Part shown: one piece after another, positions 1-64,000 of the stretch
Position numbering within the stretch: the stretch's first letter is position 1
How the letters are laid out: the number at the start of each line of letters is the position of its first letter
Source: Escherichia phage FL38
Sequence record: PP400784
DNA: 64,000 nucleotides
Direction: 5' to 3' (one strand)
Notes under the pieces: model-generated
What the model was told of the DNA's origin: nothing
The model's database searches: none
Seen by the model: the letters and a program-made list of their open reading frames with translations, nothing else
Position numbers and translations under genes: made by a program

Positions 1-476
1 GATTTTAACTCGAACTCAAGTTCATAATGAGCAGTGTCGCCCAATCCTTCTCCTACTTTGCCATAATAGAAAGTGTCTTTGCACATTTCCACTATACCGC
101 AACCCATATCTAGAGTCAATGACTTGCGATATGTCATTACTTGCATTATTGTAGTGATATAGTCGGAGTTTACCCCTAGACTATCAATAAAATGGACGAA
201 CTCATCCCAATTTGAAAATGTCATTTCCTCGCGGTTGAATAGTCCAGATTCATTATCACCCATTTTGACCATGATCTCTGATTTTCTACAGTCAAGTCGT
301 GCATAAATTCCTTTTTGACGTAGCGCATGATCTTCGGTATCATAATAAAATTCGTGTTTTAATATGTTATCTCGATCGACGATATTATAACCGTCATACA
401 TTGCCACCCACAAATCACAGATGGTTTCGACGCCAATTTGTGAGTGTGCATAGTATTTTAACTCAAGTTCTTTCAT
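1..476 (-). CDS. CYTH-like domain protein, partial (start at 476, 3' end beyond window edge)
   Basis: Open frame on minus from ATG at 474-476 with no stop before position 1; N-terminus MKELELKYY (ExExK), FYYDTEDHALRQKGIYARLD and later HYELEFELK resemble CYTH/triphosphate-tunnel motifs; lies immediately downstream of rnh. Confidence 0.45.
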   Translation of the reverse strand, partial: MKELELKYYAHSQIGVETICDLWVAMYDGYNIVDRDNILKHEFYYDTEDHALRQKGIYARLDCRKSEIMVKMGDNESGLFNREEMTFSNWDEFVHFIDSLGVNSDYITTIMQVMTYRKSLTLDMGCGIVEMCKDTFYYGKVGEGLGDTAHYELEFELK

Positions 477-486
477 GTGTCAACCC

Positions 487-1434
487 TTAGAACTCACCAA
501 TTTTCTGCAACATTTTAACTAACGCATTTGTTACAAAATAGTTATAAATTTTACCGCGTGGTGCTGGTTTAGATTTCTCCCATGCTAACAAAATTTCATA
601 TTCGATGTTATCAGGAATAAATTCAAAATCAATAAGTTCGCGGTTTTCGTCAAAGCGTCGTGCTTCTTCCTCTGTCATCAAAGACTTTGGATCTTCGGCA
701 TCGAAAATTTGCTCTAACCATTTGGTTGCAATTGGTTTAGCTCGTTCTCCTTCCAGTCGTGAGATAATGAAATCACTACGGCACTTGATAGAAGCTACAC
801 CGTCTTTTGCGTCACCCTTAACACATTTTACCATAAGGTCTTTGTAAGGGCTACCATATTTGCATTTCTTCCACGCTTTCTGTACTGGCGACCACTGTTT
901 CACGTTTTTGTATTTGTGCAACTGTGTGTAGTCACCATCGCCTGAGTTGATCAGCACCTGGCGACCTTCGACAGAAAACTTTTTAGTTAACACAGCGATT
1001 ATATCATCCGCTTCAACTTTGTCAACCTTAATAACGTGATAAGGCATGTTCTCTTTAAACTCTTCGGTGATCTTATTGATCGCAGCAAAGATCATCTCCC
1101 AATCACGCGGATCTGCGTCTCGTTTTTCCTTACGGTTGCGTTTATAGTAAGGGGCGATATCACGTCGCCAGTAACCTTTACTTGAATCAAAGGCAAGTAC
1201 CGTAATTGGGTATTGCTCTTTGAATTTTGTCATATTATAACGCATGGTGTCAAGAATAAGATGACGAATCATGCCTTCATTAATAGGATCTTCCGGTTTA
1301 AAGGTATGCGAGATAGTAGCAATCATAAGCTGCGACATATCAATCAAATGCACACCTTCCGGCAGTTTATCTTCTGGATCATCGAAGAAATCATTAAGTG
1401 TAGCGGTAGTTTTTGTAAACGGGTTATACGTCAT
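487..1434 (-). CDS. rnh: RNase H (5'-3' exonuclease, FEN family)
   Basis: 315 aa; size and position (divergent from gene 34) match T4 rnh; FEN-like acidic motifs. Confidence 0.85.
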   Translation of the reverse strand: MTYNPFTKTTATLNDFFDDPEDKLPEGVHLIDMSQLMIATISHTFKPEDPINEGMIRHLILDTMRYNMTKFKEQYPITVLAFDSSKGYWRRDIAPYYKRNRKEKRDADPRDWEMIFAAINKITEEFKENMPYHVIKVDKVEADDIIAVLTKKFSVEGRQVLINSGDGDYTQLHKYKNVKQWSPVQKAWKKCKYGSPYKDLMVKCVKGDAKDGVASIKCRSDFIISRLEGERAKPIATKWLEQIFDAEDPKSLMTEEEARRFDENRELIDFEFIPDNIEYEILLAWEKSKPAPRGKIYNYFVTNALVKMLQKIGEF

Positions 1435-1436
1435 AA

Positions 1437-1622
1437 TTAAGTTCTCTCCACTCTCACAACAACATATTCGCCAAACGAGTTAGATACTTCACGATCATAC
1501 CCGTACTTCTCCATAACTCGCAGAATTGCATTGTTTAATTCAGCACGGAAATAATTATAATCCTTATCAGGGATTCTGTCAACTACCCATTTTGCACCTT
1601 CTGACAAATCAACTTTAACCAT
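1437..1622 (-). CDS. hypothetical protein (61 aa)
   Basis: ATG with AGAGGA SD upstream; stop abuts rnh start; divergent from gene 34. Confidence 0.5.
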   Translation of the reverse strand: MVKVDLSEGAKWVVDRIPDKDYNYFRAELNNAILRVMEKYGYDREVSNSFGEYVVVRVERT

Positions 1623-1660
1623 AATATATCATCCTCTTTTGTTTCTATCAAGCCTCATTT

Positions 1661-1668
1661 TATAAATA
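1661..1668 (+). promoter_or_regulatory. T4-type late promoter motif TATAAATA upstream of gene 34
   Basis: Exact TATAAATA ~30 nt upstream of gp34 ATG. Confidence 0.5.
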
Positions 1669-1696
1669 TGAACATACTATAAAAGGAGACCCAATA

Positions 1697-4600
1697 ATGG
1701 CAGATTTTTCTCAACATTTCAAGGCCACATTTGGCTTTGACGCTGGTAATGAAAAGGTCGTCAATGTAGCATTGGCTGATAAGAATGTCAACACCGATGC
1801 GATCAACGTTGAATTTTTCAATTACCATAATGGTATTACTCAGTATGACACAACTCGCGGTTATGATCAATACGGAACTACAATCTATCAAAACCGTCCG
1901 TATTATGCAAAAGAAGATATCACAAAACCAGCAGGTGATTTTGACCCGACTAAATGGCAAGCACTGCGCACGGACCCACGTTGGGATTATATTGCAGCAA
2001 CTTCCGGTGATACTCCTTTACAGTCTGGTGATTATATCGCAGCAGATGGTCAATTTGCAAACTTGACTTTCTCTATGCCAACTAAGCCAGCAGAGGGAGA
2101 CACTATAACAGTAAAAGATATCGGTGGCAAGTGTGGTGTTAACGAATTATCGTTCTTGAGTACAGGACATGAGTTTTACCATAACGGTAATGTGTATAAC
2201 CGAAAATGGTATTGCACTACCCCGTATGCAATGAACTATTTCATCTTTGTTCGTAATCGTTGGCATGTTTATCAGACAGGAACAGAGCCACGCGGTGTGT
2301 ACGCACAGCCAGCGATTGATGCTATTCAAATGCAGAATGGTGATCAGGTATTTCGTCGTAGTTCGTTGGGTAATATTACCTTAGTGCTTCCTAAGTTTGC
2401 CAACAATGGCGACATGATCCAGACTACAGACCTTGACGGATTAACCGCAACCAACCACGTTACGGTTAAAGTTCATGAGCACGCAGAAGAACAATCAATT
2501 GGCACGTCCGGTCTAAAAGAGATTATCGGTAAGCGTAGCGGTCATGGTGTATTCATCTTTGACAAGACGGAAAACTTATGGCGTTTGTGGGATGGTGATC
2601 AGTCTGTTCGTCTTAAACCGATCATCGATGACACTCGCTTGCAACCTAATAGCTATGTTGCTGTATTTGGTGATCGTGATGTTACTCTGACGCTGCCGAC
2701 CAATATCGAGCCGGGTGATCGTATTCAAGTTTCTATGCAGTATATGAACGGAAACCAGAATTGCCGTATTATCACCGCCACAGAGGATACAAAAATCCTT
2801 ATGCAGAAAAACATGGTTCAGTTTCCTAAGCGTAGCGAGTACCCATTCAATGGGACCGATACATGGACGGGAGTATCTGAATTGTCTTTCAACGCTGCAA
2901 ATGATTATGTACCTTATCTGGAGTTCTCTTATTCAGAAGGTGATGATGGTAAGAAATACTGGTTGGTGGCACATCCTCACCCGATTGTAGAACGAGTAGA
3001 TCCGACTCGTAAAGATCGTGTTGGTGTAATTGCACTGGCTACCCAAACTGAAACGAATAAAAACCATGAAGAGAATCCTAGCGACGAAGTTGCAGTAACA
3101 CCAAAAATGCTGGCTAATAAAACCGCCAACGAAACTCGACGCGGTATTGCTCGCATTGCGACTCAAGCGGAAACGCATCAAGATACTGGTTCCAACTTCC
3201 TGGATGATGTTATCGTTACGCCTAAAAAGTTAAATGACTGTGTTGCTACCGAAGCCCGTCGTGGTGTGATGGAAATTGCAACCCAGCACGAAACCAATGA
3301 AGGTTTAGACGATACCCGCGCTATTACTCCTAAGAAATTAGAAGAACGTCGCGCTTCCGAAGATCTCGCTGGTATTGCTGAAATTGTTCAGGCTGGCGGC
3401 AGTGCTGCCGCTCGACGTGGCGAAGCTGGTACAGGGATCTATAACATCAATGACCATGCTAAAATTGTTACGCCAAAAAACATCAACGAAGTCAAGGCGA
3501 CCGAAACTTCCCGTGGTGTTGGCTATCTGGCAACTGACGCGGAAGTGCAAGGGGCTACAGAATCAACCCCGCAAGATGCTTTACTCATCACGACTCGCAC
3601 GCTAACGAAACGTACTGCTACCGAATCGCGCACTGGTATCGCTGAAATTGCAACTCAGGAAGAAACAAACTTAGGTCAAAGTGATAACCATATCATCACG
3701 CCTAAAAAGTTGCATACTCGCCGCGCAACGGAAACTTTACACGGTTTAGCAGAAATTGCAACTCAGCCGGAGTTTGACGCAGGTCGTGACGATTCTCGCA
3801 TTTCTACCCCATTGAAGATTAAAACCTTCTTTGAGAATGCACAGCGTTTGAAAGTAGATCCGACTCAGGGGCTTAACCTTACTGGTGATTTGTGGCAAGG
3901 TATCATGATCAGCGGTCTGGATGCAACCGAAGACACAAAAGGTGTCGCTAAAGTTGCTACTACTCAGCTTACTGACGCTGGTCAAGATGATACTACAATC
4001 ATCACGCCTAAAAAGCTGCAAGGCAAAAAGGCCACCGAAGGTAAAGAAGGCATTATCCGAGTTGGTACTCAAGCCGAAACCGTGGCTGGTATTATGGACA
4101 ATGTAGCAATTTCTCCGAAGAACTTCAAATATGTTGTTCAGACAGAGGATACATGGAAAGCAACCGAAGCGCGTCGTGGCTTCTTGAAAGTTGCTACTCA
4201 GGAAAACTGTTTTGTTGGTGATAATCTGCAAGGTTCTACTCAAGAACTAGGAAACTACCAGCATGACGGAATTGCTGTTACTCCGAAAGGATTAAACTAC
4301 GCACTTGCTAATTTCTTACCTAAGATGGCAACCGCTCAGAATAGTTTGAAATTGGGTAACGTAGAGGCCGCTAAATGGGCGCGTAGAGACATTGACCAGA
4401 CCATAGAGAGCAATTACACGTTTAATAAAAAAGTTAACGTGAAGGGCGATTTAGAGTGCTTAAAATCAGGTTCCTTTGAAACTCTGTCTGTGACTAAGAA
4501 CTCGACCGATGTTCCGAGTAATGGTCATCTGGTGTTGGGTGAGCGTGGAGTTGACGGTCACACCGGAATTACTCTGCATGGCACAACCGCATCGGAAGGC

Positions 4601-5437
4601 ATGAAAAACTCTTGGTCTATTATCGTTGGTGGTACTGGAACAGCGCAAGTTGTTGATAGTGATGCTATCGCTTTCGGTAAAATCAATGATGGTGGAGTCG
4701 TTGAGCATTACGCCTTTGCTATGAAACACAATGGCGACGCGACAGCATATCGAGACTTTATTGCAGGTCGTAACCTGTATGCGAAACAAGGCGGTTTATA
4801 CATTGTTGACCAGTCTAATCCGGCAATGACTCGTTCCCCAGATGGTATGCTGAATATCGGTCACGGTGGAAGTGTTAACATCAAGGCAGGGCATCAAACG
4901 TTAACTACAGAGATCGCCGGACAGAAGTATCAGATCGTACATGCAGGAAACGCTGACGAAGTTCTTAACCGTCAGTTTGTTAAGAATGCTGGCGATACAA
5001 TGGTCGGTAAGCTGACTATGGATAATGCGCCTATTGTTTCTGTTAAGCATGAAGCTAGCGCGGCAACCGCTCCGGCAATCGGTAACATCGGTTTCTGGAA
5101 TATGCGAGTTACTACCCAGAACATCAAAGAAACTTATCCAGAGAAGAAAAACGGTACTCTGATGCAATGGGGTACTGACGCGGACGGGCTTACCCAGCTT
5201 TGGTCCCCTGATGGTACTCATAAACATTATATCCGTTCCGGTACTGGTGGTCAATGGACCGCATGGGGTGAAATTTACACCAAACAGAACAAGCCTACCG
5301 CTCAGGAAATTGGGGCAGTGGTTGCCGAAGGTGGTTTGATGAACTCTATGACGGTTCGTGATTGGATCAAAGTTGGTAATGTTAAAATCATCGCCAATAA
5401 TCTGACTCGTACCGTAGACTTTATCTGGGAAGACTAA
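1697..5437 (+). CDS. 34: long tail fibre proximal subunit gp34
   Basis: 1246 aa; position after rnh as in T4; internal tandem ATE..RG.AEIATQ..ITPKKL fibre repeats; strong SD AAAGGAG. Confidence 0.9.
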   Translation: MADFSQHFKATFGFDAGNEKVVNVALADKNVNTDAINVEFFNYHNGITQYDTTRGYDQYGTTIYQNRPYYAKEDITKPAGDFDPTKWQALRTDPRWDYIAATSGDTPLQSGDYIAADGQFANLTFSMPTKPAEGDTITVKDIGGKCGVNELSFLSTGHEFYHNGNVYNRKWYCTTPYAMNYFIFVRNRWHVYQTGTEPRGVYAQPAIDAIQMQNGDQVFRRSSLGNITLVLPKFANNGDMIQTTDLDGLTATNHVTVKVHEHAEEQSIGTSGLKEIIGKRSGHGVFIFDKTENLWRLWDGDQSVRLKPIIDDTRLQPNSYVAVFGDRDVTLTLPTNIEPGDRIQVSMQYMNGNQNCRIITATEDTKILMQKNMVQFPKRSEYPFNGTDTWTGVSELSFNAANDYVPYLEFSYSEGDDGKKYWLVAHPHPIVERVDPTRKDRVGVIALATQTETNKNHEENPSDEVAVTPKMLANKTANETRRGIARIATQAETHQDTGSNFLDDVIVTPKKLNDCVATEARRGVMEIATQHETNEGLDDTRAITPKKLEERRASEDLAGIAEIVQAGGSAAARRGEAGTGIYNINDHAKIVTPKNINEVKATETSRGVGYLATDAEVQGATESTPQDALLITTRTLTKRTATESRTGIAEIATQEETNLGQSDNHIITPKKLHTRRATETLHGLAEIATQPEFDAGRDDSRISTPLKIKTFFENAQRLKVDPTQGLNLTGDLWQGIMISGLDATEDTKGVAKVATTQLTDAGQDDTTIITPKKLQGKKATEGKEGIIRVGTQAETVAGIMDNVAISPKNFKYVVQTEDTWKATEARRGFLKVATQENCFVGDNLQGSTQELGNYQHDGIAVTPKGLNYALANFLPKMATAQNSLKLGNVEAAKWARRDIDQTIESNYTFNKKVNVKGDLECLKSGSFETLSVTKNSTDVPSNGHLVLGERGVDGHTGITLHGTTASEGMKNSWSIIVGGTGTAQVVDSDAIAFGKINDGGVVEHYAFAMKHNGDATAYRDFIAGRNLYAKQGGLYIVDQSNPAMTRSPDGMLNIGHGGSVNIKAGHQTLTTEIAGQKYQIVHAGNADEVLNRQFVKNAGDTMVGKLTMDNAPIVSVKHEASAATAPAIGNIGFWNMRVTTQNIKETYPEKKNGTLMQWGTDADGLTQLWSPDGTHKHYIRSGTGGQWTAWGEIYTKQNKPTAQEIGAVVAEGGLMNSMTVRDWIKVGNVKIIANNLTRTVDFIWED
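3010..4300 (+). repeat. in-frame tandem ~40-aa tail-fibre repeats within gp34 (about 9 copies)
   Basis: Repeated ...TPKKL....ATE.RRG.AEIATQ.E... units seen in the translation. Confidence 0.6.
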
Positions 5438-5442
5438 TTAAA

Positions 5443-5458
5443 GGGGGCGAAAGCCCCC
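5443..5458 (+). other. GC stem-loop GGGGGC-GAAA-GCCCCC between genes 34 and 35
   Basis: Perfect 6-bp stem with GNRA tetraloop GAAA; no U-tract, so not a classical terminator. Confidence 0.4.
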
Positions 5459-5470
5459 TATGGGGTTATT

Positions 5471-6610
5471 ATGACACAAGATATAGAATTACGCAATACT
5501 GGAATTAGGTTTGCGCATTTCGACGAAGACTCTGCGACATTTACCAGCATTTCAGAAAATAACTCTGTGATGTATAAGCTGGAAGTGCGCGGATCTAATG
5601 CGGATTCTACCAAACCAGCAAGGATTAGATTTAATGGAGTGGAGATCGTTGGCACTGGCTATGAAAATGGCCTAAATTTTAAAGTTCTTACTCCAACTGG
5701 ACAACTACACGAAGAAAAGGTATTCTATGGTCGCGGTGCTGTTTTGGCAATGCGTGATTATCTTTCTTTGCTGAAAGGTGACTATATCATTGCGATGGCA
5801 ACGCATGGAGAATTGTTTGCAGATCCGATCAGTGATGGTGTATTCTCTAAGCTGGGATCTGTATCATTCCCGAATCACATTTTGCTACAGCAAATGCCTC
5901 GTGTATCCTATGCAGCAATTTATTCTACTAAAATGGGTAAAATTGTGTGCGAAGGGATGCAAGCAACTCACGGGGAAGGACAAGATTCATCTATACAAAT
6001 TGAGAAAGTCTATGATACTATAGATGATCTTGCTATAACAGGAACACCACAACGATTTTTAGATTATCCGGTTGAGTATGTTAGCGAAGATTCCGAACAT
6101 TTCGAGCTAATACAATGGCCTCGTGATGAGACCAGCGCCCCACTTGAGGATTTTAACATAAAGGCAGGTGACAAACTATCAATATCCTTTGAATTGTTCC
6201 GTGATAGTGCCGCAGCCGCAGCCAACGTAACAGCGCGTTTCTATCACAACTACTTCACCGATGGACAATATCAAACTGGTGTTCGATACAATGCCAGCAA
6301 AAAAGACCAATGGGAAAAGTTTGAAGCCGTCTATACCGTACCGGAAGGAGTTGATAGTGTAGTAACTGGTTGTATCAGATATCCAACCAACTCCAATGAA
6401 GGTATTGTTAAAATTAGAAACATACTAATAACGCCGATCAGTGGAGTCGTCAAAACTACTGGTCCTACTTCATTTGGTGTTAATGGTGTTAGAACAACTC
6501 ATATTCAGGATAACGGTGATTTTACTAACCCTGTAATGAGTCTTCTTAAACTACCCAGAGATAATAAACACATCACATCCAACAACTTTAAAGAGTTCGA
6601 TGTTGATTAA
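5471..6610 (+). CDS. 35: long tail fibre hinge/connector gp35
   Basis: 379 aa (T4 gp35 is 372 aa), between 34 and 36. Confidence 0.75.
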   Translation: MTQDIELRNTGIRFAHFDEDSATFTSISENNSVMYKLEVRGSNADSTKPARIRFNGVEIVGTGYENGLNFKVLTPTGQLHEEKVFYGRGAVLAMRDYLSLLKGDYIIAMATHGELFADPISDGVFSKLGSVSFPNHILLQQMPRVSYAAIYSTKMGKIVCEGMQATHGEGQDSSIQIEKVYDTIDDLAITGTPQRFLDYPVEYVSEDSEHFELIQWPRDETSAPLEDFNIKAGDKLSISFELFRDSAAAAANVTARFYHNYFTDGQYQTGVRYNASKKDQWEKFEAVYTVPEGVDSVVTGCIRYPTNSNEGIVKIRNILITPISGVVKTTGPTSFGVNGVRTTHIQDNGDFTNPVMSLLKLPRDNKHITSNNFKEFDVD

Positions 6611-6622
6611 CATTTTTTAACA

Positions 6623-6652
6623 AGCCGATCCATGTGGTCGGCTTTATTTTTA
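6623..6652 (+). terminator. intrinsic terminator after gene 35
   Basis: AGCCGA-(9 nt)-TCGGCT stem followed by TTTATTTTTAT. Confidence 0.6.
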
Positions 6653-6773
6653 TACAGTTGGTTAAAATGTAACCAAAACGAAGAAAGATCTTTAGAATAA
6701 TAGAAAATTTGTTTCGGTTAAAAATTAGTCAGTGCCTACGGCACGTCGCGAAGCGATATTTTTGTTAACATTC

Positions 6774-6781
6774 TATAAATA
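6774..6781 (+). promoter_or_regulatory. T4-type late promoter motif TATAAATA upstream of gene 36
   Basis: Exact TATAAATA ~35 nt upstream of gp36 ATG. Confidence 0.5.
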
Positions 6782-6815
6782 CTCGGAACTATAACTAATT
6801 TTTTGAGGTTACTTT

Positions 6816-8306
6816 ATGGCAGATTTGAAATATGGATCTACTGTAGGTGGATCTCCCATTTGGACGCAAGGAAACTTGACGATCCAGCCAGCGGGGGATC
6901 AGCTTTTCTACAAAGGTCATAAAATCTATACCGCTTTTGATAGACCTTCGGCTACCGATTTTGATGCTGTTAGTGCATCCGAAGGTGGCACATTTCAAAA
7001 GCAAGTTCATTTCGAGGAAGGTTTAAGCGTAGGTAGCGCATCGGCTGGAGAAACCAAAAAGAATGGTATCTTTAAAGGTCAGAGCGACGCTGCTAATTTT
7101 GACGGCGTAAGCTGGGGTTTGCATTCATGGAAGTCAATCGGCTTTGTTAATGCCCGTGATGGCGTTATTATGGCGTATATTGACACCACAACGGGCGAAT
7201 TTAAGTCTAAAGGGACTATCGAAGGGACAACCATTAAAGACACAGGTCAACGCGTCTATAGCCCTGTTAATAAACCAACGAATAATGATTTAGATTTGGT
7301 GTCTCGTCGCGGTGATACCCTCACAGGAACATATAATTTAAACACTGTCACTGTTAAACTATCGGTTGATTCGAAATTAATTGCAAGGGAACGTGATTTA
7401 ATTAATTTTGATGCGACTAAGATCTATTATGGTAACGTTCTTGACACGTTGGTCTTCCGAAGTAAAGATGAGCCTACCATTTTTGTTAATGACAGAGAAG
7501 GTCGTTTTTATCACACCAACAATAAACCAACTAAAGCCGATGTTGGACTAGGCAATGTCACCAATGATGCACAGGTTAAACGTGCTGGTGATATTATGGA
7601 AGGTAACTTGCAAGCGCCTAGAATGTTGGCGACAAACGATCCTGCTGGTCCTAATGAATTGGTTCGTTTGAGCTACTTTGAGAGAAAATCAATGGTAGCA
7701 AATCCAACCATCATTGGAAACGTTGATTGGAACACTCTTATTAATCGCGGTATCTATCGTGTGGAAAATGCTGGATCAGGTACTAATAAACCGTCTGATA
7801 GCTATTATAACGGCGTTTTGATGGTATATCGCCCAGAAGATGCTGTTGGTACTCGTCGAATTGTTCAGGTGTATTATCCTGAATCTATTGACCATCCGAT
7901 GTGCTGGCGTTCGTGTTCTAATGAATCATGGACTGCATGGAACTATGTAGATCACCGTAAATTGGCTGATATTCTCTATGTTAACGTCACTGGCGATACC
8001 ATGACAGGACCGTTAACTGTTCCGGCTGCAAACGGTGTTAGAACAGCTAAAACTAACTATAACGGGGATAACTGTTATGCGGCGTTAAGCGGTGCTGATG
8101 GTACTGCTATGATTCACCGCATTAGTGATATTAAAGGGACCGAAAAGCTGGGGATCACCCACGACTCAAAGGTCGTGTTTTTCCGTTCTCGAAACAATAC
8201 TCAAACCGTGGACCGCTATCAGCTTTATCATGAAGGTAATAAACCTACTCCGGCTGATGTTGGAGCGGTTCCACTTAATGCGGTGATTGATTTTGGTACT
8301 TTCTAA
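6816..8306 (+). CDS. 36: long tail fibre distal subunit gp36 (enlarged, 496 aa)
   Basis: N-terminus MADLKYGSTVGGSPIWTQGN matches the T4 gp36 N-terminus; position between 35 and 37. Confidence 0.75.
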   Translation: MADLKYGSTVGGSPIWTQGNLTIQPAGDQLFYKGHKIYTAFDRPSATDFDAVSASEGGTFQKQVHFEEGLSVGSASAGETKKNGIFKGQSDAANFDGVSWGLHSWKSIGFVNARDGVIMAYIDTTTGEFKSKGTIEGTTIKDTGQRVYSPVNKPTNNDLDLVSRRGDTLTGTYNLNTVTVKLSVDSKLIARERDLINFDATKIYYGNVLDTLVFRSKDEPTIFVNDREGRFYHTNNKPTKADVGLGNVTNDAQVKRAGDIMEGNLQAPRMLATNDPAGPNELVRLSYFERKSMVANPTIIGNVDWNTLINRGIYRVENAGSGTNKPSDSYYNGVLMVYRPEDAVGTRRIVQVYYPESIDHPMCWRSCSNESWTAWNYVDHRKLADILYVNVTGDTMTGPLTVPAANGVRTAKTNYNGDNCYAALSGADGTAMIHRISDIKGTEKLGITHDSKVVFFRSRNNTQTVDRYQLYHEGNKPTPADVGAVPLNAVIDFGTF

Positions 8307-8310
8307 TTTT

Positions 8311-8336
8311 AGCGGGGATTATCTCCCCGCTTTTCT
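8311..8336 (+). terminator. stem-loop/terminator after gene 36
   Basis: AGCGGGGA-TTATC-TCCCCGCT followed by TTTTCT. Confidence 0.5.
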
Positions 8337-8376
8337 AAATAATATTATTCTAATAACCGTTTAAGGATTTTATAAA

Positions 8377-11166
8377 ATGGCAGATTTAAGCAGAATCCAA
8401 TTTAAACGCACTAGCACTAAAGGTCGTAAACCTGATGCTAGTACGATGAATCCGGGGGAATTGGCAATCAACCTTGCGGATCAATATCTTCTTACTAAAA
8501 ATGATTCCGGTGCTATTATCAATTTAAGTTGTCCTCCTGTTTATGACCGCGATGTTACAATGGCGGGTAAGGTTAAAGGTAATAATTATATCTTAAGTAA
8601 AACCGCTAACTATCTGGAAGATCAGACCGCACGAGATCTTAATTACTTTGGTGCTTTCCGAACTAATGGACAAGATGGTCTTTTAGATCTAACTCTTAAT
8701 GTTCCTCATTCTGCTGGCATTAATCATGGTCGAGGATTTACTTTCCGTTATGCGACTGGCGGATCTCGTGTTGAAACCTATGGGTATAATGCACAGGGAC
8801 AAAAAGCATTTAGCTATAAAATGTATCACGAAGGTGATAAACCAACTCCAGGAGAATTGAACGTCTATAGCAAACAAGAAATTGACCGGATGTTTGTTAA
8901 GAACGTTAAAATGGTTGTTCCTTCTGGTGGTACAAACCGTGGTTATTTTAAAATTGCATCCGCAATGATCCCGCAGAGTGGTCGGATGGCGTTTCTGCGA
9001 ATCTATGGTGGTAATGGATATAATGTAAACTCATATGACCAAGTTGATTTTCTTGAAATTGTTATTCGTAGTGGTAATAATAACCCTAAAGGCGTTAGTA
9101 TTGCTGCATATCGTCGAAATTCTTTGAACGTCCATGAAGTATTTGCAATTAATACTTCCGGTGATAGCTATGACATTTATGTTAACTATGGTCGTTACAC
9201 TGATAACGTTATTGTAGAGTTTGGAAAAACTGTTGACGTCGCATTGACTGTTCATGATGTTCCTGAATTTTCGGCGACTAAACCAGAAACCGGAACTAAA
9301 TTTGATGCTCGTGTTATTACGATGTTCAACACCGAAAACAAAGCCGGAACATTGATGTTTGATAATAACAATCAGTTAACCTATGATATTGTTAGCCTTA
9401 GCAATGGTCCTGATGATGTTAGAAATTATCTGCGTAAATTCCGAAGTAAAGCGGGTGAAATGATTTGGCATGAAACCGTTCAGGGTGCTGTATATCGTCT
9501 TGCTACTGGAACTACTGATTCTACGGAAGTTCTTAGAGTTGATTCTAACAGTGCTCTCCCGGGTAGCTATAAAGGATATGTAATTACTGGTAAAATGGAA
9601 TTGCACGGTAGCGGTAGTGCGATGAATTTACACCGCCAGACTGGTCAAGCTGCATATATGGCGTGGTGGGATCGTCGTGATGGTAAAAACCAACGTAGTG
9701 GTTATATCGGCCATGCGGATGGTACTACTGATGGTTTTGTGTGGCGTAATGATGTTGGTGCGAACTCATTTGATTTGGAAAGTAGTGGACAAGTAAATTT
9801 GACTACAGGAAAAACAAAAATTGTATATACCAACGGACAATATTATTCCGCTAACTCTGATGCATTCCGTATGATTTACGGCAATTATGGCGCATTCTGG
9901 CGTAATGACGGCACTAAAGTTTATCTTCTTTCTACTGCCGAAAATGATCGTTTTGGTGGATGGAACGGCAACCGACCATTCATTTACGATTTGACTTCCG
10001 GTAACGTTCAATTAGGCGGTGACGGTAACGAAGCTGCATTAACGTTAGAACGTGCAAGCAAAGCCGCTCGTTTTACGGGTGATGTTTATGTAGAAAAAGG
10101 TTTCCTTCATTTCTCTAGTGGACGATTAGGATCTCGTGATTTCTTTAAAATCAACCATTGGGGTGATAGCAATAACGGTCGTGATAACATTTTGCAGTTT
10201 GAAGACAATAGCGGTGCACACTTCACAACTGAACGTAAAATGGCAACCGGTGAAATTACTGCGCGATTTAAAGGATTTGTGCGTGTAGAATCTGGCGAAA
10301 TTACATTCCATGCTAACCGTGGTTCTTCTTCGCAATTTAGTCTCAATACATGGGGTAATGAATCACGAAAACAAGTTTTTGAATGTAAGGATGCAACAAG
10401 TTATCATTGGTATACCGAACGTACTGCGGGTGGAACTGGTCCGGTTAAGTTCTCTGTTGCAGGTTCTTTCTATAGCGGAAGCGATGCTAACGTAGGCGGT
10501 AGTCTGAATTTTGGTAATGCTATTCAACGCGGCGCTAGCGTCATTACTATAGATTCTGGTTCTGCGGGTGCTGGTTCTTTTGCATCTCAACATGATGATA
10601 ACGTCAAAGCACCTATTTTCCAACGTTTAGACCGTGGTGATGCGTCTACATATGTTCCTTTGATCAAGCAACGTTATGTTCAAGGTGCAGTAACATTCTC
10701 GTTGGGTATGCTTCTTAATGAAGGTTCATGGCGAGTTCATGTTAAAGGTTCTGGTGTTGAATCTAATACTACCTTCTATAAAAACGGCGATTTCCAAGCT
10801 GGACGCAATGGTAACTTTAACGACGTTTACATTCGCTCTGATGCTCGCCTTAAAATCAACAAGGAAGAGTATAAGGAGAATGCCACTGATAAAGTTAATC
10901 GCTTGACGGTATACACCTATGACAAGGTTAAATCTTTAACCGACCGTACTGTCATTGCTCATGAAGTTGGTATTATTGCTCAGGATCTTGAAAAAGAATT
11001 ACCGGAAGCAGTAACAACTTCTAACATCGGCGATCCCGATAAGCCAGAAGAGATCTTAACAATTTCTAACTCTGCTGTCAACGCTCTTTTAATTAAGGCG
11101 TTTCAGGAAATGAGCGAAGAATTGAATGCCGTTAAAGCTGAACTAGCGGAACTTAAAAAGAATTAA
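8377..11166 (+). CDS. 37: long tail fibre distal subunit gp37 (receptor-binding fibre) with C-terminal intramolecular chaperone domain
   Basis: 929 aa; N-terminus MADLSRIQFKRTSTKGRKPDAS..GELAINL and internal AGSFASQ..DASTYVPLIKQRYVQG match T4 gp37. Confidence 0.9.
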   Translation: MADLSRIQFKRTSTKGRKPDASTMNPGELAINLADQYLLTKNDSGAIINLSCPPVYDRDVTMAGKVKGNNYILSKTANYLEDQTARDLNYFGAFRTNGQDGLLDLTLNVPHSAGINHGRGFTFRYATGGSRVETYGYNAQGQKAFSYKMYHEGDKPTPGELNVYSKQEIDRMFVKNVKMVVPSGGTNRGYFKIASAMIPQSGRMAFLRIYGGNGYNVNSYDQVDFLEIVIRSGNNNPKGVSIAAYRRNSLNVHEVFAINTSGDSYDIYVNYGRYTDNVIVEFGKTVDVALTVHDVPEFSATKPETGTKFDARVITMFNTENKAGTLMFDNNNQLTYDIVSLSNGPDDVRNYLRKFRSKAGEMIWHETVQGAVYRLATGTTDSTEVLRVDSNSALPGSYKGYVITGKMELHGSGSAMNLHRQTGQAAYMAWWDRRDGKNQRSGYIGHADGTTDGFVWRNDVGANSFDLESSGQVNLTTGKTKIVYTNGQYYSANSDAFRMIYGNYGAFWRNDGTKVYLLSTAENDRFGGWNGNRPFIYDLTSGNVQLGGDGNEAALTLERASKAARFTGDVYVEKGFLHFSSGRLGSRDFFKINHWGDSNNGRDNILQFEDNSGAHFTTERKMATGEITARFKGFVRVESGEITFHANRGSSSQFSLNTWGNESRKQVFECKDATSYHWYTERTAGGTGPVKFSVAGSFYSGSDANVGGSLNFGNAIQRGASVITIDSGSAGAGSFASQHDDNVKAPIFQRLDRGDASTYVPLIKQRYVQGAVTFSLGMLLNEGSWRVHVKGSGVESNTTFYKNGDFQAGRNGNFNDVYIRSDARLKINKEEYKENATDKVNRLTVYTYDKVKSLTDRTVIAHEVGIIAQDLEKELPEAVTTSNIGDPDKPEEILTISNSAVNALLIKAFQEMSEELNAVKAELAELKKN
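10837..11166 (+). other. C-terminal intramolecular chaperone (peptidase S74-like) domain of gp37
   Basis: SDARLKINKEEY ... GIIAQDLEKELPEAV ... coiled-coil end; matches the SDxRLK autoproteolytic chaperone signature of phage fibres/endosialidases. Confidence 0.65.
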
Positions 11167-11206
11167 GGAAACTCCCAGGGAAGGGAACTACTAAGGAGAA
11201 ACGGCT

Positions 11207-11446
11207 ATGGTCTATAATATCGTCATTGGTGCTTTGTCTAATTTCGGAATGAAATTATTGTCAAAGTTAATTAGTGAAAAGATGCTCACTAAAATTTTCT
11301 TCTATTGCGCTCGTCGTCTTGCGGATTATACCAATACGCCAATTGATGATCGTTTTGTGGAAGAACTTTATAAGGAGTTTAATAAAGATCAGTCAGAAGA
11401 TAGTAACGAGCAAGATAAACCTAGTGATAGTCAACTACCTAAATAA
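11207..11446 (+). CDS. hypothetical small protein (79 aa), N-terminal hydrophobic segment, acidic C-terminus
   Basis: SD AAGGAGAA; occupies the T4 gp38 position but is unrelated in size. Confidence 0.5.
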   Translation: MVYNIVIGALSNFGMKLLSKLISEKMLTKIFFYCARRLADYTNTPIDDRFVEELYKEFNKDQSEDSNEQDKPSDSQLPK

Positions 11447-11479
11447 GAGTACACTGTCATAGTTATCTTAGGGCATTAT

Positions 11480-12136
11480 ATGCAAGTTTCTGAAAAAGGG
11501 AAAGACTTTGCTATCTCAAATGTCCTGCGCGCTATTTTCACAACTAAAAGCACGGAGTTGCTCGTACTTCGTGTTTTTGCTGCCGTCGTGTTGTCCATAT
11601 TAGCATTTGTCGTTTATAGTAAAAACGAGTTATTTGCGCTTTATAAAGAGACTCGTTATGAGACTTATGCTCACATTCTCCAGGTAGAGAAAGACCGCAA
11701 TTTTGATAATGCAGCACAGGAGCAGTTACAGATAGTTCATGTGTCGGCTGATGCCGATTTTTCTGCTGTTTTTAGTTTTCGTCCGAAAAACCTAAACTAT
11801 TTTGTTGATTTGGTGGCATATGAAGGAAAGCTACCGCATACAATCGATGAAAAAAATTTAGGTGGATTCCCTATCAATAAAACGAGTGAAGAATATCGTA
11901 GGCATCTTTTAGGTAAATCCTATTTTACCGATAAAGATTTCCAGTATATTCCATCAAGAGAAAAGAAATTAGAGAATATCGATATAGGTTTCATGTATTC
12001 TTGTCCTATATTCAATCTCGATAATGTCTATTCTGGTAGTATCGCCATTTCATGGAAGAATAAACCGGATATTGACATTGAGAATTTAGATACTCTTTGC
12101 AATCAATCTGCCAGAATCCTCGGAAGGATTAGATAA
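11480..12136 (+). CDS. t: holin
   Basis: 218 aa; LEQLQIVHVSADADFSAVFSFRPKNLNYFVDLVAYEGKLP and C-terminal ARILGR match T4 holin T. Confidence 0.9.
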   Translation: MQVSEKGKDFAISNVLRAIFTTKSTELLVLRVFAAVVLSILAFVVYSKNELFALYKETRYETYAHILQVEKDRNFDNAAQEQLQIVHVSADADFSAVFSFRPKNLNYFVDLVAYEGKLPHTIDEKNLGGFPINKTSEEYRRHLLGKSYFTDKDFQYIPSREKKLENIDIGFMYSCPIFNLDNVYSGSIAISWKNKPDIDIENLDTLCNQSARILGRIR

Positions 12137-12142
12137 CTTAAA

Positions 12143-12173
12143 GGGGAAGCCTTTCGGCCTCCCCTTCTTTTTA
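12143..12173 (+). terminator. intrinsic terminator at convergence of late (+) and early (-) transcription
   Basis: GGGGAAGCC-TTTC-GGCCTCCCC hairpin then TTCTTTTTA; may act on both strands. Confidence 0.55.
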
Positions 12174-12419
12174 TTGGCGCATAGACGCGCCTGAATCGCA
12201 TTTTGACGCTGTATGATGAAAACAGGTAGCGTACCAGTCATCGGCTTGTTTGTCTTCGTCAGAAAACGCGTAATTGCGTTGTATGCCGTTTTCTACTTTG
12301 ACCAGTGCAATAGCTGTTTCTGGAAGATCAATCAATCGGACAAAATCGCCATCTTCCCATTCTACACGAGCAATATCATAACCCATCTCAAAATAAACAA
12401 TCACTTGCTCTAATCTCAT
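12171..12419 (-). CDS. hypothetical protein (82 aa)
   Basis: ORF with start overlapping the upstream stop. Confidence 0.45.
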   Translation of the reverse strand: MRLEQVIVYFEMGYDIARVEWEDGDFVRLIDLPETAIALVKVENGIQRNYAFSDEDKQADDWYATCFHHTASKCDSGASMRQ

Positions 12420-12763
12420 TCTGGAAACTTCCCGTAAACATTCTCTGCCAACTTACGTGCATCGCTAATAATATCTTTCATGTGATGGTCGTATTGCTTT
12501 GCCATAATAAGAATACAATCAATGAAGAATGAATAACGTCTAGAATTTACTAAAAAGTTTTTACCTAGTGAATCAAACGGATCTGGATCATCAAGTTCGA
12601 TAGATTCTCTAACTTTAGACAATTCTTTCATTACAAGGTTTACATCGTTTATAATATCTTTTGATTTATATGCGCCTTTCTTTAACAATATGGCGGTCAA
12701 TTCTGACGCAGTTTCTTGAAATTCTTTCTGATAAGCTGAGTTTACATCATCGATATTAAACAT
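12416..12763 (-). CDS. hypothetical protein (115 aa), tandem paralog A
   Basis: Starts MFNIDD, ends ENVYG; paralogous to the adjacent 12773..13105. Confidence 0.55.
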   Translation of the reverse strand: MFNIDDVNSAYQKEFQETASELTAILLKKGAYKSKDIINDVNLVMKELSKVRESIELDDPDPFDSLGKNFLVNSRRYSFFIDCILIMAKQYDHHMKDIISDARKLAENVYGKFPE

Positions 12764-12772
12764 AATCGCCTC

Positions 12773-13105
12773 TCAAATATTGCCGTAAATGTTTTCAGTC
12801 ATGGTTCTTGCTTCTTCCAGCATTTTGGTCATGCTCATGGTGTAGTTGTTATCTCGTACAGACTTAATAACGACAAGCAAGGAATCTAGGAAAACTTTAT
12901 ATACTCTCCATTTTACGCTATTGTTGAATAGTTTTATATCTTCTACTTTATCGATCAGATAACCTAAAACAGATAGCGCCTCGTTCACTTCTTCCGTTAC
13001 TTTACTGCCACTAAACCAGATGGGGTAAAGCTGGATTGACAGCGACCGTGCTGCCTCTTTCAGTTCGGTCGCCTTCCATGATTCATATTGATCAAAGTTA
13101 AACAT
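12773..13105 (-). CDS. hypothetical protein (110 aa), tandem paralog B
   Basis: Starts MFNFDQ, ends ENIYG; similar length and termini to 12416..12763. Confidence 0.55.
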   Translation of the reverse strand: MFNFDQYESWKATELKEAARSLSIQLYPIWFSGSKVTEEVNEALSVLGYLIDKVEDIKLFNNSVKWRVYKVFLDSLLVVIKSVRDNNYTMSMTKMLEEARTMTENIYGNI

Positions 13106-13117
13106 TATAGAATACCA

Positions 13118-13450
13118 TTACAGATGAAAACCTGTTACGATCACCGCATCGATCATACCGCTAGGAATAAACGGTTCGCCCTCTTTTATTTCAACTTTGA
13201 ATTGATGCCATTTCGCTAATACTTCTTCCGGTACACCCAGCGATTTGGCGTCTGCTTTAGTTTCATCCATAATCCAACTAGGCTGCATGAGAGCATAGTT
13301 TACATAGTCCATTTCTGGGGTCATGTCATCAATGTTAATATATTTGCAGTTGACGCGTTTCAGAATTTCAAATTCTTTATTGTCAACCTGTACCATGTAT
13401 AATTCAGTAGTTTCTGGAATCAGTTCCCACACAACCAGTACATTTTTCAT
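13118..13450 (-). CDS. hypothetical protein (110 aa)
   Basis: ORF in dense minus-strand array. Confidence 0.5.
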   Translation of the reverse strand: MKNVLVVWELIPETTELYMVQVDNKEFEILKRVNCKYINIDDMTPEMDYVNYALMQPSWIMDETKADAKSLGVPEEVLAKWHQFKVEIKEGEPFIPSGMIDAVIVTGFHL

Positions 13451-13458
13451 AGTTCACC

Positions 13459-13827
13459 TCACTTAACAAAGATTTTCTTTAATGCTTTCAGGATCGTTGC
13501 TTCCGGTGCTTCTTCCGGTGGAGGAAGCAATTCTACCACTTCCTCTTCCAACTCGATATAGTCTACCAGATATTCTACATAGAATGCAAGTGCTTCCATG
13601 AAATTAGATGCTACATCCGATTCACCACAAGCGCCTACATGCATTGTATAAACATCACTGCGATCAAGTTTGTGGATGCTTCCCAGATAGTTTCGGTTAT
13701 ACCAGACTTCCCACACTTTCAGCTTTCCGGTTTTGGTTGCTGTTTTATAATCGGTTTCGTAATGATGCAATTGACGTTGCAGATCATTGATAATAACACA
13801 TTTTTCGTAATTGTTTTGAATTTCCAT
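13459..13827 (-). CDS. hypothetical protein (122 aa)
   Basis: ORF in dense minus-strand array. Confidence 0.5.
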   Translation of the reverse strand: MEIQNNYEKCVIINDLQRQLHHYETDYKTATKTGKLKVWEVWYNRNYLGSIHKLDRSDVYTMHVGACGESDVASNFMEALAFYVEYLVDYIELEEEVVELLPPPEEAPEATILKALKKIFVK

Positions 13828-13837
13828 GATGTAATCC

Positions 13838-14029
13838 TCACTTATCGTTAAGAAGTTCTAAAACTTTCTGTCGTACTTTGTCAATATTAGTTGATTCAAA
13901 AACTGTACGGTATCCCCAGCTTTGACCGTATGAGCGCGAGCAATCCCCATATCCCCATTGTTCAACCTGATAGTATTCAAGGAATGGGTGCTGCCGAACT
14001 ATGATACCATCGCGATTAAAAATTACCAT
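13838..14029 (-). CDS. hypothetical protein (63 aa)
   Basis: ORF in dense minus-strand array. Confidence 0.4.
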   Translation of the reverse strand: MVIFNRDGIIVRQHPFLEYYQVEQWGYGDCSRSYGQSWGYRTVFESTNIDKVRQKVLELLNDK

Positions 14030-14052
14030 AATATAATCCTCACGTCAAAAAC

Positions 14053-14340
14053 TTATTTTCGGTTGTGGTCACGATATGTTTTAAAATATCCCTCGTACCA
14101 CGGTAAAATATCTGGATTTTTACCACTATACAGACATTTAACCATCATGTCAATAAGGCCATCTGGTGTTTGATAGTTTCCAGCTTTTATAAGCTCTTTG
14201 ATTAAAATCTCTCTGTATATGTCTTTCGGATCTTCGTAATCAACTTGTATTGTGGTTGTGGTCTCATTCAATTTGGTTTCTGGAGTATCTCGCATTGCAT
14301 CCCACCAATCTTTTGTGACCTTCATGTTATTGAATTGCAT
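14053..14340 (-). CDS. hypothetical protein (95 aa)
   Basis: ORF in dense minus-strand array. Confidence 0.5.
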   Translation of the reverse strand: MQFNNMKVTKDWWDAMRDTPETKLNETTTTIQVDYEDPKDIYREILIKELIKAGNYQTPDGLIDMMVKCLYSGKNPDILPWYEGYFKTYRDHNRK

Positions 14341-14351
14341 AATTTAACCTC

Positions 14352-15110
14352 TTACTTGCAAACGTATTGATCTACATCAATTGCGCCACCGAATGTAGGG
14401 TGACGTTTTTCAAATCGAATAGTTCCGTCGTTTGGTTCGAAAACGGAGTATTCATATAGATCTTTCTTGCCAACATTCTTATAAAACCCGCCTTTAGTCA
14501 TAACGGTTTCTTGTACGTTTGCTTTGTGTACGTTGTATTCGTCAATGTATACAAAATCAACCATCTTCCCATTTTTAATGGTTACTTTAAGATCTCCTGG
14601 CTGGTTTCCATATTTTGCATACAGTGGAGCTTCTTTAATTTTGGTGGAAATTCCATCTTTAATACTCCACTCATAACGAACGGTGCATTGATAGGTAAAA
14701 GTTTCGACCTTCGGTTCTTCCACCATTTTTTCTTCCTGTTTCGGTTGTTCTTCTTCAACCTTCGCAGAAGTCTCTGAATCGCTTTCTGACGCGGTTTCTT
14801 CTTTAGGTAATACATTCATCAAGTTTTGGATTTGAGCGTTGTATACAGCCTCCAGTGGCTGAATCTGCCCGATATTGATCATTGTATCACGAACAGTTTT
14901 ATTCCAGTTGAGTTGCTCTTGTTTAAGAGACGGATCAATCTTAACAGCCTTAACATATACTTCATGAAGTTTCGAATCCAGTGCGGAGATTGACTCATTA
15001 GCACAAATAAACTTCTCTGATTTGGTAGTGGCTTTAGCGCAATCAAAGGACGCAGCATTAGCACCGAAAGCAGTAGCGGAAAGAACGATAGCAGCGATAA
15101 TGTTTTTCAT
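14352..15110 (-). CDS. secreted protein with LprI/DUF1311-like N-terminal domain (candidate periplasmic lysozyme inhibitor)
   Basis: Signal peptide MKNIIAAIVLSATAFGANA; then SFDCAKATTKSEKFICANESISALDSKLHEVY, typical of DUF1311; Glu-rich linker; Cys-bracketed C-terminal domain. Confidence 0.55.
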   Translation of the reverse strand: MKNIIAAIVLSATAFGANAASFDCAKATTKSEKFICANESISALDSKLHEVYVKAVKIDPSLKQEQLNWNKTVRDTMINIGQIQPLEAVYNAQIQNLMNVLPKEETASESDSETSAKVEEEQPKQEEKMVEEPKVETFTYQCTVRYEWSIKDGISTKIKEAPLYAKYGNQPGDLKVTIKNGKMVDFVYIDEYNVHKANVQETVMTKGGFYKNVGKKDLYEYSVFEPNDGTIRFEKRHPTFGGAIDVDQYVCK

Positions 15111-15138
15111 AATATATTCCTCAATGTTTTGTCTTGAT

Positions 15139-15173
15139 GGGAGTATCTTACTACTCCCTTAATCCGGTGTCAA
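15139..15173 (-). promoter_or_regulatory. early promoter with inverted repeat (type II): -35 TTGACA, GGGAGTA/TACTCCC arms flanking -10 TAAGAT
   Basis: Minus strand reads TTGACA-17 nt-TAAGAT with a 7-bp palindrome around the -10; upstream of 14352..15110. Confidence 0.5.
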
Positions 15174-15179
15174 CTATTT

Positions 15180-15335
15180 TTAAATTTCTTCTACAGTAAA
15201 GTCTTCAATGTTATTGTGCTCGGAGAACGTTGCCAGACCAGCATTCCATGCATCATCCTCAGAGAAGAATACACCGTAACGTTCATATCCTTTAGCGCCT
15301 TCAAATTTAACCATTAATTTGTGAGTATGTTTCAT
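15180..15335 (-). CDS. hypothetical protein (51 aa; start trimmed to internal ATG)
   Basis: Track ORF 15180..15398 begins inside the promoter palindrome; internal ATG MKHTHK has SD GGAGAATCAAA. Confidence 0.45.
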   Translation of the reverse strand: MKHTHKLMVKFEGAKGYERYGVFFSEDDAWNAGLATFSEHNNIEDFTVEEI

Positions 15336-15366
15336 TTTGATTCTCCTTCGTTGTCTTGATGAGTTC

Positions 15367-15396
15367 ATTGTAGGGGATCGGCGATCCCCTGTCAAC
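15367..15396 (-). promoter_or_regulatory. early promoter with palindromic spacer (type I): GTTGACA-GGGGATCGCCGATCCCC-TACAAT
   Basis: Perfect 17-nt palindrome fills the -35/-10 spacer exactly. Confidence 0.6.
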
Positions 15397-15405
15397 AACT
15401 ATTTT

Positions 15406-15618
15406 TTAATTTTTACCCGCTCGTGCATTAATACGCATTTTCTGAATAGCCATGATCTGGCTTACTGCTTCTTCTTTACGTTCTTGCGTGATAACGTGAC
15501 CAGATTCCGCAAACTCTCCCGCAACTTCTTCTACGATCTCGCGAACTTGAGAACGTCCAAAGATGCGGTTTCCTTCGTAGCTCATAAACTCGGTTACTAC
15601 TTGCTCGATAGATTTCAT
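15406..15618 (-). CDS. hypothetical protein (70 aa)
   Basis: ORF with SD; preceded by promoter/palindrome element. Confidence 0.5.
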   Translation of the reverse strand: MKSIEQVVTEFMSYEGNRIFGRSQVREIVEEVAGEFAESGHVITQERKEEAVSQIMAIQKMRINARAGKN

Positions 15619-15642
15619 GTGATTCTCCTTTCGTTTCGGTGT

Positions 15643-15678
15643 GGGAGTATGTTAATACTCCCATTTCTTTACGTCAAC
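15643..15678 (-). promoter_or_regulatory. early promoter with inverted repeat (type II): TTGACG-17 nt-TAACAT inside GGGAGTAT/ATACTCCC
   Basis: Seen on minus strand upstream of 15406..15618. Confidence 0.5.
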
Positions 15679-15684
15679 CAGTTT

Positions 15685-15927
15685 TTAGAAATTTTTCGCT
15701 TCTTCTTCGGTCATCATCACCGCGCATTCGTGCATAACTTTGAAAACCGGATCAATCATATCGAATGCTTCGCGGGACAGTTTACGAGAAGCGATTTTGA
15801 TTGCTTCTACGTCTTCTACTACAGGAACAAAAACAGTTTTCAGTTCATCGAGAACGGCAGCTTCTTTTTCATTCAGGAAGATACCAGCGTCATACAGTGC
15901 AACTTCGATAACATTAACTTTAACCAT
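15685..15927 (-). CDS. hypothetical protein (80 aa)
   Basis: ORF in dense minus-strand array. Confidence 0.5.
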   Translation of the reverse strand: MVKVNVIEVALYDAGIFLNEKEAAVLDELKTVFVPVVEDVEAIKIASRKLSREAFDMIDPVFKVMHECAVMMTEEEAKNF

Positions 15928-15966
15928 TTTAATTCCTCCAGTTCGTTTAGGTATGGGAGTATAATA

Positions 15967-16191
15967 CTACCGATGACCTTTGGCGTCAACTGCTTTTTTA
16001 TTATTTTCGTGAAAATTTTTCGTCGCCTCATGTGCTTTTCGCTGGGCTTCTTGTTGTGCTTGCTGGCGTGCTGCCTCTTGTGAAGCCATAACGGAAGCAT
16101 TTGCAGCAGTTACAGCCGCTACCATCGCTGCGGTATTAGCATTTACAGTACATGCACTAGCCAGCAAAGCAATTGCAATCATTTTCTTCAT
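15967..16191 (-). CDS. small secreted/lipoprotein-like protein (74 aa)
   Basis: Signal peptide MKKMIAIALLASAC with possible lipobox, Ala/Gln-rich. Confidence 0.5.
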   Translation of the reverse strand: MKKMIAIALLASACTVNANTAAMVAAVTAANASVMASQEAARQQAQQEAQRKAHEATKNFHENNKKAVDAKGHR

Positions 16192-16358
16192 AGTTTCCCC
16201 TTTAGGTTATCTTCGACCTTCACCCATTCCGCGTATTCTTGCGCGGCTACTTTCGGATTTAGTCCGTCTTCGTACATTGCTTCAAGTAATGCTTCGTCGG
16301 TGGGCTTATACCCTAGATAAGCCTCCACCTGATTTTTCCAAATTTTATACCAGTTCAT
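16188..16358 (-). CDS. hypothetical protein (start uncertain; internal ATG MNWYKIW chosen)
   Basis: Track ORF 16188..16427 overlaps the upstream gene by 65 nt; the internal ATG removes the overlap. Confidence 0.35.
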   Translation of the reverse strand: MNWYKIWKNQVEAYLGYKPTDEALLEAMYEDGLNPKVAAQEYAEWVKVEDNLKGKL

Positions 16359-16362
16359 ATTA

Positions 16363-16635
16363 TCACCAGTCAAGAGCGCGTGTCTCTGCGTCTTCCCATG
16401 CTTGATCCATAACAGCCTTGAAAACATATTCTAAAGTATCATCTTTAGAGAATCCGAAGACCTTAGACGGAATATCTTCAATTGCTACTCCCGCGACTTC
16501 TGCATTACGCGCTTGGCAATAATGCAACTCTAAGTTATCGAGATAGCGACCGCCTAATTTCTCCATATCATCCCAGCATTTCCAGTAACCTACTTTATTT
16601 GCAATCGCTAACACCTTGCTGTTTTCGTTGTTCAT
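16363..16635 (-). CDS. hypothetical protein (90 aa; start trimmed to MNNENSK)
   Basis: SD AAAGGAGAATCAAAG before the internal ATG; track N-terminal extension reads through the leader. Confidence 0.5.
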   Translation of the reverse strand: MNNENSKVLAIANKVGYWKCWDDMEKLGGRYLDNLELHYCQARNAEVAGVAIEDIPSKVFGFSKDDTLEYVFKAVMDQAWEDAETRALDW

Positions 16636-16703
16636 CTTTGATTCTCCTTTTGTTTGGTATGTGTGTATTATGCAATGATGGATTTGTGAAGTCAACAACT
16701 TTT

Positions 16704-16736
16704 TAAAATAAAAAAGCCGACCACACGGATCGGCTT
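16704..16736 (-). terminator. intrinsic terminator after 16746..17141
   Basis: Minus strand AAGCCGATCCGTGTGGTCGGCTT then TTTTTATTTT; near-identical to the plus-strand hairpin at 6623. Confidence 0.6.
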
Positions 16737-16745
16737 AATAATCAG

Positions 16746-17141
16746 TTACTTACTAAATTTCTTTTTGGCTTCGTCTACCGCATGAGATGCCAGTACCGCA
16801 GCCGCATGTGCACTTTTATCTGTGTTGCAGAGAACGCCCAGATAAACATCACGCCAAAGTTTAATCATCTCGTAGATCATATCAATATCATTTTCTTGTT
16901 TGTTGGCGATGCTATTCGTCGTTATCTGGTAAGATAACGGCTTGATCTGTACTGGTTCCGCCATCGGGCTAATCGGTTTCGGATCAGTCATAATAGGTGC
17001 TGTTGTGGGTGGTGTTTTCCATACGTCATTATTCCACGGTTTAATCGTTGTATCGTAAAGTTTATAAGGATTTTTGTCTGGATTAACCATCCAGGCATGA
17101 TGAGTACCCAAACCATTTGAAGTGATGCGTCGTTCAGTCAT
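16746..17141 (-). CDS. hypothetical protein (131 aa)
   Basis: ORF followed by terminator. Confidence 0.5.
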   Translation of the reverse strand: MTERRITSNGLGTHHAWMVNPDKNPYKLYDTTIKPWNNDVWKTPPTTAPIMTDPKPISPMAEPVQIKPLSYQITTNSIANKQENDIDMIYEMIKLWRDVYLGVLCNTDKSAHAAAVLASHAVDEAKKKFSK

Positions 17142-17343
17142 ACTTTCCCTCCAAAAATTCTTTCATCAAATAGTCTATCGTTGCTCTGTGTTCTGGTGTG
17201 TTTGTTATCTCTGCTAACTTATTCAGAGATTCAATAGTGATCCGGTTGGATTCTTCCAGTGTTTCAACGACAATTGGAACAATCTTTTTATTGTTGTACA
17301 CAAATGCAATATAACCGCCTTCTGGATATTCTTTCATAATCAA
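17134..17343 (-). CDS. hypothetical protein (69 aa)
   Basis: Overlapping start/stop with neighbours. Confidence 0.45.
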   Translation of the reverse strand: MIMKEYPEGGYIAFVYNNKKIVPIVVETLEESNRITIESLNKLAEITNTPEHRATIDYLMKEFLEGKYD

Positions 17344-18701
17344 CCCTTCTTAAGTTCTTTAAGATCTTTCTTATATTCCTTCATTGCGGTCGTCTTTGTC
17401 CAATACTCATATTCACTATGATGTTTATCGGCATCTTTGACCAGTCGATCATACTCTTCTTGAGTAACGCTATACAATGGCATAGAAACTAGCTTATCGG
17501 CGTATGGACGCAGTTTTTCATGTCCATTGATGGATTGCATTACCTCGGCCTTTTTCTTGCCCTGTAGCTCGATTTCGCCCTTAATTACGCGGTCGATAAA
17601 TTCAGCTTTAGCCATTGCATAATTGTATGCTTCCAGTGTTTCCGCTTGCATCAATTCAATGCGTTTATCGACATACCCTAATCGGATTTCGACGAATCGA
17701 CGGATCAGATCGCTCGCTTTCTCGAATACTTCTACTAAACCACGTTCATTAACCACTACGATATTCTGGGCTACTAACTGTGTTAGTTTAAAATCCTTCA
17801 TGATTTGCTCATGTCGAGCGGATTCATCTTCGCTTTTGAAATAATCGCGTTTCAGTGTTACTTCAAATCTGAATCCATCCTTAGAGCAACGGTCATTATA
17901 TGAGACAATCAGATCTTTTTCTTCCAGTGCATCCAGTACCGCTACATATTCTTCACGGTCGAACTTATAAGGAACTTCTGATATTGTCAGTTTAGTCTTG
18001 CCGTTTAGTTCATATGTACCCTCAAGAATCACACCATCGCGATCATCTCGCGGGATAACTTTACCCGTGAATTTCGGGAATTGAACATTAGGTTCTTTAT
18101 CCAGTTTTCCGGCAAGTGCTAGCTCTGTGCATTCAATGAGGCTTTCCAGTGAATGCGGTAAAATGTCAGTTTTATACCCTGAAGCAATACCACTAATACC
18201 ATTAGCCAATACCATTGGCACAACTGGCAAGTAGAACGCTGGCGGGATGTGTTCCAGATCTTCGTGCTTAGGTGCGCAATTCATATCTTTATAGATTTTA
18301 AAGAAGTTTTCATGCACACGAGCAAAGATATAACGTGCCGCTCCTGCTTTCTGGACTAAACGCGATCCGAAGTTACCTTGACCGTCAAGCAGTGGAGTAT
18401 TATTGCTCCATGTATTCGCCATGAGTGATCCGGCTTCTACGGCATTAGTTTCGCCGTGGTGATACCCCAACTCAGCGACACCAGATCCAATATCTGCCAT
18501 CTTACGGAATTTCTTACGGTCGCCTTTACTCTTTTGCAAAGCACATTCCATAACAAAGCGTTGCACTGGTTTAAGCCCATCCACTAATTGAGGAATCCCG
18601 CGTTCCTCGGCAGAATAGATCGCATATTCCTTAGCTTCATTATGTACAATGCTTTCAAGGCTGCGGTAAGTAACTGATTTATTCATCTTCACCTCATACA
18701 C
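17340..18701 (-). CDS. 52: DNA topoisomerase II medium subunit (GyrA-like)
   Basis: 453 aa; GLKPVQRFVM GyrA-type N-terminal motif; T4 gp52 is 442 aa. Confidence 0.85.
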   Translation of the reverse strand: MYEVKMNKSVTYRSLESIVHNEAKEYAIYSAEERGIPQLVDGLKPVQRFVMECALQKSKGDRKKFRKMADIGSGVAELGYHHGETNAVEAGSLMANTWSNNTPLLDGQGNFGSRLVQKAGAARYIFARVHENFFKIYKDMNCAPKHEDLEHIPPAFYLPVVPMVLANGISGIASGYKTDILPHSLESLIECTELALAGKLDKEPNVQFPKFTGKVIPRDDRDGVILEGTYELNGKTKLTISEVPYKFDREEYVAVLDALEEKDLIVSYNDRCSKDGFRFEVTLKRDYFKSEDESARHEQIMKDFKLTQLVAQNIVVVNERGLVEVFEKASDLIRRFVEIRLGYVDKRIELMQAETLEAYNYAMAKAEFIDRVIKGEIELQGKKKAEVMQSINGHEKLRPYADKLVSMPLYSVTQEEYDRLVKDADKHHSEYEYWTKTTAMKEYKKDLKELKKG

Positions 18702-19056
18702 GCTTACAAATCACATTCTTTACTTTATCAGATTTATCAGCCCAATCCAATAGCCATTTTAACGGAAGGATTGACACAATAAACGGGGCAGCAATCAAAG
18801 CAAACATGATACACCTGATAATCAGGAAAACGCAAGTGACAAAACTAGCGATAGTGATCCCGACAAAACAAAATACCATAGAAAACAGAGTAATGATATA
18901 TAAAGGCCAGAATACCCACTCCCGCATCTTAACGCCTTTGTATTCTCTGAATTGCTTAAAATCTACAAACAACTCTCGGATAGACGCGTACAGGACCGAA
19001 AAATCATCTTTCATTGCTCTGAATGAGCAATCTTCTATTTTAGAATGACCTAGCAT
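18694..19056 (-). CDS. hypothetical membrane protein (120 aa, 2-3 TM helices)
   Basis: Long hydrophobic segments in the translation. Confidence 0.5.
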   Translation of the reverse strand: MLGHSKIEDCSFRAMKDDFSVLYASIRELFVDFKQFREYKGVKMREWVFWPLYIITLFSMVFCFVGITIASFVTCVFLIIRCIMFALIAAPFIVSILPLKWLLDWADKSDKVKNVICKRV

Positions 19057-19058
19057 TA

Positions 19059-19352
19059 TTAACCGCCTTTAACCATTGATACAGGAATTGTTTTCTGATT
19101 TGTGTATAAGTGGCCTACTTCAATTTTTTCTTGAATCACCACGACGTTACAATATCCACTGTCTTTAAGTTTTCTGATAATGACTCGCTTTTGTTCGTCG
19201 GTGATAGGATTGACTGTTCTCACCAATTCACCGCAAATAATAGCACCATCTTTACAATTACCAGTAACTTTCATGCTACGACCGTGAACAACAACCACGT
19301 CACCGTAAATCACATTTTCGTCGTCGTATTTGGTAATAACCGTGACCGTCAT
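19059..19352 (-). CDS. hypothetical protein (97 aa)
   Basis: ORF downstream of terminator hairpin. Confidence 0.5.
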   Translation of the reverse strand: MTVTVITKYDDENVIYGDVVVVHGRSMKVTGNCKDGAIICGELVRTVNPITDEQKRVIIRKLKDSGYCNVVVIQEKIEVGHLYTNQKTIPVSMVKGG

Positions 19353-19364
19353 AATGTATTCCCT

Positions 19365-19389
19365 CTAAGAAAGGCCGCGCAAAGCGGCC
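19365..19389 (-). terminator. stem-loop/terminator AGGCCGC-GCAAA-GCGGCCT
   Basis: 7-bp GC stem followed on minus strand by TTTCTT. Confidence 0.45.
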
Positions 19390-19397
19390 TATGTTGA

Positions 19398-19724
19398 TTA
19401 TTGTTCTACAGTATAACCGTTGTTTTCAAGCCATGCAATAACAATCTTTTCGCCAATTTCATCGAGCATTTCATCAGCGCCATATTCTTTAATGAAAGTC
19501 GATGGATCATTATTGCTTACTACGTGCTGGATCACAACATGTTCAGGAATTGCGTCTAGTAGTTCGCTATGATCATACTCATTAACGATATCTTCAACAC
19601 TAACATTATTAACCAAATCAACATCATCCATAGTCACAGTAACGCGACCGGACGGACGCAATGAATATTGGCTACTTTCAACTTCAACATGTGCACTTTC
19701 GCAAGTAACTTTCATATCAACCAT
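19398..19724 (-). CDS. hypothetical acidic protein (108 aa)
   Basis: ORF. Confidence 0.5.
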   Translation of the reverse strand: MVDMKVTCESAHVEVESSQYSLRPSGRVTVTMDDVDLVNNVSVEDIVNEYDHSELLDAIPEHVVIQHVVSNNDPSTFIKEYGADEMLDEIGEKIVIAWLENNGYTVEQ

Positions 19725-19738
19725 AATTAATTCCTCTG

Positions 19739-20740
19739 TTAGTAATGGCTAAAACCTTCGGTTACATCTTCAACCACATAGTAACGATGACAGCGCATTT
19801 TGGCATTCGCATAATCTTTCGGGATACTTACAACGTGACGCGGATCAACTTTACATTTAATGATTCGGCCTCGTCCACCGCCATAGTGCGGAATATAGTG
19901 TTTAGCTGCAACGTGGAGGCCATTAGAGCAAGTGCGATCATCATCTGGGTCCACGTCTTTACGCTTCATTTTAACCGTGCGACCTGGGCTATTATCAAAC
20001 GTATGCGTAAAGAAATCTTTATAATCAACATCAACACGTTTCCATGCATAGAAACAACCATCTTCCACGATCTCAATGTCGTTGTGCTCTAAGAAGTCAA
20101 ATAGACGATCTACGGCCTTACGGCTAGGGTTTTTCTTGCACTTCTCAAAGAAGTTCAGATAGTGCGTATATGGCTTATTCTCTTTAATCGACTCCACAAC
20201 TCGACGAGTCAGATTATTATCAAGAACAATATTATGATAATACACAATACCATTTTCGATACGGAAAGCGCCGTGATAATATACTTCAACCGCTTTCTTA
20301 ATGTCAATCAGCGTAATAGCTTTGATGAAATCATTATGTTTAATCGCTTCCAGTGCTTCATTAAAGTTAACATGCGATGGATCAGCAGTATAAACAATGT
20401 CACCACATGTAATAGTAATAAACTTAGTTGAGGCTATTGCTACGATTTTTGAGGAAGTAGTCACGGGCTTTTTTGCGCGTTCACCGCCTTTTCCTTTACT
20501 GGTTTTACGGCGTGCTTTACGTTTTTCTAGTGCCTTGCGACCTTCCGCTACTGCGTCTTTCTGAATCAGTAATACACGGGAGGCAGTACGACGAGATACC
20601 CCAAATGCTGACGCAAGTGCTTCGCGGGTAGTAAACTTACCTTCGCCCCACTGTTTAGCCAGTTTGATTTGTTTCGCAGAATCCAGGCATTGAACGTTAC
20701 GGTCAGAGCCGGTGATTTTTGCTTTAGTCATAGTATTCAT
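19739..20740 (-). CDS. rIIB: rIIB protein
   Basis: 333 aa; SRLFDFLxxNDIEIxEDGxFYAWK, TFDNSPG.VKM, HPR.VVSIP.DY..AKMR and VVEDVTE match T4 rIIB. Confidence 0.88.
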   Translation of the reverse strand: MNTMTKAKITGSDRNVQCLDSAKQIKLAKQWGEGKFTTREALASAFGVSRRTASRVLLIQKDAVAEGRKALEKRKARRKTSKGKGGERAKKPVTTSSKIVAIASTKFITITCGDIVYTADPSHVNFNEALEAIKHNDFIKAITLIDIKKAVEVYYHGAFRIENGIVYYHNIVLDNNLTRRVVESIKENKPYTHYLNFFEKCKKNPSRKAVDRLFDFLEHNDIEIVEDGCFYAWKRVDVDYKDFFTHTFDNSPGRTVKMKRKDVDPDDDRTCSNGLHVAAKHYIPHYGGGRGRIIKCKVDPRHVVSIPKDYANAKMRCHRYYVVEDVTEGFSHY

Positions 20741-20793
20741 TCCTCTATTAGTTGGGCGACTCTCGCCGCCCGATTCACATCATTATACCAGAA

Positions 20794-20925
20794 TTATTTT
20801 GCTTCTACAACCTTGCGGATTGTGCGGTCTGATACATTATAGATTCGTGCCAGTTCGCCTTTAGTCAAGCCGCGAGCGTATTGTTTACGGATTGTTTCTT
20901 TCTGGATAGCGGTCAGTTTAGTCAT
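20794..20925 (-). CDS. small helix-turn-helix protein (43 aa) between rIIA and rIIB
   Basis: Not in ORF track; SD AGAGGTGA; HTH TKGELARIYNVSDRTIRKV resembles the N-terminal HTH of rIIB. Confidence 0.5.
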   Translation of the reverse strand: MTKLTAIQKETIRKQYARGLTKGELARIYNVSDRTIRKVVEAK

Positions 20926-20936
20926 AATATCACCTC

Positions 20937-23045
20937 TTAAAATTTAACATTCTTAACCAGTTTCATAAAGTCTTGTGCGCGTTTGTCATTATGCAGAATA
21001 CGATACCAGTTATCTACAATATCATACAGTAACGGGCTATTCTCTTTAAACTTCGCACAAACTGCTTTAATTCGTTCGTTTGCTACCGTGAATTTTTCAT
21101 CACAAATCTTTTTAGTTTCTTCGTCCATAATCCAACGAGTACGAAGGAGTAACTTGGAAACCTCTTTATTATAATGACGACCGTACAGTCTGTCAATAAA
21201 TTCTGGAACACAGCGTTCTAGTTCATCGTCATGAAACAACATAGTGATCACACCCAGATATTCGCCATACCCCAGATGATTGGTCTTAACCTTCTTAGCC
21301 AGACCAGCCAGCTTACCGCGAACAAATTCTAGCGCACATTCCAATTGTTCGTCAACGAGATATTTTTGTGTCTCGTTTCGAGTAATAATATACTTTGTTA
21401 CCCCGAAGTAGTCAAGCGCCGTGTGTAATGTATTTTCACTATGGATCGATTTACGACTACGGCTTTCGAATGAATCACCTACGCGGAACATGTGCAAGCC
21501 TGATAACTCGCGAATCTCTGCCGCTTTCATGTGATGGCTGGTTTTATTCCAACTGTCACCAATCTTTTCCATGATATACACGTTAGGCAGCTTAGGAGTC
21601 GCTTCACGTTGTGTACGCTCGGTCTTCTCCGGTTTAACTGCTTTAGCACGCAGATCATCGGCCTCAGAAACTTTAATCACGGTCATTTCAGAATCATCAT
21701 AATACTGTTTGATGTACTCGAAAGTTTCCATATGTTTTTCGTTGCGCTGACGGAACACCAATACCTTTTTATTGATTCCGTATTCCTGGACCATGCCGTT
21801 AAGAGTCAGTGCACGCAGTTTCGGTTTATCGGTATCATCAATAAGACACGTAATATCTTCTTTATGCATCCATACAAAATGCGTAATGTTGTATTGACTG
21901 CTAACGAAAGCAGGGCGCAATTTACTGATTGTGTTACGAGTACGATATAGAGTATACACCTGACCTTCTACGTCATTTGGCGAATCTTTACCCGCATTCA
22001 CAAACTTATTATAGATTGCTACCGGATCATCCCACTGCCCGATCTTACCCATCTTGCTAATAATATTGCGTTGAGTCGATGAATACTCGCTCATAAATTG
22101 CGCAAGTTTACGCTCTGTTTTAATGTTGGCGATCTTCTCTTTAACCTTTTCCAACATCATTTCATTGATTTCTGCAATACGTTTTTCGATGTTCGCTTTA
22201 GTCTCAATTGACAAGTGAACTTCTTCACGCGATGGCATCAGGTCCAGATCACCCAACTCAAAATTAATGTAAATGGTCTGGTGCTGGCGGTTTACAGCTT
22301 CTAACCATGTTCCGCGAACATATTCATACGGGATCGGATACTGGATCTTACCCATGATTGCATATACTACATAGGAATCGTTATCACGCCCATTACAAAC
22401 ATAATAATTATCAAAGCTAGGGAAATAATTAATTTCGATTGCATTGATATTAGGTTTGTGTTCCCCAAAATGACGCAGTACAAATTGCGCTTCTCGATGC
22501 CATGTCTGAATGTCTTTTTCTTTCACTGGAATAGTGATTTTCAGACCATTGTCTTCATAGGTCGGTTCGTCGAAAATCTGCACCATTTTCGGCATAGAGT
22601 TTTGCACAAATGCCGTAAAGCCATAAGCGCGACCATTGTAATAGTTTACGATTGTAAAGGTGTCAGTGTAGCTATAAGCAGATTTCGCACCTAAACCAAA
22701 AGACCCGATATAGTCATTAGTCTGGTCTTTTGTTGATTCAAAGTAAACCGTAAACAGTTGTTCTAATTCTTTCTTAGACGGAATACCAGTACCATAATCA
22801 CGCACAGAAAAATACGGTTCGATTGCAGTCGGTAAATGAATATCAAACGGACGATCTAAGGTTCCGGCTTCTTTGTGAGTGTCGGTAGCATTGCACGAAT
22901 ACTCACGGACGCAAGCACGCTCACAATATTGATAAGTGTTCTTAGAAAGCACCATAAAAGCCTTGCTACTTGCTTTCAGTGAAAAATCAACCGCACCGCT
23001 CAGGTCACTGCCAAATACTTCTTCATTATCAATATGCATTTTCAT
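20937..23045 (-). CDS. rIIA: rIIA protein (GHKL-type ATPase fold)
   Basis: 702 aa; adjacent to rIIB as in T4; DYGTGIP/GSFGLGAKSAY ATPase-like motifs. Confidence 0.85.
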   Translation of the reverse strand: MKMHIDNEEVFGSDLSGAVDFSLKASSKAFMVLSKNTYQYCERACVREYSCNATDTHKEAGTLDRPFDIHLPTAIEPYFSVRDYGTGIPSKKELEQLFTVYFESTKDQTNDYIGSFGLGAKSAYSYTDTFTIVNYYNGRAYGFTAFVQNSMPKMVQIFDEPTYEDNGLKITIPVKEKDIQTWHREAQFVLRHFGEHKPNINAIEINYFPSFDNYYVCNGRDNDSYVVYAIMGKIQYPIPYEYVRGTWLEAVNRQHQTIYINFELGDLDLMPSREEVHLSIETKANIEKRIAEINEMMLEKVKEKIANIKTERKLAQFMSEYSSTQRNIISKMGKIGQWDDPVAIYNKFVNAGKDSPNDVEGQVYTLYRTRNTISKLRPAFVSSQYNITHFVWMHKEDITCLIDDTDKPKLRALTLNGMVQEYGINKKVLVFRQRNEKHMETFEYIKQYYDDSEMTVIKVSEADDLRAKAVKPEKTERTQREATPKLPNVYIMEKIGDSWNKTSHHMKAAEIRELSGLHMFRVGDSFESRSRKSIHSENTLHTALDYFGVTKYIITRNETQKYLVDEQLECALEFVRGKLAGLAKKVKTNHLGYGEYLGVITMLFHDDELERCVPEFIDRLYGRHYNKEVSKLLLRTRWIMDEETKKICDEKFTVANERIKAVCAKFKENSPLLYDIVDNWYRILHNDKRAQDFMKLVKNVKF

Positions 23046-23059
23046 AATATAATCCTCAC

Positions 23060-23317
23060 TTAATTAAAATCTTCTTTGTCCATCTCTGCGTAGATTACAT
23101 CCCACGCCCATAAATCAATAAACGCATTATATGTCACGGTGCAATCGTTGTCAATCACTTCTTTCGCATATTTCTTGATGTTTTCGTAGGAAACTTGCGG
23201 GTCAATTTTGTGTTTACGAAGGTGCGCATATTCATATCTCAGACATTTCATAAACAGGTCCATCGATTTCTTTTCTCGATGACACTTGGCGATCATAAAA
23301 TCAAAACTTCGACTCAT
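23060..23317 (-). CDS. hypothetical protein (85 aa)
   Basis: ORF. Confidence 0.5.
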   Translation of the reverse strand: MSRSFDFMIAKCHREKKSMDLFMKCLRYEYAHLRKHKIDPQVSYENIKKYAKEVIDNDCTVTYNAFIDLWAWDVIYAEMDKEDFN

Positions 23318-23328
23318 TTTTCTACTCC

Positions 23329-23523
23329 TTATACATTTTCAATTACCCATTGCAGATGGGCTTCTGCGTCAACCAGTTCAGCGCGGCTTTTCTCTAAGCA
23401 CTTGCTGTATTCTTTACGTTCCCACTCGGCAATTTCGTTTTTCAGGACTTCTTCATAGTAAGCAATTACGCCTTTCAGGTCTGAAACTTTACGGCTTGCC
23501 AATTCGATGTAATGGTTACGCAT
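23329..23523 (-). CDS. hypothetical protein (64 aa)
   Basis: ORF. Confidence 0.45.
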   Translation of the reverse strand: MRNHYIELASRKVSDLKGVIAYYEEVLKNEIAEWERKEYSKCLEKSRAELVDAEAHLQWVIENV

Positions 23524-23710
23524 TTTGATTCTCCTTTGTTACTAGATAACGAATTTGGTCTTGCATTGCGATCAGTTCCCAGCGTGCTACTTTCATCATG
23601 GAAACTGACTCTTTGAACATAATATTAGCTTTTTCCTTCTCCCCTGTCAAGTAGATTTCTGCAATTTTTTCACAAAATTTTTGAGTTTCTTCATTCTTAA
23701 ACGGTTTCAT
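23516..23710 (-). CDS. hypothetical protein (64 aa; ATG start chosen over track TTG)
   Basis: The track start is TTG lying in the promoter -35; ATG three codons downstream. Confidence 0.45.
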   Translation of the reverse strand: MKPFKNEETQKFCEKIAEIYLTGEKEKANIMFKESVSMMKVARWELIAMQDQIRYLVTKENQNA

Positions 23711-23776
23711 ATAAGTCAACCTTTTGTTTTCGATGGGGACATTATGATATATCCCCGATCCAGTGTCAACAGATTT

Positions 23777-24076
23777 TTAATCTTTTTTCAATGCATCCAT
23801 TACTCGCTCTGCGATCAGTTCTCGTAAGCACTGATAACCATGATATTTGATGGCAATGTCACGCAGATCATTAACCAGTTCCCGTACTTCATGGTCTTTC
23901 AGATCGTCTCTGTATTTCGATTTAACCGTGTCTTTAGGTGGATTGTGGATAACCTGAAAACCTTGTTCTGCAATCACTGCGGCTTCTCGCTGGCGTTCAT
24001 GTTGTACTGTATTTTTGATCAGGTCTACTTCCATGAACTTTGTCATGCTCATCATCATGTTATTCTTTTTGCTCAT
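23777..24076 (-). CDS. hypothetical protein (99 aa; start trimmed to MSKKNN)
   Basis: Track N-terminus reads through the promoter/palindrome; internal ATG has SD GAGGA. Confidence 0.5.
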   Translation of the reverse strand: MSKKNNMMMSMTKFMEVDLIKNTVQHERQREAAVIAEQGFQVIHNPPKDTVKSKYRDDLKDHEVRELVNDLRDIAIKYHGYQCLRELIAERVMDALKKD

Positions 24077-24141
24077 TATTAAATCCTCATAAACGAAAAG
24101 GGAGACTCCCATTATAGAGAATCTCCCTTGTATGTCAAGTG

Positions 24142-25965
24142 TTATGATTGCATCCAAATTTTGCGGCGGTCTGAATCTTCGCTATAGAGCAAATCGAATA
24201 GCTCTTTATAGTTTTCCGGTAACGTGATGATTTCCATTACAGGATCGTTGATCACGCGATGATAATCTGATTCTGTAAGAGATGCTAACCCTTTGATATA
24301 TCGAATGCTATAACCTTTGATATTATCTCGGTCGTTCTCGAAATCTTCTAGGTCATAATACCATCGAACATCATCACCTTTCTTTGGTTCCGCAATGATA
24401 ATAGGTGTTTTGATAAACCGGATTCGTCCATCTTCGAACAATTCAGGCCAACGTGCAAAGAAAGAGATCAGACTAGGTTTAATAGACCCGATCCCGTCAG
24501 TATCAGCGTCTGTCATAATCGCAATATTTTTGTATTGCATAACTTCCAATGCATCAACACCAAATTGCAAACCAGTGATCGCCATGATGTTAAAAATTTC
24601 GGCGTTCTTAACGATCTTTGCCTCCGGTTGTTCCCACGTTGTAAGAGTTTTGCCTCGCAACGGGAAACCTCCATGTAAATCTGGATCACGTACAGAGACC
24701 AGATAGTTGATCGCGGAATCACCTTCCGTCAAAAACAGGGTAGTTTCTGCGTCAGTTCCAATAAGGTTAGCTTTAACGTGTTTTGCTACCTTAGCCCGTT
24801 TCGCTGCTTTGGCTGCCTTAGTCGCTGCCGCTTTATCTGCTGCCTCTTTGCGTGCCAGGACTACAGCAATAATAGGCATGATAATGTTTTCTTTCTTCGC
24901 AATGACTTTAGCCAGCTTTTTAAAATCAAGATCAATATGACGCTTGATATCACCAGTTGGATTAGTCAATCGTTCTTTTGTCTGTGAATCAAAACGAAGG
25001 TTAGGCAATTCACGAACAATAAGAATACAGGTCAATCCAGACTTAACCGCAGCTTTAGTAACATCAACCTTATGTTCTTTCTTGATTCGTTTTACAATCT
25101 CTTCACAAAGATCATCTGTCACGTAGTCTACGTGTGTTCCCCCGTTTTTGGTAAACAGACCATTAGCAAAGGATACTGATTTAAAACCTTCTCCCTCGAC
25201 CGCAGGAACTAGGGCAAGTGAAAAGTTTTTATCTTCAATGACAAACGGATCATCATTGTATAGTTTAGCATAATCCTTGAACTTACTAACAATACGTTTA
25301 CCATTAAACTTAAACGTGATCTTAGGAAAGATTACGCTCAATGATTGCAGACGATCATGAACAATATCTAAAACAGAGTTGTCCATCATATAACCTTCGA
25401 AGTGGTCGAAGTCTGGACAAAATGTAACCTTCGTTCCCTTCAATTTTGATGGTTTTGATGACCATGTGATATTTTCAGCCCCGTTTGTGCATTGAACGGT
25501 CATTTCTGTTTCACCATCACAGGTCACACCAGTAAACCAATCGCTAAAGAAATTTGACAACGACGACCCCACACCGTTCATCCCTTGCGTTAATCGATTG
25601 GTATCATCAAAGTTAGACCCTGCTTTTGTTCGTGTCCATGCGGCTACAGGTTGCGGAATCTGCGTACCCTCTGGGGTAGTAACCATATGTTGAGGAATAC
25701 CGCGACCATTGTCTGTTACCGTAACAATATTGTTTTGGATATCGACGCTAATCACATTGGCAAATTCAAAGTTAGTGCGGATCGCCTCGTCTACAGAGTT
25801 GTCGATGATCTCATCAATGATTTTAACCAGTCCAGGAACATATGAAATTTTTGTCCACTTACCGAACAGGAAACGTTGATGTTCTTCGTAAGTTGTTGAT
25901 CCTATATACATTCCTGCACGCTTAAGGACATGTTCACGATCAGATAAAATGCGAAACTCACTCAT
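24142..25965 (-). CDS. 39: DNA topoisomerase II large subunit (GyrB-like), apparently unsplit
   Basis: 607 aa; GHKL ATPase motif IIDNSVDEA; longer than T4 gp39 (516 aa), consistent with fused 39+60. Confidence 0.9.
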   Translation of the reverse strand: MSEFRILSDREHVLKRAGMYIGSTTYEEHQRFLFGKWTKISYVPGLVKIIDEIIDNSVDEAIRTNFEFANVISVDIQNNIVTVTDNGRGIPQHMVTTPEGTQIPQPVAAWTRTKAGSNFDDTNRLTQGMNGVGSSLSNFFSDWFTGVTCDGETEMTVQCTNGAENITWSSKPSKLKGTKVTFCPDFDHFEGYMMDNSVLDIVHDRLQSLSVIFPKITFKFNGKRIVSKFKDYAKLYNDDPFVIEDKNFSLALVPAVEGEGFKSVSFANGLFTKNGGTHVDYVTDDLCEEIVKRIKKEHKVDVTKAAVKSGLTCILIVRELPNLRFDSQTKERLTNPTGDIKRHIDLDFKKLAKVIAKKENIIMPIIAVVLARKEAADKAAATKAAKAAKRAKVAKHVKANLIGTDAETTLFLTEGDSAINYLVSVRDPDLHGGFPLRGKTLTTWEQPEAKIVKNAEIFNIMAITGLQFGVDALEVMQYKNIAIMTDADTDGIGSIKPSLISFFARWPELFEDGRIRFIKTPIIIAEPKKGDDVRWYYDLEDFENDRDNIKGYSIRYIKGLASLTESDYHRVINDPVMEIITLPENYKELFDLLYSEDSDRRKIWMQS

Positions 25966-26068
25966 TATTAAACCTCTTCATAACATAACCATAACTTACT
26001 GCAACCGCCACAAAGACGGCTGCAACAATCATATTAAAAATTGAGTGATTGTCAAGTATATGACTCAT
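25958..26068 (-). CDS. putative small single-TM peptide (36 aa)
   Basis: Not in ORF track; ATG overlaps upstream stop (ATGA); stop overlaps gp39 start; hydrophobic core MIVAAVFVAVAVSYGYV. Confidence 0.35.
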   Translation of the reverse strand: MSHILDNHSIFNMIVAAVFVAVAVSYGYVMKRFNNE

Positions 26069-26238
26069 GACACGCGCACATTTTTATCATAGTACCCGCC
26101 ATTAATCCCGCGCGGGGCAGTTAATCCCTGTTTGCATTCTTTACCACATTCAGGGCATTCTGCCTTTTCACGTTCGGAAATTTTGCGGATTTTCTGAAAT
26201 TGACCGTGTTCTTCACAAGAATAATCATATAATGGCAT
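26065..26238 (-). CDS. FmdB-like zinc-ribbon protein (57 aa; start trimmed)
   Basis: MPLYDYSCEEHGQF ... CPECGK matches the FmdB-type CxxC zinc-ribbon pattern. Confidence 0.45.
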   Translation of the reverse strand: MPLYDYSCEEHGQFQKIRKISEREKAECPECGKECKQGLTAPRGINGGYYDKNVRVS

Positions 26239-26239
26239 A

Positions 26240-26908
26240 TTATCCCCTTTGTTTCTTAACTGAATTTGGATCTGGATTTTCTGGTAGGTCTTCCAGACCC
26301 ATAGCATAACGTTGTGCATAGATTAGCATAAGAATATCGCGAGCGCAATCATGAATTGCATCATGTGCGATAAAACCATCTAGCGTACCCATTGGTAACG
26401 GACACTCACACATCCCGCGATGCATCAATGTACGCTCAATGGCGGTGCGAACATCTCGGATATTCCAGAATCGCACAGGTTCAAGGCTGAACGTCTCTCG
26501 TGTATTGTGTGCACGTCGAATCATATCAACTAGTAATGGAATATCAAACGCATTACCGCGTGACCACATTACGGATTTAACCGGATCTACCCCTACGGAT
26601 TCACAGAATGCGTTAAAACGCGCTAAACCTTCTTTAGTTGATACTTCCGTACCATTTGTGATTAATTGCTTTCTCATGCCTTCTGAGGCGGTATTCTTCC
26701 ACCATTCAACCACACCATGATCAAACACCCTTACACCTTTCTGGGAAGGAATATCAAATTTTACCAGAAAGGAATTGTCAACCAGTTCTTTAAATGTAGG
26801 TGGATTGTGCGGATCTTCTTTAAATCCGATTGCCGCCATATTGATAACCGCCCCATCAGGCGGATAACCTAAACTTTCAAAGTCAATCATTAAATCCACT
26901 GGAAGCAT
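26240..26908 (-). CDS. dexA: exonuclease A (DnaQ-like 3'-5' exonuclease)
   Basis: Start trimmed to MLPVDLMIDFESLG (SD GGAGGA); DnaQ-like Exo motif; T4 dexA is 227 aa; position between 39 and dda. Confidence 0.7.
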   Translation of the reverse strand: MLPVDLMIDFESLGYPPDGAVINMAAIGFKEDPHNPPTFKELVDNSFLVKFDIPSQKGVRVFDHGVVEWWKNTASEGMRKQLITNGTEVSTKEGLARFNAFCESVGVDPVKSVMWSRGNAFDIPLLVDMIRRAHNTRETFSLEPVRFWNIRDVRTAIERTLMHRGMCECPLPMGTLDGFIAHDAIHDCARDILMLIYAQRYAMGLEDLPENPDPNSVKKQRG

Positions 26909-26909
26909 G

Positions 26910-27152
26910 TTAAATATCCTCCGCGATGTGCCGGAACAACTCCAGATCGTTTTTATCCAGAATGAAACCGCTACAATCAATAATCCCGTTACCGTAATTA
27001 TCGGTTAACAGTCGTTCCGTTGCCATGTATGCGCGTACTTTGTTGTTAAAATTCATTACATGTTGTGCATAGTCACAATGAATCTTTTGACGGTTCCACG
27101 CGACAATTGATTGTAGATGTATTACATTAGCCACATTATTAATAACAACCAT
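26910..27152 (-). CDS. hypothetical protein (80 aa; start chosen at ATG coupled to upstream stop)
   Basis: Track ORF 26910..27215 extends into the repeat; TGAnATG junction with the gene above. Confidence 0.45.
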   Translation of the reverse strand: MVVINNVANVIHLQSIVAWNRQKIHCDYAQHVMNFNNKVRAYMATERLLTDNYGNGIIDCSGFILDKNDLELFRHIAEDI

Positions 27153-27213
27153 ATCAAAACCCTCGCTTAGTGGAATGTTCTGGCATTTTATTGATACATT
27201 CAGCTTGGTAGTC
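27149..27213 (-). repeat. direct repeat copy 1 (~65 bp) spanning a gene junction
   Basis: About 85% identical to 27328..27391. Confidence 0.6.
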
Positions 27214-27330
27214 ACGAGATTTTTTTGACGAATTAAGAGCTACAGCCAAAAAATCCTGTAACTGTTCGTTTGTCATTTTTGGCTTACACCGCGTATCTAA
27301 ACCCTTCGTTCTTCTAGCTTCATTAGCCAT
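27154..27330 (-). CDS. hypothetical small protein (58 aa), ends ...ECINKMPEHSTKRGF
   Basis: Not in ORF track; C-terminus encoded by direct repeat copy 1. Confidence 0.4.
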   Translation of the reverse strand: MANEARRTKGLDTRCKPKMTNEQLQDFLAVALNSSKKSRDYQAECINKMPEHSTKRGF

Positions 27331-27391
27331 ATCAAAAACCTCGCTTAGTGAAATGCTCGATCATTTTATTGATACATGCAGCTTCACTATC
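27328..27391 (-). repeat. direct repeat copy 2 (~65 bp) spanning a gene junction
   Basis: About 85% identical to 27149..27213. Confidence 0.6.
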
Positions 27392-27499
27392 GCCGGACAC
27401 GTTCCAGCCGTATAGACCCCATCTAAAGCACATGGTAACAGTTCCATTGTGACGGCTTACCGTCACATCATTAAATTCTGGGATACTTCGCATAATCAT
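27332..27499 (-). CDS. hypothetical small protein (55 aa), ends ...ACINKMIEHFTKRGF
   Basis: Not in ORF track; SD GAGGAAA; C-terminus encoded by direct repeat copy 2. Confidence 0.4.
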   Translation of the reverse strand: MIMRSIPEFNDVTVSRHNGTVTMCFRWGLYGWNVSGDSEAACINKMIEHFTKRGF

Positions 27500-27509
27500 A
27501 ATAATTTCC

Positions 27510-28901
27510 TCAAATATAGTCTACTCGATACCTCGCACGGGTAACACCCACATATAATAACTGCATTGCCAATTCAAAGTCAACATTGTCTGTACACATG
27601 CAAGGAGTATACAGGAACACGCGGTCTACGCTGATCCCTTGTGACTTATGAATGGTGCAAGCTGGTAATGCTTTTACATTCAAGAACATACGCTTCATCG
27701 TCCAGAAGGAATCCCAATCTGGTTTAAATTTTGGATTCTCTTTCTTCATTTCGCGATATTGTCCGGCGACCGTATTCAGATAGATAGAGAAAATGTTCTT
27801 CTGACGTTGTTCTGTCAGAATGTTGATTTCTACTAAATCTGGTTTATCTGTAGTGATTCCGACTGCATCTAAACCGACTTTCTGATTTAGGATTTCTTTG
27901 TCTTCGTCATCATCGACGCTTTCCACTTTCAGAGTATATCCTAAAACTGGTTGCGGATCTACCCCCGTGCAACGTAATGTAAATTCACGCGGGATGACCT
28001 CTTTAACTCGGATCATCTCACCATTGTTAAAAATAACATTGGGAATCTTCTTCCCGCGTTCATCTCGCAGATATTCGATCAATGGTTCCTGAGTAACCAG
28101 AATTTCATCTACAATCACTGGTTCATCGGTGTTATAAACGCGCTTACGTACAATTTCATTGAGTTTTTCGACGCTCTTGTTAGTGTAGGCCAGAATACGG
28201 TTTTCTAGAAGGTCTTCCGGCGTTTTAACGGTTTCGAAATAATGCTTCATAAACTCCGGCAGAGTTGAGCTATGGAATACACCCTCGTTACCGCACTGCT
28301 TTTCGAATACCCATTTACCATTACGGACAGCGGTCGCCACATCAATTATTGGAGCATTAGATCGTTTAATCTCTGTAAGTTCTACATTCTGAAACCTTTC
28401 ATCGGTGAAGAAAGGAGAGATCGACGTTGCACCGCTCGGATCAACTGGTCGTAACTGGTTCAGATCACCCACGGCAATAATAACAATTCGACCGTTGATA
28501 CTCTTCATGAGAATATCAAATAGTTTCTTATCGACCATACTCGCTTCATCAACAATGATGATCTGAACATCATCTAGCTTAGGAGTATCTTTTTGCTCAA
28601 ATACTTGAGTATCTTCATAGTTGGTCGGGTTTAGTCGCAGTAGTGCATGTAAAGTAAATGCTTGACGACCTACCGCTTTACTCAAAACTTTTTTAGCCTG
28701 GTGGGTAGGCGTTGCCAAAACCACACCAGTTACCCCACGACGGACCATTTCCTGAACAATGAATTTCATCATTGCGGTTTTACCAGTACCCGCCGCACCA
28801 CGGACAGTTGTATGCTTCTTTTGTTCAATACGTTTCATTAGAACATCAAAAGCATGTTTTTGCCCGTCTGTTAACATATCGAAAGTTAATACTCTGCTCA
28901 T
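27510..28901 (-). CDS. dda: Dda-like SF1B DNA helicase
   Basis: 463 aa; Walker A GAAGTGKT; VDEASMV Walker B; position after dexA as in T4. Confidence 0.85.
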   Translation of the reverse strand: MSRVLTFDMLTDGQKHAFDVLMKRIEQKKHTTVRGAAGTGKTAMMKFIVQEMVRRGVTGVVLATPTHQAKKVLSKAVGRQAFTLHALLRLNPTNYEDTQVFEQKDTPKLDDVQIIIVDEASMVDKKLFDILMKSINGRIVIIAVGDLNQLRPVDPSGATSISPFFTDERFQNVELTEIKRSNAPIIDVATAVRNGKWVFEKQCGNEGVFHSSTLPEFMKHYFETVKTPEDLLENRILAYTNKSVEKLNEIVRKRVYNTDEPVIVDEILVTQEPLIEYLRDERGKKIPNVIFNNGEMIRVKEVIPREFTLRCTGVDPQPVLGYTLKVESVDDDEDKEILNQKVGLDAVGITTDKPDLVEINILTEQRQKNIFSIYLNTVAGQYREMKKENPKFKPDWDSFWTMKRMFLNVKALPACTIHKSQGISVDRVFLYTPCMCTDNVDFELAMQLLYVGVTRARYRVDYI

Positions 28902-29215
28902 TATCCTAAAATCCTCACCTTGCGAACACAGATAGTATTGAGTTCTCGCCGTACCCGTTCTTTTTCATATTCAGGAATTTTATATTCGATACCATCCCGA
29001 ACAATTTCAGAAGACCGGATTATGCCAAATTTTCGTTTAGGTACAACCTTGTATTTCGGTTCACCCGCCAATAGACTCTCACAATAATCTATCTGATCAC
29101 ACATTGACGCTAACGCAGCATCATGTGTTTCGCAAGTTAGGACGCGACCCTTCGCGTCCACTGAGTATTGAAAGAATCCGTCTTTATCACGATAACATAC
29201 AGCAAATACATGCAT
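28901..29215 (-). CDS. hypothetical protein (104 aa)
   Basis: ORF coupled to dda. Confidence 0.5.
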   Translation of the reverse strand: MHVFAVCYRDKDGFFQYSVDAKGRVLTCETHDAALASMCDQIDYCESLLAGEPKYKVVPKRKFGIIRSSEIVRDGIEYKIPEYEKERVRRELNTICVRKVRILG

Positions 29216-29970
29216 TATAAACCTACCTTCGCTTTCATCAATTCAATCCACGACGCATCAATCGGAAGCCCGTATTTCACGCGTTCTTTTTGTGCTGGCG
29301 TTAAGTTCTCATACTTAGAAAGAGATTCAATCAAAACGCTGGTATATTTTAGCACGATTTCGGTATTGTTTGCAATAGCCTTAAGTTTTTCTTCTTTCTT
29401 GTTGATTTCGCTAAGTGCTTGCTTGAGATCTGCAATTTTCTGATAACGTTCTTCCATACGGAAGAGAGTATTTTTAATCGCTCGCTCGGCTGCCTCTGCT
29501 TTCTCCGGTTCGTTGTGCTTTTTATGGCGCTCGATTGCTAATTTCTTTTCTTCGATTGCCATTTCCTGATTTTTGATGCGATTCTCGTTAAGTTCGATCC
29601 ACTCGATGTACTTCGCACGTAGGGCAATTTCATCATCAGAAAGTTTACCGTTAGTTCCTAGTTCCTGGATCTCTTTAAGAGATTCGATAGTGTGATTGCC
29701 ACGGAAAGAATTGTATTTCAGTTTAACCGGAATTACATTGCCATCAACATATCCCAGATTGCAATCAATGCGCTCTAAGGAGAGTCCGTCATCACCTTCA
29801 CCGAAAGCCTCACCTGAATAGGCACAATGAGTCTGACGGTAAATGTTACGAACAGTGACTAAGCTCATAGAGAAGTCTTTGTTGCGACGTGAAGCACCAG
29901 CCATGATAGAGTTCAGCCGGAAAACAACCAGCGCCAATTCTTCGTTAGATTTAAAAGCAAACAGTTTCAT
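29215..29970 (-). CDS. hypothetical protein (251 aa) with HNH-like N-terminal motif and coiled-coil C-terminus
   Basis: HCAYSGEAFGEGDDGLSLERIDCNLGYVDGNVIP...NSFRGNH resembles a degenerate HNH motif; Lys/Glu-rich C-terminus. Confidence 0.45.
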   Translation of the reverse strand: MKLFAFKSNEELALVVFRLNSIMAGASRRNKDFSMSLVTVRNIYRQTHCAYSGEAFGEGDDGLSLERIDCNLGYVDGNVIPVKLKYNSFRGNHTIESLKEIQELGTNGKLSDDEIALRAKYIEWIELNENRIKNQEMAIEEKKLAIERHKKHNEPEKAEAAERAIKNTLFRMEERYQKIADLKQALSEINKKEEKLKAIANNTEIVLKYTSVLIESLSKYENLTPAQKERVKYGLPIDASWIELMKAKVGL

Positions 29971-30031
29971 AATTGATTCTCCTTAGTTGGTATGTGTGTA
30001 TTATTGTCTATCTGGTTTGTGCTGTCAACAC

Positions 30032-30535
30032 TTAAATTAAAGAAAATTTGTAAATCTCTATCCGATCGCCATTACACGCGTAAACTTCCTCGATCTCATC
30101 AAGGATCATGGTCGTCCCTGTCTTGTATATGCACTCGCGCTCATCTGCCAACATAGCATACAAAGACAGTCGAGTAGTCGGATTGTCATACTCTTTAGAC
30201 ACCACTCGGTCAATAGCATGTTCGTAATAATTCATGCAAGGCTTGGTAGGTTTTATTGCAATAATCTTTCCTGTTGCATAAACATCGGTCGCAAAGTCCT
30301 CTGCTGTTGATTGCAGTGGCGTAAAGCTCATAGGACGCTCTACAACGAAAGAATCGCCTACAATTAAGGTATCCAGCTTACGACCTTCTCTTTTGCTCAC
30401 ACCGCGATACAAGGCTTCATGATGCACTAACCGCTCAGTCTTTTCGATCAATCCATTAAGGATCGACATATCGATATTTTCTTTAGAGTTCATCACTTCA
30501 TCAATGATGTTAAGTTCTTCTGGTGTAAATTGCAT
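30032..30535 (-). CDS. hypothetical protein, possible ADP-ribosyltransferase-like (ModA/ModB position)
   Basis: 167 aa; candidate R (LYRGV), S-x-T (MSFTP) and E-x-E (ERE) motifs in ART order; synteny with T4 mod genes; speculative. Confidence 0.35.
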   Translation of the reverse strand: MQFTPEELNIIDEVMNSKENIDMSILNGLIEKTERLVHHEALYRGVSKREGRKLDTLIVGDSFVVERPMSFTPLQSTAEDFATDVYATGKIIAIKPTKPCMNYYEHAIDRVVSKEYDNPTTRLSLYAMLADERECIYKTGTTMILDEIEEVYACNGDRIEIYKFSLI

Positions 30536-30604
30536 AATAAAAAAGCCTCCAATCTTTCGACGGGAGGCATAATAAAACCATTATAGAGTAGTGTCAACTA
30601 ATTT

Positions 30605-31129
30605 TTAGTAGCCGCGTTCTTGACGGGCGAAGTTTTCAGCATTTTTCAGATAGTACAGAATAAAGAGTTCTTGAGCGTCAATACCCAGCGGGATCATCTT
30701 TGACAGAATGAAGTGGATCGCGTCCACAAATTCAAATTTCACTTCAAGCTGATCTTCCGGTGACAGTTCAGAGAATTTACGCGCTCGCGCTTCTCCGTGG
30801 TTCTTTTTCCACATTTTCCAGATTGCACTTGCATCTTTACCATTGGACATTCCACCCAGCGATGTGTAAAGCTCTCGTGTTTCGTCTGCGATAGCGTCAT
30901 CCATCCGTTGCATCCAATCCAGCATTTCACCGCAAGTCTCTAGCTTAGTTGGATTTGGGACCCAATCAAATTTTTCGGATAATGCAACCTGCAAACCAGT
31001 TTGCATTTCGAGCATCACCTGAAACGGATCTTTACCTTCTGCAATAGCGTGATGATATGCGGCGATAGCCGCGTTAATATCTTTTTCGTTAACCAGACCA
31101 GCACAAGAATTAAATTCTGACATATTCAC
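30605..31129 (-). CDS. 56: dCTP pyrophosphatase-like (MazG-type) protein
   Basis: 174 aa (T4 gp56 is 171 aa); acidic MazG-like helices; adjacent to primase gene. Confidence 0.6.
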   Translation of the reverse strand: MNMSEFNSCAGLVNEKDINAAIAAYHHAIAEGKDPFQVMLEMQTGLQVALSEKFDWVPNPTKLETCGEMLDWMQRMDDAIADETRELYTSLGGMSNGKDASAIWKMWKKNHGEARARKFSELSPEDQLEVKFEFVDAIHFILSKMIPLGIDAQELFILYYLKNAENFARQERGY

Positions 31130-31137
31130 CTCATTAA

Positions 31138-32166
31138 TTAAAATTTACAATATTTCATAAACCGCATTTTAGCCATCAGACCTTGTACGGTGTTCTCTTT
31201 GATGTATTCCATGATCTGGTCGCGTGTAGCGCCCTCGTCCTGAATCATGGCGTTAACGTCTTTAGAATGCCACGGGCAACGATCCCACAATACAATCTTT
31301 TCCCCTGCATTGATAAACTTTTCCAGTCGGTGCATTGTATCGGCAGACCGTGGTTCCGCATCAAGTACAAACACTCGCTGGTCTGGGAAAGGGATTTCAT
31401 CTAATCCCAAAGTACCGCCAGTAATTGCACACCCGTTATCAATAAACAATGAATCGATCGGACCTTCTAAGAAATACACTGGTTTACTCGGATCGGCGCG
31501 TTCAAGACCATAGACCTTACTCGCTAACTCGTGAGTTTTAATCGTCATATATTTGGTCTTTCCGTAATCCTTTCTCAATGCTCGCCCCTGAATGGATTCT
31601 ATCTTGTTCTCGCGGTTAAAGATAGGAATCACTAAACGCGGTTCAGGTTGTGGATTCTTGAAAGTATCAGCCTTAATGTGATTTGCTACCTTTTGCCATT
31701 CTCTCGTGAAATACAGAAGATCCCATTTATCGTGAGGAATACAGCGATCACTGACATACTTTATTATAGGATGATTAGCCGGAAGAGTATCTAATCTCTC
31801 GCAGAAAGGCAATGTTTGCACTTTCTTAATCTCCGGCTTTTCTACCTTTTTCAGTGGCTTGAACGTGGTGTTCTTGTGGTCGCCTTGTTCCTTCCGTCGT
31901 TCCATAAGCCATTCCCTGAATAGGTCCGGCTTATACTGTTTGAGAAATTCACCTAACGGCTGATTGTAGTTACAGTTGAAACAGCCGCAACGCAAACTAT
32001 CCTTATAGGTATAGATACGGAATCGCGCTTGAGTATGATTTTTCTTTGAGTCACCGCAGATCGGACAACTACAGACCAGCGTAAATGAGCTAGTATGCAA
32101 CCGTTTAAAATTTCGTTCGCCGTATATGGCTTTTTCCGCTATTTCATAATCTGCGTAGTAAATCAT
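31138..32166 (-). CDS. 61: DNA primase
   Basis: 342 aa, same as T4 gp61; N-terminal zinc ribbon CSCPICGD...CGCFNC; TOPRIM region. Confidence 0.9.
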   Translation of the reverse strand: MIYYADYEIAEKAIYGERNFKRLHTSSFTLVCSCPICGDSKKNHTQARFRIYTYKDSLRCGCFNCNYNQPLGEFLKQYKPDLFREWLMERRKEQGDHKNTTFKPLKKVEKPEIKKVQTLPFCERLDTLPANHPIIKYVSDRCIPHDKWDLLYFTREWQKVANHIKADTFKNPQPEPRLVIPIFNRENKIESIQGRALRKDYGKTKYMTIKTHELASKVYGLERADPSKPVYFLEGPIDSLFIDNGCAITGGTLGLDEIPFPDQRVFVLDAEPRSADTMHRLEKFINAGEKIVLWDRCPWHSKDVNAMIQDEGATRDQIMEYIKENTVQGLMAKMRFMKYCKF

Positions 32167-32175
32167 ATTAACCTC

Positions 32176-32379
32176 TTATAGCTCAAATTTCATGAAAGTT
32201 CCTACACTTTCATTTTCATTCTCTCCGTTCTCATCTAAGCCAAATTTGTAGACACTACCATCTGGCGATGTGTAAGAGAATACACGAAAACGGCCTACCG
32301 GATCAAGTTCTGTAAATTCATATTCTTTTCCGGCTTCAAAAAGTGCATATGTGCTTTTAAGACATTTCATCGTAATCAT
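32176..32379 (-). CDS. hypothetical protein (67 aa)
   Basis: ATG overlaps the stop of the small gene above (ATGA). Confidence 0.5.
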   Translation of the reverse strand: MITMKCLKSTYALFEAGKEYEFTELDPVGRFRVFSYTSPDGSVYKFGLDENGENENESVGTFMKFEL

Positions 32380-32519
32380 TTAAGCGCCACCGACAACAGA
32401 ATGAGAACTACACCAACATACATTGTGATCTCGGATAACTTTTCTGTTTTTGTTTTGTGTCCAGATAATCCGAAAACAACAACACCGATAATAGCGGACA
32501 GCAAGCCAACGATAAACAT
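32376..32519 (-). CDS. putative small membrane protein (47 aa, 2 TM)
   Basis: Not in ORF track; SD GGAGAAAG; stop overlaps the next start (ATGA). Confidence 0.45.
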   Translation of the reverse strand: MFIVGLLSAIIGVVVFGLSGHKTKTEKLSEITMYVGVVLILLSVALK

Positions 32520-32526
32520 GATGATA

Positions 32527-32703
32527 CTAAGCACCGTCTTTCTCCTTTTTGCGTTTTTCTTTACCCGCTACACTAGGTCCACGATTGGTAATAGATCCGC
32601 TCGTTTCACCTGCTGCGATCTTCTCAGGATTGCCGCCAGCATCGCCAGCGGTCATATCTTCTTTGAGTTTATTTTCTTCAACAAACTGTTTAAAGCCAAT
32701 CAT
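32527..32703 (-). CDS. putative small protein (58 aa, Gly/Lys-rich)
   Basis: Not in ORF track; ATG overlaps the upstream stop (ATGA). Confidence 0.4.
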   Translation of the reverse strand: MIGFKQFVEENKLKEDMTAGDAGGNPEKIAAGETSGSITNRGPSVAGKEKRKKEKDGA

Positions 32704-33077
32704 AGAATAATCTCTTTCAGTAAGTCAACAATCTGGTCTTTTGTCAGTTTATCCTGATTCTCTACAATCTTGATAACACAAGCGTTAACATCTTTTCTAG
32801 TCACGCGGGAGATCGTTTTAATCCGGTTAAATGGTTCGTAGAAATACACTGCTTCATTATAGAGAGCGGATACTTTACGACGCATTTGATCTTTATCTGA
32901 CAAGAAAACAAGTGCTGTTTTATGACCTTCTACACCCGCCACGTTATATAGTTCAGCAACACCCCAGCGACCTTCCGGTTCAATCATTCCGGCGTGTTTA
33001 CCGTCGATAAAAATAAGAATATCTCCGTTGAATGCGGTTTTGAATGCTACATCTTCCGGTGCAATCATATTTTTCAT
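32700..33077 (-). CDS. hypothetical protein (125 aa)
   Basis: ORF. Confidence 0.5.
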   Translation of the reverse strand: MKNMIAPEDVAFKTAFNGDILIFIDGKHAGMIEPEGRWGVAELYNVAGVEGHKTALVFLSDKDQMRRKVSALYNEAVYFYEPFNRIKTISRVTRKDVNACVIKIVENQDKLTKDQIVDLLKEIIL

Positions 33078-33107
33078 AATATAGTCTCCTTAGAGTTTCA
33101 TTATAGA

Positions 33108-33743
33108 TCAATCGAATGTAGAAAGCAACTGTTTTGTTTCTTTCAGTTGTCGTTCAAGATTTTTGCGTTTCTCTTTAAGTTGCATTTTAGCATTATTTCG
33201 CTCTCTTGTAACCTCTTTATCAATGCTCTTATTCCAGTTATCAATATCAGAATAAGTTGGCATACCCAATTCTAGACCTAATGCGGTTGGATGCAGGGTA
33301 ACAGTCCATAAACCGCTAATCTTCTTAAATAGGTCGGGGTGTAGTGTACTATCTACATCTTCCGGTGTCAACTCTTTTTCTTCTTTCAGTGGTGGGATCT
33401 CGTCATATGGTTCCAGTGCATTTACTTTAATATCAGATACCTCATCAAAGAATCCGCGTACATCCGCAGGAAATACACAAGCAATTTCCCAACCGTGATC
33501 ACGCAGAGAAGTAATATTTTTCACTCCCCCACCATGTGTGATGATTGATGTGACATTGCCATCAAGGTCCACCGAATTTACGAGAAATGGCTTATCGTCT
33601 GTCAGATCATTATAAAACTGTGCTTCGGCTGTAGTCATCTCCAGAAACAGATCTCGGATCGGACGACCATCAGGTGCGTTACCTTCCTTGAGAGTATAAA
33701 AGCGACTTACGATCCATTTTGGCGGTAAAGCATTAGCGATCAT
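33108..33743 (-). CDS. hypothetical protein (211 aa)
   Basis: ORF; coiled-coil C-terminus. Confidence 0.5.
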   Translation of the reverse strand: MIANALPPKWIVSRFYTLKEGNAPDGRPIRDLFLEMTTAEAQFYNDLTDDKPFLVNSVDLDGNVTSIITHGGGVKNITSLRDHGWEIACVFPADVRGFFDEVSDIKVNALEPYDEIPPLKEEKELTPEDVDSTLHPDLFKKISGLWTVTLHPTALGLELGMPTYSDIDNWNKSIDKEVTRERNNAKMQLKEKRKNLERQLKETKQLLSTFD

Positions 33744-33793
33744 GTTATATCTCCTATCAAATCATTCATCAGCGCCCCGCAGGGCGCATTTTA

Positions 33794-35206
33794 TTAGAAA
33801 GTCATGTTATTTGCTAGCTCGTCGAGTTTTTCTCGTTTCTCGGCTTGCTGTGCGCTTTGCGGTTTAACTTGTGCATTCTCCTGATCTGCGATCTGGTTTG
33901 GTACTTCATACCAACGCTGATTGCCTTTTTTCACACCAACGTTAAACCGTGAATAATAGTTCTTGTCACCGTAACGAGACTTGATCTGCTTCATGAGTTG
34001 GACGCCCATTTTAGCCAGGTCTTCGGTTTCGATAACACCCAACATAAAGTCGGCAGTAGCCGGAAGACCTGCTGATTCAGCGGTATCACTCATGTTAAGG
34101 TCGGAAGCATCCCAACCCGCGCGGGTAGTCTGTGCCGCAGTCCAACCAACAACATCCCACTTAACAAAAAATCCTCGCAGTTCTTCCGCAATCGCCTTAA
34201 CTAGTGTGTAACTATTTTCAGAGTATACACGCAAGCGAGACGATGCGCAAATCCCCAGATAGTCAACAATCACAACATCAGGTTTAAACTGTTTCTTGAG
34301 TCGCAATTCATTCATTAACGCCTCAAAGTGATTGGAGTTCGCGCCACCAGTCGGATACTGCTTGATCATCAATTTTCCAACCGGACGATCTCCGATCTTC
34401 TTATTCTTAACACGCTTCATGCGTGCGGAATATTCCGCAAAAGAAACATTACCATTATCCAATTCATCTAATGTAATGTCAAGCAAGTTTGCGTCGATAC
34501 GTTTTGCTACTACATGCTCCGCCATCTCCATTGAGATATACAATACATCATAACCACATTCCATATAATCCGCAGCAAGAGAACACAATCCAAGCGATTT
34601 ACCAACATTTACACCAGCAAGCAACACATTTAGCGTTTTTCTTTCCGCACCTCCTTTCGTGATTTTATTCAACATCGGCAGCTTAAACGGGATCTTATTC
34701 GCCTTAGTCTGATATAGCAAGAATCGTTTTTCAAAGTCATTAAACCAGTCATGACCTACATCAGAATCAAACGTAATGGATAGTGCTTCCTGCATGATCT
34801 CAGGAATAGCACCCTCACTCGGCAATTTCTTATTCTGTTTCTCTTTTGGTAGTTGTGCGTTCGCCTGAATCTCTAGCGCCCGTGACATTGCATTGTACAT
34901 AGCACGGTCACGAATAAATTTTTCGGTTTCCTTCATTAACCAATCAAGGTCTTCCGGTGTATTCTCCAGCGAATCGAGAAGAGTTTTAGCCCCTTCATAT
35001 GTTGTCTGATTGCCTCTCTCCTTGTCTAAAGCAATCTGTAATGCAGTTGGCGTAGGAATATTGGAATATTCGTCTACGTGCTTTTTAATCAGCTTATAAA
35101 TCAGTTTTTCTTCGTCTTCGGTGAAGTAGTCCGCTTTAAGGTGAGGCCATACATTCGTAAAGAATGCGCCATTGTAAATCAACTGTGAAAAGATAGTTTT
35201 AATCAT
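33794..35206 (-). CDS. 41: replicative DNA helicase (DnaB-like)
   Basis: 470 aa; Walker A GVNVGKS; T4 gp41 is 475 aa. Confidence 0.9.
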   Translation of the reverse strand: MIKTIFSQLIYNGAFFTNVWPHLKADYFTEDEEKLIYKLIKKHVDEYSNIPTPTALQIALDKERGNQTTYEGAKTLLDSLENTPEDLDWLMKETEKFIRDRAMYNAMSRALEIQANAQLPKEKQNKKLPSEGAIPEIMQEALSITFDSDVGHDWFNDFEKRFLLYQTKANKIPFKLPMLNKITKGGAERKTLNVLLAGVNVGKSLGLCSLAADYMECGYDVLYISMEMAEHVVAKRIDANLLDITLDELDNGNVSFAEYSARMKRVKNKKIGDRPVGKLMIKQYPTGGANSNHFEALMNELRLKKQFKPDVVIVDYLGICASSRLRVYSENSYTLVKAIAEELRGFFVKWDVVGWTAAQTTRAGWDASDLNMSDTAESAGLPATADFMLGVIETEDLAKMGVQLMKQIKSRYGDKNYYSRFNVGVKKGNQRWYEVPNQIADQENAQVKPQSAQQAEKREKLDELANNMTF

Positions 35207-35520
35207 ACATAGCCCCCAACTACACGCATAACAAAGGTCTTGAGTTTATACCAGAAAGTTTCTTTTTTCAACTTTTCTTCTGCTTCTTTGATCTGCGCGG
35301 TTAACGCCTTAATGACGTGTGGATATACCACATCACGATCTGACGGCGTGGAGTAGTCGACCACAATACCTTTAGTGTCTGGATCGTATTCAACATTATG
35401 AATATAGACAATATGATGTTCTCCCTCTTCATCAACAATTATCAGTTCCTGGATAACTGTCTTCATTGCTTCTTGAATCAAGCTGTGTGCTTCTTCTAAA
35501 CTTGTTGGTTTCTTATCCAT
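35203..35520 (-). CDS. hypothetical protein (105 aa) at the position of T4 gene 40
   Basis: Synteny only (between uvsX and 41); C-terminal hydrophobic segment. Confidence 0.4.
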   Translation of the reverse strand: MDKKPTSLEEAHSLIQEAMKTVIQELIIVDEEGEHHIVYIHNVEYDPDTKGIVVDYSTPSDRDVVYPHVIKALTAQIKEAEEKLKKETFWYKLKTFVMRVVGGYV

Positions 35521-35575
35521 AATATAATCCTCTCTAGATATGAAAAAGGGGCACGTAGCCCCTTTACTACCATTG

Positions 35576-36646
35576 TTATGCTAACATATCTTCGATTTCT
35601 TTGTCAACTGCTTCGTCGCTGATCACTTGCCCCAGCTTATAATGATCGTTGATTGCTTCGTTAAACTTATCGTTTGTCAGAAGTGGTTTCCAGAACTCAA
35701 TGCTATTGGTTTCTTTAGCACGGAACTTGCGTTCTTCGGTTTCCATCTCTCCGGTCTCGGTATTTAGGATTGAACGGGAATACCAGCCGTTTGACGGTTT
35801 CACTACCCAGCCTAACTCTACAGCCAATTCCAGCAAGCCGGAATAAGGATCGATGCCACCGCTAAATGTTACGCTAATCGGGAACTTCGATTTTTCTTTA
35901 ACGGTTCGTGATTTTTCCGCATTCAGGATAAAATCATAACCAGTAATTTCGGTTCCTTCTTTCTGCTGACGACGACCAATAATGAAAACTTCATTGGCTG
36001 AATACATCGCGCCCGTACCGCCGGACATAACGGTCTTACTAAACATTTCTTGCGTTTCGTAAGTGTGGTTAATAGCGATGCACGGGATATCATTCATAGT
36101 CAGATACGGCGTAACCATACGGAACAAGCCTTTAAGTGCTTTCGCTCGCGTCATATCCTGTGCGGATTTCTCATTAATCGCGTCTTCAACTTCTTTTTTA
36201 CTTGCTAAGTTACCGATTGAGTCAATAAAGATGATCACTTTATCTTCACGGGTAATTTGCTCAAGCTGGTTCATGATTTCAAATTTAAGTTCTTCGATGT
36301 TCTTGATTGGAACATGCACCACGCGATCAGGATCTACACCCATAGATTCAAGATAAGCGGGTGTAATACCGAACTCAGAATCAAAGAACAAACACGCCGC
36401 ATCAGGATTCTGTTTCATGTATGCACTAACACAAGTTAATCCCATGTTTGATTTAAAGTGCTTAGACGGACCAGCAAAGAAAATCAGACCAGATTGAAAG
36501 CCTTTTTTAAGATCACCTGAAAACGCAATATTCAGCATCGGGATCTTAGTGCGAGTATTTGTTTTTTCGTTAAAGAAGCTGGATTTAGACAGTACCGCAG
36601 TAGTTTTCAGGGTAGAGTTCTTTTTCAGTTTTTCCAGTACAGACAT
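35576..36646 (-). CDS. uvsX: UvsX recombinase (RecA-like)
   Basis: 356 aa; Walker A FFAGPSKHFKS as in T4 UvsX. Confidence 0.9.
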   Translation of the reverse strand: MSVLEKLKKNSTLKTTAVLSKSSFFNEKTNTRTKIPMLNIAFSGDLKKGFQSGLIFFAGPSKHFKSNMGLTCVSAYMKQNPDAACLFFDSEFGITPAYLESMGVDPDRVVHVPIKNIEELKFEIMNQLEQITREDKVIIFIDSIGNLASKKEVEDAINEKSAQDMTRAKALKGLFRMVTPYLTMNDIPCIAINHTYETQEMFSKTVMSGGTGAMYSANEVFIIGRRQQKEGTEITGYDFILNAEKSRTVKEKSKFPISVTFSGGIDPYSGLLELAVELGWVVKPSNGWYSRSILNTETGEMETEERKFRAKETNSIEFWKPLLTNDKFNEAINDHYKLGQVISDEAVDKEIEDMLA

Positions 36647-36657
36647 TATTAATACCT

Positions 36658-36885
36658 CTATTCAGTTAATCCGTAATACTTTAATTGCTTCATTGTTATT
36701 CGATCTTTGTAGTGCTCTTGAATTAACTTTTTCATCGCATCAACATCGATCGTCACAAATACTTCGTTGCTGTGATTTCCGTGAACTTTCTTGAAATGCT
36801 CTATGCCTTCCTCACGTTCACGTTTAATCTTTTCAATTTCTCTCATAGTATATTTCTCACGTTGGCGGGTATCGTCACCCAACAC
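36658..36885 (-). CDS. hypothetical protein (75 aa)
   Basis: ORF between 43 and uvsX. Confidence 0.5.
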   Translation of the reverse strand: MLGDDTRQREKYTMREIEKIKREREEGIEHFKKVHGNHSNEVFVTIDVDAMKKLIQEHYKDRITMKQLKYYGLTE

Positions 36886-36907
36886 CCGCCATTATACACA
36901 CTTTATC

Positions 36908-39616
36908 TTAAATGTCAAACAGGTCTGTAAGAGATGCCACTTTTTCATATTGCAGCTTTGCAGCCGTGGTAATGTTCTCCAGTGGTTTGACGAAAGTCTT
37001 ATTAAACAACAAAGGCCAGTCTAACCACTTTAACACCTCTGATTCAATTTCTGGAGGAATACGAGTACCGGACAACCAACCAAAACAGATTTCTCCAAAC
37101 GGATTTCGATCTTTCAGCGGTACAATCATAACCTTCTCGCCTTCACGAATCGGATCTAGTCCGAATTTTCGAGCATTACGATTATAACACAATACACTCT
37201 TAACCGCATACGGACAACCCTTAATCGGATACCCGTTTGAATCGCTGTATTTCTGTAGGTTGTTTGCAGATGATACCGCAGCAACATCAAGATAGTCAAG
37301 TTTTCTAAATTCTTGCTCAAAAATACCGTAGTATTCCTGCAATGACTCTTCACCTTCCTGCAACATACGGCGAATACATTCTTTCAGTGATTTCTGACAT
37401 GCTTTAGGGGTGGAGCTACGTTGCGTTTCCAAGCCCATGATTTTTAGCTTAGGTTCAGCAAAGCGCGTTCCTTCCATATCCCAAACATTAAGAGCATAAC
37501 GCTTTTTACCAGTCCAGAATCCACCGATACCCGCAGATTTCAATGGAGGACCAGCAATTGCCTCACGGTCCATAAACATCAAGTGCTCATAGTTGTTCAT
37601 GTACTCGCATAACTCGCGATATCCCTTGTCGATAATAGGTTCCATTCGATGTTTACCGAAATTATCAAGGAAGTCAACAAGTTTTTCGGTATCGTCGAAA
37701 CGGTCTTCCCCGCCAACCTTATCAACAACATTGTTAACCAGCACATAAACGGAGTCAGTATCACAATAACGAACATATGCAAAATCGGTTGTTCCACAAA
37801 GCTCGTTTAAGTATTCGTTAATCTTACGCTCAATCCACTGAATTGCAAGCTGACCAAACAAGGTGATCGCACTAGCGTTACGGAGATCATAAAAACGGAA
37901 TTTAGGATTCCCCAACGCACCATAAAGGGAGTTGATCAAAACTTTACGAGAAAGCTGGTTTGTATTGCACAAGATCGACTCGTCTTTACATTCTTCCAGC
38001 AATTTCTCTAAGGCATCTTTACTTAATTCAGAAAGCATCGATTTAAACGCTTCATCAAAGTCGTGACGCACTTCAACGCTATAGTTAATGGTTCCTCCAT
38101 AAACATGATTTTCATCGTGTAGAATCGCTTTACAGAGTTCAGCATTGCGATCACATGCCAACATCATGTTTTTGTACTGCTTACGCTGATCGAATACCTT
38201 TTTAATCTCAATCGGTACGATACCGTGAATATCTTTTCTATACATCCATCCGTTAGGCGAGCAAGAATACTCATCACTCGGACGTGGTGCAGTTTTATTG
38301 ATATACTCGTGCATCGGTGCAGCATCAAAAGATCCAGCGATTGTTTCAGGCGAAATATTAACCTGTCGAATAATAGATGGGTACAGACTTGTTAAGTCAA
38401 AGCTCATCATCCAACGGTAAGCATTCGGCACAGGTTCTTTTACGAATGCGCCTGGATACGTCTGCTTAGGCTGTATCTTATTTTCCGGTACTACTTTACC
38501 CTCAGCTTTCAGAGATCCGAAGATAATAGCATCCCACACTTTCATCGGGTTATAAACATGGTTAAATTTAATCTTTGCATAGAAACATAGACTATACACC
38601 AGATCGATAAATCCACGCTTTTTATCAATCGCCAGAACACGATCAACGTCGCCGATGTTATAATCGATGTAAAGTTGATGGTTGTCATCACGCAATTTCT
38701 TTAACGGACCATCATAATCAACCTTACCGATTCCTGTCTCATATTCAGCAACATAATCTAATGCATATGTTGGTTGAGTCGTAAAGCTAAATTTCTTGTA
38801 CAGGTCAATATAATCAAGGCTTTCGATCCCCATGATCGTAAATGCTTCACGCTCGTTGCCAAAATCATCCTGTGAGATTCGGGATTTAATCTTACCGCAC
38901 GGGCTTAGACGGTTAGCGGTTCTACTTCCGAACTTATTACTGATACGTTTAATGATATATGGAATATCGAATGTTTCTGTGTTCCAGCCAGTGAAACCAA
39001 CGGGTCGGTTTTCCTCAAAGAATCGGATGTATTCTAACAGCAATTCATCTTCTGTGTCATAGACGTTATAAACAACGCGCTCTACAATATCAGGTCGAAG
39101 AATAGACTTGCTAGATTCCCAGATTTCACCGTTTTTTCCTTTCAAATCAAATACAAAGAAACGATCATGTACGGAATCATAATGCGTAATTGCATCGATA
39201 GGATATTTCGCTTCTTCTGGTTTAGGAAATTCTGGGGCAGTGACCTCGATATCAACCCATGCTACACGGATTTTATTTCGGTCATATCGAATCTCTCCTT
39301 TATACGTATCAGACAGATAGGAGATGATAAAATCATCCATCCCTAGCGCCTCTTGCCCCATTTCTCCCATCTTTTTACGCCATTTGTTGGCCTCGTTCAT
39401 AGAGGGGAATTTTTTAGCAATGCAAGGCTTGCCATAGATATCTTTATAATTCGTAACCATACCAGGCGCGGCATGATGAAATAAAGTTGGCGTATATTCA
39501 ACGTAACGCTCTTGTTCTTGTCCAGCATCATCAATATAACGCTCGTAGATCTTATCACCTACTCGCTCACATGACAGAAAATACATAATATAAACTCCTT
39601 CACTTACGAAAGACAC
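36908..39616 (-). CDS. 43: DNA polymerase (family B)
   Basis: 902 aa; YCDTDS polymerase motif; exonuclease motifs; T4 gp43 is 898 aa. Confidence 0.95.
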   Translation of the reverse strand: MSFVSEGVYIMYFLSCERVGDKIYERYIDDAGQEQERYVEYTPTLFHHAAPGMVTNYKDIYGKPCIAKKFPSMNEANKWRKKMGEMGQEALGMDDFIISYLSDTYKGEIRYDRNKIRVAWVDIEVTAPEFPKPEEAKYPIDAITHYDSVHDRFFVFDLKGKNGEIWESSKSILRPDIVERVVYNVYDTEDELLLEYIRFFEENRPVGFTGWNTETFDIPYIIKRISNKFGSRTANRLSPCGKIKSRISQDDFGNEREAFTIMGIESLDYIDLYKKFSFTTQPTYALDYVAEYETGIGKVDYDGPLKKLRDDNHQLYIDYNIGDVDRVLAIDKKRGFIDLVYSLCFYAKIKFNHVYNPMKVWDAIIFGSLKAEGKVVPENKIQPKQTYPGAFVKEPVPNAYRWMMSFDLTSLYPSIIRQVNISPETIAGSFDAAPMHEYINKTAPRPSDEYSCSPNGWMYRKDIHGIVPIEIKKVFDQRKQYKNMMLACDRNAELCKAILHDENHVYGGTINYSVEVRHDFDEAFKSMLSELSKDALEKLLEECKDESILCNTNQLSRKVLINSLYGALGNPKFRFYDLRNASAITLFGQLAIQWIERKINEYLNELCGTTDFAYVRYCDTDSVYVLVNNVVDKVGGEDRFDDTEKLVDFLDNFGKHRMEPIIDKGYRELCEYMNNYEHLMFMDREAIAGPPLKSAGIGGFWTGKKRYALNVWDMEGTRFAEPKLKIMGLETQRSSTPKACQKSLKECIRRMLQEGEESLQEYYGIFEQEFRKLDYLDVAAVSSANNLQKYSDSNGYPIKGCPYAVKSVLCYNRNARKFGLDPIREGEKVMIVPLKDRNPFGEICFGWLSGTRIPPEIESEVLKWLDWPLLFNKTFVKPLENITTAAKLQYEKVASLTDLFDI

Positions 39617-39668
39617 TCATTATAGGGGAATCGACTTAGTTTGTCAATACCCCTATCCCATCAGTATC

Positions 39669-40031
39669 TTATCGCCCGATCTGATATTTCTCGATCAGCG
39701 TCCACTCTTCTTTCTGTTTGAAAGACAATACACGGAAATTATTAACTTCGGTAGTTTCAAAATCACTATCAATCAGGGTACACAGATTCCACTGCGCCAG
39801 AAGTTTTGCAATGTTATTACGGCGTAATTCATCTTCCCACGTCATTTTAACACTACGACCATCTAATTTCAACAACTCCTTGAAATGAACGATGTAATAG
39901 CGCCCTTTCTTCTGGAGAATATGACAAGACTGATACAGTGTCTTGTCTCGATTGTTGGCAATGCCGCAGCGGGTTAAAGTTTCCTTAATTTTAAGGAAGT
40001 TTTCAGGACTAATCAAATTAATTTCAATCAT
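39669..40031 (-). CDS. regA: translational repressor RegA
   Basis: 120 aa; MIEI.L..PE.FLK.KETLTR.GIANN.DK.LYQSCHILQKKG.YYIVHFKE matches T4 RegA. Confidence 0.92.
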   Translation of the reverse strand: MIEINLISPENFLKIKETLTRCGIANNRDKTLYQSCHILQKKGRYYIVHFKELLKLDGRSVKMTWEDELRRNNIAKLLAQWNLCTLIDSDFETTEVNNFRVLSFKQKEEWTLIEKYQIGR

Positions 40032-40032
40032 T

Positions 40033-40611
40033 TTACCACCTTTCTATAATCTTTTTAAGTCGTTTCCTTTCTGTCTGATTCTTAGTAACACCCGCCAAAA
40101 GTTCATCGGTCGCATACGGTTTAATGTGCTTCAATAACTTGTCCATATATCCCTTTTCATTAGCCAAATCGAGATAAAACCGGGCGTCATCCATATTTAC
40201 ACAATATGCTTTCGCCACTGCCATTAAAACCAATTTTTGGTCCAATTCTTCTGTTAGTTTAGCCCATTTACCGTATCGTTTCCCCTTAGAAATACTCTGT
40301 AAGAGATAATCAAAATGCATTTGATCTGGGAGGCCATGACCGATTAAATTCATCACATACGCGCTATATAGGCAATCTGCGTGCTGGGAAAGAGCGGTGT
40401 TAATCCATCTCTGGTTATATGCAGAATTGTTTCCCACATTAACGCGCTGTTTATCTAAGGTGATATGATCCATCAGAGCAAATAATGCATTGTCGGTTTT
40501 CTCGGTGAATGTATCCGCTAATTCAGACACCTTTTCCCAATCACGAGAGCGCCATGCAATTTCATGCTCGTTTAATTGTGTATCATCTTCACCGAAAAAT
40601 TGACCTAACAT
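40033..40611 (-). CDS. 62: clamp loader small subunit
   Basis: 192 aa; QLNEH..AW.S.DW, YVMNLIG.GL, GKRYGKWAKL match T4 gp62. Confidence 0.88.
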   Translation of the reverse strand: MLGQFFGEDDTQLNEHEIAWRSRDWEKVSELADTFTEKTDNALFALMDHITLDKQRVNVGNNSAYNQRWINTALSQHADCLYSAYVMNLIGHGLPDQMHFDYLLQSISKGKRYGKWAKLTEELDQKLVLMAVAKAYCVNMDDARFYLDLANEKGYMDKLLKHIKPYATDELLAGVTKNQTERKRLKKIIERW

Positions 40612-41600
40612 TATACGAACTCCAATTCAACCATTAATTGCATTAACAAAAAGACAATGTGAATCTCTTTATCAGCCGCGTGCGCAAACATCTGATTATT
40701 TTCACCGATAATCTCAGTGAGACGAATAATAGAAGCTGGCTTAACTTGAGTATACAACTCATTATAAAGTTTCTTGACAAATTGAGCGTATGTATTGGTA
40801 TATCGCGGCGCAAGTTTACGCACATTAGCAAACTGTTTAGTTTTAAGTGCTTCCACCACATCGGTTACTTCGGTATTGCTACTTTCGATAACCATGCTCA
40901 ATACGCCAGCATCAATTTTACCATGTTTAGCGTAGCGGTCCAAAAGTTTCATTACGCGTCGGAAGTCTGGGAAGTTCTGTTTAACCAGTTCCGCTAATAC
41001 GCGCATTTCTTCTACTGGCACACCTTCTTTATCAAGAATTGCTTTACACCGGACGATCATTTCTTTCATCATGCGAAGCTGATCATCTTTAGTCGGAGAT
41101 CCAAACGTTATGGGGTCAAATCGAGATCGTAACGCTGGGATAATACCTTCTAGATCGTTTGCTGTGATAATGAATGTCACATTGTTTGAGTATGCCTCAG
41201 AGAAACTACGCAAGTGTCTTTGAGCGTCAGCCAACCCCGCTCGGTCATACTCATCGATAATAACAACTTTGCCTTTTTCTCTTTTTTCTTCATCGAGTGA
41301 TACACTCTGCGCAAAGCGTGTAATCTCATCGCGGATAAAATCAATCTTACAATCTGCGCCGTTAACAAACAGATAATCAACACCCACATCTTCGCAAAGC
41401 GCCTTAGCAACGGTTGTTTTACCAGTACCCGGCGATGGGCTATGCAGGATCATAGAAGGGATTCGGCCTTGCTTAACAATCTGCGCGAAGATCTTTTTAT
41501 CTGCTTCCGGCAGAATACATTCAGAAATTGATTTCGGACGGTATTTCTGTTCCCACTGAAACTCATTTTCATTAACACTCAGCATATAATCACCTCTCAC
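40611..41600 (-). CDS. 44: clamp loader large subunit (AAA+ ATPase)
   Basis: 329 aa; Walker A SPSPGTGKTT; T4 gp44 is 319 aa. Confidence 0.9.
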   Translation of the reverse strand: MRGDYMLSVNENEFQWEQKYRPKSISECILPEADKKIFAQIVKQGRIPSMILHSPSPGTGKTTVAKALCEDVGVDYLFVNGADCKIDFIRDEITRFAQSVSLDEEKREKGKVVIIDEYDRAGLADAQRHLRSFSEAYSNNVTFIITANDLEGIIPALRSRFDPITFGSPTKDDQLRMMKEMIVRCKAILDKEGVPVEEMRVLAELVKQNFPDFRRVMKLLDRYAKHGKIDAGVLSMVIESSNTEVTDVVEALKTKQFANVRKLAPRYTNTYAQFVKKLYNELYTQVKPASIIRLTEIIGENNQMFAHAADKEIHIVFLLMQLMVELEFV

Positions 41601-41618
41601 AAATTACATCATTAAAAC

Positions 41619-41639
41619 GGGGAGTATTTTATACTCCCC
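41619..41639 (-). other. stem-loop between genes 45 and 44
   Basis: GGGGAGTAT-AAA-ATACTCCCC followed by GTTTT on minus strand; possible partial terminator or RNA structure. Confidence 0.4.
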
Positions 41640-41651
41640 ACAAACATTATA

Positions 41652-42341
41652 TTAGTCGGTGTAGCTGGAGTCAAGGTCACACGCGATCATATAAGATACG
41701 GTTTCACTTGCCAGCCATACAGCCTTACGGCGAGTGAAGCTCAGTTTGTAATCGCCGAAGTCAGTAGCAACCAGTTTCATGTTATCTTTACGAATAAAGA
41801 AATGGAAGTCTGCGGTTCCGGTATATTCGCCCATATCAAGACAAAACATCTCATTAGGATTATTTTTGTCAATCTCTTCCCAACCTTTGATCATCAGACG
41901 ACCATCAATCGGAAGAAATTCAAGGCGATCCACTTTAAGCTGATTGCTCATTTTCATAAGCTGTTTCAGATCGTCATTGCTCAGTTCGTAATCTACATCG
42001 CTTGCAGGTGGAGTAACTCGGCCTTTCGGTGATACGATAGCAGCAGCACTAGCACCAGGGTAATTAATTTTCAGACGATCATTAGACACACGAATGTTAC
42101 CAGTGCGGTCATCAACCGTAATATCTGCTTCATCGCCTACCAGATTCAGAATACCCAAGAAAGAGTTAAGATCATAGATCCCAATTTCGTGTTCCAGTTC
42201 TTGATTCAGAGTCGCTTCACCATATACAACGTTTGTCATGTTTTTGGTGATCAGGACGTTTCCTTTTTTCAGGATGATACCTGGGTTAATAGCGGAAAAG
42301 TTTTTCAGGGTAGCAATGGTTTCTTTAGTCAGTTTCATCAA
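41652..42341 (-). CDS. 45: sliding clamp
   Basis: 229 aa; N-terminus MKL.K.T.A.LKNF..IN.GI.LK and overall similarity to T4 gp45 (228 aa). Confidence 0.9.
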   Translation of the reverse strand: MMKLTKETIATLKNFSAINPGIILKKGNVLITKNMTNVVYGEATLNQELEHEIGIYDLNSFLGILNLVGDEADITVDDRTGNIRVSNDRLKINYPGASAAAIVSPKGRVTPPASDVDYELSNDDLKQLMKMSNQLKVDRLEFLPIDGRLMIKGWEEIDKNNPNEMFCLDMGEYTGTADFHFFIRKDNMKLVATDFGDYKLSFTRRKAVWLASETVSYMIACDLDSSYTD

Positions 42342-42368
42342 ATCACCTTTATCATGTTAATCAATTAA

Positions 42369-42767
42369 TTACGGGTTTACTGCGTGTTCGTTACGAATCT
42401 TGAGCATTTTGTTTTGGAAGTTTTCCGCAGCTTGCTCATCAATAGCATGAGTATACTTAAATCCAATGTATGCTGTCAAGTATTGTTGCAGAGCATAGAC
42501 AGTAACAGGATTCTTTGCGGTCTTCTTGCCTTCGAGATATATCAGATCACCACGAACATCAAACGCAAGTTTACGACGAATCACATTATCAACAAACTCA
42601 TCAACAACAAAATGCCAAATGTTGCTATCGGTTCCAATATCAAAATTAATCACACAGCCTTGTTTGACATAATCAAACGGTATCGGGAATAGTTTATAGT
42701 CAAGTTCGATAAACATTAATTGTTCTTTTAAGCTCATACGTTTCATTCTATCACTTCCCATCAGCAA
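42369..42767 (-). CDS. hypothetical protein at rpbA position (RNA polymerase-binding protein A-like?)
   Basis: 132 aa (T4 RpbA is 129 aa), immediately upstream of 45; synteny only. Confidence 0.4.
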   Translation of the reverse strand: MLMGSDRMKRMSLKEQLMFIELDYKLFPIPFDYVKQGCVINFDIGTDSNIWHFVVDEFVDNVIRRKLAFDVRGDLIYLEGKKTAKNPVTVYALQQYLTAYIGFKYTHAIDEQAAENFQNKMLKIRNEHAVNP

Positions 42768-43143
42768 TTGCGATTAGACGAGTTACTACTACGCTAGCGG
42801 CTTCAATCAGCAGTTCATCAGTATCAATCTGATAACCCTTTTCGAGAATATCTTTACCTCGAATAGTTTTAGCGCCTTTAGCAATTGAATCATCGTAATA
42901 CTTGCGCATTGCCGCGATCCATTCTTTTTGCACCATATCATCAATATGCGCGTACAGTTCAAAGCGTGCTTGCTGCGGGATAACCTTCATTTTAGCTTTC
43001 TCGCTTTCCGGCATTTGTAGTACCCACGCTTTACGGATCTTGTTCATTGCTCGGTCAAATTCGAGACTGGTTTTCTTGTTCTGAATGTCTGCTACAGTAA
43101 TTTTAGCCAGGTTTGCGGAAGTAGTCATAATATTAATCTCCAA
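42751..43143 (-). CDS. hypothetical protein (130 aa)
   Basis: ORF. Confidence 0.5.
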   Translation of the reverse strand: MEINIMTTSANLAKITVADIQNKKTSLEFDRAMNKIRKAWVLQMPESEKAKMKVIPQQARFELYAHIDDMVQKEWIAAMRKYYDDSIAKGAKTIRGKDILEKGYQIDTDELLIEAASVVVTRLIAIADGK

Positions 43144-43158
43144 AATAAAATCAGTATA

Positions 43159-43389
43159 TCACGTTCTAAAGTTTGTTGCAACCCCAGCATCAGGGTAATC
43201 AAGTTTATCAAAGTTTGGGACCAGCATAAACTCATGATGACGACAAGACAACATTTTTGTTATGTCTTCATCGCTGTATATGCTGTTTTTCATATCCCCC
43301 ATACTAACTACATATTCTTCACCGGAATATAGATTGATTAAGGTATACAATTCTAACTCCGGCTGCGTTACTCTGTCAAATGTTAACAT
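43159..43389 (-). CDS. hypothetical protein (76 aa)
   Basis: ORF. Confidence 0.45.
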   Translation of the reverse strand: MLTFDRVTQPELELYTLINLYSGEEYVVSMGDMKNSIYSDEDITKMLSCRHHEFMLVPNFDKLDYPDAGVATNFRT

Positions 43390-45073
43390 TCATTTCAGTG
43401 AATCGCCCACGTTTAACCATCTTGAGATGACGGCTAAAATCATCAGGGTTATGGTCACGATGGCTGATAATATACACGTTATCATCTAACTTGTCAATGA
43501 TGGAATCAAGTGCTTTTACGCCTTGAACGTCCGTAGCCCCATCATAAATTTCGTCGAGTACCAACAAAGAAATGTTAGTACCAGATACTTTACCAGCAAC
43601 ATCACGCCATGTAAAGAGCATCGCAAGGTCAATACGTGCTTTTTCGCCTTGACTGAACGATGTATACGAAAACGATTCACGCCCCCGTGATTTGATTGTT
43701 TCGTTAAACTCTTCATCTAGCGTAAAGATATAATCCGCTTCCATGATATCAAGATAATACGCAATCCGATCATTGAAATATGGAATATATTTCTTGACGA
43801 TAGACGCCTTAACACCGGAATCCTTCAACATTTCTGTTACAAATCCACGGTGATATTTTTCAAGAACTAGCTTTGATTTTTCATTAGTAATCTCTACCAG
43901 TTCGTGTTCCAGTTTAGCAAGTTCTTCGGAATTGTCAACCCTTTCTTTTTGTAATTCCTGAATTGCTTTCTGGATCTGTTTAGCCCGACCTACAGATGCC
44001 GTTAAATTCGCTCTCTGTGACTCTATAGCGCGTTTAATTTCCAAGACCTTAGTTTGTGCTGTCTGGAAAGAATTGGCTTTCTCTGCGTATTCTACGCGTT
44101 TCTCGTCAATAAGAGACAGTTTATGTTCGGCTTGTGCTTTTTGTTCGCGTACAGCCTGATCATTACCCTGAATGATCGGTTGTGTGCACGTAGGACAGAT
44201 CCCGCCTTTCTCGTGCATATGGATAACACGGTCAAAGTTCTGGATCTGCGCACCAATCTGTGCGATAGCAGTATTAATTTTAGCCAATGCTGCGCTAGGA
44301 TCTTCCGGCATAACAACAGACAATAGCTCATCGGTCAAGCGCGTTTCTTCGGCTTTAAACGCTTTAGCTGATTCTACTTCTTTCTCGTACATATTCTGCA
44401 AACGCTGTAGATTCTCGGCACTCGCCTTGCTAGCGTCTTCTATGTACTTTTTATGAGTGTTGATTTGTTGCTGAACGTGATTAGCTTTCATTTCCTGCAT
44501 TTGGATATTCTGGGTTATCTCGCGCACATACGCTTTATTCAGTTTATCCATTTCACCTAGCGTAGCAATATCTAACAGGTCTTCTACCAGTTTACGGCGA
44601 CCCGCTGCCGGAAGACTCATAAACGGAACATAACCAGCAGTGCCTAAAACAACGATCTGTTTGAAGCTGGCTAGGTTCATTCCTATGATACCTTCAAAAT
44701 ATTCCTGAAAGTCTTTGGTGCTTGCGCTCTCGTCGATCTTTTGACCGTCGCGATGCACTTCGAATACTTCCGGTTTTTGACCACGTTTGATATAAAACTC
44801 TTTCCCGTCCAGTTCAAACCAGACTTCGACTAACAGTTTCTTTTTGTTGACGCTGTTAATCAATTGGCCTTTCTTGATACTACGAAACGGTTTACCGAAC
44901 AACACAAAGCAAAGCGCCTCGATCATTGTTGATTTACCAGCACCGTTAACACCAGTGATTAGTGTCTTTTTGAATCCGTCTAGCTGAATCTCTACAGGTT
45001 CAGCACCCACGCTCATTATATTTTGATAGCGCAAGGTTTTAAAATTTAACTTTGCCATTAATCCACTCCGCAA
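43376..45073 (-). CDS. 46: recombination endonuclease subunit (SbcC/Rad50-like)
   Basis: 565 aa; N-terminus ...YQNIMSVG...KTLITG.NG.GKSTM.EA..F.LFGKPFR..KKGQLINS matches T4 gp46. Confidence 0.92.
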   Translation of the reverse strand: MRSGLMAKLNFKTLRYQNIMSVGAEPVEIQLDGFKKTLITGVNGAGKSTMIEALCFVLFGKPFRSIKKGQLINSVNKKKLLVEVWFELDGKEFYIKRGQKPEVFEVHRDGQKIDESASTKDFQEYFEGIIGMNLASFKQIVVLGTAGYVPFMSLPAAGRRKLVEDLLDIATLGEMDKLNKAYVREITQNIQMQEMKANHVQQQINTHKKYIEDASKASAENLQRLQNMYEKEVESAKAFKAEETRLTDELLSVVMPEDPSAALAKINTAIAQIGAQIQNFDRVIHMHEKGGICPTCTQPIIQGNDQAVREQKAQAEHKLSLIDEKRVEYAEKANSFQTAQTKVLEIKRAIESQRANLTASVGRAKQIQKAIQELQKERVDNSEELAKLEHELVEITNEKSKLVLEKYHRGFVTEMLKDSGVKASIVKKYIPYFNDRIAYYLDIMEADYIFTLDEEFNETIKSRGRESFSYTSFSQGEKARIDLAMLFTWRDVAGKVSGTNISLLVLDEIYDGATDVQGVKALDSIIDKLDDNVYIISHRDHNPDDFSRHLKMVKRGRFTEMNVNI

Positions 45074-45302
45074 TCACACATTCCATAATATTAAATGCTA
45101 ACACATCTTCATCAATGTTGTAAACACTTGCCGCCTTCACTTTAACTAATGTGTCTCTGCGATCTGGCAACATGATCACATAATCCAGTGTCGCAGGATC
45201 ATATGTCATAAAGGGATCAACATAAATCCCTTTATTCAATGCCAGATATTCGCGAAGACCTTCTATAACCCTGTGTCTAAGGTAGGTCATCGATAGAATC
45301 AT
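45039..45302 (-). CDS. hypothetical protein (87 aa)
   Basis: ORF. Confidence 0.45.
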   Translation of the reverse strand: MILSMTYLRHRVIEGLREYLALNKGIYVDPFMTYDPATLDYVIMLPDRRDTLVKVKAASVYNIDEDVLAFNIMECVIAEWINGKVKF

Positions 45303-45895
45303 TTTAGTTTATGTTCCTCTAAAAATTCTTCAATTTCACCTTGCAGGTCTTCCGCTTGCTGTTCCAGAATATCGCGAAATTCACCTACAGTCAAGCGGTA
45401 ATCACATTTCACCAGTCGATGCGGGAGAATATACCCTTTATACATTGTCTCTGACGCTTCCAGGAATACCCCACTATGCATGACAGAGATCCAACCTGTT
45501 AACGTCAATGGAGTATTCGGAAAATAATACTTGCTGGATTGTTTCCACTGTACGAAAGCACCATATACAATCGGATTATATTCACCAACCACACTCTTAA
45601 TAATGGATTCTACTTTGTCTTTTACAAAGTCGCCAATGTCCATAGTTACCATCAAATCCTGTGGATGAATCACTTTAAGGTAACGACGATAACCGTCATC
45701 ATACCACATCTTAACCACTGGCGGACCCCACATTTTAGCAATACTCGCTTTCAGATAGCCATAGATCGGATTCTTGCAATGTGATTGTTTTAGTGTGTAT
45801 GTGTGCACCAATTTAATAAAATGTTCCATTACCAACAAATCAGAATCAGCCGCGACCATAGTCGTATTCATAATATGTTCCTCGTTCAATCTCAT
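45299..45895 (-). CDS. hypothetical protein (198 aa; start uncertain)
   Basis: ORF; overlaps the upstream gene by 50 nt from the track start. Confidence 0.5.
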   Translation of the reverse strand: MRLNEEHIMNTTMVAADSDLLVMEHFIKLVHTYTLKQSHCKNPIYGYLKASIAKMWGPPVVKMWYDDGYRRYLKVIHPQDLMVTMDIGDFVKDKVESIIKSVVGEYNPIVYGAFVQWKQSSKYYFPNTPLTLTGWISVMHSGVFLEASETMYKGYILPHRLVKCDYRLTVGEFRDILEQQAEDLQGEIEEFLEEHKLK

Positions 45896-46163
45896 ATTGT
45901 TTCAGGTCTTCTAAAAGTTCATCCACTGCTTGTTTCAGTACATGACGCAGCGTAAAGTAATAGCTTTCATCAAATTCTATTTCCGCGCGAGGAATAGAGC
46001 GAAACTTACACTTAACGGTAGTATCAGTGAGTCGCTTTTCGACCATCATCCGAACTTCTTCATGCTCTTTGGAATACCATACATCAACGGAGATCCCCTT
46101 ACGTCGAGCAAACATAGGCAATGCCTCATTAAATTCCATTACCTTTTGTGCAAGTGTTTTCAT
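45846..46163 (-). CDS. hypothetical protein (105 aa)
   Basis: ORF. Confidence 0.5.
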   Translation of the reverse strand: MKTLAQKVMEFNEALPMFARRKGISVDVWYSKEHEEVRMMVEKRLTDTTVKCKFRSIPRAEIEFDESYYFTLRHVLKQAVDELLEDLKQYEIERGTYYEYDYGRG

Positions 46164-46423
46164 CGTACAGACCCCATAGATCCACGCGCAATAACATTCT
46201 GGGTAATATCAGCAACCTTACGGGATACGATGTTTGTTAGCCCCTCTTTGGTGATATTTTCACGATCAAATGGGATTTCGTCATGAGTCCACAAACCATA
46301 GTTAGATCGAAATGATAGCATATACTGACCATCTCGCACAACCTCAAATACATGGATCTTAGTGAATTTCGATAAACCTTCGTTGATTTCTTTCAATGCA
46401 TTAGTAATCATAACAACCTCCAA
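46160..46423 (-). CDS. hypothetical protein (87 aa)
   Basis: ORF preceded by a type I promoter. Confidence 0.5.
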   Translation of the reverse strand: MEVVMITNALKEINEGLSKFTKIHVFEVVRDGQYMLSFRSNYGLWTHDEIPFDRENITKEGLTNIVSRKVADITQNVIARGSMGSVR

Positions 46424-46436
46424 TCAATTTTTAGAG

Positions 46437-46466
46437 AGTATAACGGGGATTTCTCCCCGCGTCAAC
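46437..46466 (-). promoter_or_regulatory. early promoter with palindromic spacer (type I): TTGACG-CGGGGAGAAATCCCCG-TATACT
   Basis: Spacer is an inverted repeat; overlaps the gp47 stop. Confidence 0.55.
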
Positions 46467-47491
46467 TAACTTTTTGCGCTATTTACCTCGGCTAAAAGTT
46501 CATCAGAAATACGCTTGACCGCCGCAAGTTCTTCCGGTTCTAGGTTTTGTTCTTCCAGATATTCATATACCATCTGAATAGTGCTTTTAACTTCAATAAC
46601 ACCTGTTTCCTGTGATGCGCTACTCTCCAGTTTATGGACCACTTTTAGCTTGTGTACAACGGCCTCTAACGCGCTTTCTAACTTAGTTAACCCATTATCA
46701 GCAACCGTTGCAATAAGACGCACACTAAGCCCCTTAAAGCGTTCTACATCGATTTTATCATCTGACGGGTAAGTGATACGCACATGATAAGTTTTGTCAT
46801 TCTGGATAAACTCTTTTTTGTGTGTATCGGTATCGAATACCCAAAACCCACGCGGATCGTTTTCGTCACCCGCCGTTAGTGTGTATGGTGTACCGATATA
46901 CGTTACATTACCGCCATCGCTGATAGTATGAAAATGACCGGAAAACACTTCACGGTATTTCTTGAGGAAGTCCGCGCTATAACCTTCGGATTTTAGCCCT
47001 TTATAGAAATAGTAACCGGACAATTCCCAATGGCCTACACAATATTCGCTGAATGAGTTTTGAATAAACTCTAAAATCTCTGATTTATTGTCATCACAAA
47101 ACCACGGGAACAGATCAAATGATACACCATCAAAGGTAACTGTTTCCGGTTTATCGATAACCTTAATGCAATCATACTGGCTTAACACTTCACGCGGTGC
47201 GTTAGGCTGGATCTTGTTTCGTTTAAACATATCATGGTTCCCGACCGTGATATAACAAGTAATTCCAGCCTCTTCCAGTAATGGGATGACCTTAGTACGG
47301 TTAAATTTCATGGTTTCATGGGTAATTGCTTTTCGGCAATCAAACCAATCCCCTGTTTGAATCCATGTCTTAATATTATGCTCTTTGGAGTATTCAACCG
47401 CCTTCTTGATGGTATCAAGAATATACTCATGCACCCACGGATCATCGCCACCGATACCAGTATGCAGATCACCTAAAAGCAAAATTTTCAT
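46466..47491 (-). CDS. 47: recombination endonuclease subunit (SbcD/Mre11-like)
   Basis: 341 aa; MKILLLGDLH phosphoesterase motif; T4 gp47 is 339 aa. Confidence 0.9.
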   Translation of the reverse strand: MKILLLGDLHTGIGGDDPWVHEYILDTIKKAVEYSKEHNIKTWIQTGDWFDCRKAITHETMKFNRTKVIPLLEEAGITCYITVGNHDMFKRNKIQPNAPREVLSQYDCIKVIDKPETVTFDGVSFDLFPWFCDDNKSEILEFIQNSFSEYCVGHWELSGYYFYKGLKSEGYSADFLKKYREVFSGHFHTISDGGNVTYIGTPYTLTAGDENDPRGFWVFDTDTHKKEFIQNDKTYHVRITYPSDDKIDVERFKGLSVRLIATVADNGLTKLESALEAVVHKLKVVHKLESSASQETGVIEVKSTIQMVYEYLEEQNLEPEELAAVKRISDELLAEVNSAKS

Positions 47492-47581
47492 AGTCTCTTC
47501 CTCTCTTCGTTTTCGATGCTCTCACTATATCACAGAAAAATAAAAAGGGAAACCCCTTTCAGAGTCTCCCTTATAAAGCCA

Positions 47582-47869
47582 TTACAGCATACTTAATACC
47601 GTTTGCCGTGTACTAATCCACATAGCAGAAAGCAGTTCTGGCGTGTGTGGCTGTTTGTAGATATCACGTAACTTTCCGATAGCGTAGATATACGCATCAC
47701 GGTTATCATCGATGATAGCTTGTTCAGCCCACCGCTTAAGGCGTGCAATCTCTCGCGAGTTCTTACGCAAGATCTTTTCCGCTTTCTTAGCGGCTTTAGC
47801 CTCTAGTTCTGCTTGTACTTTGTCTACTTCATTCACTGCAATCTGGTCATGCTGTTCATTGCAAGTCAT
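47582..47869 (-). CDS. hypothetical protein (95 aa)
   Basis: ORF. Confidence 0.5.
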   Translation of the reverse strand: MTCNEQHDQIAVNEVDKVQAELEAKAAKKAEKILRKNSREIARLKRWAEQAIIDDNRDAYIYAIGKLRDIYKQPHTPELLSAMWISTRQTVLSML

Positions 47870-47870
47870 A

Positions 47871-48104
47871 TTATTTTACCTCTGGGATATAATCAATTAT
47901 TAAAGAAAATTCATCTTCTGATACATTATAGCTATGTGAGATTGTACCCGTAAAGACCTCAAGATCCGGTGATTTGATATTGCACGGATCGATAATCACC
48001 GGAACGCCGCAATCTCTCAAAAATAATTTGGCGAAATACGGCACAAGGTCAGTTTCAAACTCTGCTTCTTCCAGCAAACGGGAAATGTTAATTTTCAATC
48101 TCAT
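47871..48104 (-). CDS. hypothetical protein (77 aa)
   Basis: ORF. Confidence 0.45.
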
Positions 48105-48621
48105 AAAATTGGTCCAAGCTAGGCAATTCCTCGGTCAATACATCTTCAACCTTTGGCGCTTTCGGTTTATTGACCGATTCCTCGTAGTTGTTGATTTTAT
48201 CGTAAATGTCCTGTATGAATGCCTCATCAGCAATCTGGCACATATCAGCGTCGCGTTCGTCATATACATGATGCACAAAATATTTGTATTTTGCGGCTGT
48301 CGCTGTTCTCTCTTTTTTAATGCGCTGTACAAAAGCATTAAAGCACGCTTGCGTGATGTAAGCATGAGGATTTTTATACTTTGTCTCGTCAAAATTAATC
48401 AAACCCTTGACCGCCGCTTCGATTCCGTCGTCGATCATTTCTTCGCGCCACGTTTGACTATAACCAGAAAAGTTAAAACGACGTGATAGATTTTTAGAGA
48501 TTTGCATAATTGCTAGGCCGATTTGATCGCTCATTGGAACTTGCCGACCTTCTGCTGCAATTTGTTGTTTCCAACGGCAAATTTCTTCGTAAAGCTCTTT
48601 ATTGTTTACATAATCAGACAC
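48088..48621 (-). CDS. 55: late-transcription sigma factor
   Basis: 177 aa; [50 protein letters not shown] and FIQDIYDK match T4 gp55. Confidence 0.93.
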
Positions 48622-48661
48622 TTCGCACCCTCGCTATTATTTAGGAAATAACCCTTTCGGG

Positions 48662-50131
48662 CTATTCCCCATTACCATTATACTTTCTTTGCTTAGTTAT
48701 CCACACTCTAACCATCTCTACAGATTCGCCGTCAGACGGATCAAGAGTTTTTCCTTTTTTCTTCATGCGGTACTTAAATCCGTTAAATCTTGCATTCTCT
48801 TGCTCGTTAAAGTCGAACATCTTTTTAAATGATTTTCGCCCTTTACGTTCACCACATTCTAGCGGAATCATTCGATCTGTTATTACATTGGCATTAGGCA
48901 GAAACGTTTTTAGATAATCCACCAACGCCCAATCAGGAACATATAGATTAACATTCTCCTTGCTCTCGTTGTCTCTCAGGTTACAACGCAAACATAATTG
49001 AAATGCTGGTTCCAGATAATCAGACACATGACGCGCTTTCAAAAACTCGTTTGTCGGGAGATCACAACTATTAGCAAGACCTTTTAAAATATCAATCTCC
49101 CATCGTTGAGGGTTAAAGCTGAACATCACAGCAACATTTTTATGATGAATGTAAGAGTTAAGACCATAAGACCCGTAAGGTATCCGCTCACCAATACCAT
49201 TTGTACACGCTTCACGGTCCCGATTCACGGTATAAATGAAGTCATCGCCACATTCATTTTTAACCATATCAACAAGACGTTCAAAGGTATTGTTTGTTTC
49301 TGACTGGTGACGCGACCATCGTTCAGAGTCCGTCATAAGGATGATATTAACTCTATCTGTATTTTTATACTCTTTGAAATATAGTCTGGATTCTAGCGCA
49401 CTCGGAACAAAATCGCAATTTGCATAGTATCGTAGATACTTCCCACTATATGTATCAAAGAGATTTGCACATGCTATCGTAACCTTTTTAAAGTCTCCCC
49501 ACGTACCGTGTTTGTTATCGTTCAAGAAAACAATTTTCGACCCATTCTTCCGGTGTCCTTCGTTATGTTTTACCATAACGTTGATTTTCTTCTCTAATAA
49601 CGCCTCATAAAGCCCTCTAAGAGAAGAATCGATCATATCAGTACCATCCTTCGCACTTTCTATCTTTTCTTTGATAGCGGCCTTCTCAGAGTCTTTTAGA
49701 ACTAAGTTCTGTAGGCATTCCGATTCGTCGGCGATTGGTTCGCAATGCTTCGTGATAAGTTCAAGATTAGACTTAAACGGATACTCATTAAATTCAACCA
49801 GTTGAGGAACTTCATCAATGTAAAGAGCATAATCACCAAACATTTTTGAACGTTCCATATTAGATAACGCTGTATGTGTAATGAATATCACATCAGCACC
49901 ATCTTTAACTGATTGCATTATCGACGCTTGCACTGTCTTAAGGCTTCTTAGTCTTGTGCTATCAATCAAGACAGCACGACCGCCCATTCTTTTAAACTTA
50001 TTGTAAGATTGTTCACTTAAAACACGAGATGGCGAAGCAATAACCGCTTTTTCTTTTGTCTCTAGGACGTGGGAAAGTATAGCATCAGTTTTCCCCGCCG
50101 CTGGCAATGCGATTAATGTTTCAATCTTCAT
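48662..50131 (-). CDS. P-loop NTPase of unknown function (489 aa)
   Basis: Walker A IALPAAGKTD at residues 8-17; motif Ia-like VIASPSRVLSEQ; Walker B LYIDEVP; no T4 counterpart recognised. Confidence 0.5.
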   Translation of the reverse strand: MKIETLIALPAAGKTDAILSHVLETKEKAVIASPSRVLSEQSYNKFKRMGGRAVLIDSTRLRSLKTVQASIMQSVKDGADVIFITHTALSNMERSKMFGDYALYIDEVPQLVEFNEYPFKSNLELITKHCEPIADESECLQNLVLKDSEKAAIKEKIESAKDGTDMIDSSLRGLYEALLEKKINVMVKHNEGHRKNGSKIVFLNDNKHGTWGDFKKVTIACANLFDTYSGKYLRYYANCDFVPSALESRLYFKEYKNTDRVNIILMTDSERWSRHQSETNNTFERLVDMVKNECGDDFIYTVNRDREACTNGIGERIPYGSYGLNSYIHHKNVAVMFSFNPQRWEIDILKGLANSCDLPTNEFLKARHVSDYLEPAFQLCLRCNLRDNESKENVNLYVPDWALVDYLKTFLPNANVITDRMIPLECGERKGRKSFKKMFDFNEQENARFNGFKYRMKKKGKTLDPSDGESVEMVRVWITKQRKYNGNGE

Positions 50132-50436
50132 TAGAAACCCTTACGTCGTGCTTTCTGGCATTTCTTGATCATTTTATCAGAAATTTCGCGCTTAGGTGCA
50201 ATCTCTTTCACACCGAAAGCACTAATGCCAAATTCAGAGAGAATATATTCAACCAACAATTCACGCACACGCGCTTTACCGATATTCACGCCGTTATTTT
50301 TCAGATATGTCTGGCCTTCGACTTGCATCAGATCTAAATCTGCGTCGGTAATATTGATTTCTTCCATGCGCCCAAATCGAGAATAAACCATGTGTGCGAT
50401 TGCATTGTGTACTAACATAATATATTCCTCACTCAA
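50131..50436 (-). CDS. hypothetical protein (101 aa)
   Basis: ORF. Confidence 0.5.
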   Translation of the reverse strand: MSEEYIMLVHNAIAHMVYSRFGRMEEINITDADLDLMQVEGQTYLKNNGVNIGKARVRELLVEYILSEFGISAFGVKEIAPKREISDKMIKKCQKARRKGF

Positions 50437-50439
50437 GAA

Positions 50440-50598
50440 TTACTTAATGATACTTACTTTACCAGATCCATGACAATGAGCGCAACACCCATCACCACGC
50501 AATCCTGTTCCGTTACAGTGTTTACACTTCTTCAACGGTAAAGCCATTATAGCAAATAAAGCAATAATGAATACCGAAACTAAATTCTCAATAATCAT
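50440..50598 (-). CDS. putative membrane-anchored zinc-ribbon peptide (52 aa)
   Basis: Not in ORF track; N-terminal TM helix then CKHCNGTG...CCAHCHGSG; ATG inside the end of the upstream gene. Confidence 0.4.
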   Translation of the reverse strand: MIIENLVSVFIIALFAIMALPLKKCKHCNGTGLRGDGCCAHCHGSGKVSIIK

Positions 50599-50857
50599 AA
50601 ATCGCCCTCAGTTCTTTATAGCCTCCAATGTGCTCGTTGTCAATGAATATCTGGGGGTATACAAATCGGAGGCTCTTTGAGTTCATCCTCCCCGCCAGTT
50701 CTTCAATCATATCACGGTCGGGAATAATGTCAACCCCGACCTGCTTGAATACTGGTTTAAGTGTATACGGAATACCCAGATCATCCAGTAGCTTCATTGC
50801 ACTAATACAACCATAACAATGATAAGCCTCTTTCGGTATACCGTATATCTCGATCAT
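50588..50857 (-). CDS. glutaredoxin-like protein (NrdH-like)
   Basis: 89 aa; CYGC redox motif; C-terminal PQIFIDNEHIGGYKEL glutaredoxin signature. Confidence 0.6.
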   Translation of the reverse strand: MIEIYGIPKEAYHCYGCISAMKLLDDLGIPYTLKPVFKQVGVDIIPDRDMIEELAGRMNSKSLRFVYPQIFIDNEHIGGYKELRAIYDY

Positions 50858-51354
50858 TTCTCAGCCTTTAATCTTTCTAGTTCTTCTTCCAGTTCCTTGA
50901 TCCGTTGGTCACGTTCAAAGTCACGCTGCAACTTAGTGGCGAATACTCGTTTAAACTGATTGTAATCATCGATTTTAAACACTTCTTCTTCGCCATAGCG
51001 ACGCACAGAAACTTCGTAGTTATTGAAGAATTGTTGCATCATTGCTTCGGATGATAGCTCTGCTGATACCACTTTAAAATATTGATCTTCTGTAGGCGAA
51101 AACCAATTACAAGCATAAAGATAAACCTTTTCATTGTCTGGACACTGGTAAGCCTTACCATCGATTTCAATCACAGAAACATATTCAGGTATACTAGATG
51201 AATCAATAGCTAAGACTTTAAACGCACGGTCCCCGATAAACTCGGAGATCACACGATTCGCATCACTGGTTGCAAATGCTTTACGCGCTTGTTCGTTTTT
51301 CCACTGATAGGTCATGCCAACAACAAACATATTACCAACCTCGCTCTTTACCAA
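50854..51354 (-). CDS. repeat-domain family protein (1 domain + helical tail)
   Basis: Shares the ...FKVLAID...IEIDG...WF...DQYFKVV core and coiled-coil tail with neighbours. Confidence 0.55.
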   Translation of the reverse strand: MVKSEVGNMFVVGMTYQWKNEQARKAFATSDANRVISEFIGDRAFKVLAIDSSSIPEYVSVIEIDGKAYQCPDNEKVYLYACNWFSPTEDQYFKVVSAELSSEAMMQQFFNNYEVSVRRYGEEEVFKIDDYNQFKRVFATKLQRDFERDQRIKELEEELERLKAEK

Positions 51355-52156
51355 TCAAAAATTCAACTTCACGACGTTTAATGTCTTCTTGAAGGTCTTT
51401 AATCTTCTGGCGATCTTGCATGATTTCATCCATCTTGTCAAGTGCCGCAATGAAATCATCGAAACGTTCAAAGGTTTTACCTTCATTTGCTTCGCCAAAT
51501 TTAACCATTGTCAGGCCGTAACGACTACTAAACAGACGTTTCAACTGTCCAACGATCTTAGAATCAGTGGTTATAACTTCCAATTCTTCTACTTCACGAA
51601 AGAATTTTCTATCAGAATCAATAAACCAGCTAGTTCCTTTATGGTCTCTATCTTCGGTTGCGCTCATTAGAGTATGGTCTTTACCATCAATTTCAATTAC
51701 ATCAATTTGCCCACATGGACGAACATTTTTAACAGTAAAAGGTCTATAATTTATTGCTCGTGCAATAACATAATTAAGATTAGATACGTTTTCAGCATAA
51801 TGACAGAAGTCGGTCATAGCATTCGCATCTTTCCAAGTATAAGTTTTACCAACTTCCCATTTCTGGGGAACTTCTTCAACTTCACGAAAGAATTTTCGAT
51901 CGAATGGACTAAAGAAATATGTTGCAGTCCAAATGTCTTTTCCTGTAGCAGTTTTCGCCGTATGATAAACACCGTCTAGCTCTATTGCATCAATCCAACC
52001 GTTACCATCGATCTCGATGATGGTAAATGGCTTGTCACCAATAGCTGCACTAATATCGCTGTTAAGTGGAGAAAGAACACCTTCTCCGTTAGTAATAAAC
52101 TCAGTTTTAGCGTTTTCATCTTTCCAGGTGTAGGTTTTACCAATTTCCCATTTCAT
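51332..52156 (-). CDS. repeat-domain family protein (2 tandem domains + helical tail)
   Basis: MKWEIGKTYTWKD...DRKFFREVEE occurs twice, then tail. Confidence 0.6.
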   Translation of the reverse strand: MKWEIGKTYTWKDENAKTEFITNGEGVLSPLNSDISAAIGDKPFTIIEIDGNGWIDAIELDGVYHTAKTATGKDIWTATYFFSPFDRKFFREVEEVPQKWEVGKTYTWKDANAMTDFCHYAENVSNLNYVIARAINYRPFTVKNVRPCGQIDVIEIDGKDHTLMSATEDRDHKGTSWFIDSDRKFFREVEELEVITTDSKIVGQLKRLFSSRYGLTMVKFGEANEGKTFERFDDFIAALDKMDEIMQDRQKIKDLQEDIKRREVEFLIGKERGW

Positions 52157-52168
52157 AATATATTCCCC

Positions 52169-52669
52169 TTAACCGATTTTATCAAGTTCGTTTAATGCTT
52201 TCTCTGCTTCCTGTATAGCTTGCACCCTTTCCGGCATTTTGTCAAGAAAATCTTTCAACTCTTCAAAACTGGAGATATGACGCAATGCGTTAGCACCGAT
52301 AGCCGCATGTGATTTGCATTCAAAGCGGATTTTATAATTATCCATCGCCAATTTGAGAAGGTCTATTAGATCATATTCATGACCAGGCAATAAAACTTCT
52401 TTGAAGCACGCTCGGTCGCCATCGGAAAACCATATATTATCACCAACATCGATAGAACTAATATAATCCCCTTCGTGATTATAGATTGAACGTACATTAC
52501 CCCAACGGTCTACCGTAGCGACAGTAAATGGTTTATCTAGATATGTAAACACACCATCAATATTAGGTTTTTGTTCGTAACGCCAACAATCACGCAAAAT
52601 GCGCTTTTCGTCCTCACCAACCAACTTATATGTCTTCCCTTCTTCCCATTTCATAATATCATCTCTCAT
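52169..52669 (-). CDS. repeat-domain family protein (1 domain + helical tail)
   Basis: MKWEEGKTY...KPFTVATVD...DRACFKEV, tail with LKDFLDKMP. Confidence 0.6.
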   Translation of the reverse strand: MRDDIMKWEEGKTYKLVGEDEKRILRDCWRYEQKPNIDGVFTYLDKPFTVATVDRWGNVRSIYNHEGDYISSIDVGDNIWFSDGDRACFKEVLLPGHEYDLIDLLKLAMDNYKIRFECKSHAAIGANALRHISSFEELKDFLDKMPERVQAIQEAEKALNELDKIG

Positions 52670-53195
52670 TTTTGATACGTGATTCTAATTGGATCATACG
52701 GTCGCGCGTTTGTTTGTATTCTCGGATAGCACCGATCCGGCTAGGCATACCATCCAGTACGCTCTTAATACCTTCTAGGGTAGTGATTTTAGCAATGCTA
52801 TTATGCAACCCCATCTTATCGATCAACTGAATGTCGTAGGCTTCCATAAGCAGACCCAGACGTTCTAAAGTTAGGTCTTCTTCTTTTTCTTCAGAATCTG
52901 GAATCTTAGGTTCAATAATAACTTCGGTAAAGAAACGACGCTCACCCGACCAAAACCACACACCGGAACAGCCAATAGGGGATTCTTTTAACGTCATAGA
53001 GTCGAAATCACTACCGATAATAGTAATTTCTCTAACATCACCATCATCGTCAATGTCTTCTACCCTAAACGGGCGACCAGCCAACAAGTCAACAATACAT
53101 CTGTTAATAGACGACGAAAATTTAGTCAGTTCGGCTTTCGACGCTTCGCATTCAATCTTGTAAGTTTTACCAACTTCCCATTCCATAATAATCAC
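52659..53195 (-). CDS. repeat-domain family protein (1 domain + helical tail)
   Basis: MEWEVGKTY...RPFRVEDID...ERRFFTEV, tail with LDGMP. Confidence 0.6.
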   Translation of the reverse strand: MIIMEWEVGKTYKIECEASKAELTKFSSSINRCIVDLLAGRPFRVEDIDDDGDVREITIIGSDFDSMTLKESPIGCSGVWFWSGERRFFTEVIIEPKIPDSEEKEEDLTLERLGLLMEAYDIQLIDKMGLHNSIAKITTLEGIKSVLDGMPSRIGAIREYKQTRDRMIQLESRIKNER

Positions 53196-53196
53196 C

Positions 53197-53706
53197 TCAA
53201 ATAATTTTCACTGGAATACTATTAACAATCTTGTATTGTACTTGATTGTCAGATCCCCGCCACGGCTTCTTCGTTGGCATATCTTTAATATAACGCCCAT
53301 CGATGAACATGTCAACTGATTCTACAATTTTTCTTTGCTCATCATTCAATTGGTCAAGGGTATAACCGGACCATAGCCAAATATCTTTATTTGGCATCCA
53401 TGATTTTACTTCATCGATGATCCGCTGTACACCCTTTAAATTGCGTTTATACAGTGGATCGCCACCTAAGAATGTTAGCCCCTGAATAAAATCAGGTCTA
53501 AGCAGATCCAGAATCAATCCCATTGTATCATCGGTGAATGGTTCCCCGTTCTTAGGATTGAGTAGGCTAGCATTAAAGCAACCATCACATGCATGTGAAC
53601 ATCCGGTAACGTAAAGGGAGACTCTCACTCCCTCACCGTTAACCATATCACAATCTTTAATATCGGCATAGCGTAGTTTGCCGTATGTATCAGAACTCAT
53701 ATTCAA
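53197..53706 (-). CDS. nrdG: anaerobic ribonucleotide reductase activating protein (radical SAM)
   Basis: 169 aa; GCSHACDGC cysteine cluster; adjacent to nrdD. Confidence 0.8.
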   Translation of the reverse strand: MNMSSDTYGKLRYADIKDCDMVNGEGVRVSLYVTGCSHACDGCFNASLLNPKNGEPFTDDTMGLILDLLRPDFIQGLTFLGGDPLYKRNLKGVQRIIDEVKSWMPNKDIWLWSGYTLDQLNDEQRKIVESVDMFIDGRYIKDMPTKKPWRGSDNQVQYKIVNSIPVKII

Positions 53707-53842
53707 TTACCCCGAACTCGTTTACAATCTGCGCTTTATAGTAACCACCGCGAGATGCTAATAGATAAGCTGGGCTTAGGTATTCGTATTCACGGATTTC
53801 TACTTGTGCGTTTTCAGTTTCCCAAATCAGTAAAGTCCACAT
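53690..53842 (-). CDS. hypothetical small protein (50 aa; start trimmed)
   Basis: Track start lies inside the promoter palindrome; internal ATG MWTLLIW has SD AGGAGAATCAAAT. Confidence 0.4.
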   Translation of the reverse strand: MWTLLIWETENAQVEIREYEYLSPAYLLASRGGYYKAQIVNEFGVIEYEF

Positions 53843-53884
53843 ATTTGATTCTCCTGTAAAGTTGTATCTCGTCTTGATGAATAT

Positions 53885-53914
53885 AGTATAGGGGATCTCG
53901 CGATCCCCGTCAAG
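53885..53914 (-). promoter_or_regulatory. early promoter with palindromic spacer (type I): TTGACG-GGGATCGCGAGATCCCC-TATACT
   Basis: Inverted repeat fills the spacer. Confidence 0.55.
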
Positions 53915-53917
53915 CAT

Positions 53918-54466
53918 TTATTTTAAATTTTTTCGAATGTAGTCAGACCATTCCTTCCCTGTCAGTTCGGTCCCATTCTGGAAACTGAAATATTCATACG
54001 GCATCGAGTCAAGATAAAACAGGATCATACATCGCGCCATATAATACCAATCACGATTAAAGTAAACTACGTTATCACCAGTACCATCAACCCCTTTATC
54101 ATAACCATCGCGGGTACGGGCGACCCATTGAATAGTATCATTTTTCTCGCGGATCGTAACAGGTTCCCAATATCCAGCACATCCAGCATGACCACACGAA
54201 CAAGTCAGGAAATATTGACCTTTTGCTTTGTTGTCATCCCATTCACGATGGATTGGTTCGATCTCGTGAAACAGTGCTAAGCAATCATGATTATGCAACA
54301 CTGGCTTACCATCAATCAATGCATGGAATGTATACAAACGACCAGTAGACAAATAGCTATCCTCACGCTCAACCAGTTCAATAGCAATCTTTTTAGCTCG
54401 TTCTTTGTGTCGTTGTGCTTTACGCTTACGGTTTAATGATTTCATATTCACCTCACACATTATCAA
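53918..54466 (-). CDS. hypothetical protein (182 aa) with Cys cluster CSCGHAGCAGY
   Basis: ORF between nrdD and nrdG. Confidence 0.5.
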   Translation of the reverse strand: MIMCEVNMKSLNRKRKAQRHKERAKKIAIELVEREDSYLSTGRLYTFHALIDGKPVLHNHDCLALFHEIEPIHREWDDNKAKGQYFLTCSCGHAGCAGYWEPVTIREKNDTIQWVARTRDGYDKGVDGTGDNVVYFNRDWYYMARCMILFYLDSMPYEYFSFQNGTELTGKEWSDYIRKNLK

Positions 54467-55002
54467 AGGTCGCGATATAGTACATTATGAAAATGAGAAC
54501 TTGCATTACCAATATTGTAGATAATAAATTCTTCATCCGGCGCTTGCGCTACAAATTGAGTATGAGCAACCGCCACAACCTTAAAAATACGATCCGTGAT
54601 CTTGTGTTTAATTTCTGCCCCTACTTCCATAGGAACATATTCATTTGTTTCTGTTTCAGTCGCAAAACAGCCATCTTCTTCATAAGCACGAACAAATCGA
54701 TCGCAATCAGTACGCTTAACAAATTCAAGAGTATACAATTCTCGTGAATTGTCGGTATAGACCAATACAGAATTATTATGATAGCGAATCACATACAGGT
54801 TATTATCATCGTCAATTACGCAAAAGCTACGGATTCCTTCGCCTTGACTCCAGCAGATATTAACCACCGTTCCTCTAATAAAAAAACTTTCCTTTAAATT
54901 AAAACTAGTCAATGTGCTAGCGTGCATTTTAACAACAACACCATCGCCAATTTCCAGTTTACGAAGTTTAACTTCTTTGTTCAGTACACAAAACATCATC
55001 AT
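54463..55002 (-). CDS. hypothetical protein (179 aa)
   Basis: ORF; TTGACA-16 nt-TATAAT promoter upstream at about 55030-55058. Confidence 0.5.
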   Translation of the reverse strand: MMMFCVLNKEVKLRKLEIGDGVVVKMHASTLTSFNLKESFFIRGTVVNICWSQGEGIRSFCVIDDDNNLYVIRYHNNSVLVYTDNSRELYTLEFVKRTDCDRFVRAYEEDGCFATETETNEYVPMEVGAEIKHKITDRIFKVVAVAHTQFVAQAPDEEFIIYNIGNASSHFHNVLYRDL

Positions 55003-55069
55003 GTTGTCCTCTCGTTGTTTTCGATGTGAGCATTATACATTAGCTAATCATGTTGTCAACACCCCAAAA

Positions 55070-55097
55070 CGAAAAAGCCGACCCTTTCGGATCGGCT
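55070..55097 (-). terminator. intrinsic terminator after nrdD
   Basis: Minus strand AGCCGATCCGAAAGGGTCGGCT then TTTTTC; same arm sequence as hairpins at 6623 and 16714. Confidence 0.55.
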
Positions 55098-55102
55098 GAA
55101 AA

Positions 55103-56965
55103 TTACATGTGCTTAACGCGGTTTACCATCTCGGAGTGTTTCCCGTGGTTAAATGGACGCAGATCAACAGATCCAAGATATCCACTAACGCGACGGATAA
55201 CATTCATCTTTTCCAGATTGTCATTGCCGCAATCAGGGCAAACAAAACCAGACTCGGTCGCTCTCATTTCCTTATTAGATCCGCATACATGACATACATC
55301 AGAAGGAGTATTAACACCGAAGTAGTGCAATTTATCCATTGCATAGTCTACTACAGTTTCAAGACCTTTCAGGTTGTTTTTCATGTCTGGGAACTCAACA
55401 TAAGAGATCATGCCACCGGACGCCAGCCAGTGATAATCTTTCTCAAAGTCGATTTTCTCAAATGGTGTGACTTTCCGGTCTACGTCAAGGTGGAATGAGT
55501 TGGTGTACCAGTCTTTATCGGTAGCACCCTTAACAATACCAAATTTCTCTCTGTCCAGTCGATTAAATCGATAGCAAAGACTCTCGGCTGGCGTACCGTA
55601 AAGACTAAACCCAAGTCCGGTTTCGTCCTTCCATTTTTCAGTATAATGACGCAAGATCTTAAGAATATGTTTACCGTATCGCTGCGCATCTTCCGAATCA
55701 AACGGATGAACACCAAACAGGACGCTCAATACCTCATGTAAACCAATATATCCAAGAGAGATACTAGCGCGACCATCTTTCAGCACTTCCAAAATTTCAT
55801 CGTTTTGATGAATACGGAAAAATGCACCTTCGGTATACAGTACAGGAGCAACATTGGCTTTAGCCCCTTTTAAAGCGTCTACGCGACTCATAAGCGCATC
55901 AAAACAAATAGGCAGACGATTCGCTAGCTCTTGTTCGAATAGCTCAATTCTGCGCATTACAGACGCTTTACCAGCACGACGCGCGGCAATAAGGGCAATA
56001 CGCGGAAGATTCAGAGTCACAACACCTAAGTTATTACGTCCGTCTAATACTTCTTCGCCTTTCTCATTATGCCACACACCCAGGAAGCTACGACAACCCA
56101 TCGGGCTAACCGGAACACTAGATCCAGTGATGCTACGGTTATTCTTCGCAGAGATATAATCAGGGTAAAGACGCTTACTCGAACATTCCAATGCAAGTTG
56201 CTTAATGTCGTAGTTCGGATCTTCCGGTTTAAGGTTTAATCCTTCTTCTAAGAACATCACCAGCTTAGGAAACACCGGAGTTATACCGTCTTTACCTAAA
56301 CCTTTAGTTCGAACTTTCAGGATCGCTTTCTGAATCAGTTTTTCTTCCCAGCTAGTACCCATACCAAAGGTTAAAGTCACAAAAGGCGTTTGACCGTTGG
56401 TGGAGAACAAAGTGTTGATTTCATATTCCAACGCTTGATACCCGTCTAAAGTTTCTTTTTCTGTCTTCTCTTGTGCATAGAGAGTATCAGCTTTGATTCC
56501 GTAGGTTTCGGCATCAGCAAGGTGTTTATGATATGTTTTCTCAACGTATGGCGCTAAAACCTGATCGATGTTTGCAATTGTGGTCCCGCCATATTGATGA
56601 CTTGCCACCTGTGCGATAATTTGAGCGGTTACAGCACAAGCAACGCCGATTGATTTCGGACTTTCGATTTGTGCGCTACCCAATTTAAAACCATTCTCTA
56701 ACATGTCTTTGAGATTAACAAGACAGCAGTTAGTAAACGGCATAGCTGGTGCATAATCCATATCATGATAATGAATATCACCGTCTACATGCGCTTTATA
56801 GATGTGCTCAGGTAACACGGTTTTAGCAATCTGTTTAGACACAGCGCCAGCAATCAGATCTCGACGTGTCGGGAATGTTCGCGCGTCTTTGTTCGCGTTC
56901 TCTTTGCTTACTTCGTTTTCTTTACCCGTTGCGATCTCTGTAATGTCTTTGATTAGTTTTTCCAT
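55103..56965 (-). CDS. nrdD: anaerobic ribonucleoside-triphosphate reductase (glycyl radical enzyme)
   Basis: 620 aa; C-terminal zinc ribbon CHVCG...CPDCGN and glycyl-radical motif RVSGYLG. Confidence 0.95.
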   Translation of the reverse strand: MEKLIKDITEIATGKENEVSKENANKDARTFPTRRDLIAGAVSKQIAKTVLPEHIYKAHVDGDIHYHDMDYAPAMPFTNCCLVNLKDMLENGFKLGSAQIESPKSIGVACAVTAQIIAQVASHQYGGTTIANIDQVLAPYVEKTYHKHLADAETYGIKADTLYAQEKTEKETLDGYQALEYEINTLFSTNGQTPFVTLTFGMGTSWEEKLIQKAILKVRTKGLGKDGITPVFPKLVMFLEEGLNLKPEDPNYDIKQLALECSSKRLYPDYISAKNNRSITGSSVPVSPMGCRSFLGVWHNEKGEEVLDGRNNLGVVTLNLPRIALIAARRAGKASVMRRIELFEQELANRLPICFDALMSRVDALKGAKANVAPVLYTEGAFFRIHQNDEILEVLKDGRASISLGYIGLHEVLSVLFGVHPFDSEDAQRYGKHILKILRHYTEKWKDETGLGFSLYGTPAESLCYRFNRLDREKFGIVKGATDKDWYTNSFHLDVDRKVTPFEKIDFEKDYHWLASGGMISYVEFPDMKNNLKGLETVVDYAMDKLHYFGVNTPSDVCHVCGSNKEMRATESGFVCPDCGNDNLEKMNVIRRVSGYLGSVDLRPFNHGKHSEMVNRVKHM

Positions 56966-56976
56966 TGTATCACCTA

Positions 56977-57000
56977 TGAAAAAGCGGGATTTCTCCCGCT
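56977..57000 (-). other. stem-loop AGCGGGA-GAAA-TCCCGCT plus U-tract immediately upstream of nrdD
   Basis: Terminator-like hairpin 12 nt before the nrdD ATG; possible attenuator or processing site. Confidence 0.45.
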
Positions 57001-57009
57001 CGTTGATAG

Positions 57010-57504
57010 TTATTTTACCAGTTCTGCTAATTCTTTTTCTTTAGCTTCTAGTTCAGCTTTAAGCTGTTTAATCTCTTGTCGCTTCTTATTAGCGGCTTCT
57101 TGCTTACTATTTCGGATAACCTGATCTAGATACAACTCCCAATCCTGAATATTTTTGATAATGTAACCGTCAACATTAATTGGTCGGAGATTCAGTACAG
57201 CTTCCAGTTTAGTCGCAAAAACTTTAATTGCTGGTGTGAAGTATTCATATTCGTTATCTTCAAACCAATAACCTAGACTTGCATTATCAATACGAAGACG
57301 AAGTTCAAGATCAAGGTCTTTATCTTCGGTGTAAAGATCTTTCACCTGACCCAGCGAACTAACAACAACTTTAAAACGAATTTTATCTACACCACCAAAC
57401 ACATCAGTAAGGATACCAGCAATTGAGCTATTAGCGCAAGATTGGTCGCTGAATGCGTCAAGGTTTTCTTTAGTTACAGTATACCAAACATCTTGTACCC
57501 ACAT
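57010..57504 (-). CDS. hypothetical protein, possibly divergent member of the repeat-domain family (coiled-coil C-terminus)
   Basis: YWFEDNEYEYF and KQLKAELEAKEKELAEL tail; weak similarity only. Confidence 0.45.
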   Translation of the reverse strand: MWVQDVWYTVTKENLDAFSDQSCANSSIAGILTDVFGGVDKIRFKVVVSSLGQVKDLYTEDKDLDLELRLRIDNASLGYWFEDNEYEYFTPAIKVFATKLEAVLNLRPINVDGYIIKNIQDWELYLDQVIRNSKQEAANKKRQEIKQLKAELEAKEKELAELVK

Positions 57505-57528
57505 AATATAATCCTCTCGTTGTTAAGT

Positions 57529-57563
57529 GGGAGTATTATAGCATACTCCCTTCGCATGTCAAG
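57529..57563 (-). promoter_or_regulatory. early promoter with inverted repeat (type II): TTGACA-16 nt-TATAAT within GGGAGTAT/ATACTCCC
   Basis: The -10 TATAAT sits in the loop of an 8-bp inverted repeat. Confidence 0.55.
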
Positions 57564-58737
57564 CACTAACTTTTTTCTTTACTGCTTTCACCTTCTGGCG
57601 AATTGCTCGAATCTCTTCGATCTCTTTTTCAGTCTCTTTAACAATTTCTTTGCGATTCTGAATATCTGTATCTAGATTATCATCAAGTTTAGGCAGCATG
57701 TCAATCAAGAACTTTTTAAAGTCTTTCAGGTTTCGGATAACAGCACCTTCACCCATTACCGCCACGCCTACACCATCCGGCAGATCACCAAACAGCTTAA
57801 CCAGTTCAGACAGATGATCATGATCTTCTAGTGCTTCTTCCGGTTCAGATGGCAGTTCAACAAAGTTATAACGTTCATCATTGCTGATCAGGTGATACCA
57901 GCAAAGCCCAAAAGATTTAGGAGTATATTCTACACCACCAACTTCAACTGCGTCAACACTTCCGAAAGAATCTACTTTAGTTACCTTAAATCCATGTTCC
58001 AGCGTTTTAATAATTTCAATAACATGACTGGATACGGTTTCAGTATTAAACCAATGAGGCAAATTATGTGGATTTGGCTTGTATCGTTCGCCTACTTTAA
58101 ATCTCTGACCACGCTCTTGCATACGGACATATTCAACTCGCGTGATTTCCGCGAAGTATTCAAATTCGCTACCGTCAAACAAGCAATTCCATTGATCACA
58201 AAAACGGTCCGCCTTGACGGTTTCACCTTTCGCGGTGATCATGGTAGCTGATCCGTGCAATTCTTCTTCAACTAAAAAGCCATATTCGACAAAATCAACA
58301 AGTTTCATGGCTTCTTTGTGCTCTGGGTCATGCTCTCCCCAGAATCGCTTAAATTCTTGCAAACCTTCTGGGGTAAACGAATAACATTTACCTTTTTCAA
58401 AGTAAGTCGGCATTGCATCCTCTTTCTTGTTCATCGCTTCGTATGCCTCTTTTGAGATACGTTTAAAGTATTTGCGCTCATTGTGCATAATCATAGTAGA
58501 CCAATAATAAACGATATCCTCAGCGGAATAAACTACATCTCCAGCTTCAATAGTAATAACATGACCGTGGTCATCTTTTTCTAATACTTTAAAGCCCTTT
58601 TCTACGATTTCAGCAACCCGAATATGACCACGGCGCGAAGCATCGGTCAGAATAATTGAATAGCGAGAAAAGTCTAGAAACTCATCTTTACCGCCTTCAC
58701 GGAATGCATAGTAATGACCTTCAAAGAATTTAGCCAT
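57559..58737 (-). CDS. repeat-domain family protein (3 tandem domains + helical tail)
   Basis: Three units each with F.xG.YY...GFKV...ERKYF/ERYNF, then tail with NLKDFKKFLIDMLP. Confidence 0.6.
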   Translation of the reverse strand: MAKFFEGHYYAFREGGKDEFLDFSRYSIILTDASRRGHIRVAEIVEKGFKVLEKDDHGHVITIEAGDVVYSAEDIVYYWSTMIMHNERKYFKRISKEAYEAMNKKEDAMPTYFEKGKCYSFTPEGLQEFKRFWGEHDPEHKEAMKLVDFVEYGFLVEEELHGSATMITAKGETVKADRFCDQWNCLFDGSEFEYFAEITRVEYVRMQERGQRFKVGERYKPNPHNLPHWFNTETVSSHVIEIIKTLEHGFKVTKVDSFGSVDAVEVGGVEYTPKSFGLCWYHLISNDERYNFVELPSEPEEALEDHDHLSELVKLFGDLPDGVGVAVMGEGAVIRNLKDFKKFLIDMLPKLDDNLDTDIQNRKEIVKETEKEIEEIRAIRQKVKAVKKKVSA

Positions 58738-58762
58738 AATATAATCCTCTCGTTGTTTAGAT

Positions 58763-58797
58763 GGGAGTATCTTACTACTCCCGTTTCATCATGTCAA
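58763..58797 (-). promoter_or_regulatory. early promoter with inverted repeat (type II): TTGACA-17 nt-TAAGAT within GGGAGTA/TACTCCC
   Basis: Palindrome identical to the one at 15139. Confidence 0.55.
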
Positions 58798-59378
58798 GCG
58801 TTAAATGACTTTTGGATCTCTTTCAGTTCAGCTACTTTATCTGCGCTGAATTTAGCGTAGGTATCATGTCGAATAATTTCACTTTCAAGAAAGGTTTCCA
58901 GTCGAGATCTATTTTCAATAAGGAACTCTTTCAGGTCTTCCGCGTTCTTGACAAAGATTTTATTGTCGGTAATGTCATCTTCAATCGCAAAGGAGATAGA
59001 GCGAACTTTACCAAACAAGTTAATCAGATCTTCCAGAGATTCTTCTTTCTTAACTGGTTTCATTTCTTCAAACTGCTTTTTAGTGATGCGTTTAAAGTAT
59101 TTGCGCTCGCTTGCATCAATCATGATTGACGCACCCTCATAATCATGAGTTTCTACCAAATACACTTTACCCATAACATTAACCGTAAGAACTTTAAAGC
59201 CCCTGTGAAGCACACCATACAGGAACTTGTTATGTTGTGGGTAGCGTTTAACAAATTCCTCTGCGGACTCAGCATTACGGAAAGTGTAATAACGACCTCG
59301 TTCAAAAACAGCATCATTTGAAGACTTAGCCGGATACAATTTATACGTTTTCTGTACCATAATATAATCCTCTATCAT
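58794..59378 (-). CDS. repeat-domain family protein (1 domain + helical tail)
   Basis: FERGRYYTF...GFKVL...ERKYFKRI, tail with AEDLKEFLIEN. Confidence 0.6.
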   Translation of the reverse strand: MIEDYIMVQKTYKLYPAKSSNDAVFERGRYYTFRNAESAEEFVKRYPQHNKFLYGVLHRGFKVLTVNVMGKVYLVETHDYEGASIMIDASERKYFKRITKKQFEEMKPVKKEESLEDLINLFGKVRSISFAIEDDITDNKIFVKNAEDLKEFLIENRSRLETFLESEIIRHDTYAKFSADKVAELKEIQKSFNA

Positions 59379-59707
59379 TTCACTAATTGAACAGCACGGA
59401 ACAGAATGCGCTCACACGGAAGCAGCATAAATTCCCAACGCGGATCAAAGTCTTTAGCGGTGTATGTTTTCCCATCAACCGAGATTTCACTTACATAACC
59501 AACAGGTGACACTTTAAGAACAGTAAACCCATTCTTGATGACTTCGTAGGTATATTTCACCCCTTCGTATTCATCATCTAAGAAGTCTTTATGTGCTTGC
59601 TCAGATTTAAAAACATAGGCAACACCGGATTTAAACATCTTACGCATTGTTGATTCTCCTTCTTGATTAGATGGGAGTATTTTACTACTCCCATTTCTTA
59701 TTGTCAA
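59375..59707 (-). CDS. repeat-domain family protein (single domain, no tail)
   Basis: MFKSGVAYVF...GFTVLKV...ERILFRAV. Confidence 0.55.
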   Translation of the reverse strand: MTIRNGSSKILPSNQEGESTMRKMFKSGVAYVFKSEQAHKDFLDDEYEGVKYTYEVIKNGFTVLKVSPVGYVSEISVDGKTYTAKDFDPRWEFMLLPCERILFRAVQLVK

Positions 59708-59708
59708 C
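59673..59708 (-). promoter_or_regulatory. early promoter with inverted repeat (type II): GTTGACA-17 nt-TAAAAT within GGGAGTA/TACTCCC
   Basis: Between gene 49 and the family gene 59375..59707. Confidence 0.55.
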
Positions 59709-59710
59709 TA

Positions 59711-60199
59711 CTATCTTAATCTTTGTATGAATTGTTTCTTATACTTCTTCGTGATTTCTTCTCGTGTATCAGCGTCGCAGTAATCGAAACCTTCTGCGTC
59801 CATAATATCAACCATCTCCGCGCGTGTCAAGCGTGAAAATCGTTTTACTTTATCAACAGCATATTGAGGATGTAAATGATTGTTGGTGTAGTCTCCTTTG
59901 ATGTAATTAACATAGTTTGTAGCCCAAACAACGAAATCAGCACCTAAAGCACCAACACCAAACCGTTTAAAGTCTCCGGTCAACGATCCTTCTAGGCGGT
60001 TGCAACACGAATGAAGCAATCCCCTTACGCGGCCTTGCCCTTTCCCATCTAGATCGTGGTCGTGGTCAAGATGGTTTTTGCTCATATCCTCAAAAAGTGG
60101 CAATTGACAAAGGGGGCAAATGCCCCCCTGTTTTTCGAATAGTTCTTGTTTGTACTCTTTAGCACTCTTAGCAGTCAGTAACATAAATTCACCCTCCAA
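59711..60199 (-). CDS. 49: endonuclease VII (Holliday junction resolvase)
   Basis: 162 aa; C.LCQ zinc site, HLDHDH...G..RGLL..CN..EG and YIK.DYT.N..HP match T4 gp49. Confidence 0.88.
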   Translation of the reverse strand: MEGEFMLLTAKSAKEYKQELFEKQGGICPLCQLPLFEDMSKNHLDHDHDLDGKGQGRVRGLLHSCCNRLEGSLTGDFKRFGVGALGADFVVWATNYVNYIKGDYTNNHLHPQYAVDKVKRFSRLTRAEMVDIMDAEGFDYCDADTREEITKKYKKQFIQRLR

Positions 60200-60208
60200 A
60201 GAAGGTAT

Positions 60209-60502
60209 TTAACCATTAATCTTGTTTTTGACTACAAAGGATCGGAACTCATCAAAGCCACCGATATAATCACCATCATAGAAAATCTGCGGCATGGTGG
60301 CAATAACTTCTACCCCTGCGCGATCCTGAATATCGGCAATGATAGAATCAATCTTTACCGGACGACCGTTTTCGTCCACACCATCATTAACCGGAATGTA
60401 GATGTAAGGGATCTTACGCGATTCACAAAGGCGCTTTGCATTCTGGCAATACTTACAGTTGTAACCTTCAAAACCAAAAATTTCTACCATGTTATACCTC
60501 AA
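60209..60502 (-). CDS. nrdC: thioredoxin/glutaredoxin
   Basis: 97 aa; C.YCQNAKRL and TMPQIF.DG..IGGFD match T4 NrdC. Confidence 0.8.
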   Translation of the reverse strand: MRYNMVEIFGFEGYNCKYCQNAKRLCESRKIPYIYIPVNDGVDENGRPVKIDSIIADIQDRAGVEVIATMPQIFYDGDYIGGFDEFRSFVVKNKING

Positions 60503-61311
60503 TCTACGTTAGTTACATAAACTTCTTGTGTATCAGAAGACTTGCCACCTGAACGATCTAGGCAATAGGTCTTATTCAACAGGACGCAGTTTAAATCATT
60601 CCGCTTGATAAAGTCAAGAAGATGATCATTTACCTTTCCCTTATGATGTGTGACATTACTGATACCAAACTGAAAACCACGCGCCATAATAGATTCTACC
60701 CACTGATAGAATTTAATCTCTTCCTCGTCACTCCAGAACTTATTATATTCCGCAGAAGTGATAAGGTACGGCGGGTCCAAATAAACGAAATCACCCGGCA
60801 AGATCTCGATCTCGTCATAACGACCAGACGTAAAACTGATTCGACCGTCTTTGTTTTCTTCCTTAAAATTCAGGACACGCTCTACCGCGTTTTCGTTAAA
60901 AGTCCGGCGACCAAAATTAGCATTAAATTCGCCCTTCCGGTTATGACGGTTAATGTTGCTAAAACTATGCTGAATCAACACAAACAGCGATAGCGGATCT
61001 GGATTCTCGTTATACTTCTTGCGGAATGCCATATAAGAATCTTTATCATCACGAGACAAACCATTTTCGGCAATAATCCTCTTGATCATAAAAACCGGAT
61101 CAGGACACTCATCAATGGCCTTGTAAGCGTCAATTAAGCGGTGATCATAGTCATTAGCCAGCACATCCCCTTCGACGTACAGAGACACGCTCAAGCCACC
61201 ACAAAAGGCATCGACAAAGCGGTTATAGTGCTTAGGGAAATACTTACTAACACCAGGCAATAACTTTTCCTTATTGCCCGTATAGGGAATTAAACCTAAT
61301 GCTTTCTTCAT
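60499..61311 (-). CDS. dam: DNA adenine methyltransferase (N6-A, GATC-type Dam)
   Basis: 270 aa; FVDAFCGGLSVSL and DFVYLDPPYLIT...YNKFWS match T4 Dam. Confidence 0.88.
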   Translation of the reverse strand: MKKALGLIPYTGNKEKLLPGVSKYFPKHYNRFVDAFCGGLSVSLYVEGDVLANDYDHRLIDAYKAIDECPDPVFMIKRIIAENGLSRDDKDSYMAFRKKYNENPDPLSLFVLIQHSFSNINRHNRKGEFNANFGRRTFNENAVERVLNFKEENKDGRISFTSGRYDEIEILPGDFVYLDPPYLITSAEYNKFWSDEEEIKFYQWVESIMARGFQFGISNVTHHKGKVNDHLLDFIKRNDLNCVLLNKTYCLDRSGGKSSDTQEVYVTNVD

Positions 61312-61745
61312 TATCCCTTCCTCAAATAAGTTCTTTCAATTTCTACCAGTTCGAAAAATTCTTCCCAATCACACGGAAAATTGCAGTTTCCAAAATGGTC
61401 TTCATTGTAAAGTTCTTTACCGGATGGCAACTTAATATCTGTTACAGTATACCAACCGCAACAATCGCAATCACCCTCAGCAACAGAAACTTTCGTAGGA
61501 ATTTGCATCATTGCAAGATACAAAGGCACGTCGGACTGTTCAAAGATCATGTAACCTTCATGGTCAAACGAAACAAAATTATCATCACCCAAAAAAGGGA
61601 TATAGTGGTCATAGTCAGTAACAGGTTGACCGTGTAATTCCCATTCTACAATATTAATCTTACCGCTAAAAGTGATACCCATCATATCAACCATAAAATG
61701 GGTATCATCGATGTAAATCTTACTAGGAGTTGGATAAACCATCAT
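61311..61745 (-). CDS. hypothetical protein (144 aa)
   Basis: ORF. Confidence 0.5.
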   Translation of the reverse strand: MMVYPTPSKIYIDDTHFMVDMMGITFSGKINIVEWELHGQPVTDYDHYIPFLGDDNFVSFDHEGYMIFEQSDVPLYLAMMQIPTKVSVAEGDCDCCGWYTVTDIKLPSGKELYNEDHFGNCNFPCDWEEFFELVEIERTYLRKG

Positions 61746-61752
61746 ATAATCC

Positions 61753-62049
61753 TCATATCTCAGAGAATAGAATCTCTGTTAATCGTACTGACTGCTCTCT
61801 GAATGTTAGCGTATACTCGAAAGGAAAGTCAACACCTAATTTCATAAGAGAATAGCCTACCGCCTCTTTATGCTTGTCTGTTAGGGCAATCCTAACCAAT
61901 TCCCGTTGAATCTCTTTAGGCGGTGAATGGATAGTAACACGGGTATCGTGCAATGTCCAGTCACCATTACGAATCAAGATTAACGGTTTATCGTCATTGA
62001 AGATCACCGACCCCTTTCCGGTCGGTGAGTGTTTTATACTAATCATCAA
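61753..62049 (-). CDS. hypothetical protein (98 aa)
   Basis: ORF. Confidence 0.5.
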   Translation of the reverse strand: MMISIKHSPTGKGSVIFNDDKPLILIRNGDWTLHDTRVTIHSPPKEIQRELVRIALTDKHKEAVGYSLMKLGVDFPFEYTLTFREQSVRLTEILFSEI

Positions 62050-62260
62050 ACTCTAAGAAATATTCTGGAACGATATACCCGTTAAAGTCATTGCACTTAT
62101 AAAAGTGTGGTGCATTTAATGCTGGATGAGCATTAGTAAAGAGTTTACCCTCTAGAAACAGAATGTAATTAATAGGTCTAATACCTACAGAATCAGGGTC
62201 TAAACCTTTTTCTTTCAGTTCAGCCAGCGTTAAAACTCGTCCAGATCGTAACTTAGCCAT
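62039..62260 (-). CDS. hypothetical protein (73 aa)
   Basis: ORF. Confidence 0.45.
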   Translation of the reverse strand: MAKLRSGRVLTLAELKEKGLDPDSVGIRPINYILFLEGKLFTNAHPALNAPHFYKCNDFNGYIVPEYFLEFDD

Positions 62261-62546
62261 GATTTACCCCTAATTCATCAAGATTATGTCTCAGCATTTC
62301 AGAGTATTTTTCTACTTCCTTGATCTTAGTGTGGATCTCCACGATCTCATCTTCACTATCAGATAGTTTAATGGCAATAGCGAGCGTGCTTTTACCAGCT
62401 TTCATAGTCTCTTTCCGTTCAACCAATAGATCCGCGTGTTTCAATAGCAATTCTTCACGTCGAACATAAGCGACGGTCAAAGCCTCATCAGCGATTTCTA
62501 AAGCATTTTCAGCGACACCAACAACCATTTTACGAGTAGACAGCAT
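62253..62546 (-). CDS. hypothetical protein (97 aa)
   Basis: ORF. Confidence 0.5.
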   Translation of the reverse strand: MLSTRKMVVGVAENALEIADEALTVAYVRREELLLKHADLLVERKETMKAGKSTLAIAIKLSDSEDEIVEIHTKIKEVEKYSEMLRHNLDELGVNHG

Positions 62547-62560
62547 AAATTCACCTCACA

Positions 62561-62869
62561 TTATTTCACGTTAACGCCGTTATCAATCCAGCCGACGCTA
62601 TTTGGTTTAACAGTTTTACCATAGGATGCATACTTAATCAAGCATGGTTTAACATCATTATCAAATCTTCCTAAACGTACTCCCAAATCAGGAATATCCA
62701 TGTATGCGGCTTTATATCCCCATGTACCGTATTCAGAATCAATCTCAACCGGACGGCCTTTAAAAGCATACACTACACCGTGACGGTCAACGATAACATA
62801 GCGATAGCCAGCCGGAAGATACACAGTTTCGCCGTAAACTTTAACTGGAGTAGCAGAAGAGATAAACAT
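62561..62869 (-). CDS. hypothetical protein (102 aa)
   Basis: ORF. Confidence 0.5.
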   Translation of the reverse strand: MFISSATPVKVYGETVYLPAGYRYVIVDRHGVVYAFKGRPVEIDSEYGTWGYKAAYMDIPDLGVRLGRFDNDVKPCLIKYASYGKTVKPNSVGWIDNGVNVK

Positions 62870-62938
62870 AATATAATCCTCACATCGTTCATTTGATGCG
62901 GTTATTATATGATAACCGCATTTTCATGTCAACAGTTT

Positions 62939-63313
62939 TTAAAAATCTTCTTCCGGTTTATATCGACCGTCGTCTTCTTGTTTTGGAGTAAATCCTTTAT
63001 GCGTGCGCGGCTTCGCTTCCGGTTTACCCGCGATCGATAGTCCAAGCCATTTAAGAAGTTTGTATGAGTAAGCGATGATCACAACTACCCACGTTAAAGG
63101 CCATACAATAGAACAAATGGCATATGCTCCAGTATCGACCGCTTTGGTGTCCTTGTCGAATCTGGCGTATAAGCAAATTATAAGATAGGTGATCATTGCA
63201 CCAGTAGGCCAGATATAAAGCACATTAACAATATCTTGTGTTGTCAAATTGTCCTCCTTACATGTCTTGCAGTGCATAAAAGCATTTTTCTTCGTAGTCA
63301 TAGAAAATGTCAA
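62939..63313 (-). CDS. hypothetical membrane protein (start uncertain, 2 TM)
   Basis: Hydrophobic helices; the track N-terminus may be an over-extension. Confidence 0.4.
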   Translation of the reverse strand: MTFSMTTKKNAFMHCKTCKEDNLTTQDIVNVLYIWPTGAMITYLIICLYARFDKDTKAVDTGAYAICSIVWPLTWVVVIIAYSYKLLKWLGLSIAGKPEAKPRTHKGFTPKQEDDGRYKPEEDF

Positions 63314-63536
63314 AGTATGCTTTTTCTACATACTCGCCATTGATCCAAGCGGCAGTAACAATCAGAGTGGTCCAGGTAGATCCGCTCTCAACGGTAAAGG
63401 TTTTAATACCCAGCTTCGCTGCCAAGTCGAACGCAAACCGGACGCAACCACGACAGGAAGTGATGTTGGAAGTTTTGATTTTAAAGCCACCGCGAGTTTT
63501 AGAAATTTCTACTTTAGCGAAAGACAGGTTGCTCAT
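63258..63536 (-). CDS. hypothetical protein (92 aa; start trimmed to MSNLSFAK)
   Basis: SD AAGGAGAATCAAA before the internal ATG; the track start reads through the promoter. Confidence 0.45.
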   Translation of the reverse strand: MSNLSFAKVEISKTRGGFKIKTSNITSCRGCVRFAFDLAAKLGIKTFTVESGSTWTTLIVTAAWINGEYVEKAYFDIFYDYEEKCFYALQDM

Positions 63537-63578
63537 TTTGATTCTCCTTAAGAAAGTGTGTTTCGTTTTGATGTGTGT

Positions 63579-63608
63579 AGTATAGGGGATCACCGATCCC
63601 CTGTCAAC
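63579..63608 (-). promoter_or_regulatory. early promoter with palindromic spacer (type I): GTTGACA-GGGGATCGGTGATCCCC-TATACT
   Basis: Perfect 17-nt palindrome as spacer. Confidence 0.6.
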
Positions 63609-63623
63609 AACTTTTTTATGATT

Positions 63624-63881
63624 TTAGTGAATTAACTCTACACCAAAATGAGGCACAGAGAACGCCTTACAAAACACATATTCATCATGTTTAGGAATCG
63701 CCCCTAACCGCTCTATTTCGCTCGCTAACACTATAAACTGTTTATCTGGTGCATATGCCTTGCGTGCTTCAACAACGCACGGAAAACGCGTTTTAGAGAG
63801 TTCTGGATAGTTTTCCGAATCCAGCAGGACAATGAATACCCTGTTACATTGATTGTAGAATCCTGTTTTTGATTTCATCAA
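63624..63881 (-). CDS. hypothetical protein (85 aa)
   Basis: ORF. Confidence 0.5.
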   Translation of the reverse strand: MMKSKTGFYNQCNRVFIVLLDSENYPELSKTRFPCVVEARKAYAPDKQFIVLASEIERLGAIPKHDEYVFCKAFSVPHFGVELIH

Positions 63882-64000
63882 GTTTTCCTCTCAGTACAAT
63901 TCGTGAAATCTTCCCTTCATGATTTCGTTGGTTCTTGTCTTCACAGTTTACCCATTCAACAAGGTCTTTACCTAACTCGAAAGCCCATTCTCGGTCCTGC

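Follow-up and report, generated by a model that had tools for sequence, protein, structure and literature searches.

Two look-alike promoter-leader regions of Escherichia phage FL38 are very probably copies of the early-expression cassette of RB49-like phages

Two minus-strand regions of Escherichia phage FL38 (PP400784), one before an srd-like gene and one at 16.7 kb before a gene for a 90-aa hypothetical protein, resemble each other closely from the promoter to the start codon. Both are very probably instances of the cassette that RB49-like (Krischvirus) phages normally use for early expression, and the 16.7-kb copy, with its hairpin included, appears to be a full PeSL (promoter-early stem-loop). 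The DNA analysed is a stretch of 64,000 nucleotides, referred to as the window, which is 99-99.9% identical to Krischvirus genomes (RB49/phi1/JSE-like T4-type coliphages). For the parts of the genome beyond the window, the complete genome of phage Delraymugoa (OR896825, 99% identical) was used as a proxy. The elements of the two regions are the following.

30030-30060, minus strand: A/T-rich tract upstream of srd, seen in the sequence, with a presumed UP-element-like role
30023-30028, minus strand: srd -35 element TTGACA with a G in front (GTTGACA, 30029-30023), from the promoter scan and a minus_35_signal in GEC-3S (HE978309)
30006-30022, minus strand: srd spacer of 17 nt, free of a stem-loop in the inverted-repeat search
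30000-30005, minus strand: srd -10 element AATAAT, from the promoter scan and the GEC-3S annotation
29999-29987, minus strand: shared 13-mer ACACACATACCAA of the srd site, seen in the sequence
29994-29999, minus strand: srd discriminator ACACAC (-6 to -1), probably untranscribed, from the family consensus AC.C.C-CAT and the RB49 preference for C at -3 to -1
29971-29993, minus strand: predicted srd 5' UTR AUACCAACUAAGGAGAAUCAAUU, 23 nt, unstructured, with the putative start A at 29993
29973-29984, minus strand: srd Shine-Dalgarno (SD) module AAGGAGAATCAA, with GGAG at 29982-29979 and an 8-nt spacer to the ATG
29970, minus strand: srd ATG, preceded by TT, with CT between the 13-mer and the SD module
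29215-29970, minus strand: srd-like gene, 251 aa, the cargo of the cassette, named from GenBank annotation
16706-16736, minus strand: intrinsic-terminator-like hairpin AAGCCGATC-CGTGT-GGTCGGCTT followed by a T-run, with a 9-bp stem containing 5 G-C pairs (the hairpin itself at 16736-16714)
16690-16695, minus strand: -35 element TTGACT of the 16.7-kb site, with a G and AAAAAGTT in front (GTTGACT, 16696-16690), a minus_35_signal in GEC-3S
16667-16672, minus strand: -10 element CATAAT of the 16.7-kb site after a 17-nt spacer, from the promoter scan and the GEC-3S annotation
16666-16654, minus strand: shared 13-mer ACACACATACCAA of the 16.7-kb site, seen in the sequence
16661-16666, minus strand: discriminator ACACAC of the 16.7-kb site, part of the upstream half of the cassette (terminator plus promoter)
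16636-16660, minus strand: predicted 5' UTR AUACCAAACAAAAGGAGAAUCAAAG of the 16.7-kb site, 25 nt, unstructured, with the putative start A at 16660
16638-16649, minus strand: SD module AAGGAGAATCAA of the 16.7-kb site, with an 8-nt spacer to the ATG
16635, minus strand: ATG of the 16.7-kb site, preceded by AG, with ACAA between the 13-mer and the SD module
16363-16635, minus strand: gene for the 90-aa hypothetical protein (an ORFan), the cargo of the cassette

An independent promoter scan matches the srd site to the sigma-70 consensus at 11/12 positions and the 16.7-kb site at 10/12, both with 17-nt spacers. Each site combines an A/T-rich upstream sequence with sigma-70-type -35 and -10 elements, as in PeSL promoters, and the conserved block ends in both with AAGGAGAATCAA, 2 nt and the ATG, as in the SD and start codon of a PeSL. 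Both also fit the RB49-type early promoter, having GTTGAC, A at -11, T at -7, a C-rich stretch at -3 to -1 and a predicted start approximately 7 nt past the -10 box. In the GEC-3S record (HE978309), both sites are marked by promoter, minus_35 and minus_10 features, and the hairpin of the 16.7-kb site by a terminator feature. The annotation of G37-3 likewise calls this hairpin a terminator; it appears to be the stem-loop part of the PeSL and probably ends the transcript of the upstream 131-aa gene. The srd site has no terminator hairpin in the scan, and a search there for inverted repeats (arms of 6 nt or more, within 30 nt) was likewise negative. The stop codon of a modB-like ORF (30032-30535) lies 2 nt before the GTTGACA of the srd promoter, and the 3' end of this ORF overlaps the upstream A/T tract, which is therefore coding sequence. 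The srd-like product is annotated in GenBank records of relatives as an anti-sigma factor or decoy; in Pfam, neither the 251-aa Srd-like protein nor the 90-aa protein has a match.

Transcription probably starts at the A of the conserved CAT (29993 and 16660), because this base lies 7 nt from the -10 box and the CAT is conserved. Placing the -10 box at -12 to -7 makes ACACAC the discriminator at -6 to -1, so that the first half of the 13-mer would be promoter DNA. The initial annotation had treated ACACACATACCAA as a 5' leader; its downstream part indeed falls within the predicted UTR, but the first 6 nt probably precede the start. The predicted UTRs of 23 and 25 nt are A/C-rich and U-poor, with AAGGAG 8 nt before the AUG. 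Their folding energies (-0.5 and -0.4 kcal/mol for the first 30-32 nt) are no better than those of shuffled sequences. A riboswitch-like or hairpin operator in the leaders was also considered and was dropped, as folding gave no structure. The Rfam 15 scan of the whole window returned no family at the gathering threshold.

In the proposed mechanism, the host sigma-70 RNA polymerase would recognise the A-rich tract, GTTGAC(A/T), the 17-bp spacer and the -10 box, all of which are observed as sequence matches. Transcription would begin at the A of the conserved CAT, 7 nt past the -10 box, and the transcript would carry an unstructured, A/C-rich leader of 23-25 nt with a strong SD (AAGGAG) 8 nt before the AUG. 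Any ORF placed behind such a cassette would then be expressed strongly and immediately after infection. The two copies would be alike for two reasons: they descend from, and continue to recombine within, a family of approximately 50 cassettes, and promoter and ribosome-site function would constrain their sequence. The cassettes would additionally serve as patches of homology by which small genes are inserted, deleted or swapped.

When aligned, the two sites are identical over 18 nt (ATAATACACACATACCAA) and again over 12 nt (AAGGAGAATCAA), with a 2-nt length difference between these blocks (CT versus ACAA); GTTGAC and a CACAAA in the spacer are also common to both. The 18-mer has 2 matches in the window at up to 3 mismatches against 0.15 expected; AAGGAGAATCA, with up to 1 mismatch allowed, occurs 10 times where 1.74 are expected, and 0 of 100 shuffles gave as many. 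The two look-alike regions are thus present where the initial annotation had placed them, with a resemblance far beyond chance, except that the lower bound given for the second site, 16640, falls 4 nt short (the ATG is at 16635). The consensus string proposed for them hides the 2-nt indel. The alignment also extends the likeness beyond the generic -35 and SD elements. Chance together with a generic sigma-70 promoter and SD consensus has a virtually negligible probability of explaining the resemblance: the 13-mer ACACACATACCAA alone, at up to 2 mismatches, is no more common in the window than expected (3 versus 1.6), but the 18-nt and 12-nt exact blocks occur in the same order and spacing, and the discriminator, start and leader positions are informative across 52 cassettes. 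The two genes had been called unrelated, and their proteins indeed have no significant mutual similarity (best BLASTP E = 0.021 over 30 residues).

The same architecture is found far more widely than at the two genes for which it had been noted. A scan for cassettes, defined as TTGAC, 16-19 nt and a -10 box directly before an ORF (with leaders of 22-50 nt for the genome set), gave approximately 20 minus-strand short-leader cassettes in the window and 52 in the complete Delraymugoa genome. The layout of the family is GTTGAC-N17-(-10)-AC.C.CAT...(A)AGGAG(A/T)ATCAA-ATG. An A-tract with the consensus AAAAAAGTT precedes GTTGAC(A), and the 17-nt spacer often contains a palindrome. In the 52 cassettes, the discriminator and start, A-C-(A/T)-C-(C/A)-C-A-T, are conserved at 65-83% per position (approximately 1 bit). 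The leader consists of an A/C-rich stretch such as ACCGAAACGA or CGAAAC, followed by (A)AGGAG(A/T)ATCAA, 0-3 nt and the ATG. Eight promoters across the genome have ACACACAT after the -10 box. From CATACCAACTAAGGAGAATCAA onward, the srd leader is identical to one outside the window, at genome position 124346, and another leader, at 36893, reads ACACACATACCGAAACGAACTAGGAGAATCAATT-ATG. A further sequence, AAUUAUGA, is private to srd and a few other cassettes. Additionally, a scan of IMG/VR for AATACACACATACCAA returned 14 matches, comprising 3 Krischvirus srd loci, 1 early-like promoter of a siphovirus and 10 matches without a promoter context.

In global alignments from the -35 element to the ATG, the two sites are 82% identical, compared with a family median of 58-61%. 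They rank 2nd of 190 cassette pairs in the window and 23rd of 1326 genome-wide, where each site has a closer leader partner elsewhere; the pair noticed initially is one of the most alike copies falling within the window. A recent event specific to this pair, in which one promoter arose from the other by copying or gene conversion, is improbable. It could account for their second place among the window pairs and for the CACAAA common to both in an otherwise variable spacer, but it does not agree with the genome-wide rank, the closer leader partners at 32448 and 124346, the replacement of the CACAAA of the 16.7-kb site by CCATAA in ECD7, pEJ01 and G37-3, or the finding, described below, that the 13-mer at 16.7 kb was put together from two different cassettes.

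The cassette appears to include the ribosome-binding site as well as the promoter. Among the 283 annotated CDS of Delraymugoa, with promoter-proximal genes defined as those having an early promoter 12-80 nt upstream, GGAG[AT]ATCA near the start is present in 27/65 promoter-proximal genes, compared with 1/172 other minus-strand and 0/46 other plus-strand genes (27/65 versus 1/218 for all others; Fisher's exact p = 9e-19). This near-exclusive association indicates that the promoter and the ribosome site form one unit, and the conserved block consequently spans the A-tract to the ATG. A second SD module, GGAT[TA]ATA[TA] (the core of GAGGATTATATT-ATG), is not restricted to promoter-proximal genes, occurring in 8/65 of them, 8/172 other minus-strand and 1/46 other plus-strand genes. 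Arbiol et al. (PMC2839356) likewise describe the conservation of PeSLs as spread over an interval of approximately 100 bp.

The srd gene and its region are present in 58/58 related genomes, and in the five sequences compared, the site is invariant from the -35 element to the ATG save for two spacer positions. Because the Krischvirus clade is shallow, with 96-100% DNA identity, this invariance says little about selection; in DNA and protein searches, the next Srd homologues have approximately 33% protein identity. Selection and recent common descent may both account for the conservation of the leader at such identity. The lack of a stem-loop, the presence of the gene in all 58 relatives and the invariance of the site suggest that the srd copy is a plain, hairpin-free early promoter with the family leader rather than a complete or typical shuffling PeSL.

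The 16.7-kb locus, by comparison of relatives, varies downstream of a conserved 131-aa gene (16746-17141). An extra 68-aa gene, accounting for approximately 273 bases, is present in at least 8 of the 40 relatives listed, namely pEJ01, UPWr_E1, LF73P4, KMB43, JK32, SSG23 and two Makalu phages. In pEJ01, the first cassette has the same terminator and promoter followed by ACACACAGTGAAAC...GGAGATTCAAAA-ATG of the 68-aa gene, and the second reads ATTGACACC...GGGAGTAGTAACAT-ACTCCCATACCAAACAAAAGGAGAATCAAAG-ATG of the 90-aa gene. A three-way comparison reveals that the window cassette equals the first pEJ01 cassette up to ...CATAATACACACA and is 100% identical to the second from CATACCAAAC... (CATACC) onward, with the switch between ACACAC and ATACC, at the predicted start site. 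The 16.7-kb copy therefore appears to be chimeric, joined at the 3' edge of ACACAC, where transcription is predicted to start; either a deletion or an insertion may have produced it.

Related phages have another promoter before the 90-aa gene, followed by ACTCCCATACCAA (ACTCCC-ATACCAA), and the predicted 25-nt UTR travels with the gene. Given the chimeric junction, and because ACTCCC-ATACCAA serves this gene equally, the 13-mer (16666-16654) does not form a conserved unit at this locus. In ECD7, the same promoter is fused inside the SD module, between GGAGAATCA and C (...AAAAGGAGAATCAC-ATGAAATCTATT), to a 70-aa gene that is found in the window at 15406-15618. The discriminator of the 16.7-kb site also drifts, reading ACACCC in GEC-3S and ACACAA in ECD7, with the transcribed part unchanged. 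The 16.7-kb and ECD7 junctions both lie between the -10 box and the SD or ATG, which is the interval to which the crossovers of PeSL mini-circles were mapped by experiment (PMC2839356).

These properties agree with those of PeSLs (Arbiol et al. 2010, PMC2839356; Comeau et al. 2014, PMC4122927), which are found in the same phage group and have the same layout from the upstream stop codon to the start codon. According to Arbiol et al. (2010), RB49 and phi1 carry approximately 50 PeSLs each, composed of an AT-rich tract, -35 and -10 elements, a stem-loop, an SD and a start codon; the stem-loops terminate transcription, and the mapped crossovers fall in the interval from the -10 box to the ATG or SD. 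The promoters are described there as very strong, in that most clones had gained -35 or -10 mutations and one wild-type clone gave approximately 13,000 Miller units (PMC2839356). PeSLs precede small ORFans in hyperplastic regions, and the 16.7-kb site is alike in this respect, its chimeric junction included. The srd copy differs in that it has the promoter-leader half only, without the stem-loop, and precedes a conserved gene.

Similarly, RB49-type early promoters (Desplats et al. 2002; Nolan et al. 2006, PMC1524935) share the GTTGAC, the A-rich tract and the C-rich -3 to -1 positions with both sites. The RB49 early consensus given there has G at -33 and is C-rich at -3 to -1, and it is reported to agree with the mapping of 5' ends (Nolan et al. 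2006, PMC1524935). At -12, the RB49-type -10 box has T or C (PMC1524935); the srd site has A and the 16.7-kb site has C. The published RB49 logo, as far as the text describes it, appears to end near the start, which leaves the shared transcribed leader outside that description (PMC1524935). The available text of the PeSL paper (PMC2839356) likewise contains neither the AC.C.CAT discriminator and start nor the link of GGAG(A/T)ATCAA with promoter-proximal genes, both of which are quantified here. The cassette itself is already known as part of the published early-promoter/PeSL family, and nothing at the two sites departs from the published picture. The additions made here are modest: the discriminator and start consensus is quantified, the SD module is coupled to the promoter, and two natural junctions are fine-mapped, one to the start site and the other to the SD module. 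Only the coupling of the SD module to promoter-proximal genes and the near-match to RegB/S1 sites discussed below go beyond the literature examined.

Reuse of the same leader had suggested co-regulation to the initial annotation, possibly through the translational repressor RegA. The first idea is retained in part, since simultaneous, immediate-early expression of the two genes is predicted, but the proposed RegA operator finds no support. That ACACACAUACCAA and the SD together form a common translational operator for RegA or another repressor, specific to the two genes, is highly improbable. RegA is encoded in the window (39669-40031; PF01818, E = 2e-54), and the srd initiation region contains AAUUAUGA, as does the T4 gene 44 operator AAAUUAUGAUU. 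However, the predicted start leaves the first 6 nt of the 13-mer untranscribed, the leader, which is rich in C, is common to dozens of genes, and the bases next to the AUG, where RegA usually binds, differ between the two sites (CAAUUAUG versus CAAAGAUG). Additionally, the initiation regions of the orthologues of 44, 45, 62, rIIB, regA and rpbA in this phage are unlike the leader, and the 90-aa gene in relatives works behind ACTCCC in place of ACACAC. The RegA operators of T4 and RB69, such as aaAAUUGUUAUGUAA and AAUAAUAAUAAnA, are A+U-rich, unstructured and located at or just 5' of the AUG, and a poly(A) tract is often present on their 5' side (PMC3014915). The element examined here resembles them as a short unstructured RNA in the initiation region of pre-replicative genes, with RegA encoded nearby, but its composition is C/A-rich, its position is upstream of the SD, and part of it is predicted not to be transcribed.

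A post-transcriptional role that would add to the explanation of the two sites as early-expression cassettes, without replacing it, involves the endoribonuclease RegB. In T4, RegB together with ribosomal protein S1 cuts GG^AG in the SDs of early mRNAs, with the 11-nt consensus GGAGRAYARAA (Durand et al. 2006, PMC1702504). The SD module GGAGAAUCAA(A/U) could be such a cleavage site, by which promoter-proximal early mRNAs would be inactivated together within minutes after infection; this is possible, though less than likely. The module matches 10/11 positions of GGAGRAYARAA and is predicted to be single-stranded: the GGAG would lie unpaired in the SD position of an early leader (folding at approximately -0.5 kcal/mol), as in RegB sites. 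It also occurs almost solely at genes that come first behind an early promoter (27/65 versus 1/218), the class targeted by T4 RegB (PMC1702504). A RegB homologue (PF10715, E = 1e-48) is encoded outside the window in the 99%-identical genome; the initiation region of regB itself, GGAUAAUAAAA, follows the strict consensus, and the GGAU site of RB49 regB is reported to be cut in vivo (PMC3014915).

The likeness to T4 sites is a single-stranded GGAG followed by a purine/A-rich 7-mer in the SDs of early genes of a phage with a RegB gene, but the candidate site has C at position 8, where T4 sites prefer A. The segment AAUCAA(A/U) agrees with RAYARAA at 6/7 positions, and the mismatch, the C, falls on the strongly A-biased position 8, which is among the three positions where A is most conserved. 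In cleaved T4 sites, C is almost absent from the A-rich tract, and the T4 denV sequence GGAGAACACUA, which has C residues in the tract, is resistant (PMC1702504). Moreover, only 24/68 tested intergenic GGAG/U sites in T4 were cut efficiently (PMC1702504), and the spread of the cassette as one unit, or its common descent, accounts equally well for the coupling of module and promoter. A putative RegB cut, if any, would lie between the G and A of GGAG, at 29981/29980 and 16646/16645.

A broader form of this proposal concerns the leader as well as the SD module. Unstructured A/C-rich translational enhancers, such as leaders containing ACA or CAA (the TMV omega leader, for example), bind ribosomal protein S1. 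As putative enhancers, the leaders here resemble them in placing the A/C-rich AUACCAA(A)C(A)A, nearly free of U and G and predicted to be unfolded, immediately before the SD; they differ in being only 10-12 nt long and adjoining a strong SD. ACA motifs are also mentioned in PMC1702504. It may be speculated that the cassette carries its own off-switch, in which GGAGAAUCAA is a dedicated site for RegB/S1 or another early-specific inactivation and the AUACCAA/AUCGAAAC leader is a landing pad for S1; this is doubtful. If true, any captured ORF would obtain both immediate-early transcription and a timed translational shut-off. If the RegB coupling is true, mobile cassettes would carry a built-in temporal shut-off.

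The resemblance that was noticed between the two regions is fully explained by the early-expression cassette of Krischvirus phages. Look-alike Krischvirus leaders do not define a private two-gene regulon; the repeated promoter-leader is a cassette by which small accessory genes would be switched on early and shuffled. For annotation, a look-alike leader in these phages would point to an immediate-early transcription unit and to a likely breakpoint at which genes are gained or lost.

Five promoter cassettes stand in tandem on the minus strand between 15100 and 16740, each preceding a small ORF of 51-252 aa, which gives this stretch the look of a hyperplastic region. The cassette with its -35 box at 15395 and its 51-aa gene are found in the related phages ECD7 and G37-3 and seem to be missing from Delraymugoa, a Krischvirus genome that is otherwise 99% identical; at this cassette and gene, the coordinate offset between the window and Delraymugoa changes by 273 bp.

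Tandem cassettes
15173, 15395, 15677, 15989, 16695, minus strand: -35 boxes
15180-15335, minus strand: 51-aa gene of the cassette at 15395

Two kinds of inverted repeat are present within minus-strand promoters. At three sites, the spacer contains the palindrome GGGGATC-N3-GATCCCC, and the phage that carries these spacers encodes several DNA methyltransferases. In four other promoters, the hairpin GGGAGTAGTAAGATACTCCC is formed by pairing of the spacer end with the discriminator ACTCCC, and the -10 box occupies the loop. Among the PeSLs (promoter-early stem-loops) known from RB49/phi1, these four promoters belong to the class with a stem-loop overlapping the -10 box.

Promoters with inverted repeats
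15367-15395, 53885-53913, 63579-63607, minus strand: palindrome in the spacer
15145-15173, 58769-58797, 59679-59707, 57535-57562, minus strand: -10 box in the hairpin loop

The leaders also vary: in about a dozen, the A/C-rich start is followed, ahead of the ribosome site, by an extra block of ~14 nt, GA(G/A)A(T/C)AC(A/C)ACTTTCT(T)A, and these leaders form a long-leader subclass of 40-46 nt.

Long-leader cassettes with the ~14-nt block
Window 53913, 63607
Delraymugoa 32204, 33153, 33934, 37287, 45719, 125522, 136769, 137731, 139724

Another ribosome-site module of stereotyped sequence is GAGGATTATATT-ATG, with ~8 copies in the window and 11 genome-wide; it contains GGAU, the minor motif of the early-mRNA endoribonuclease RegB. 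In contrast to GGAGAATCAA, this module serves promoter-proximal and operon-internal genes alike: in Delraymugoa its core GGAT[TA]ATA[TA] precedes 8 of the 65 promoter-proximal genes versus 8 of the 172 other minus-strand genes.

Second ribosome-site module
13814-62892 (range; e.g. 23043-23068, 57502-57527, 58735-58760, plus-strand coordinates), minus-strand sites: GAGGATTATATT-ATG

Only one exact AAGGAGAATCA in the window, at 23526-23536 (minus strand, preceding the ORF 23329-23523), has no promoter directly ahead of it. A promoter-like CTTGACA...TAATAT is located 85 nt ahead, inside the upstream ORF, and this copy may be the leftover of a decayed cassette. The topoisomerase large-subunit gene (24142-25965) is directly followed by a superimposed promoter and terminator, which stand upstream of the small ORF 23777-24157: a 13-bp hairpin, AAGGGAGATTCTC...GGGAGTCTCCCTT, holds the -10 box of the promoter in its loop and is followed by TTTCGTTT.

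24098-24138, minus strand: consensus promoter CTTGACA, 16 nt, TATAAT

Repeats also occur among the small genes. A 58-nt direct repeat (27149-27206 and 27327-27384, 88% identical) covers the starts of two adjoining minus-strand genes, 27154-27330 and 27332-27499, which suggests tandem duplication of a small gene. At 51807-53190, four copies of the motif …GTTTTACCAA(C/T)TTCCCATTTC… (32-57 nt, 291-532 bp apart) probably represent small paralogous genes arranged in tandem, or else a domain that is repeated.

A similar cassette, ...CTAGACACACGATGCGTCTAGTGCCATAAT-ACACACATACCAACAAACAACGGAGTAAACAAA-ATG, is present at L014:12762-12777, L014 being the 60.7-kb IMG/VR contig IMGVR_UViG_3300029643_000005, a siphovirus contig that resembles coliphage slur01 at about 85% identity. 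Its -10 box, discriminator and leader start are the same, its spacer has a palindrome, and the coliphage that carries it is apparently unrelated.

Follow-up and report, generated by a model that had tools for sequence, protein, structure and literature searches.

We analyzed 64,000 nucleotides of DNA from Escherichia phage FL38 (sequence record PP400784), which we refer to as the window. An earlier note on this DNA had pointed out a 167-amino-acid open reading frame at 30032-30535 as a possible ADP-ribosyltransferase (ART). The reading frame is present, on the minus strand, with an ATG start codon and a TAA stop codon (by direct reading of the window sequence), and we call it mod. It lies within this group of genes:

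27510-28901, minus strand: dda (Dda helicase), after dda.1, as in T4
28901-29215, minus strand: homologue of dda.1/Y01A, after srd (PF25693 Phage_Y01A, E 7e-21)
29215-29970, minus strand: Srd, the downstream neighbor of mod (phrog_1400, E 6e-74)
30032-30535, minus strand: mod, Mod-family ADP-ribosyltransferase, 167 amino acids, 19.2 kDa, pI 4.8 (reading frame, phrog_832, ART fold, and identity to an NCBI protein)
30605-31129, minus strand: gp56-type dCTP/dUTP pyrophosphatase, the upstream neighbor of mod (phrog_173, E 5e-37; Pfam dUTPase_2; gp56 annotation in RB49)

The flanking genes are the two that had been named for this locus, a gp56-like gene and srd. The gene order in the window is 56 - mod - srd - Y01A/dda.1 - dda, an order that is shared by phages SP18, Melville, QL01, and X20. 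In T4, the order is 56 ... modB - modA - srd - dda.1 - dda. The claim that the T4 mod genes occupy the equivalent slot is correct: modB and modA are directly upstream of srd-dda.1-dda. T4 has these two Mod paralogues in tandem, whereas we found one in the window, with no second paralogue. No partner immunity gene or hydrolase gene adjoins mod.

Short open reading frames on the plus strand overlap mod (for example 29992-30156, 54 amino acids), and we take these to be antisense by-products of mod. In several Krischvirus genomes, homing-endonuclease genes (HNH and others) are inserted in the stretch from the primase gene through 56 and mod to srd. When we compared positions 29000-32200 of the window to ECD7, JSE, ELT3, KFS-EC, and vB_Eco_SAP, the matches were split into 2-3 pieces; the window itself has no homing-endonuclease insertion at 29000-32200. 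Downstream of dda, two small reading frames adjoin each other on the minus strand (27154-27330 and 27332-27499, encoding 58 and 55 amino acids), and their C-termini are nearly identical (AECINKMPEHSTKRGF and AACINKMIEHFTKRGF), which suggests the tandem duplication of a small gene. There is also a 178-nt indel relative to L010 (a related metagenomic sequence, discussed below) near 27154-27499.

The window belongs to the genus Krischvirus: over the 3.2 kb around mod, its identity is 99.9% to Escherichia phage Delraymugoa and 98.8% to RB49, a member of this genus. The protein is already in NCBI as XAO16200.1 (phage FL38, "ModA or ModB ADP-ribosyltransferase"), in a cluster of 92 members at 90% identity. 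The RB49 orthologue, AAQ15305.1, is annotated as "modB, ModB ADP-ribosylase"; it has the same position and neighbors, there is one non-synonymous change between the two, and we see no difference of substance. About 58 phage records (Krischvirus) carry this Mod at a protein identity of at least 95%. In other words, mod is an ordinary annotated gene of RB49-like phages (Krischvirus), from a known family that has its own Pfam entry; it entered the public records with the deposition of RB49, and its detection here is a rediscovery. The public names for this same protein disagree, though: modA, modB, "ModA or ModB", and hypothetical protein are all in use. Our search of the literature did not find experimental or biochemical work on any Krischvirus Mod.

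Family membership and predicted fold

The earlier note had based its suggestion on three motifs: R (LYRGV), S-x-T (MSFTP), and E-x-E (ADERECIY). These are at residues 42-46, 69-73, and 130-137, where they had been placed. The codons at the core of each motif are:

30401-30409, minus strand: Y43-R44-G45, the aromatic-Arg NAD-binding motif with the R of R-S-E, on strand beta1 (from invariance and the T4 alignment); the R44 codon is at 30406-30404
30320-30328, minus strand: S70-F71-T72, the STS-type motif with the S of R-S-E, on a beta-strand that is followed by a helix (from invariance and the structural model)
30134-30142, minus strand: E132-R133-E134, the ExE catalytic motif, at the ARTT loop / start of strand 135-137 (from invariance and the alignments)

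In a search against PHROG profiles, phrog_832 ("RNA polymerase ADP-ribosylase") matched residues 2-163 of the window Mod (E 7e-21). Using BLASTP, the protein is similar to T4 ModB (33% identity over 113 amino acids, E 7e-11) and to T4 ModA (23% identity over 159 amino acids including the ExE region, E 2e-6). Pfam's Mod_ADP_RT family (PF26816) is precomputed on all of the homologues in the database, including P0001, which is 98% identical to the window Mod. Our local copy of Pfam does not contain PF26816, so the window Mod's membership in this family is by way of the precomputed domains of its homologues. Word-indexed searches for homologues returned few proteins (3, then 9), so we took the census of the family by running HMMER exhaustively against 1.84 billion representatives, which gave 159 family clusters at E ≤ 1e-3.

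The window Mod had no significant matches in local scans of Pfam-A and NCBIfam or in a single-sequence phmmer search of PDB. This could be taken to mean that mod has decayed into a relic without catalytic activity, or that its reading frame arose by chance and its motifs are coincidental. But the authentic T4 ModA and ModB proteins do not match anything in Pfam-A or NCBIfam either, so these negatives are uninformative. Furthermore, when we aligned 40 of the more diverse members of the family (18-74% identical to the window Mod), the only invariant columns besides Met1 were R44, G45, S70, E132, and E134. These are exactly the R-S-ExE signature, and they fall within the three motifs of the earlier note. 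The dN/dS ratio of mod is 0.03 relative to RB49 and 0.07-0.16 relative to diverged alleles, and the gene is evolving under purifying selection. The invariant and intact catalytic residues, the dN/dS ratios, and the conservation of the gene in about 58 Krischvirus genomes effectively refute a relic or a chance reading frame, and we consider either one to be extremely improbable.

The conserved residues have clear equivalents in the T4 enzymes. R44 and G45 align with R73 and G74 of ModB and with R72 and G73 of ModA; S70 aligns with S99 of ModB and S96 of ModA; and E132 and E134 align with E171 and E173 of ModB and with E163 and E165 of ModA. The M101-N102-Y103 strand aligns with F127-N128-F129 of ModA. 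The R73A variant of ModB is catalytically dead (PMC10468400), and R72 and E165 of ModA are listed as catalytic residues in a review (PMC8120803). A profile of the family has weak matches to solved structures (XopAI, E 0.06; Vis, E 0.05), which we used for motif register only: the YRG, STS, and ExE motifs are in register with those of Vis, which is an arginine ART, and E132/E134 align with the ExE of both XopAI and Vis. ExE is characteristic of the ARTs that modify arginine (PMC8120803).

The same review gives S109 as the serine of the R-S-E triad in ModA (PMC8120803). In our 40-sequence alignment, the column of S109 is in a variable helix (it is T83 in the window Mod), and the invariant serine on a beta-strand is S96 of ModA, which corresponds to S70 of the window Mod. 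The alignment indicates that S96 of ModA and S99 of ModB are probably the canonical STS serines of these Mod enzymes.

A model of the window Mod from AlphaFold2, using nine sequences, is confident (pLDDT 90.7, pTM 0.84). When we compared the model to PDB with Foldseek, all of the best 50 matches were R-S-E ARTs, including Certhrax (E 3e-7), VIP2, C3, iota/CDTa, HopU1, and XopAI. Among predicted viral structures, the TM-scores to ModA and ModB proteins from other T4-like phages were 0.85-0.93. In the model, R44 is on strand 42-45; S70-T72 is on strand 69-72, which precedes the helix of residues 75-85; and E132 and E134 are at the entrance of strand 135-137. As modeled, this is the canonical ART arrangement of the R, S, and ExE motifs. 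The protein has all of the hallmarks of the R-S-E (cholera-toxin-like, ARTC) group: an aromatic-Arg on beta1, an S-T-S-type strand, ExE, and the ART fold. The proposal of a possible ADP-ribosyltransferase had been offered on motifs only, to be dropped if structure prediction or profile searches found no ART fold. It is now supported by the match to phrog_832, the similarity to T4 ModB, and the ART fold of the model, so the outcome was clearly the opposite.

Compared to the bacterial arginine ART toxins of the R-S-E type (Vis, VIP2, iota/CDTa/CPILE-a, Certhrax, C3, HopU1, XopAI, and Tre1), the window Mod is only 8-21% identical in sequence. Also, unlike these toxins, it lacks domains for secretion, translocation, or binding and consists of one minimal stand-alone domain of 167 amino acids that would be intracellular in the infected cell.

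Matches to the profile of the Mod family also fall in internal domains of some very large proteins of 1,500-4,285 amino acids, at several stretches in each (P0034, P0047, P0051, P0055-P0057, and others from the library of representatives). Large "polyvalent" proteins of phages and plasmids that bear ART domains have been described, and these matches are consistent with such proteins.

Relationship to ModA and ModB of T4

To place the window Mod within the family, we built a neighbor-joining tree (BLOSUM62, 43 sequences, 100 bootstraps). The window Mod is in a separate clade with 100% support, together with five short proteins (P0002, P0003, P0010, P0011, and P0016), all of them metagenomic; the clade's proteins are 161-176 amino acids long. 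We did not find close matches to P0010, P0011, or P0016 among sequenced phages. T4 ModA and T4 ModB are in other clades, and the nodes that connect these clades have under 50% support. The short clade is placed nearer to ModA, but the node that joins them has just 32% bootstrap support. Members of the short clade do not have the N-terminal extension of about 30 residues or the insert of about 12 residues that are found in the T4 enzymes. The absence of both could matter for the recognition of targets.

ModB of T4 modifies the ribosomal protein S1, EF-Tu, and trigger factor, and it attaches RNA to S1 and L2 (RNAylation; PMC10468400). The window Mod might be its functional equivalent, modifying the same three proteins and attaching NAD-capped RNA to S1 and L2. 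T4 ModB (207 amino acids) is in the same family (phrog_832 / Mod_ADP_RT), its R-S-ExE residues align with those of the window Mod, and its early gene lies between 56 and srd, as does mod, which is probably early too. It is the best pairwise match in T4 (E 7e-11, compared to 2e-6 for ModA). Like ModB and most other members of the family, the window Mod has Y-R-G and S-F-T, where ModA has the derived W-R-G and S-A-S, and modB is the name that is given to the gene in RB49 and several other records. However, these family-typical residues are ancestral states and as such are not a sign of shared targets, and elsewhere in the public records this protein is called modA or "ModA or ModB". The similarity to ModB ends at residue 113; the window Mod is 40 residues shorter, without the N-terminal extension or the insert, which in ModB precedes the ARTT region. 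And it clusters elsewhere in the tree: it does not group with ModB to the exclusion of ModA. Equivalence to ModB is quite possible, but we would give it somewhat less than an even chance.

Alternatively, the window Mod might be the functional equivalent of T4 ModA (200 amino acids), which ADP-ribosylates Arg265 of the alpha subunit of RNA polymerase. It would then modify Arg265 of both alpha subunits, and UP-element-dependent transcription of host and early genes would be shut down. ModA belongs to the same family and has the same fold. The alignment to ModA is full length (159 amino acids) and includes the ExE region, the tree puts the short clade closer to ModA, and residues R72, F127/N128/F129, and E165 of ModA are conserved in kind as R44, M101/N102/Y103, and E134. 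But the identity to ModA is only 23%, and the ModA-specific residues W71, A97, and K93 are absent from the window Mod (they are Y43, F71, and R67). Given the negligible support for the node near ModA, the tree does not group the protein with ModA either. Furthermore, phages of the RB49 type already have Alt and a paralogue of its C-terminus, which could cover the alpha subunit. We think that equivalence to ModA is somewhat unlikely.

The genes for these other ARTs of RB49 are at 11489-14442 of L007 (RB49, AY343333): alt, which encodes 683 amino acids, and the adjoining ORF183c, which encodes 274 amino acids and is a paralogue of the C-terminus of Alt, as noted previously (PMC1524935). Alt and ORF183c both carry LYRG, VSTS, and ECE motifs. 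We identified three R-S-ExE ARTs in RB49 (Alt, ORF183c, and Mod), only one of which is of the Mod type; this count covers RB49 from 100 to 150 kb, plus the mod region. T4 also has three ARTs (Alt, ModA, and ModB), but the assortment is different.

Judging from the tree and the ModA-specific positions, the short clade is orthologous to neither ModA nor ModB of T4, and the label modB is unsupported. Because the phylogeny places the window Mod with neither of them, its targets can be assigned by analogy only.

Promoters, cassette structure, and allele exchange

Upstream of mod is a putative early promoter, followed by a predicted stem-loop, and there is a second putative promoter downstream, for srd:

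30000-30028, minus strand: second early promoter, for srd, TTGACA-17-AATAAT (11 of 12 consensus positions)
30539-30568, minus strand: stem-loop, with GCCTCC (30568-30563) pairing with GGAGGC (30550-30545), followed by T6 (30544-30539) (from the fold centroid)
30569-30597, minus strand: sigma-70-like early promoter of mod, with -35 TTGACA (30597-30592), a 17-nt spacer, and -10 TATTAT (30574-30569) (11 of 12 consensus positions)

The promoter of mod is 34 nt upstream of the ATG. In two diverged relatives, its -35 is invariant and its -10 is nearly so. These matches suggest that mod is expressed early from a sigma-70 promoter. The stem-loop is present in the fold centroid, whose energy is -15 kcal/mol for the whole 85-nt segment. 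The sole candidate for a Shine-Dalgarno sequence, GGAGG, is in the 3' arm of the stem-loop, 10 nt before the ATG, and a transcript whose start is some 7 nt downstream of the -10 would begin just past the 5' arm. In L009, a contig from a diverged relative, the stem has one compensatory change (U-A to C-G, giving GCCCCC/GGGGGC). The proposed roles of the promoter and the hairpin come from the matches to the consensus and from this one compensatory change. The promoter of srd begins 4 nt after the stop codon of mod and is 100% identical in L008, a metagenomic contig that is discussed below. We found no terminator between mod and srd, and no RNA family from Rfam matched within 28500-32500.

In RB49 and phi1, elements known as PeSLs (promoter-early stem-loops) combine strong sigma-70 promoters with terminator stem-loops and mediate the modular shuffling of genes (PMC2839356, Arbiol et al. 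2010). By its structure, the element at 30539-30597 matches a PeSL-type cassette. Like the PeSLs of those phages, it is intergenic and combines a sigma-70 promoter that fits the consensus with an adjacent G/C-rich stem-loop and T-run, followed by the Shine-Dalgarno sequence and ATG of the next gene, and the element is conserved while the gene that it flanks varies. Unlike the commonest arrangement in those phages, in which the stem-loop is between or over the promoter hexamers, the stem-loop in the window is just after the -10. The text of the PeSL paper does not mention modB or srd (PMC2839356).

Variation in mod is apparent from sequences L010-L014, which are from a related metagenomic Krischvirus lineage (170 kb). 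Relative to the window, the nucleotide identity is about 72% in gp56 and about 70% in mod, as compared to 88-93% in gp61, 91-92% in srd, and 94-97% in dda.1. By this comparison, gp56-mod (30032-31129) is a divergent island between the window and L010-L014. (There are also matches to this region in Klebsiella phage DNA, but these cover only a fragment of gp56 and are irrelevant to mod.)

Contig L008 is like the window in most of the region: gp56 is 96% identical, the intergenic regions are 99-100% identical, and the start of srd is 87-99% identical per 100 nt. Its mod allele (L008:695-1198, aligned to 30041-30509 of the window), though, is 94% identical to L010 and only about 70% identical to the window, and between L008 and the window the synonymous sites within mod are saturated. 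The breakpoints are in the first ~30 nt of the mod reading frame and ~9 nt before its stop codon. This pattern fits an exchange of alleles that was bounded by promoters or by PeSLs, but L008 is a single metagenomic contig of 1.7 kb, and it could be a chimeric assembly.

This divergence is relevant to another explanation, in which the window Mod combines the ART fold with another chemistry or class of target: it could be an NAD+ glycohydrolase, an ADP-ribosyltransferase of nucleic acids, or an anti-defense enzyme that acts on an immunity protein of the host. The short clade is distinct and has no characterized member. Also, mod is among the most diverged genes of this neighborhood between Krischvirus lineages (70% at the nucleotide level, versus about 90% for gp61 and srd), and the apparent exchange of mod as a cassette is a pattern that is often seen for genes that are involved in conflict. 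However, the protein has ExE rather than QxE, which implies arginine acceptors on proteins (PMC8120803); its nearest characterized relatives are protein ARTs; and there is no immunity or hydrolase partner next to the gene. Overall we consider a different chemistry or target class to be improbable.

Proposed role of Mod during infection

We propose that mod encodes a small and catalytically competent mono-ADP-ribosyltransferase of the Mod family, in the R-S-ExE clade, that is specific for arginine, is expressed early, and acts on the host's transcription or translation proteins. From the sequence and the analogy to T4, we consider this to be probable (roughly 85%). The proposed action draws on what is known of R-S-E ARTs and of Alt, ModA, and ModB from T4 (PMC8120803, PMC10468400, PMC9503650).

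Immediately after infection, the host's sigma-70 RNA polymerase would transcribe mod from mod's own early promoter. As these transcripts would have their 5' ends immediately beyond the 5' arm, their ribosome-binding site would be free. In transcripts that read through from gene 56, the hairpin would form, and this would lead to termination or would mask the ribosome-binding site. NAD+ would bind in a cleft that is lined by Y43-R44-G45, S70-F-T72, and the M101-N102-Y103 strand, and E134 together with E132 would catalyze the transfer of ADP-ribose to the side chains of arginines in host proteins. Going by the T4 enzymes, the targets might be that of ModA (Arg265 of the alpha subunit of RNA polymerase) or those of ModB (S1, EF-Tu, and trigger factor). 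Their modification would help to redirect the host toward the expression of phage genes.

For the annotation of these phages, the clash of public names reflects the protein's unsettled orthology to ModA and ModB. Because the modB label does not have phylogenetic support, statements about the function of T4 ModB (modification of S1 and EF-Tu, or RNAylation) should not be transferred uncritically to records that carry this label. The result also illustrates that a reading based only on motifs can recover a real enzyme; otherwise its value is about that of a correct annotation.

A more speculative idea, which we think is unlikely, is that the short clade is a third and minimal lineage of Mod (161-176 amino acids), the only Mod found in the window, alongside the Alt and truncated Alt paralogue that are annotated in RB49, whose spectrum of targets may differ from that of both T4 enzymes (for instance, the alpha subunit of RNA polymerase along with translation factors, or a new target) and which may be exchanged as a promoter-bounded cassette under diversifying pressure from the host. 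In any case, a compact Mod of 167 amino acids could serve conveniently as a minimal model of how Mod-type enzymes recognize their targets or of RNAylation.

Follow-up and report, generated by a model that had tools for sequence, protein, structure and literature searches.

A predicted promoter, intrinsic terminator and ribosome-binding site on shared bases upstream of modB in a Krischvirus coliphage

How a phage gene is translated when its only apparent ribosome-binding site is one arm of the transcription terminator of the preceding gene is the question raised by a short intergenic region in the 64,000-nucleotide stretch of DNA analysed here (the window). Over the 1.4 kb searched around this region, identity to Krischvirus coliphages including Delraymugoa, GEC-3S, RB49 and phi1 amounts to 98.9-99.9%, with Delraymugoa at 99.9%, and by this measure the window is that of an RB49-like, T4-type coliphage belonging to Krischvirus. 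Its minus strand carries, in this order, primase gene 61, dCTPase gene 56, a gene for a 167-aa modB-like protein, srd, dda.1 and dda. The modB-like protein is ~29% identical to ModA/ModB of T4-type phages in tblastn comparisons, matches PHROG 832 ('RNA polymerase ADP-ribosylase') at 7e-21 and keeps the R, S and ExE columns that are invariant among these enzymes (the R-S-ExE motif). Judged by these matches it is a relative of ADP-ribosyltransferases (ARTs), which bears out the ART-like character that an earlier, sequence-based reading of this DNA (the initial annotation) had assigned to it. Over-expressed ModB kills cells, and ModB has been described as an enzyme that RNAylates host proteins (PMC10468400).

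Anatomy of the gene 56/modB intergenic region

Followed along the minus strand from the TAA stop codon of gene 56 (30607-30605), the upstream gene whose transcripts reach the terminator, the region consists of aaattag, TTGACA, a 17-nt spacer, TATTAT, GCCTCC, 12 nt (cgtcgaaagatt), GGAGGC, TTTTTTATT and the modB ATG (Table 1). The inverted repeat GCCTCC-(12 nt)-GGAGGC, to which the initial annotation had drawn attention as a hairpin ahead of this ATG, is present at 30568-30545 in the form GCCTCC-c-GTC-GAAA-GAT-t-GGAGGC and is followed by T6ATT and the ATG at 30535. RNA folding assigns -13.8 kcal/mol and 6 + 3 bp to the isolated hairpin, the 12-nt 'loop' holding three more pairs (GUC/GAU), a GAAA tetraloop and one C.U mismatch. 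A 43-nt segment folds at -15.0 kcal/mol compared with -5.0 +/- 2.2 kcal/mol for 200 dinucleotide shuffles (z = -4.66), not one of which was as stable (0/200).

Table 1. Positions of the features at the gene 56/modB junction, in the order in which they follow one another on the minus strand.
Feature	Coordinates	Strand	Basis
Gene 56, dCTP/dUTP pyrophosphatase	30605..31123	-	ORF list; Delraymugoa annotation; Pfam dUTPase_2
A/T-rich stretch aaattag ahead of the -35 box, resembling an UP element	30598..30604	-	sequence
-35 hexamer TTGACA of the modB early promoter	30592..30597	-	promoter scan; GEC-3S minus_35_signal; inside RB49 Pe:9496 model
-10 hexamer TATTAT	30569..30574	-	promoter scan; GEC-3S annotation; kept in JSE
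GCCTCC, promoter discriminator (positions 1-6 after the -10 box) and hairpin 5' arm	30563..30568	-	folding; geometry survey
Predicted modB transcription start, C30562 or G30561	30561..30562	-	canonical sigma-70 spacing, 7th/8th nt after -10 box
Apical part of hairpin: C.U mismatch, 3-bp GUC/GAU stem, GAAA tetraloop	30551..30562	-	MFE and centroid structures
GGAGGC, hairpin 3' arm, with GGAGG (30550-30546) as modB SD	30545..30550	-	sequence, folding, Makalu records
U-tract TTTTTTATT of the predicted intrinsic terminator, also the SD-to-AUG spacer	30536..30544	-	hairpin-plus-T-run survey; T5/T6/T7 in relatives
modB-like ADP-ribosyltransferase gene, 167 aa	30032..30535	-	tblastn, PHROG 832, invariant R/S/ExE columns

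A GC-rich hairpin directly followed by at least five U residues is what defines an intrinsic terminator, and the modB hairpin has this build, its GC-rich stem running directly into U6 as in canonical examples. Only four strong hairpin-plus-T-run terminators were found on the coding strand of the 64-kb window, the modB hairpin among them. At the identical site of RB49 a TransTerm terminator named 'modB<--56' has been predicted with a score of 100 (Nolan et al. 2006 supplements), and the coordinate offset of 21115 between RB49 and the window places that published terminator at 30545-30568. The records of Makalu_001 and Makalu_002 likewise have a terminator feature here, with a ribosome_binding_site feature nested in it, and a terminator is also listed for the TB34 match. 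The hairpin and its U-tract are, in prediction, the canonical intrinsic terminator of gene 56, as had been proposed at the outset. The possibility of a bidirectional terminator was considered and set aside, there being no T-run after the stem on the plus strand and no plus-strand genes here. An Rfam scan of 29800-31400 returned no known RNA family, only two sub-threshold chance matches, and an exact search for the hairpin in IMG/VR recovered the same locus only, indicating that the stem is not a dispersed repeat. The terminator sits downstream of the -10 box, whereas another one in the window, at 55096-55077, sits upstream of a promoter; owing to this placement the modB terminator cannot shield its promoter from occlusion by incoming polymerases.

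The promoter itself, TTGACA-N17-TATTAT (30597-30569), matches the sigma-70 consensus at 11/12 positions with the optimal 17-bp spacer. Promoter matches of at least 11/12 number 31 on the minus strand and 0 on the plus strand of the window, where composition-matched Markov simulations led to an expectation of 1.4 +/- 1.1, and because of this imbalance a match of this quality in this phage is almost certainly a real early promoter. The ten nucleotides from the stop codon to the -35 box (TAAaaattag) are 9/10 A/T, the AA of the stop codon lying just upstream of aaattag. The modB promoter is annotated in the GEC-3S record, and early promoter Pe:9496 is its predicted equivalent in RB49 (Nolan et al. 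2006 supplements); the 3' end of that published model (RB49 9446) falls at window position 30561, and its score at the modB site is low, 11.3 as against 28.9 for the neighbouring srd promoter.

These signals are conserved within Krischvirus. The stem is invariant in all GenBank and IMG/VR Krischvirus relatives, the differences being confined to a T5, T6 or T7 run, one loop base and a single TATTGT variant of the -10 box, which is metagenomic; covariation support for the modB hairpin was sought among these relatives and none was obtained, the stem being invariant. In JSE, TTGACA-N17-TATTAT is kept despite a different spacer sequence. In both JSE and G37-3 a ~0.9-kb, oppositely oriented HNH/homing endonuclease gene lies between gene 56 and the cassette formed by promoter and hairpin, which are both intact, and the -35 box is the exact point from which homology continues. 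In an IMG/VR relative (ModB 75% identical), the block 30480-30659, holding the cassette and ~50 nt to either side of it, is 93-98% identical, compared with 70-80% (68-88%) for the flanking coding DNA.

Predicted start and accessibility of the ribosome-binding site

GGAGG lies 10 nt before the modB ATG and, because nothing purine-rich is found between the stem and the ATG, it is the sole candidate for the Shine-Dalgarno sequence (SD) of modB, in agreement with the initial annotation, which had regarded GGAGGC as the only plausible one. To place this arrangement among other genes, 75 annotated gene starts in the first 50 kb were folded with 70 nt of upstream sequence, and an SD-like motif was present in 61 of them; the modB SD was the most occluded of these 61, with an unpaired probability of 0.00 in the read-through context. 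Across the same 50 kb, modB alone has its SD inside a terminator hairpin, the other terminators being followed by a separate SD.

Whether the SD is paired is predicted to depend on where the transcript begins. In the geometry survey the 5' arm starts at position +1 after the -10 box, with no gap, and with canonical spacing transcription is expected to start at C30562 or G30561, one or two bases past the end of the 5' arm. RB49 early promoters favour C at positions -3 to -1 (Nolan et al. 2006), and a start at G30561 would put CCC at these positions and would therefore fit the RB49 preference. In folding computations the SD has an unpaired probability of 0.000 for every transcript 5' end from 30568 up to 30700; this value is 0.006 for a 5' end at 30567, 0.25 at 30565 and 0.29 at 30563, and it reaches 0.51 at 30562 and 0.56 at 30561, so that the site is approximately 50% open in RNAs with the predicted ends. 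Opening the segment from SD to AUG costs 13.3 kcal/mol in the read-through RNA versus 3.2 kcal/mol in the promoter-initiated RNA. A start at least 2 nt upstream of the expected position would rebuild part of the stem. The 5' ends of RB49 early transcripts were reportedly mapped by Desplats in 2002. A small ORF whose ATG (30570) shares bases with both the -10 box and the 5' arm was also considered and rejected; it has no SD, is out of frame with modB and begins with GTG in one relative.

The reading that we consider probable is that the 56/modB intergenic region is a compact PeSL (promoter-early stem-loop) cassette that would insulate modB from upstream transcription and leave its own RNA translatable. 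Three signals would be carried by common bases, GCCTCC acting as discriminator and as 5' arm of the terminator, and GGAGGC as 3' arm of the terminator and as modB SD. A polymerase arriving from genes 61-56 would transcribe both arms, the hairpin would form ahead of the U-tract and most transcripts would end there in vivo; in any gene 56 RNA that reads through the terminator, the SD would stay locked in the stem. A polymerase initiating at the modB promoter, on the other hand, would start at about C30562/G30561, past the 5' arm, and because the resulting RNA would lack this arm no stem would form, transcription would not be terminated and the SD would be exposed for translation. ModB, a toxic host-modifying ART, would in this manner depend for its production on its own immediate-early promoter alone, shut off from transcription arriving from upstream.

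Comparison with known elements and with distant modB leaders

A cassette of this kind is not without precedent. The PeSLs of RB49 and phi1 start with a stop codon and an AT-rich stretch, after which come a sigma-70 promoter, a stem-loop, an SD and the ATG (Arbiol et al. 2010, PMC2839356); the stem-loop is proposed there to end upstream transcription (Arbiol et al. 2010, PMC2839356; Comeau et al. 2014, PMC4122927), and reporter evidence of promoter and terminator activity is given for PeSLs other than that of modB (Arbiol et al. 2010, PMC2839356). Five positional subclasses are distinguished, one of which has its stem downstream of the -10 box and just before the start site (PMC2839356). The modB cassette resembles these elements in occurring in the same phage group, in having the same order of elements and in coinciding with a rearrangement breakpoint (the -35 box in JSE and G37-3), and it contains a sigma-70-like intergenic promoter, an AT-rich stretch, a stable stem-loop and an SD with start codon at its 3' end. 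This breakpoint and the island of high identity around the cassette are indirect signs that it has evolved as PeSLs do. It lacks the pattern of a G-run, a loop and a C-run ('GN-loop-CN'), its polarity being reversed with the C-rich arm first; this pattern is described as frequent in PeSLs but not as obligatory (PMC2839356, PMC4122927).

There are also differences in how the stem is placed. The usual RB49 PeSL has its stem in the spacer or over the -10 box and a separate SD downstream, whereas in the modB cassette the 3' arm is the SD itself and the stem is followed by a true U-tract; the portions of the PeSL papers that could be consulted treat the SD as a separate element and contain no mention of SD masking (PMC2839356, PMC4122927). 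Many typical PeSLs are found in the window, with a stem in the spacer or across the -10 box and a C-rich 3' arm that fills the discriminator, for example GGGAGTAG-TAAGAT-ACTCCC-A. In the other PeSLs of the window the 3' arm ends at +6 to +9 or inside the spacer, and transcription is predicted to start level with the stem or past it. The C-rich discriminator of modB pairs forwards with a G-rich SD, whereas that of a typical PeSL pairs backwards with a G-run in the spacer.

A second precedent is provided by the T4 genes e, soc, 49 and I-TevI, the ribosome sites of which are masked in long transcripts, with a promoter inside the hairpin giving rise to translatable RNA (review PMC3014915). By analogy, modB would resemble these genes in that RNA begun upstream has its SD and/or AUG paired and in that the transcript from the internal promoter would lack the 5' part of the helix; pairing of the modB SD in transcripts started upstream is a computational result. 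The internal promoters of e, soc, 49 and I-TevI are late (gp55) and delay expression, and their hairpins are not intrinsic terminators, whereas the internal promoter of modB is an early sigma-70 promoter that would limit expression to the early period, a behaviour deduced here from sequence and folding.

The arrangement was followed into more distant phages by comparing the modB loci of T4, RB69, S16, Kanagawavirus Q7622 and 19 IMG/VR loci (contigs up to ~178 kb). Every locus compared has an early promoter of the form GTTTAC(A), N17-18, TATGAT or a variant thereof; that of RB69 modB corresponds to the published Pe:13466 (Nolan et al. 2006 supplements), and the T4 GenBank records carry no promoter features at modB. 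Every locus also has a hairpin of -16 to -23 kcal/mol in which the 5' arm consists of the -10 box and discriminator and the 3' arm of GGAGG, a spacer and AUG, and 12-17 of its 13-19 pairs lie upstream of the canonical start. At RB69 modA and at the phiC120 gene annotated 'RNA polymerase ADP-ribosylase', a promoter/ribosome-site hairpin was not clear.

Unanchored treatment of the Tevenvirinae modB leaders with MAFFT/RNAalifold yielded a weak consensus with mis-registered arms. An alignment was also anchored on the -10 box and on the pairing partner of its last T, each sequence supplying one anchor from its own fold. In this anchored alignment 91.5% of cells are paired, compared with 34-60% after a shift of the partner by 1-3 columns, compensatory changes occur in 7/13 pairs and the covariation score is reached by 0/500 shuffles. 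The first two discriminator positions each show three Watson-Crick types, AU/GC/CG and AU/GC/UA, respectively. Wherever U.G pairs occur, the U is always in the 5' arm, which points to a structure formed by the sense RNA only and not to a palindrome in the DNA. The comparison supports, from sequence covariation and folding, a predicted pairing, across Tevenvirinae, of the modB SD and AUG with two parts of modB's own promoter, its -10 box and its discriminator, with compensatory changes, and it lends the PeSL reading independent support. No description of a conserved modB promoter/ribosome-site element was found in the literature searched.

When the elements are set side by side, T4 reads TATGAT-AGCTTCT...GGAGGCT-ATCATG and S16 reads TATGAT-AGCTTCT...GGAGGCT-ATTATG, and their counterpart in the window is TATTAT-GCCTCC...GGAGGCT-TTTTT-ATTATG. 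Krischvirus and Tevenvirinae thus have the same gene preceded by the same order of parts, namely the -10 box, the discriminator as 5' arm, a short loop and GGAGG(C/T) as 3' arm. In Tevenvirinae the helix runs through the -10 box and AUG over 13-19 bp and has no U-tract, whereas in Krischvirus its lower part is broken by a run of T5-T7, the upper part is the terminator and G-C pairs replace G.U pairs. The Krischvirus cassette looks like the same device, into which a T-run would have been inserted and the upper stem of which would have been tightened into a terminator. It is suggested, tentatively and with some reserve, that modB may be 'promoter-gated' across T4-type phages, its ribosome-binding site being complementary, in all lineages compared, to its own -10 box and discriminator so that read-through RNA would be silent, and that Krischvirus may have turned the upper half of an ancestral helix into an intrinsic terminator through a T-run placed between the SD arm and ATTATG. 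In this regard, it has been reported that RegB cuts T4 modB RNA in vivo, whereas in vitro the RNA is resistant, apparently because it is stably folded (Durand et al. 2006, PMC1702504); an in vivo T4 modB mRNA without the 5' arm would fit this contrast, which we offer as a suggestion.

Alternative readings and biological meaning

The overlap between terminator and SD might be incidental. In that case the hairpin would be an ordinary terminator, its 3' arm G-rich because terminators are GC-rich, no regulatory gating would be involved and modB would be translated by means of a U-rich leader (ribosomal protein S1 binding) or by weak use of the SD. The U-rich UUUUUUAUU directly before the AUG and the frequency of terminators near the next gene in this compact genome are in keeping with such a view. 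It is nevertheless unlikely, given that no other terminator hairpin in the 50 kb surveyed holds the SD of the next gene and that in distant genera, whose stem is no terminator, promoter-proximal sequence again masks the ribosome site of modB, with compensatory changes.

The position of the start site opens another possibility, namely that modB transcription begins at or upstream of 30568, either from a TATAAT in the spacer or by way of an unusually short discriminator, so that its own RNA bears the full hairpin. The gene would then attenuate itself, most transcripts terminating after ~30 nt and the rest being poorly translated, and the toxic enzyme would be present at trace level. This is quite unlikely. 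The spacer TATAAT (30585-30580) is perfect as a hexamer, but it was rejected as the true -10 box, having just a 3/6 match to the -35 consensus at 17 bp and being missing in JSE; the published promoter model ends at 30561, and the 5' arms of all Tevenvirinae modB hairpins include the -10 box, which would be impossible in RNA from that promoter. Points that speak for self-attenuation are the lethality of ModB over-expression and the cassette at 41674, upstream of the clamp-loader gene, in which the 5' arm starts exactly at +7.

In the initial annotation the hairpin was taken as a coupling of terminator and ribosome-binding site, translation of modB being dependent on read-through or on melting of the hairpin. 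The coupling stands as far as the terminator and the masking of the SD are concerned, the SD being wholly paired whenever a transcript includes the 5' arm and the hairpin with its U-tract being canonical, but the dependence on read-through does not, since that proposal overlooked the 11/12 consensus promoter adjoining the stem. That modB has no transcript of its own, and is expressed only when gene 56 transcripts read through and the hairpin melts, is very unlikely for further reasons: 36 nt separate the gene 56 stop codon from the stem, so that a terminating ribosome would be too distant to open it, which argues against coupling of this type; stem opening would cost ~13 kcal/mol; and the endonuclease gene of JSE and G37-3 splits gene 56 from the cassette, with promoter and hairpin kept.

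Terminator hairpins generally stabilise RNA 3' ends. That the hairpin chiefly does this for gene 56 mRNA or shields GGAG from RegB, which cuts GGAG in T4 early SDs and is blocked by secondary structure, instead of controlling modB translation, is highly improbable, for the behaviour of T4 modB RNA in vitro and in vivo agrees with such a role but GGAGGCUUUUUU is a poor match to GGAGRAYARAA, the RegB/S1 consensus (its sixth base is C and its tail is U-rich, not A-rich), and a role for RegB would be compatible with the PeSL reading rather than an alternative to it.

In terms of what is new, the masking logic is already known in T4 phages, the PeSL is a known kind of cassette and both the promoter and the terminator of RB49 were predicted in 2006; the additions are the precise overlap of the three signals and a predicted helix between promoter and ribosome site of modB that is conserved, with compensatory changes, across genera. 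For the window itself the cassette weighs little, being an element of known kind already predicted at the identical position in RB49. If the PeSL reading is correct, a single 34-nt stretch would insulate modB from upstream transcription, with its own mRNA still translatable. Of broader interest is that the predicted masking logic of modB, with its compensatory changes, is conserved from T4 to RB69, S16 and Kanagawavirus-like phages. Promoter-gating, if true, would account for the resistance of T4 modB RNA to RegB in vitro and its cleavage in vivo, and it would restrict a toxic ADP-ribosyl/RNAylating enzyme, in a hard-wired manner, to the early period. Translation exclusively from RNA of its own early promoter would, in turn, bear on the dose and timing of ModB as well as on its cloning and engineering.

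Promoters and hairpins of the early genes

Sigma-70 near-consensus promoters (at least 11/12 match, spacer of 16-18) numbered 31 on the minus strand of the window and zero on the plus strand, with a chance expectation of approximately 1.4. This bias in strand and promoter class is extreme and typical of RB49 early promoters. The intergenic region between gene 56 and modB, here called the modB cassette, carries such a promoter (TTGACA-N17-TATTAT) and a terminator hairpin that contains the modB Shine-Dalgarno (SD) sequence. Another minus-strand site has the conventional order, with a promoter of 12/12 match lying 12 nt downstream of a strong terminator (GCCGATCC-gaaa-GGGTCGGC, T5, -14.4 kcal/mol), whereas in the modB cassette the same two signals are inverted.

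At the gene 45/gene 44 junction, the promoter TTGACT-N17-TATAAT (11/12 match) has its -10 box just 3' of the annotated gene 45 stop, touched by the A of its TAA. The hairpin that follows (GGGGAGTAT-aaa-ATACTCCCC, -13.1 kcal/mol, then GTTTTA) has a 5' arm that starts exactly at position +7, and, in contrast to modB, the whole hairpin might lie within the RNA from this promoter itself.

Many early genes served by promoter-early stem-loop (PeSL) cassettes on the minus strand share the SD context AAGGAGAATCAA(A/C/T). The consensus published for cleavage by RegB/S1 is GGAGRAYARAA; the GGAGAAUCAAA of PeSL early genes matches it closely, while the GGAGGCUUUUUU of modB does not.

Features in the window and its relatives
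Feature	Coordinates	Strand	Remark
Promoter and hairpin	41674-41586	minus	gene 45 (clamp)/gene 44 (clamp loader) junction
Strong terminator, then promoter	55096-55030	minus	
SD context, examples	upstream of starts 63607, 59707, 53913, 30028, 16695, 15395	minus	promoter coordinates
Endonuclease insertion	L003 (JSE) 524-1444; L006 (G37-3) 515-1444		equivalent window position ~30598-30604
High-identity islands versus L010	29940-29999 and 30480-30659		cassettes modB/srd and 56/modB, respectively
srd	29215-29970	minus	Srd "anti-sigma factor" homologue

An endonuclease gene next to modB and endonuclease-family matches of Srd

In JSE and G37-3, an HNH/homing endonuclease gene of approximately 0.9 kb, in opposite orientation and overlapping the 3' end of gene 56, separates gene 56 from modB. 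Compared with the window, the insertion boundary is the -35 box (TTGACA) of the modB cassette, the exact point at which homology restarts. The Srd homologue has further matches, over residues ~20-170 (E 1e-10 to 1e-12), to PHROG families that carry the annotations HNH endonuclease, endonuclease and endonuclease VII.

Cassettes in metagenomic relatives

In the metagenomic Krischvirus L009 (IMGVR_UViG_3300045988_033703), the modB -10 box reads TATTGT instead of TATTAT, a change at window-equivalent position 30570, and the rest of the cassette is identical. L010 is a metagenomic relative whose ModB shows 75% identity. Its 56/modB and modB/srd intergenic cassettes, together with the DNA directly next to them, are 93-100% identical to the window, as against 68-88% for the surrounding coding DNA; these islands are consistent with selection acting on the cassettes or, alternatively, with recombination there.

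Follow-up and report, generated by a model that had tools for sequence, protein, structure and literature searches.

The window analysed here, 64,000 nucleotides of Escherichia phage FL38 (PP400784), shares a core gene order with T4, a Tequatrovirus with glucosyl-hmC DNA, running from 52, rIIB, rIIA, 39, dexA, dda, 56, 61, 41, 40 and uvsX through 43, regA, 62, 44, 45, 46, 47, 55 and nrdD to 49, at protein identities of 33–65% (Table 1). Between uvsX and gene 43, where T4 accommodates segA, b-gt, 42, imm and imm.1 in 3,635 bp, the window has 261 bp and a single ORF. tblastn with T4 b-gt, 42, imm and imm.1 was negative, so that the original prediction of a junction lacking beta-gt, 42 and imm is borne out. 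The ORF itself had been read as 75 aa from a GTG at 36885; a 62-aa reading from the ATG at 36846 is likelier, since 62 aa is the length of the PHROG profile as well as of the annotated Phi1 ORF025. Its product is predicted to be soluble (pI 8.0), and neither a transmembrane segment nor a match in a Pfam search was found; a diverged Imm was rejected on the grounds of this solubility, the missing transmembrane segment and the negative tblastn with T4 Imm. The end coordinate 39616 given previously corresponds to the upstream GTG of the longest gene 43 ORF, whereas the ATG at 39586 is where both the annotated Phi1 gene and the alignment to T4 begin. The uvsX–43 gap also holds a predicted early promoter, a perfect match to the sigma-70 consensus, which appears to be placed to drive the 62-aa ORF together with uvsX; –35/–10 signals are annotated at the same site in the RB49 and GEC-3S records. 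In some relatives gene 43 contains an HNH insert of 1.1 kb or an insert of 0.46 kb, the HNH insert splitting the gene in ECD7, kvi and MIZ4, whereas gene 43 of the window has no insert.

Table 1. Features of the three junctions and of the genes discussed with them, in window coordinates.
Feature	Position	Strand	Match or remark
Gene 52, topoisomerase II medium subunit	17340..18686	-	50% identity to T4 gp52; 98.9% to Phi1
Gap ORF a, 120 aa, predicted membrane protein	18694..19056	-	phrog_16033; Phi1 ORF270
Gap ORF b, 97 aa	19059..19352	-	phrog_14759; Phi1 ORF271
Gap ORF c, 108 aa, very acidic	19398..19724	-	phrog_14049
rIIB	19739..20740 (or 20731)	-	44% identity to T4 RIIB; 97.9% to Phi1
Gene 56 homologue, dCTPase/dUTPase family	30605..31123	-	49% identity to T4 gp56, full length; Pfam dUTPase_2; phrog_173
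uvsX, RecA-like recombinase, 356 aa	35576..36646	-	64% identity to T4 UvsX (tblastn); 99.7% to Phi1 UvsX
62-aa ORF, sole ORF in uvsX–43 gap	36658..36846	-	phrog_12120 matches 1-62 of 62, E=1.7e-41; Phi1 ORF025
Predicted sigma-70 promoter, TTGACA-16-TATAAT	36891..36918	-	12/12 consensus match; overlaps end of gene 43
Gene 43, DNA polymerase, 892 aa, uninterrupted	36908..39586	-	55% identity to T4 gp43 over 903 aa; 99.2% to Phi1 gp43
Empty alpha-gt slot, 90-bp spacer	47492..47581	.	between gene 47 (46466-47491) and a-gt.4 homologue (47582-47869)
Gene 49, endonuclease VII	59711..60184	-	98.7% identity to Phi1 gp49
nrdC	60209-60490		between gene 49 and Dam
Dam, D12-class N6-adenine DNA methyltransferase	60499..61311	-	47% identity to T4 Dam; Pfam MethyltransfD12 E=1e-29; DPPY motif

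The second junction, between 52 and rIIB, measures 1,052 bp and contains exactly three ORFs (120, 97 and 108 aa), compared with 2,760 bp in T4 that hold 52.1, ac, stp, ndd, ndd.1-6, denB and denB.1. The expectation that three small ORFs stand here in place of denB and ndd was thus correct, tblastn being negative as well. ORF a has a hydrophobic stretch at approximately residues 46–104 (maximum Kyte–Doolittle value of a 19-residue window, 2.66), and ORF b matched neither Pfam nor the PDB. ORF c (pI 4.1; 23 D/E versus 5 K/R) is a candidate DNA-mimic anti-restriction protein; its homologues are all from close relatives (80–99% identity), similarity to T4 Arn was not found, and the AlphaFold2 model, with a mean pLDDT of 48, is too low in confidence for use. 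The possibility that the three ORFs are diverged versions of ndd, denB, ac, stp or arn was rejected on the basis of tblastn, PHROG profiles and the Arn comparison. Both the uvsX–43 and the 52–rIIB junction have the same size in 58/58 Krischvirus records.

A third gap, which the original prediction had missed, is the alpha-gt slot. The T4 order at this locus is 47, 47.1, a-gt, mobB, a-gt.2, a-gt.3, a-gt.4, a-gt.5 and 55; tblastn found homologues of a-gt.4 and a-gt.5 in the window and none of a-gt. Further, the gene 56 homologue directly abuts gene 61, leaving empty the position that dam occupies in T4. Dam is instead relocated towards gene 49, although not directly adjacent to it as had been stated, but two genes away with nrdC intervening. 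It had also been read as a sign of non-hmC DNA; this argument fails because T4 encodes Dam too. Krischvirus genomes carry a second, NPPF-type methyltransferase outside the window (Phi1 ORF143), and base methylation beyond GATC is possible.

The absences are not confined to the junctions. When 39 T4 proteins were used as tblastn queries against the window and the complete Phi1 genome, with complete SAP searched likewise, 56, dam, denA and cd were found among the targets. Unlike T4, the phage appears to be without b-gt, a-gt, 42, imm, imm.1, alc, denB, ndd, ac, stp, arn, asiA and motA, the best window match for this set having an E-value of 0.36; for 42, a-gt, b-gt, alc, denB, ndd, imm and arn, no homologue was found in the window or in the complete genomes of Phi1 and SAP. 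The positions of denA and alc fall beyond the window; both relatives have denA and lack alc, and absence beyond the 64 kb is in general read from these relatives. For the alpha- and beta-glucosyltransferases the best matches (E 0.5–0.8) fell in unrelated genes, the T6-type beta-alpha-gt (TAGT) not being among the queries. The dCMP hydroxymethylase encoded by gene 42 has the thymidylate-synthase fold, with Asp replacing the dUMP-specifying Asn. Its best window match has an E-value of 4.0 and its sole match in Phi1 and SAP is td (E=0.01 and 0.006). This is a true Td, as judged from its similarity to E. coli ThyA (E=1e-68), the catalytic Cys and the Asn of GLPFNVASY. It is the only thymidylate-synthase-family gene in either complete genome and keeps the dUMP-specifying Asn, so that the search for a dCMP hydroxymethylase elsewhere was negative in both relatives. 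Among the window's unnamed ORFs of at least 105 aa, Pfam revealed no modification enzyme besides Dam.

This pattern of loss is not new. The published Krischvirus pattern is dCTPase+, hmC synthase–, denB–, ndd–, alc–, denA+ (PMC12115623 Table 4), with which the window agrees in having 56 and in that 42, denB, ndd and alc were not found; a second gene table concurs with the absences (PMC2993671 Table 4), and by these two pan-genome tables no Krischvirus has gene 42 or glucosyltransferase genes. The whole pattern of lost and kept genes was published earlier (Petrov 2010), and the lack of hmC genes in the RB49 group has been known for many years. The nuclease and shutoff genes directed at C-DNA, denB (endonuclease IV) and alc, and arn, which counters McrBC, are T4 functions that are safe or useful only for a phage without ordinary cytosine, and denB and alc co-occur with gene 42 (PMC2993671 Table 4). 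The loss of imm and ndd has no mechanistic tie to hmC. The presence of gene 56 alone is not diagnostic of hmC phages (PMC2993671 Table 4).

The proposed likeness to the RB49 group is confirmed by nucleotide identity. The Krischvirus genomes kaaroe, ECD7, Phi1 and RB49 are 98.0–98.6% identical to the window over 12 kb, FL15 is 99.8% identical over 35576–39616 (4 kb), and the 58 Krischvirus records span 95–99.8%. Phi1 proteins are 97–100% identical for 34 of the 35 mapped window genes, the exception being gp37, whose distal part shows an allelic difference (only 68% identity). RB49, Phi1, JSE, kaaroe and FL15 (genus Krischvirus, the 'pseudo-T-even' RB49 type) share with the window its gene order at each of the three junctions, its small ORFs (Phi1 ORF025, ORF270-272), its set of kept and lost T4 genes and a topoisomerase large subunit that is a fused 60+39; the differences are allelic only. 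ARAGORN found no tRNA genes in the 64-kb window, and their absence is a Krischvirus trait (PMC7552041). We assign the window with high confidence to a Krischvirus (RB49-type) genome, that is, to a T4 relative that builds its DNA with ordinary cytosine.

Experiments on relatives support the prediction of unmodified (non-hmC) cytosine DNA beyond the gene absences. HpaII and NheI, which are sensitive to cytosine modification, both cut the virion DNA of RB49, and this DNA contains neither hmC nor ghmC (PMC4041780; for the lack of hmC, Yaung 2014); the DNA of TB34 was canonical by HPLC-MS, with no modified base detected (PMC13390438). A further line of support comes from recognition sites. In the window, 14 of the 52 testable 6-bp palindromes occur at zero copies, versus 2/1,822 non-palindromic pairs; the corresponding figures for Phi1 are 16/60 and 0/1,979, whereas none of 52 palindromes is missing from T4. 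Phi1 has no EcoRI site (55.7 expected), no EcoKI site (16.1 expected), one Eco57I site (82.5 expected) and 70 CCWGG sites (179 expected), while EcoKI, EcoRI, Eco57I and CCWGG are at expectation in T4. The purge in this lineage takes in E. coli's own EcoKI, EcoBI, EcoAI, EcoRI, EcoRII, Eco57I and EcoO109I. This extreme site loss in the window and Phi1, absent from T4, indicates, independently of gene content, that the DNA is exposed to restriction, and constitutes new, if indirect, support for unmodified DNA. In the literature searched, which did not extend to older papers behind subscription (Monod 1997, Desplats 2002), no earlier account of RB49 or Krischvirus avoiding restriction sites was found.

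One alternative is that the cytosines are partly m5C- or m4C-methylated by a phage enzyme rather than hydroxymethylated, a lighter modification that could draw on the 'DNA-cytosine methyltransferase' cluster reported for the RB49 group (PMC8056088), the TB34 annotation 'hypothetical C-5 cytosine DNA methylase' and the NPPF-motif methyltransferase Phi1 ORF143 (Pfam MTS, Eco57I and N6_Mtase matches). We consider this very improbable: the putative C-5 cytosine methylase (Phi1 ORF189) was rejected, having no Pfam match and neither the PCQ nor the ENV motif; NPPF is an amino-methyltransferase motif, and ORF143 is encoded beyond the window; no modified base was detected in TB34 by HPLC-MS; and C-containing restriction sites are purged rather than protected.

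An equally slim chance is given to the proposal that Krischvirus, possibly including this phage, can put hmC-derived glycosylated bases in the place of cytosine by means of enzymes that have no relation to gp42, alpha-gt or beta-gt, in which case unmodified DNA would not follow from the gaps. It derives from a 2026 paper on the Krischvirus SAP, which is ~98% identical to the window. HPLC-MS of SAP yielded approximately one-third 5-hmdC and two-thirds alpha-gentiobiosyl-mdC, and the phage was sensitive to BrxU, yet the authors' search for homologues of an hmC synthase or a glycosyltransferase was negative and no pathway could be identified (PMC13390438); our tblastn with the T4 enzymes confirms that none is present. 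Because of this report, gene content alone is no absolute proof of DNA chemistry. However, SAP has exactly the modification profile shown by seven Tequatrovirus phages from the same collection (PMC13390438), and the SAP and TB34 genomes are effectively identical. Over 135 kb they differ by only 11 transitions, homopolymer indels and one 83-bp duplication, and both have HNH genes flanking gene 61 that are absent from the window. All 11 transitions fall at the central base of CCNGG, and the differences look error-like and not like a gene difference. Phi1 shares the SAP allele at 9/11 sites, so that it is mostly the TB34 record that has the odd alleles; an explanation by nanopore errors at Dcm sites in SAP was rejected on this basis and because SAP is an Illumina assembly. 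Between the sole published 'modified Krischvirus' and its unmodified counterpart there is thus no genomic difference, and we infer that the SAP stock may have been mixed or mislabelled. The massive site purge is also hard to square with hypermodified, restriction-proof DNA, and RB49 and TB34 are unmodified by experiment. Less probable again is that RB49-type phages, this one included, can make T6-like hydroxymethyl- or gentiobiosyl-cytosine DNA through enzymes that resemble neither gp42 nor any DNA glycosyltransferase known, in a stock-dependent manner (SAP on; TB34 and RB49 off) with the consensus genome unchanged; if so, 'missing' genes would be no predictor of DNA chemistry.

Least probable of all is that gene 42 and glucosyltransferase genes lie in the ~100 kb beyond the window: the window covers only 64 kb, plastic regions let cassettes move in T4-like phages (PMC2839356) and Dam itself is relocated, but complete Phi1 and SAP have none, two published tables list none for Krischvirus, denB and alc, which occur together with gene 42, are absent too, and the site purge is found within the window itself.

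The reading we prefer remains that of a phage with ordinary cytosine from which the whole T4 cytosine-substitution module (42, alpha- and beta-glucosyltransferase) is absent and in which the three T4 slots are collapsed to 261, 1,052 and 90 bp; small ORFs specific to the lineage occupy the first two. gp43 would then use dCTP directly, and the gp56 homologue, together with Cd and Td, may serve dUTP clearance and dTMP supply rather than the exclusion of dCTP from DNA. Protection from host restriction would come mainly from recognition-site loss and GATC methylation, possibly with help from small proteins, of which acidic ORF c may be one.

T4 dC mutants (42-, 56-, denB-, alc-) make cytosine-containing DNA (T4 genetics, PMC12115623), and most of the losses they need (42, denB, alc) are mirrored here naturally. 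However, T4 dC strains need 56-, whereas this phage keeps gene 56, and its state is natural and genus-wide rather than engineered. The retention of the gp56 'dCTPase' and of DenA is puzzling in a cytosine-DNA phage, as has been remarked before (PMC8056088), and counts against this reading. In RB43 (Pseudotevenvirus), by a published table, hmC synthase, denB and alc are missing too, and 56 and denA are kept (PMC12115623 Table 4); it belongs to a different genus, keeps ndd and is likewise a generalised transducer (PMC12115623).

Cytosine DNA leaves a T4-like phage open to Type I–III restriction and to Cas9, and makes it insensitive to modification-dependent (Type IV) enzymes. These consequences are real and already recognised for the genus; to them the site purge adds a sequence-level account of how the lineage may cope with restriction, namely by eliminating the recognition sites of many enzymes. 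Further, as host DNA is not degraded through denB and ndd, generalised transduction is possible (PMC12115623), a capacity that bears on the choice of therapeutic phages (PMC12115623).

In the T4 record, from which the T4 gene map was taken, uvsX and 43 are separated by 3,635 bp carrying segA, the beta-glucosyltransferase gene b-gt, the dCMP hydroxymethylase gene 42, imm and imm.1. The corresponding spacer of phage FL38 measures 261 bp, and b-gt, 42 and imm are missing from it, as the original prediction had claimed. A single ORF does follow uvsX there, but its predicted length of 75 aa holds only from an upstream GTG; from the ATG at 36846 it encodes 62 aa, which agrees with its PHROG family and with the annotation of the RB49-type relative Phi1, both 62 aa. 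Similarly, the T4 interval between 52 and rIIB (2,760 bp with 52.1, ac, stp, ndd, ndd.1 to ndd.6, the endonuclease IV gene denB, and denB.1) is reduced to 1,052 bp, where three small ORFs, a, b and c, of exactly 120, 97 and 108 aa stand in place of denB and ndd. A third gap of the same kind, absent from the original prediction, lies between gene 47 and the a-gt.4 homologue. T4 carries 47.1, the alpha-glucosyltransferase gene a-gt, mobB, a-gt.2 and a-gt.3 in this slot, which is empty here too (90 bp), with a-gt.4 and a-gt.5, its neighbours in T4, retained. Further, the T4 dam slot (56 to 61) is empty in the window. Dam had been placed adjoining gene 49; it is near, but two genes off, with nrdC between.

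At least 80% of a 12-kb query around the finding is matched by 58 Krischvirus genomes (RB49, Phi1, JSE, ECD7, kaaroe and others) at 95–99% identity, the best matches reaching 98.6%, and over the flagged 4 kb FL15 and kaaroe are 99.8% and 99.7% identical to the window. Both compact junctions are genus-wide: with a 3,501-bp query, the 52–rIIB junction measures 3,489–3,531 bp in 58 of 58 records, and the uvsX–43 span is ~4,040 bp (4,039–4,041), or 5,154–5,155 or 4,505 bp where an insert lies inside gene 43. Such inserts of 1.1 kb, annotated in some records as HNH or NUMOD3 endonucleases, cut gene 43 in two in ECD7, kvi, MIZ4/5, JK32 and others; that of JSE is 0.46 kb. The window runs in the order rnh, gene 34 to t, 52, rIIB, rIIA, 60+39, dda, 56, 61, 41, 40, uvsX, 43 and then 45, 46, 47, 55, nrdD to 49, nrdC, dam. 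Annotated Phi1 proteins (n=35) map on it at full length with 97–100% identity, the sole exception being the distal tail fibre gp37 (929 aa), whose first ~700 aa share only 68% identity with Phi1 gp37 and whose remainder does not align. This divergence probably reflects host-range mosaicism within an otherwise 97–100% identical genome. No tRNA genes were found in the 64-kb window, and their absence is a reported trait of the genus (PMC7552041). Two perfect sigma-70 consensus promoters flank gene 43 and resemble the PeSLs, early-promoter cassettes of Phi1/RB49 for which a role in the gain and loss of genes has been proposed (PMC2839356).

Coordinates of features in the FL38 window and in the relatives Phi1 and SAP (L002–L004, pieces of the Phi1 genome)
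Feature	Location	Strand	Remark
gp37	window 8377-11166	+	distal tail fibre
Small lineage-specific ORFs	window 12171-17343	-	t to 52
ORF c	window 19398-19724	-	52-rIIB gap
uvsX-43 spacer	window 36647-36907		261 bp
Promoter, TTGACA-16-TATAAT	window 36891-36918	-	perfect 12/12; in uvsX-43 gap, overlaps gene 43 stop
Gene 43	window 36908-39586		uninterrupted
Second sigma-70 consensus promoter	window 39619-39647	-	perfect 12/12; upstream of gene 43
Alpha-gt slot	window 47492-47581		gene 47 to a-gt.4 homologue
td	Phi1 L002 16878-18098	-	outside window
ORF143	Phi1 L003 32207-33046	+	between baseplate genes 8 and 9
ORF187	Phi1 L004 35448-35966	-	172 aa
83-bp tandem duplication	SAP ~39.62-39.70 kb		directly downstream of ORF187 gene

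The missing genes do not appear to have diverged or moved. When 39 T4 proteins were searched by tblastn against the window and the complete genomes of Phi1 and SAP (the latter Illumina-based), none of the three gave a significant match to b-gt, a-gt, imm, imm.1, alc, denB, ndd, ac, stp, arn, asiA or motA. The controls uvsX, 43, 52, rIIB, regA and 40 were clearly matched, as were 56 (49% identity), dam (47%), denA (49–50%), cd (56%), a-gt.4 and a-gt.5. The asiA–arn–motA block of T4 is replaced by ~20 small lineage-specific ORFs; the RB49 group is not known to use middle-mode transcription of the T4 type, which the absence of asiA and motA fits. The gp42 query matched td alone (E=0.01 and 0.006; Phi1, SAP). 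Its 406-aa product was ruled out as a dCMP hydroxymethylase: it matches E. coli ThyA (E=1e-68), retains the catalytic Cys and has the dUMP-specifying Asn in GLPFNVASY, and is a genuine thymidylate synthase. In dCMP hydroxymethylases, Asp occupies the position of that Asn. The extra length of the Krischvirus Td is accounted for by a ~140-aa insertion that falls between the counterparts of residues 82 and 110 of E. coli ThyA, the rest being canonical. No modification enzymes emerged when the other unnamed ORFs in the window (at least 105 aa) were scanned against Pfam, and Dam alone carries DNA methyltransferase motifs in the window.

If cytosines are unprotected, restriction should shape the sequence, and an extreme purge of restriction sites is what is seen. 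Expected counts came from a maximal-order Markov model for hexamers and from third-order Markov simulations for named enzyme sites. Zero-copy 6-bp palindromes number 14 of 52 testable in the window (64 kb) and 16 of 60 in Phi1 (164 kb), as against 0 of 52 in the 92 kb of T4 analysed; the corresponding counts of non-palindromic hexamer pairs are 2 of 1,822, 0 of 1,979 and 0 of 1,778. In the window, GAATTC (16.5 expected), AAGCTT (16.7), GGATCC (14.7) and TCCGGA (27.1) all have zero copies; EcoKI, EcoRI, HindIII, BamHI, PstI, KpnI, NcoI and other sites are likewise absent, and Eco57I (CTGAAG) occurs twice vs 34 expected. AT-only palindromes show no depletion. Phi1 has 0 EcoKI sites (16.1 expected), 9 EcoBI (31.4), 1 EcoAI (9.1), 70 CCWGG (179), 1 Eco57I (82.5), 0 EcoRI (55.7) and 1 EcoO109I (21.9), and the window shows similar trends. 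Of these seven sites, T4 has a mild depletion of EcoBI (12 against 20.5 expected), while its counts for the other six are close to or above those expected. EcoP1I, EcoP15I and BREX-type sites show no depletion. The window retains 122 CCGG, 9 GCTAGC, 15 GATATC (EcoRV) and 93 AGACC (EcoP1I) sites. T4 has far fewer GATC sites than expected (100 vs 312, O/E 0.32), but the window and Phi1 have about as many as expected (O/E 1.02 and 1.07), although Dam is encoded in this lineage and in T4. Judged by sequence composition, the purge supports DNA that would be unmodified and accessible to restriction. The original prediction had also asked which anti-restriction functions to expect, and this is answered in part: of the strategies that the sequence reveals, site loss is the main one. 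That phages in general avoid restriction sites is well known. Such avoidance is reportedly treated in Sharp 1986, Rocha 2001 and Rusinov 2018; an earlier description for RB49 or Krischvirus was not found in the searchable literature.

A contrary report exists. Krischvirus SAP was described in 2026 as containing 5-hmdC and alpha-gentiobiosyl-mdC, at about one-third and two-thirds respectively, and as being cut by BrxU, while TB34, 99.96% identical to it, had canonical DNA, and the authors did not find a pathway gene (PMC13390438). A cryptic modification pathway in Krischvirus would explain SAP; however, complete SAP and 82% of TB34 (135 kb) differ by only 11 substitutions, each of them a transition that falls on the middle base of CCNGG, by indel columns of which 30 of 36 lie in homopolymers, and by one 83-bp tandem duplication. 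Many core genes are split in the TB34 annotation, SAP is Illumina-sequenced, and for 9 of the 11 substitutions Phi1 shares the SAP allele. The pattern suggests sequencing artefacts, most of them in the record for TB34, and the two consensus genomes are effectively the same. Further, tblastn recovers no gene 42 or glucosyltransferase in complete SAP, and seven Tequatrovirus phages from that collection have the same modification profile as SAP (PMC13390438). A cryptic pathway is very improbable, and a mixed or mislabelled SAP stock would be the likelier source of the modified bases.

Two genes outside the window in Phi1 also touch on DNA modification. ORF143 encodes an NPPF-motif protein with Pfam matches to MTS, Eco57I methylase and N6_Mtase, and is a second, uncharacterised methyltransferase of Krischvirus genomes. 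ORF187 has a GmrSD_N (DUF262) domain (E=4e-20), which in Type IV enzymes attacking glucosyl-hmC DNA is the N-terminal domain; a phage with cytosine DNA might conceivably use it against T-even competitors.

Each of the four gap ORFs falls in a small function-unassigned PHROG family, and none has a Pfam or PDB match. ORF a is a membrane protein, and the uvsX–43 ORF was rejected as Imm, being soluble and dissimilar to it. The product of ORF c is highly acidic (pI 4.1, with a net charge near -18), a likeness in charge to DNA-mimic anti-restriction proteins such as Ocr or Arn that may hint at a similar role; its homologues are lineage-confined and its predicted structure is of too low confidence (mean pLDDT 48) to be informative.

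Much of this picture has precedent. Petrov et al. (2010) found gene 42, denB and alc missing from RB49-type genomes and 56 and denA kept, a-gt confined to T-evens and b-gt present in T4 and CC31 only, and considered these genomes probably without major dCMP modification (PMC2993671). Yaung et al. (2014) showed that RB49 DNA is cut by HpaII and NheI and so contains neither hmC nor ghmC (PMC4041780). The synteny gaps are confirmed, and the proposal of an unmodified-cytosine phage of the RB49 group is supported by the related genomes, the absent hmC genes, the RB49 digestion and the site purge; in view of these two studies, observation and interpretation were both correct and already known.

Collectively, the hmC module, alc, denB, ndd, imm and arn are absent, 56, cd, td, denA and dam are kept, and restriction sites are purged. 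Canonical dC is established for RB49 and TB34, as is generalised transduction by RB49. The tolerance of DenA and gp56 in a cytosine-DNA phage is an acknowledged puzzle (PMC8056088). In such a phage, gp43 would use dCTP directly, and the gp56 homologue (a dCTPase-dUTPase in T4) may be chiefly a dUTPase, or a modest dCTPase feeding Cd and Td to raise dTTP for a genome of 40% GC. A cytosine genome would have required that denB and alc be lost.
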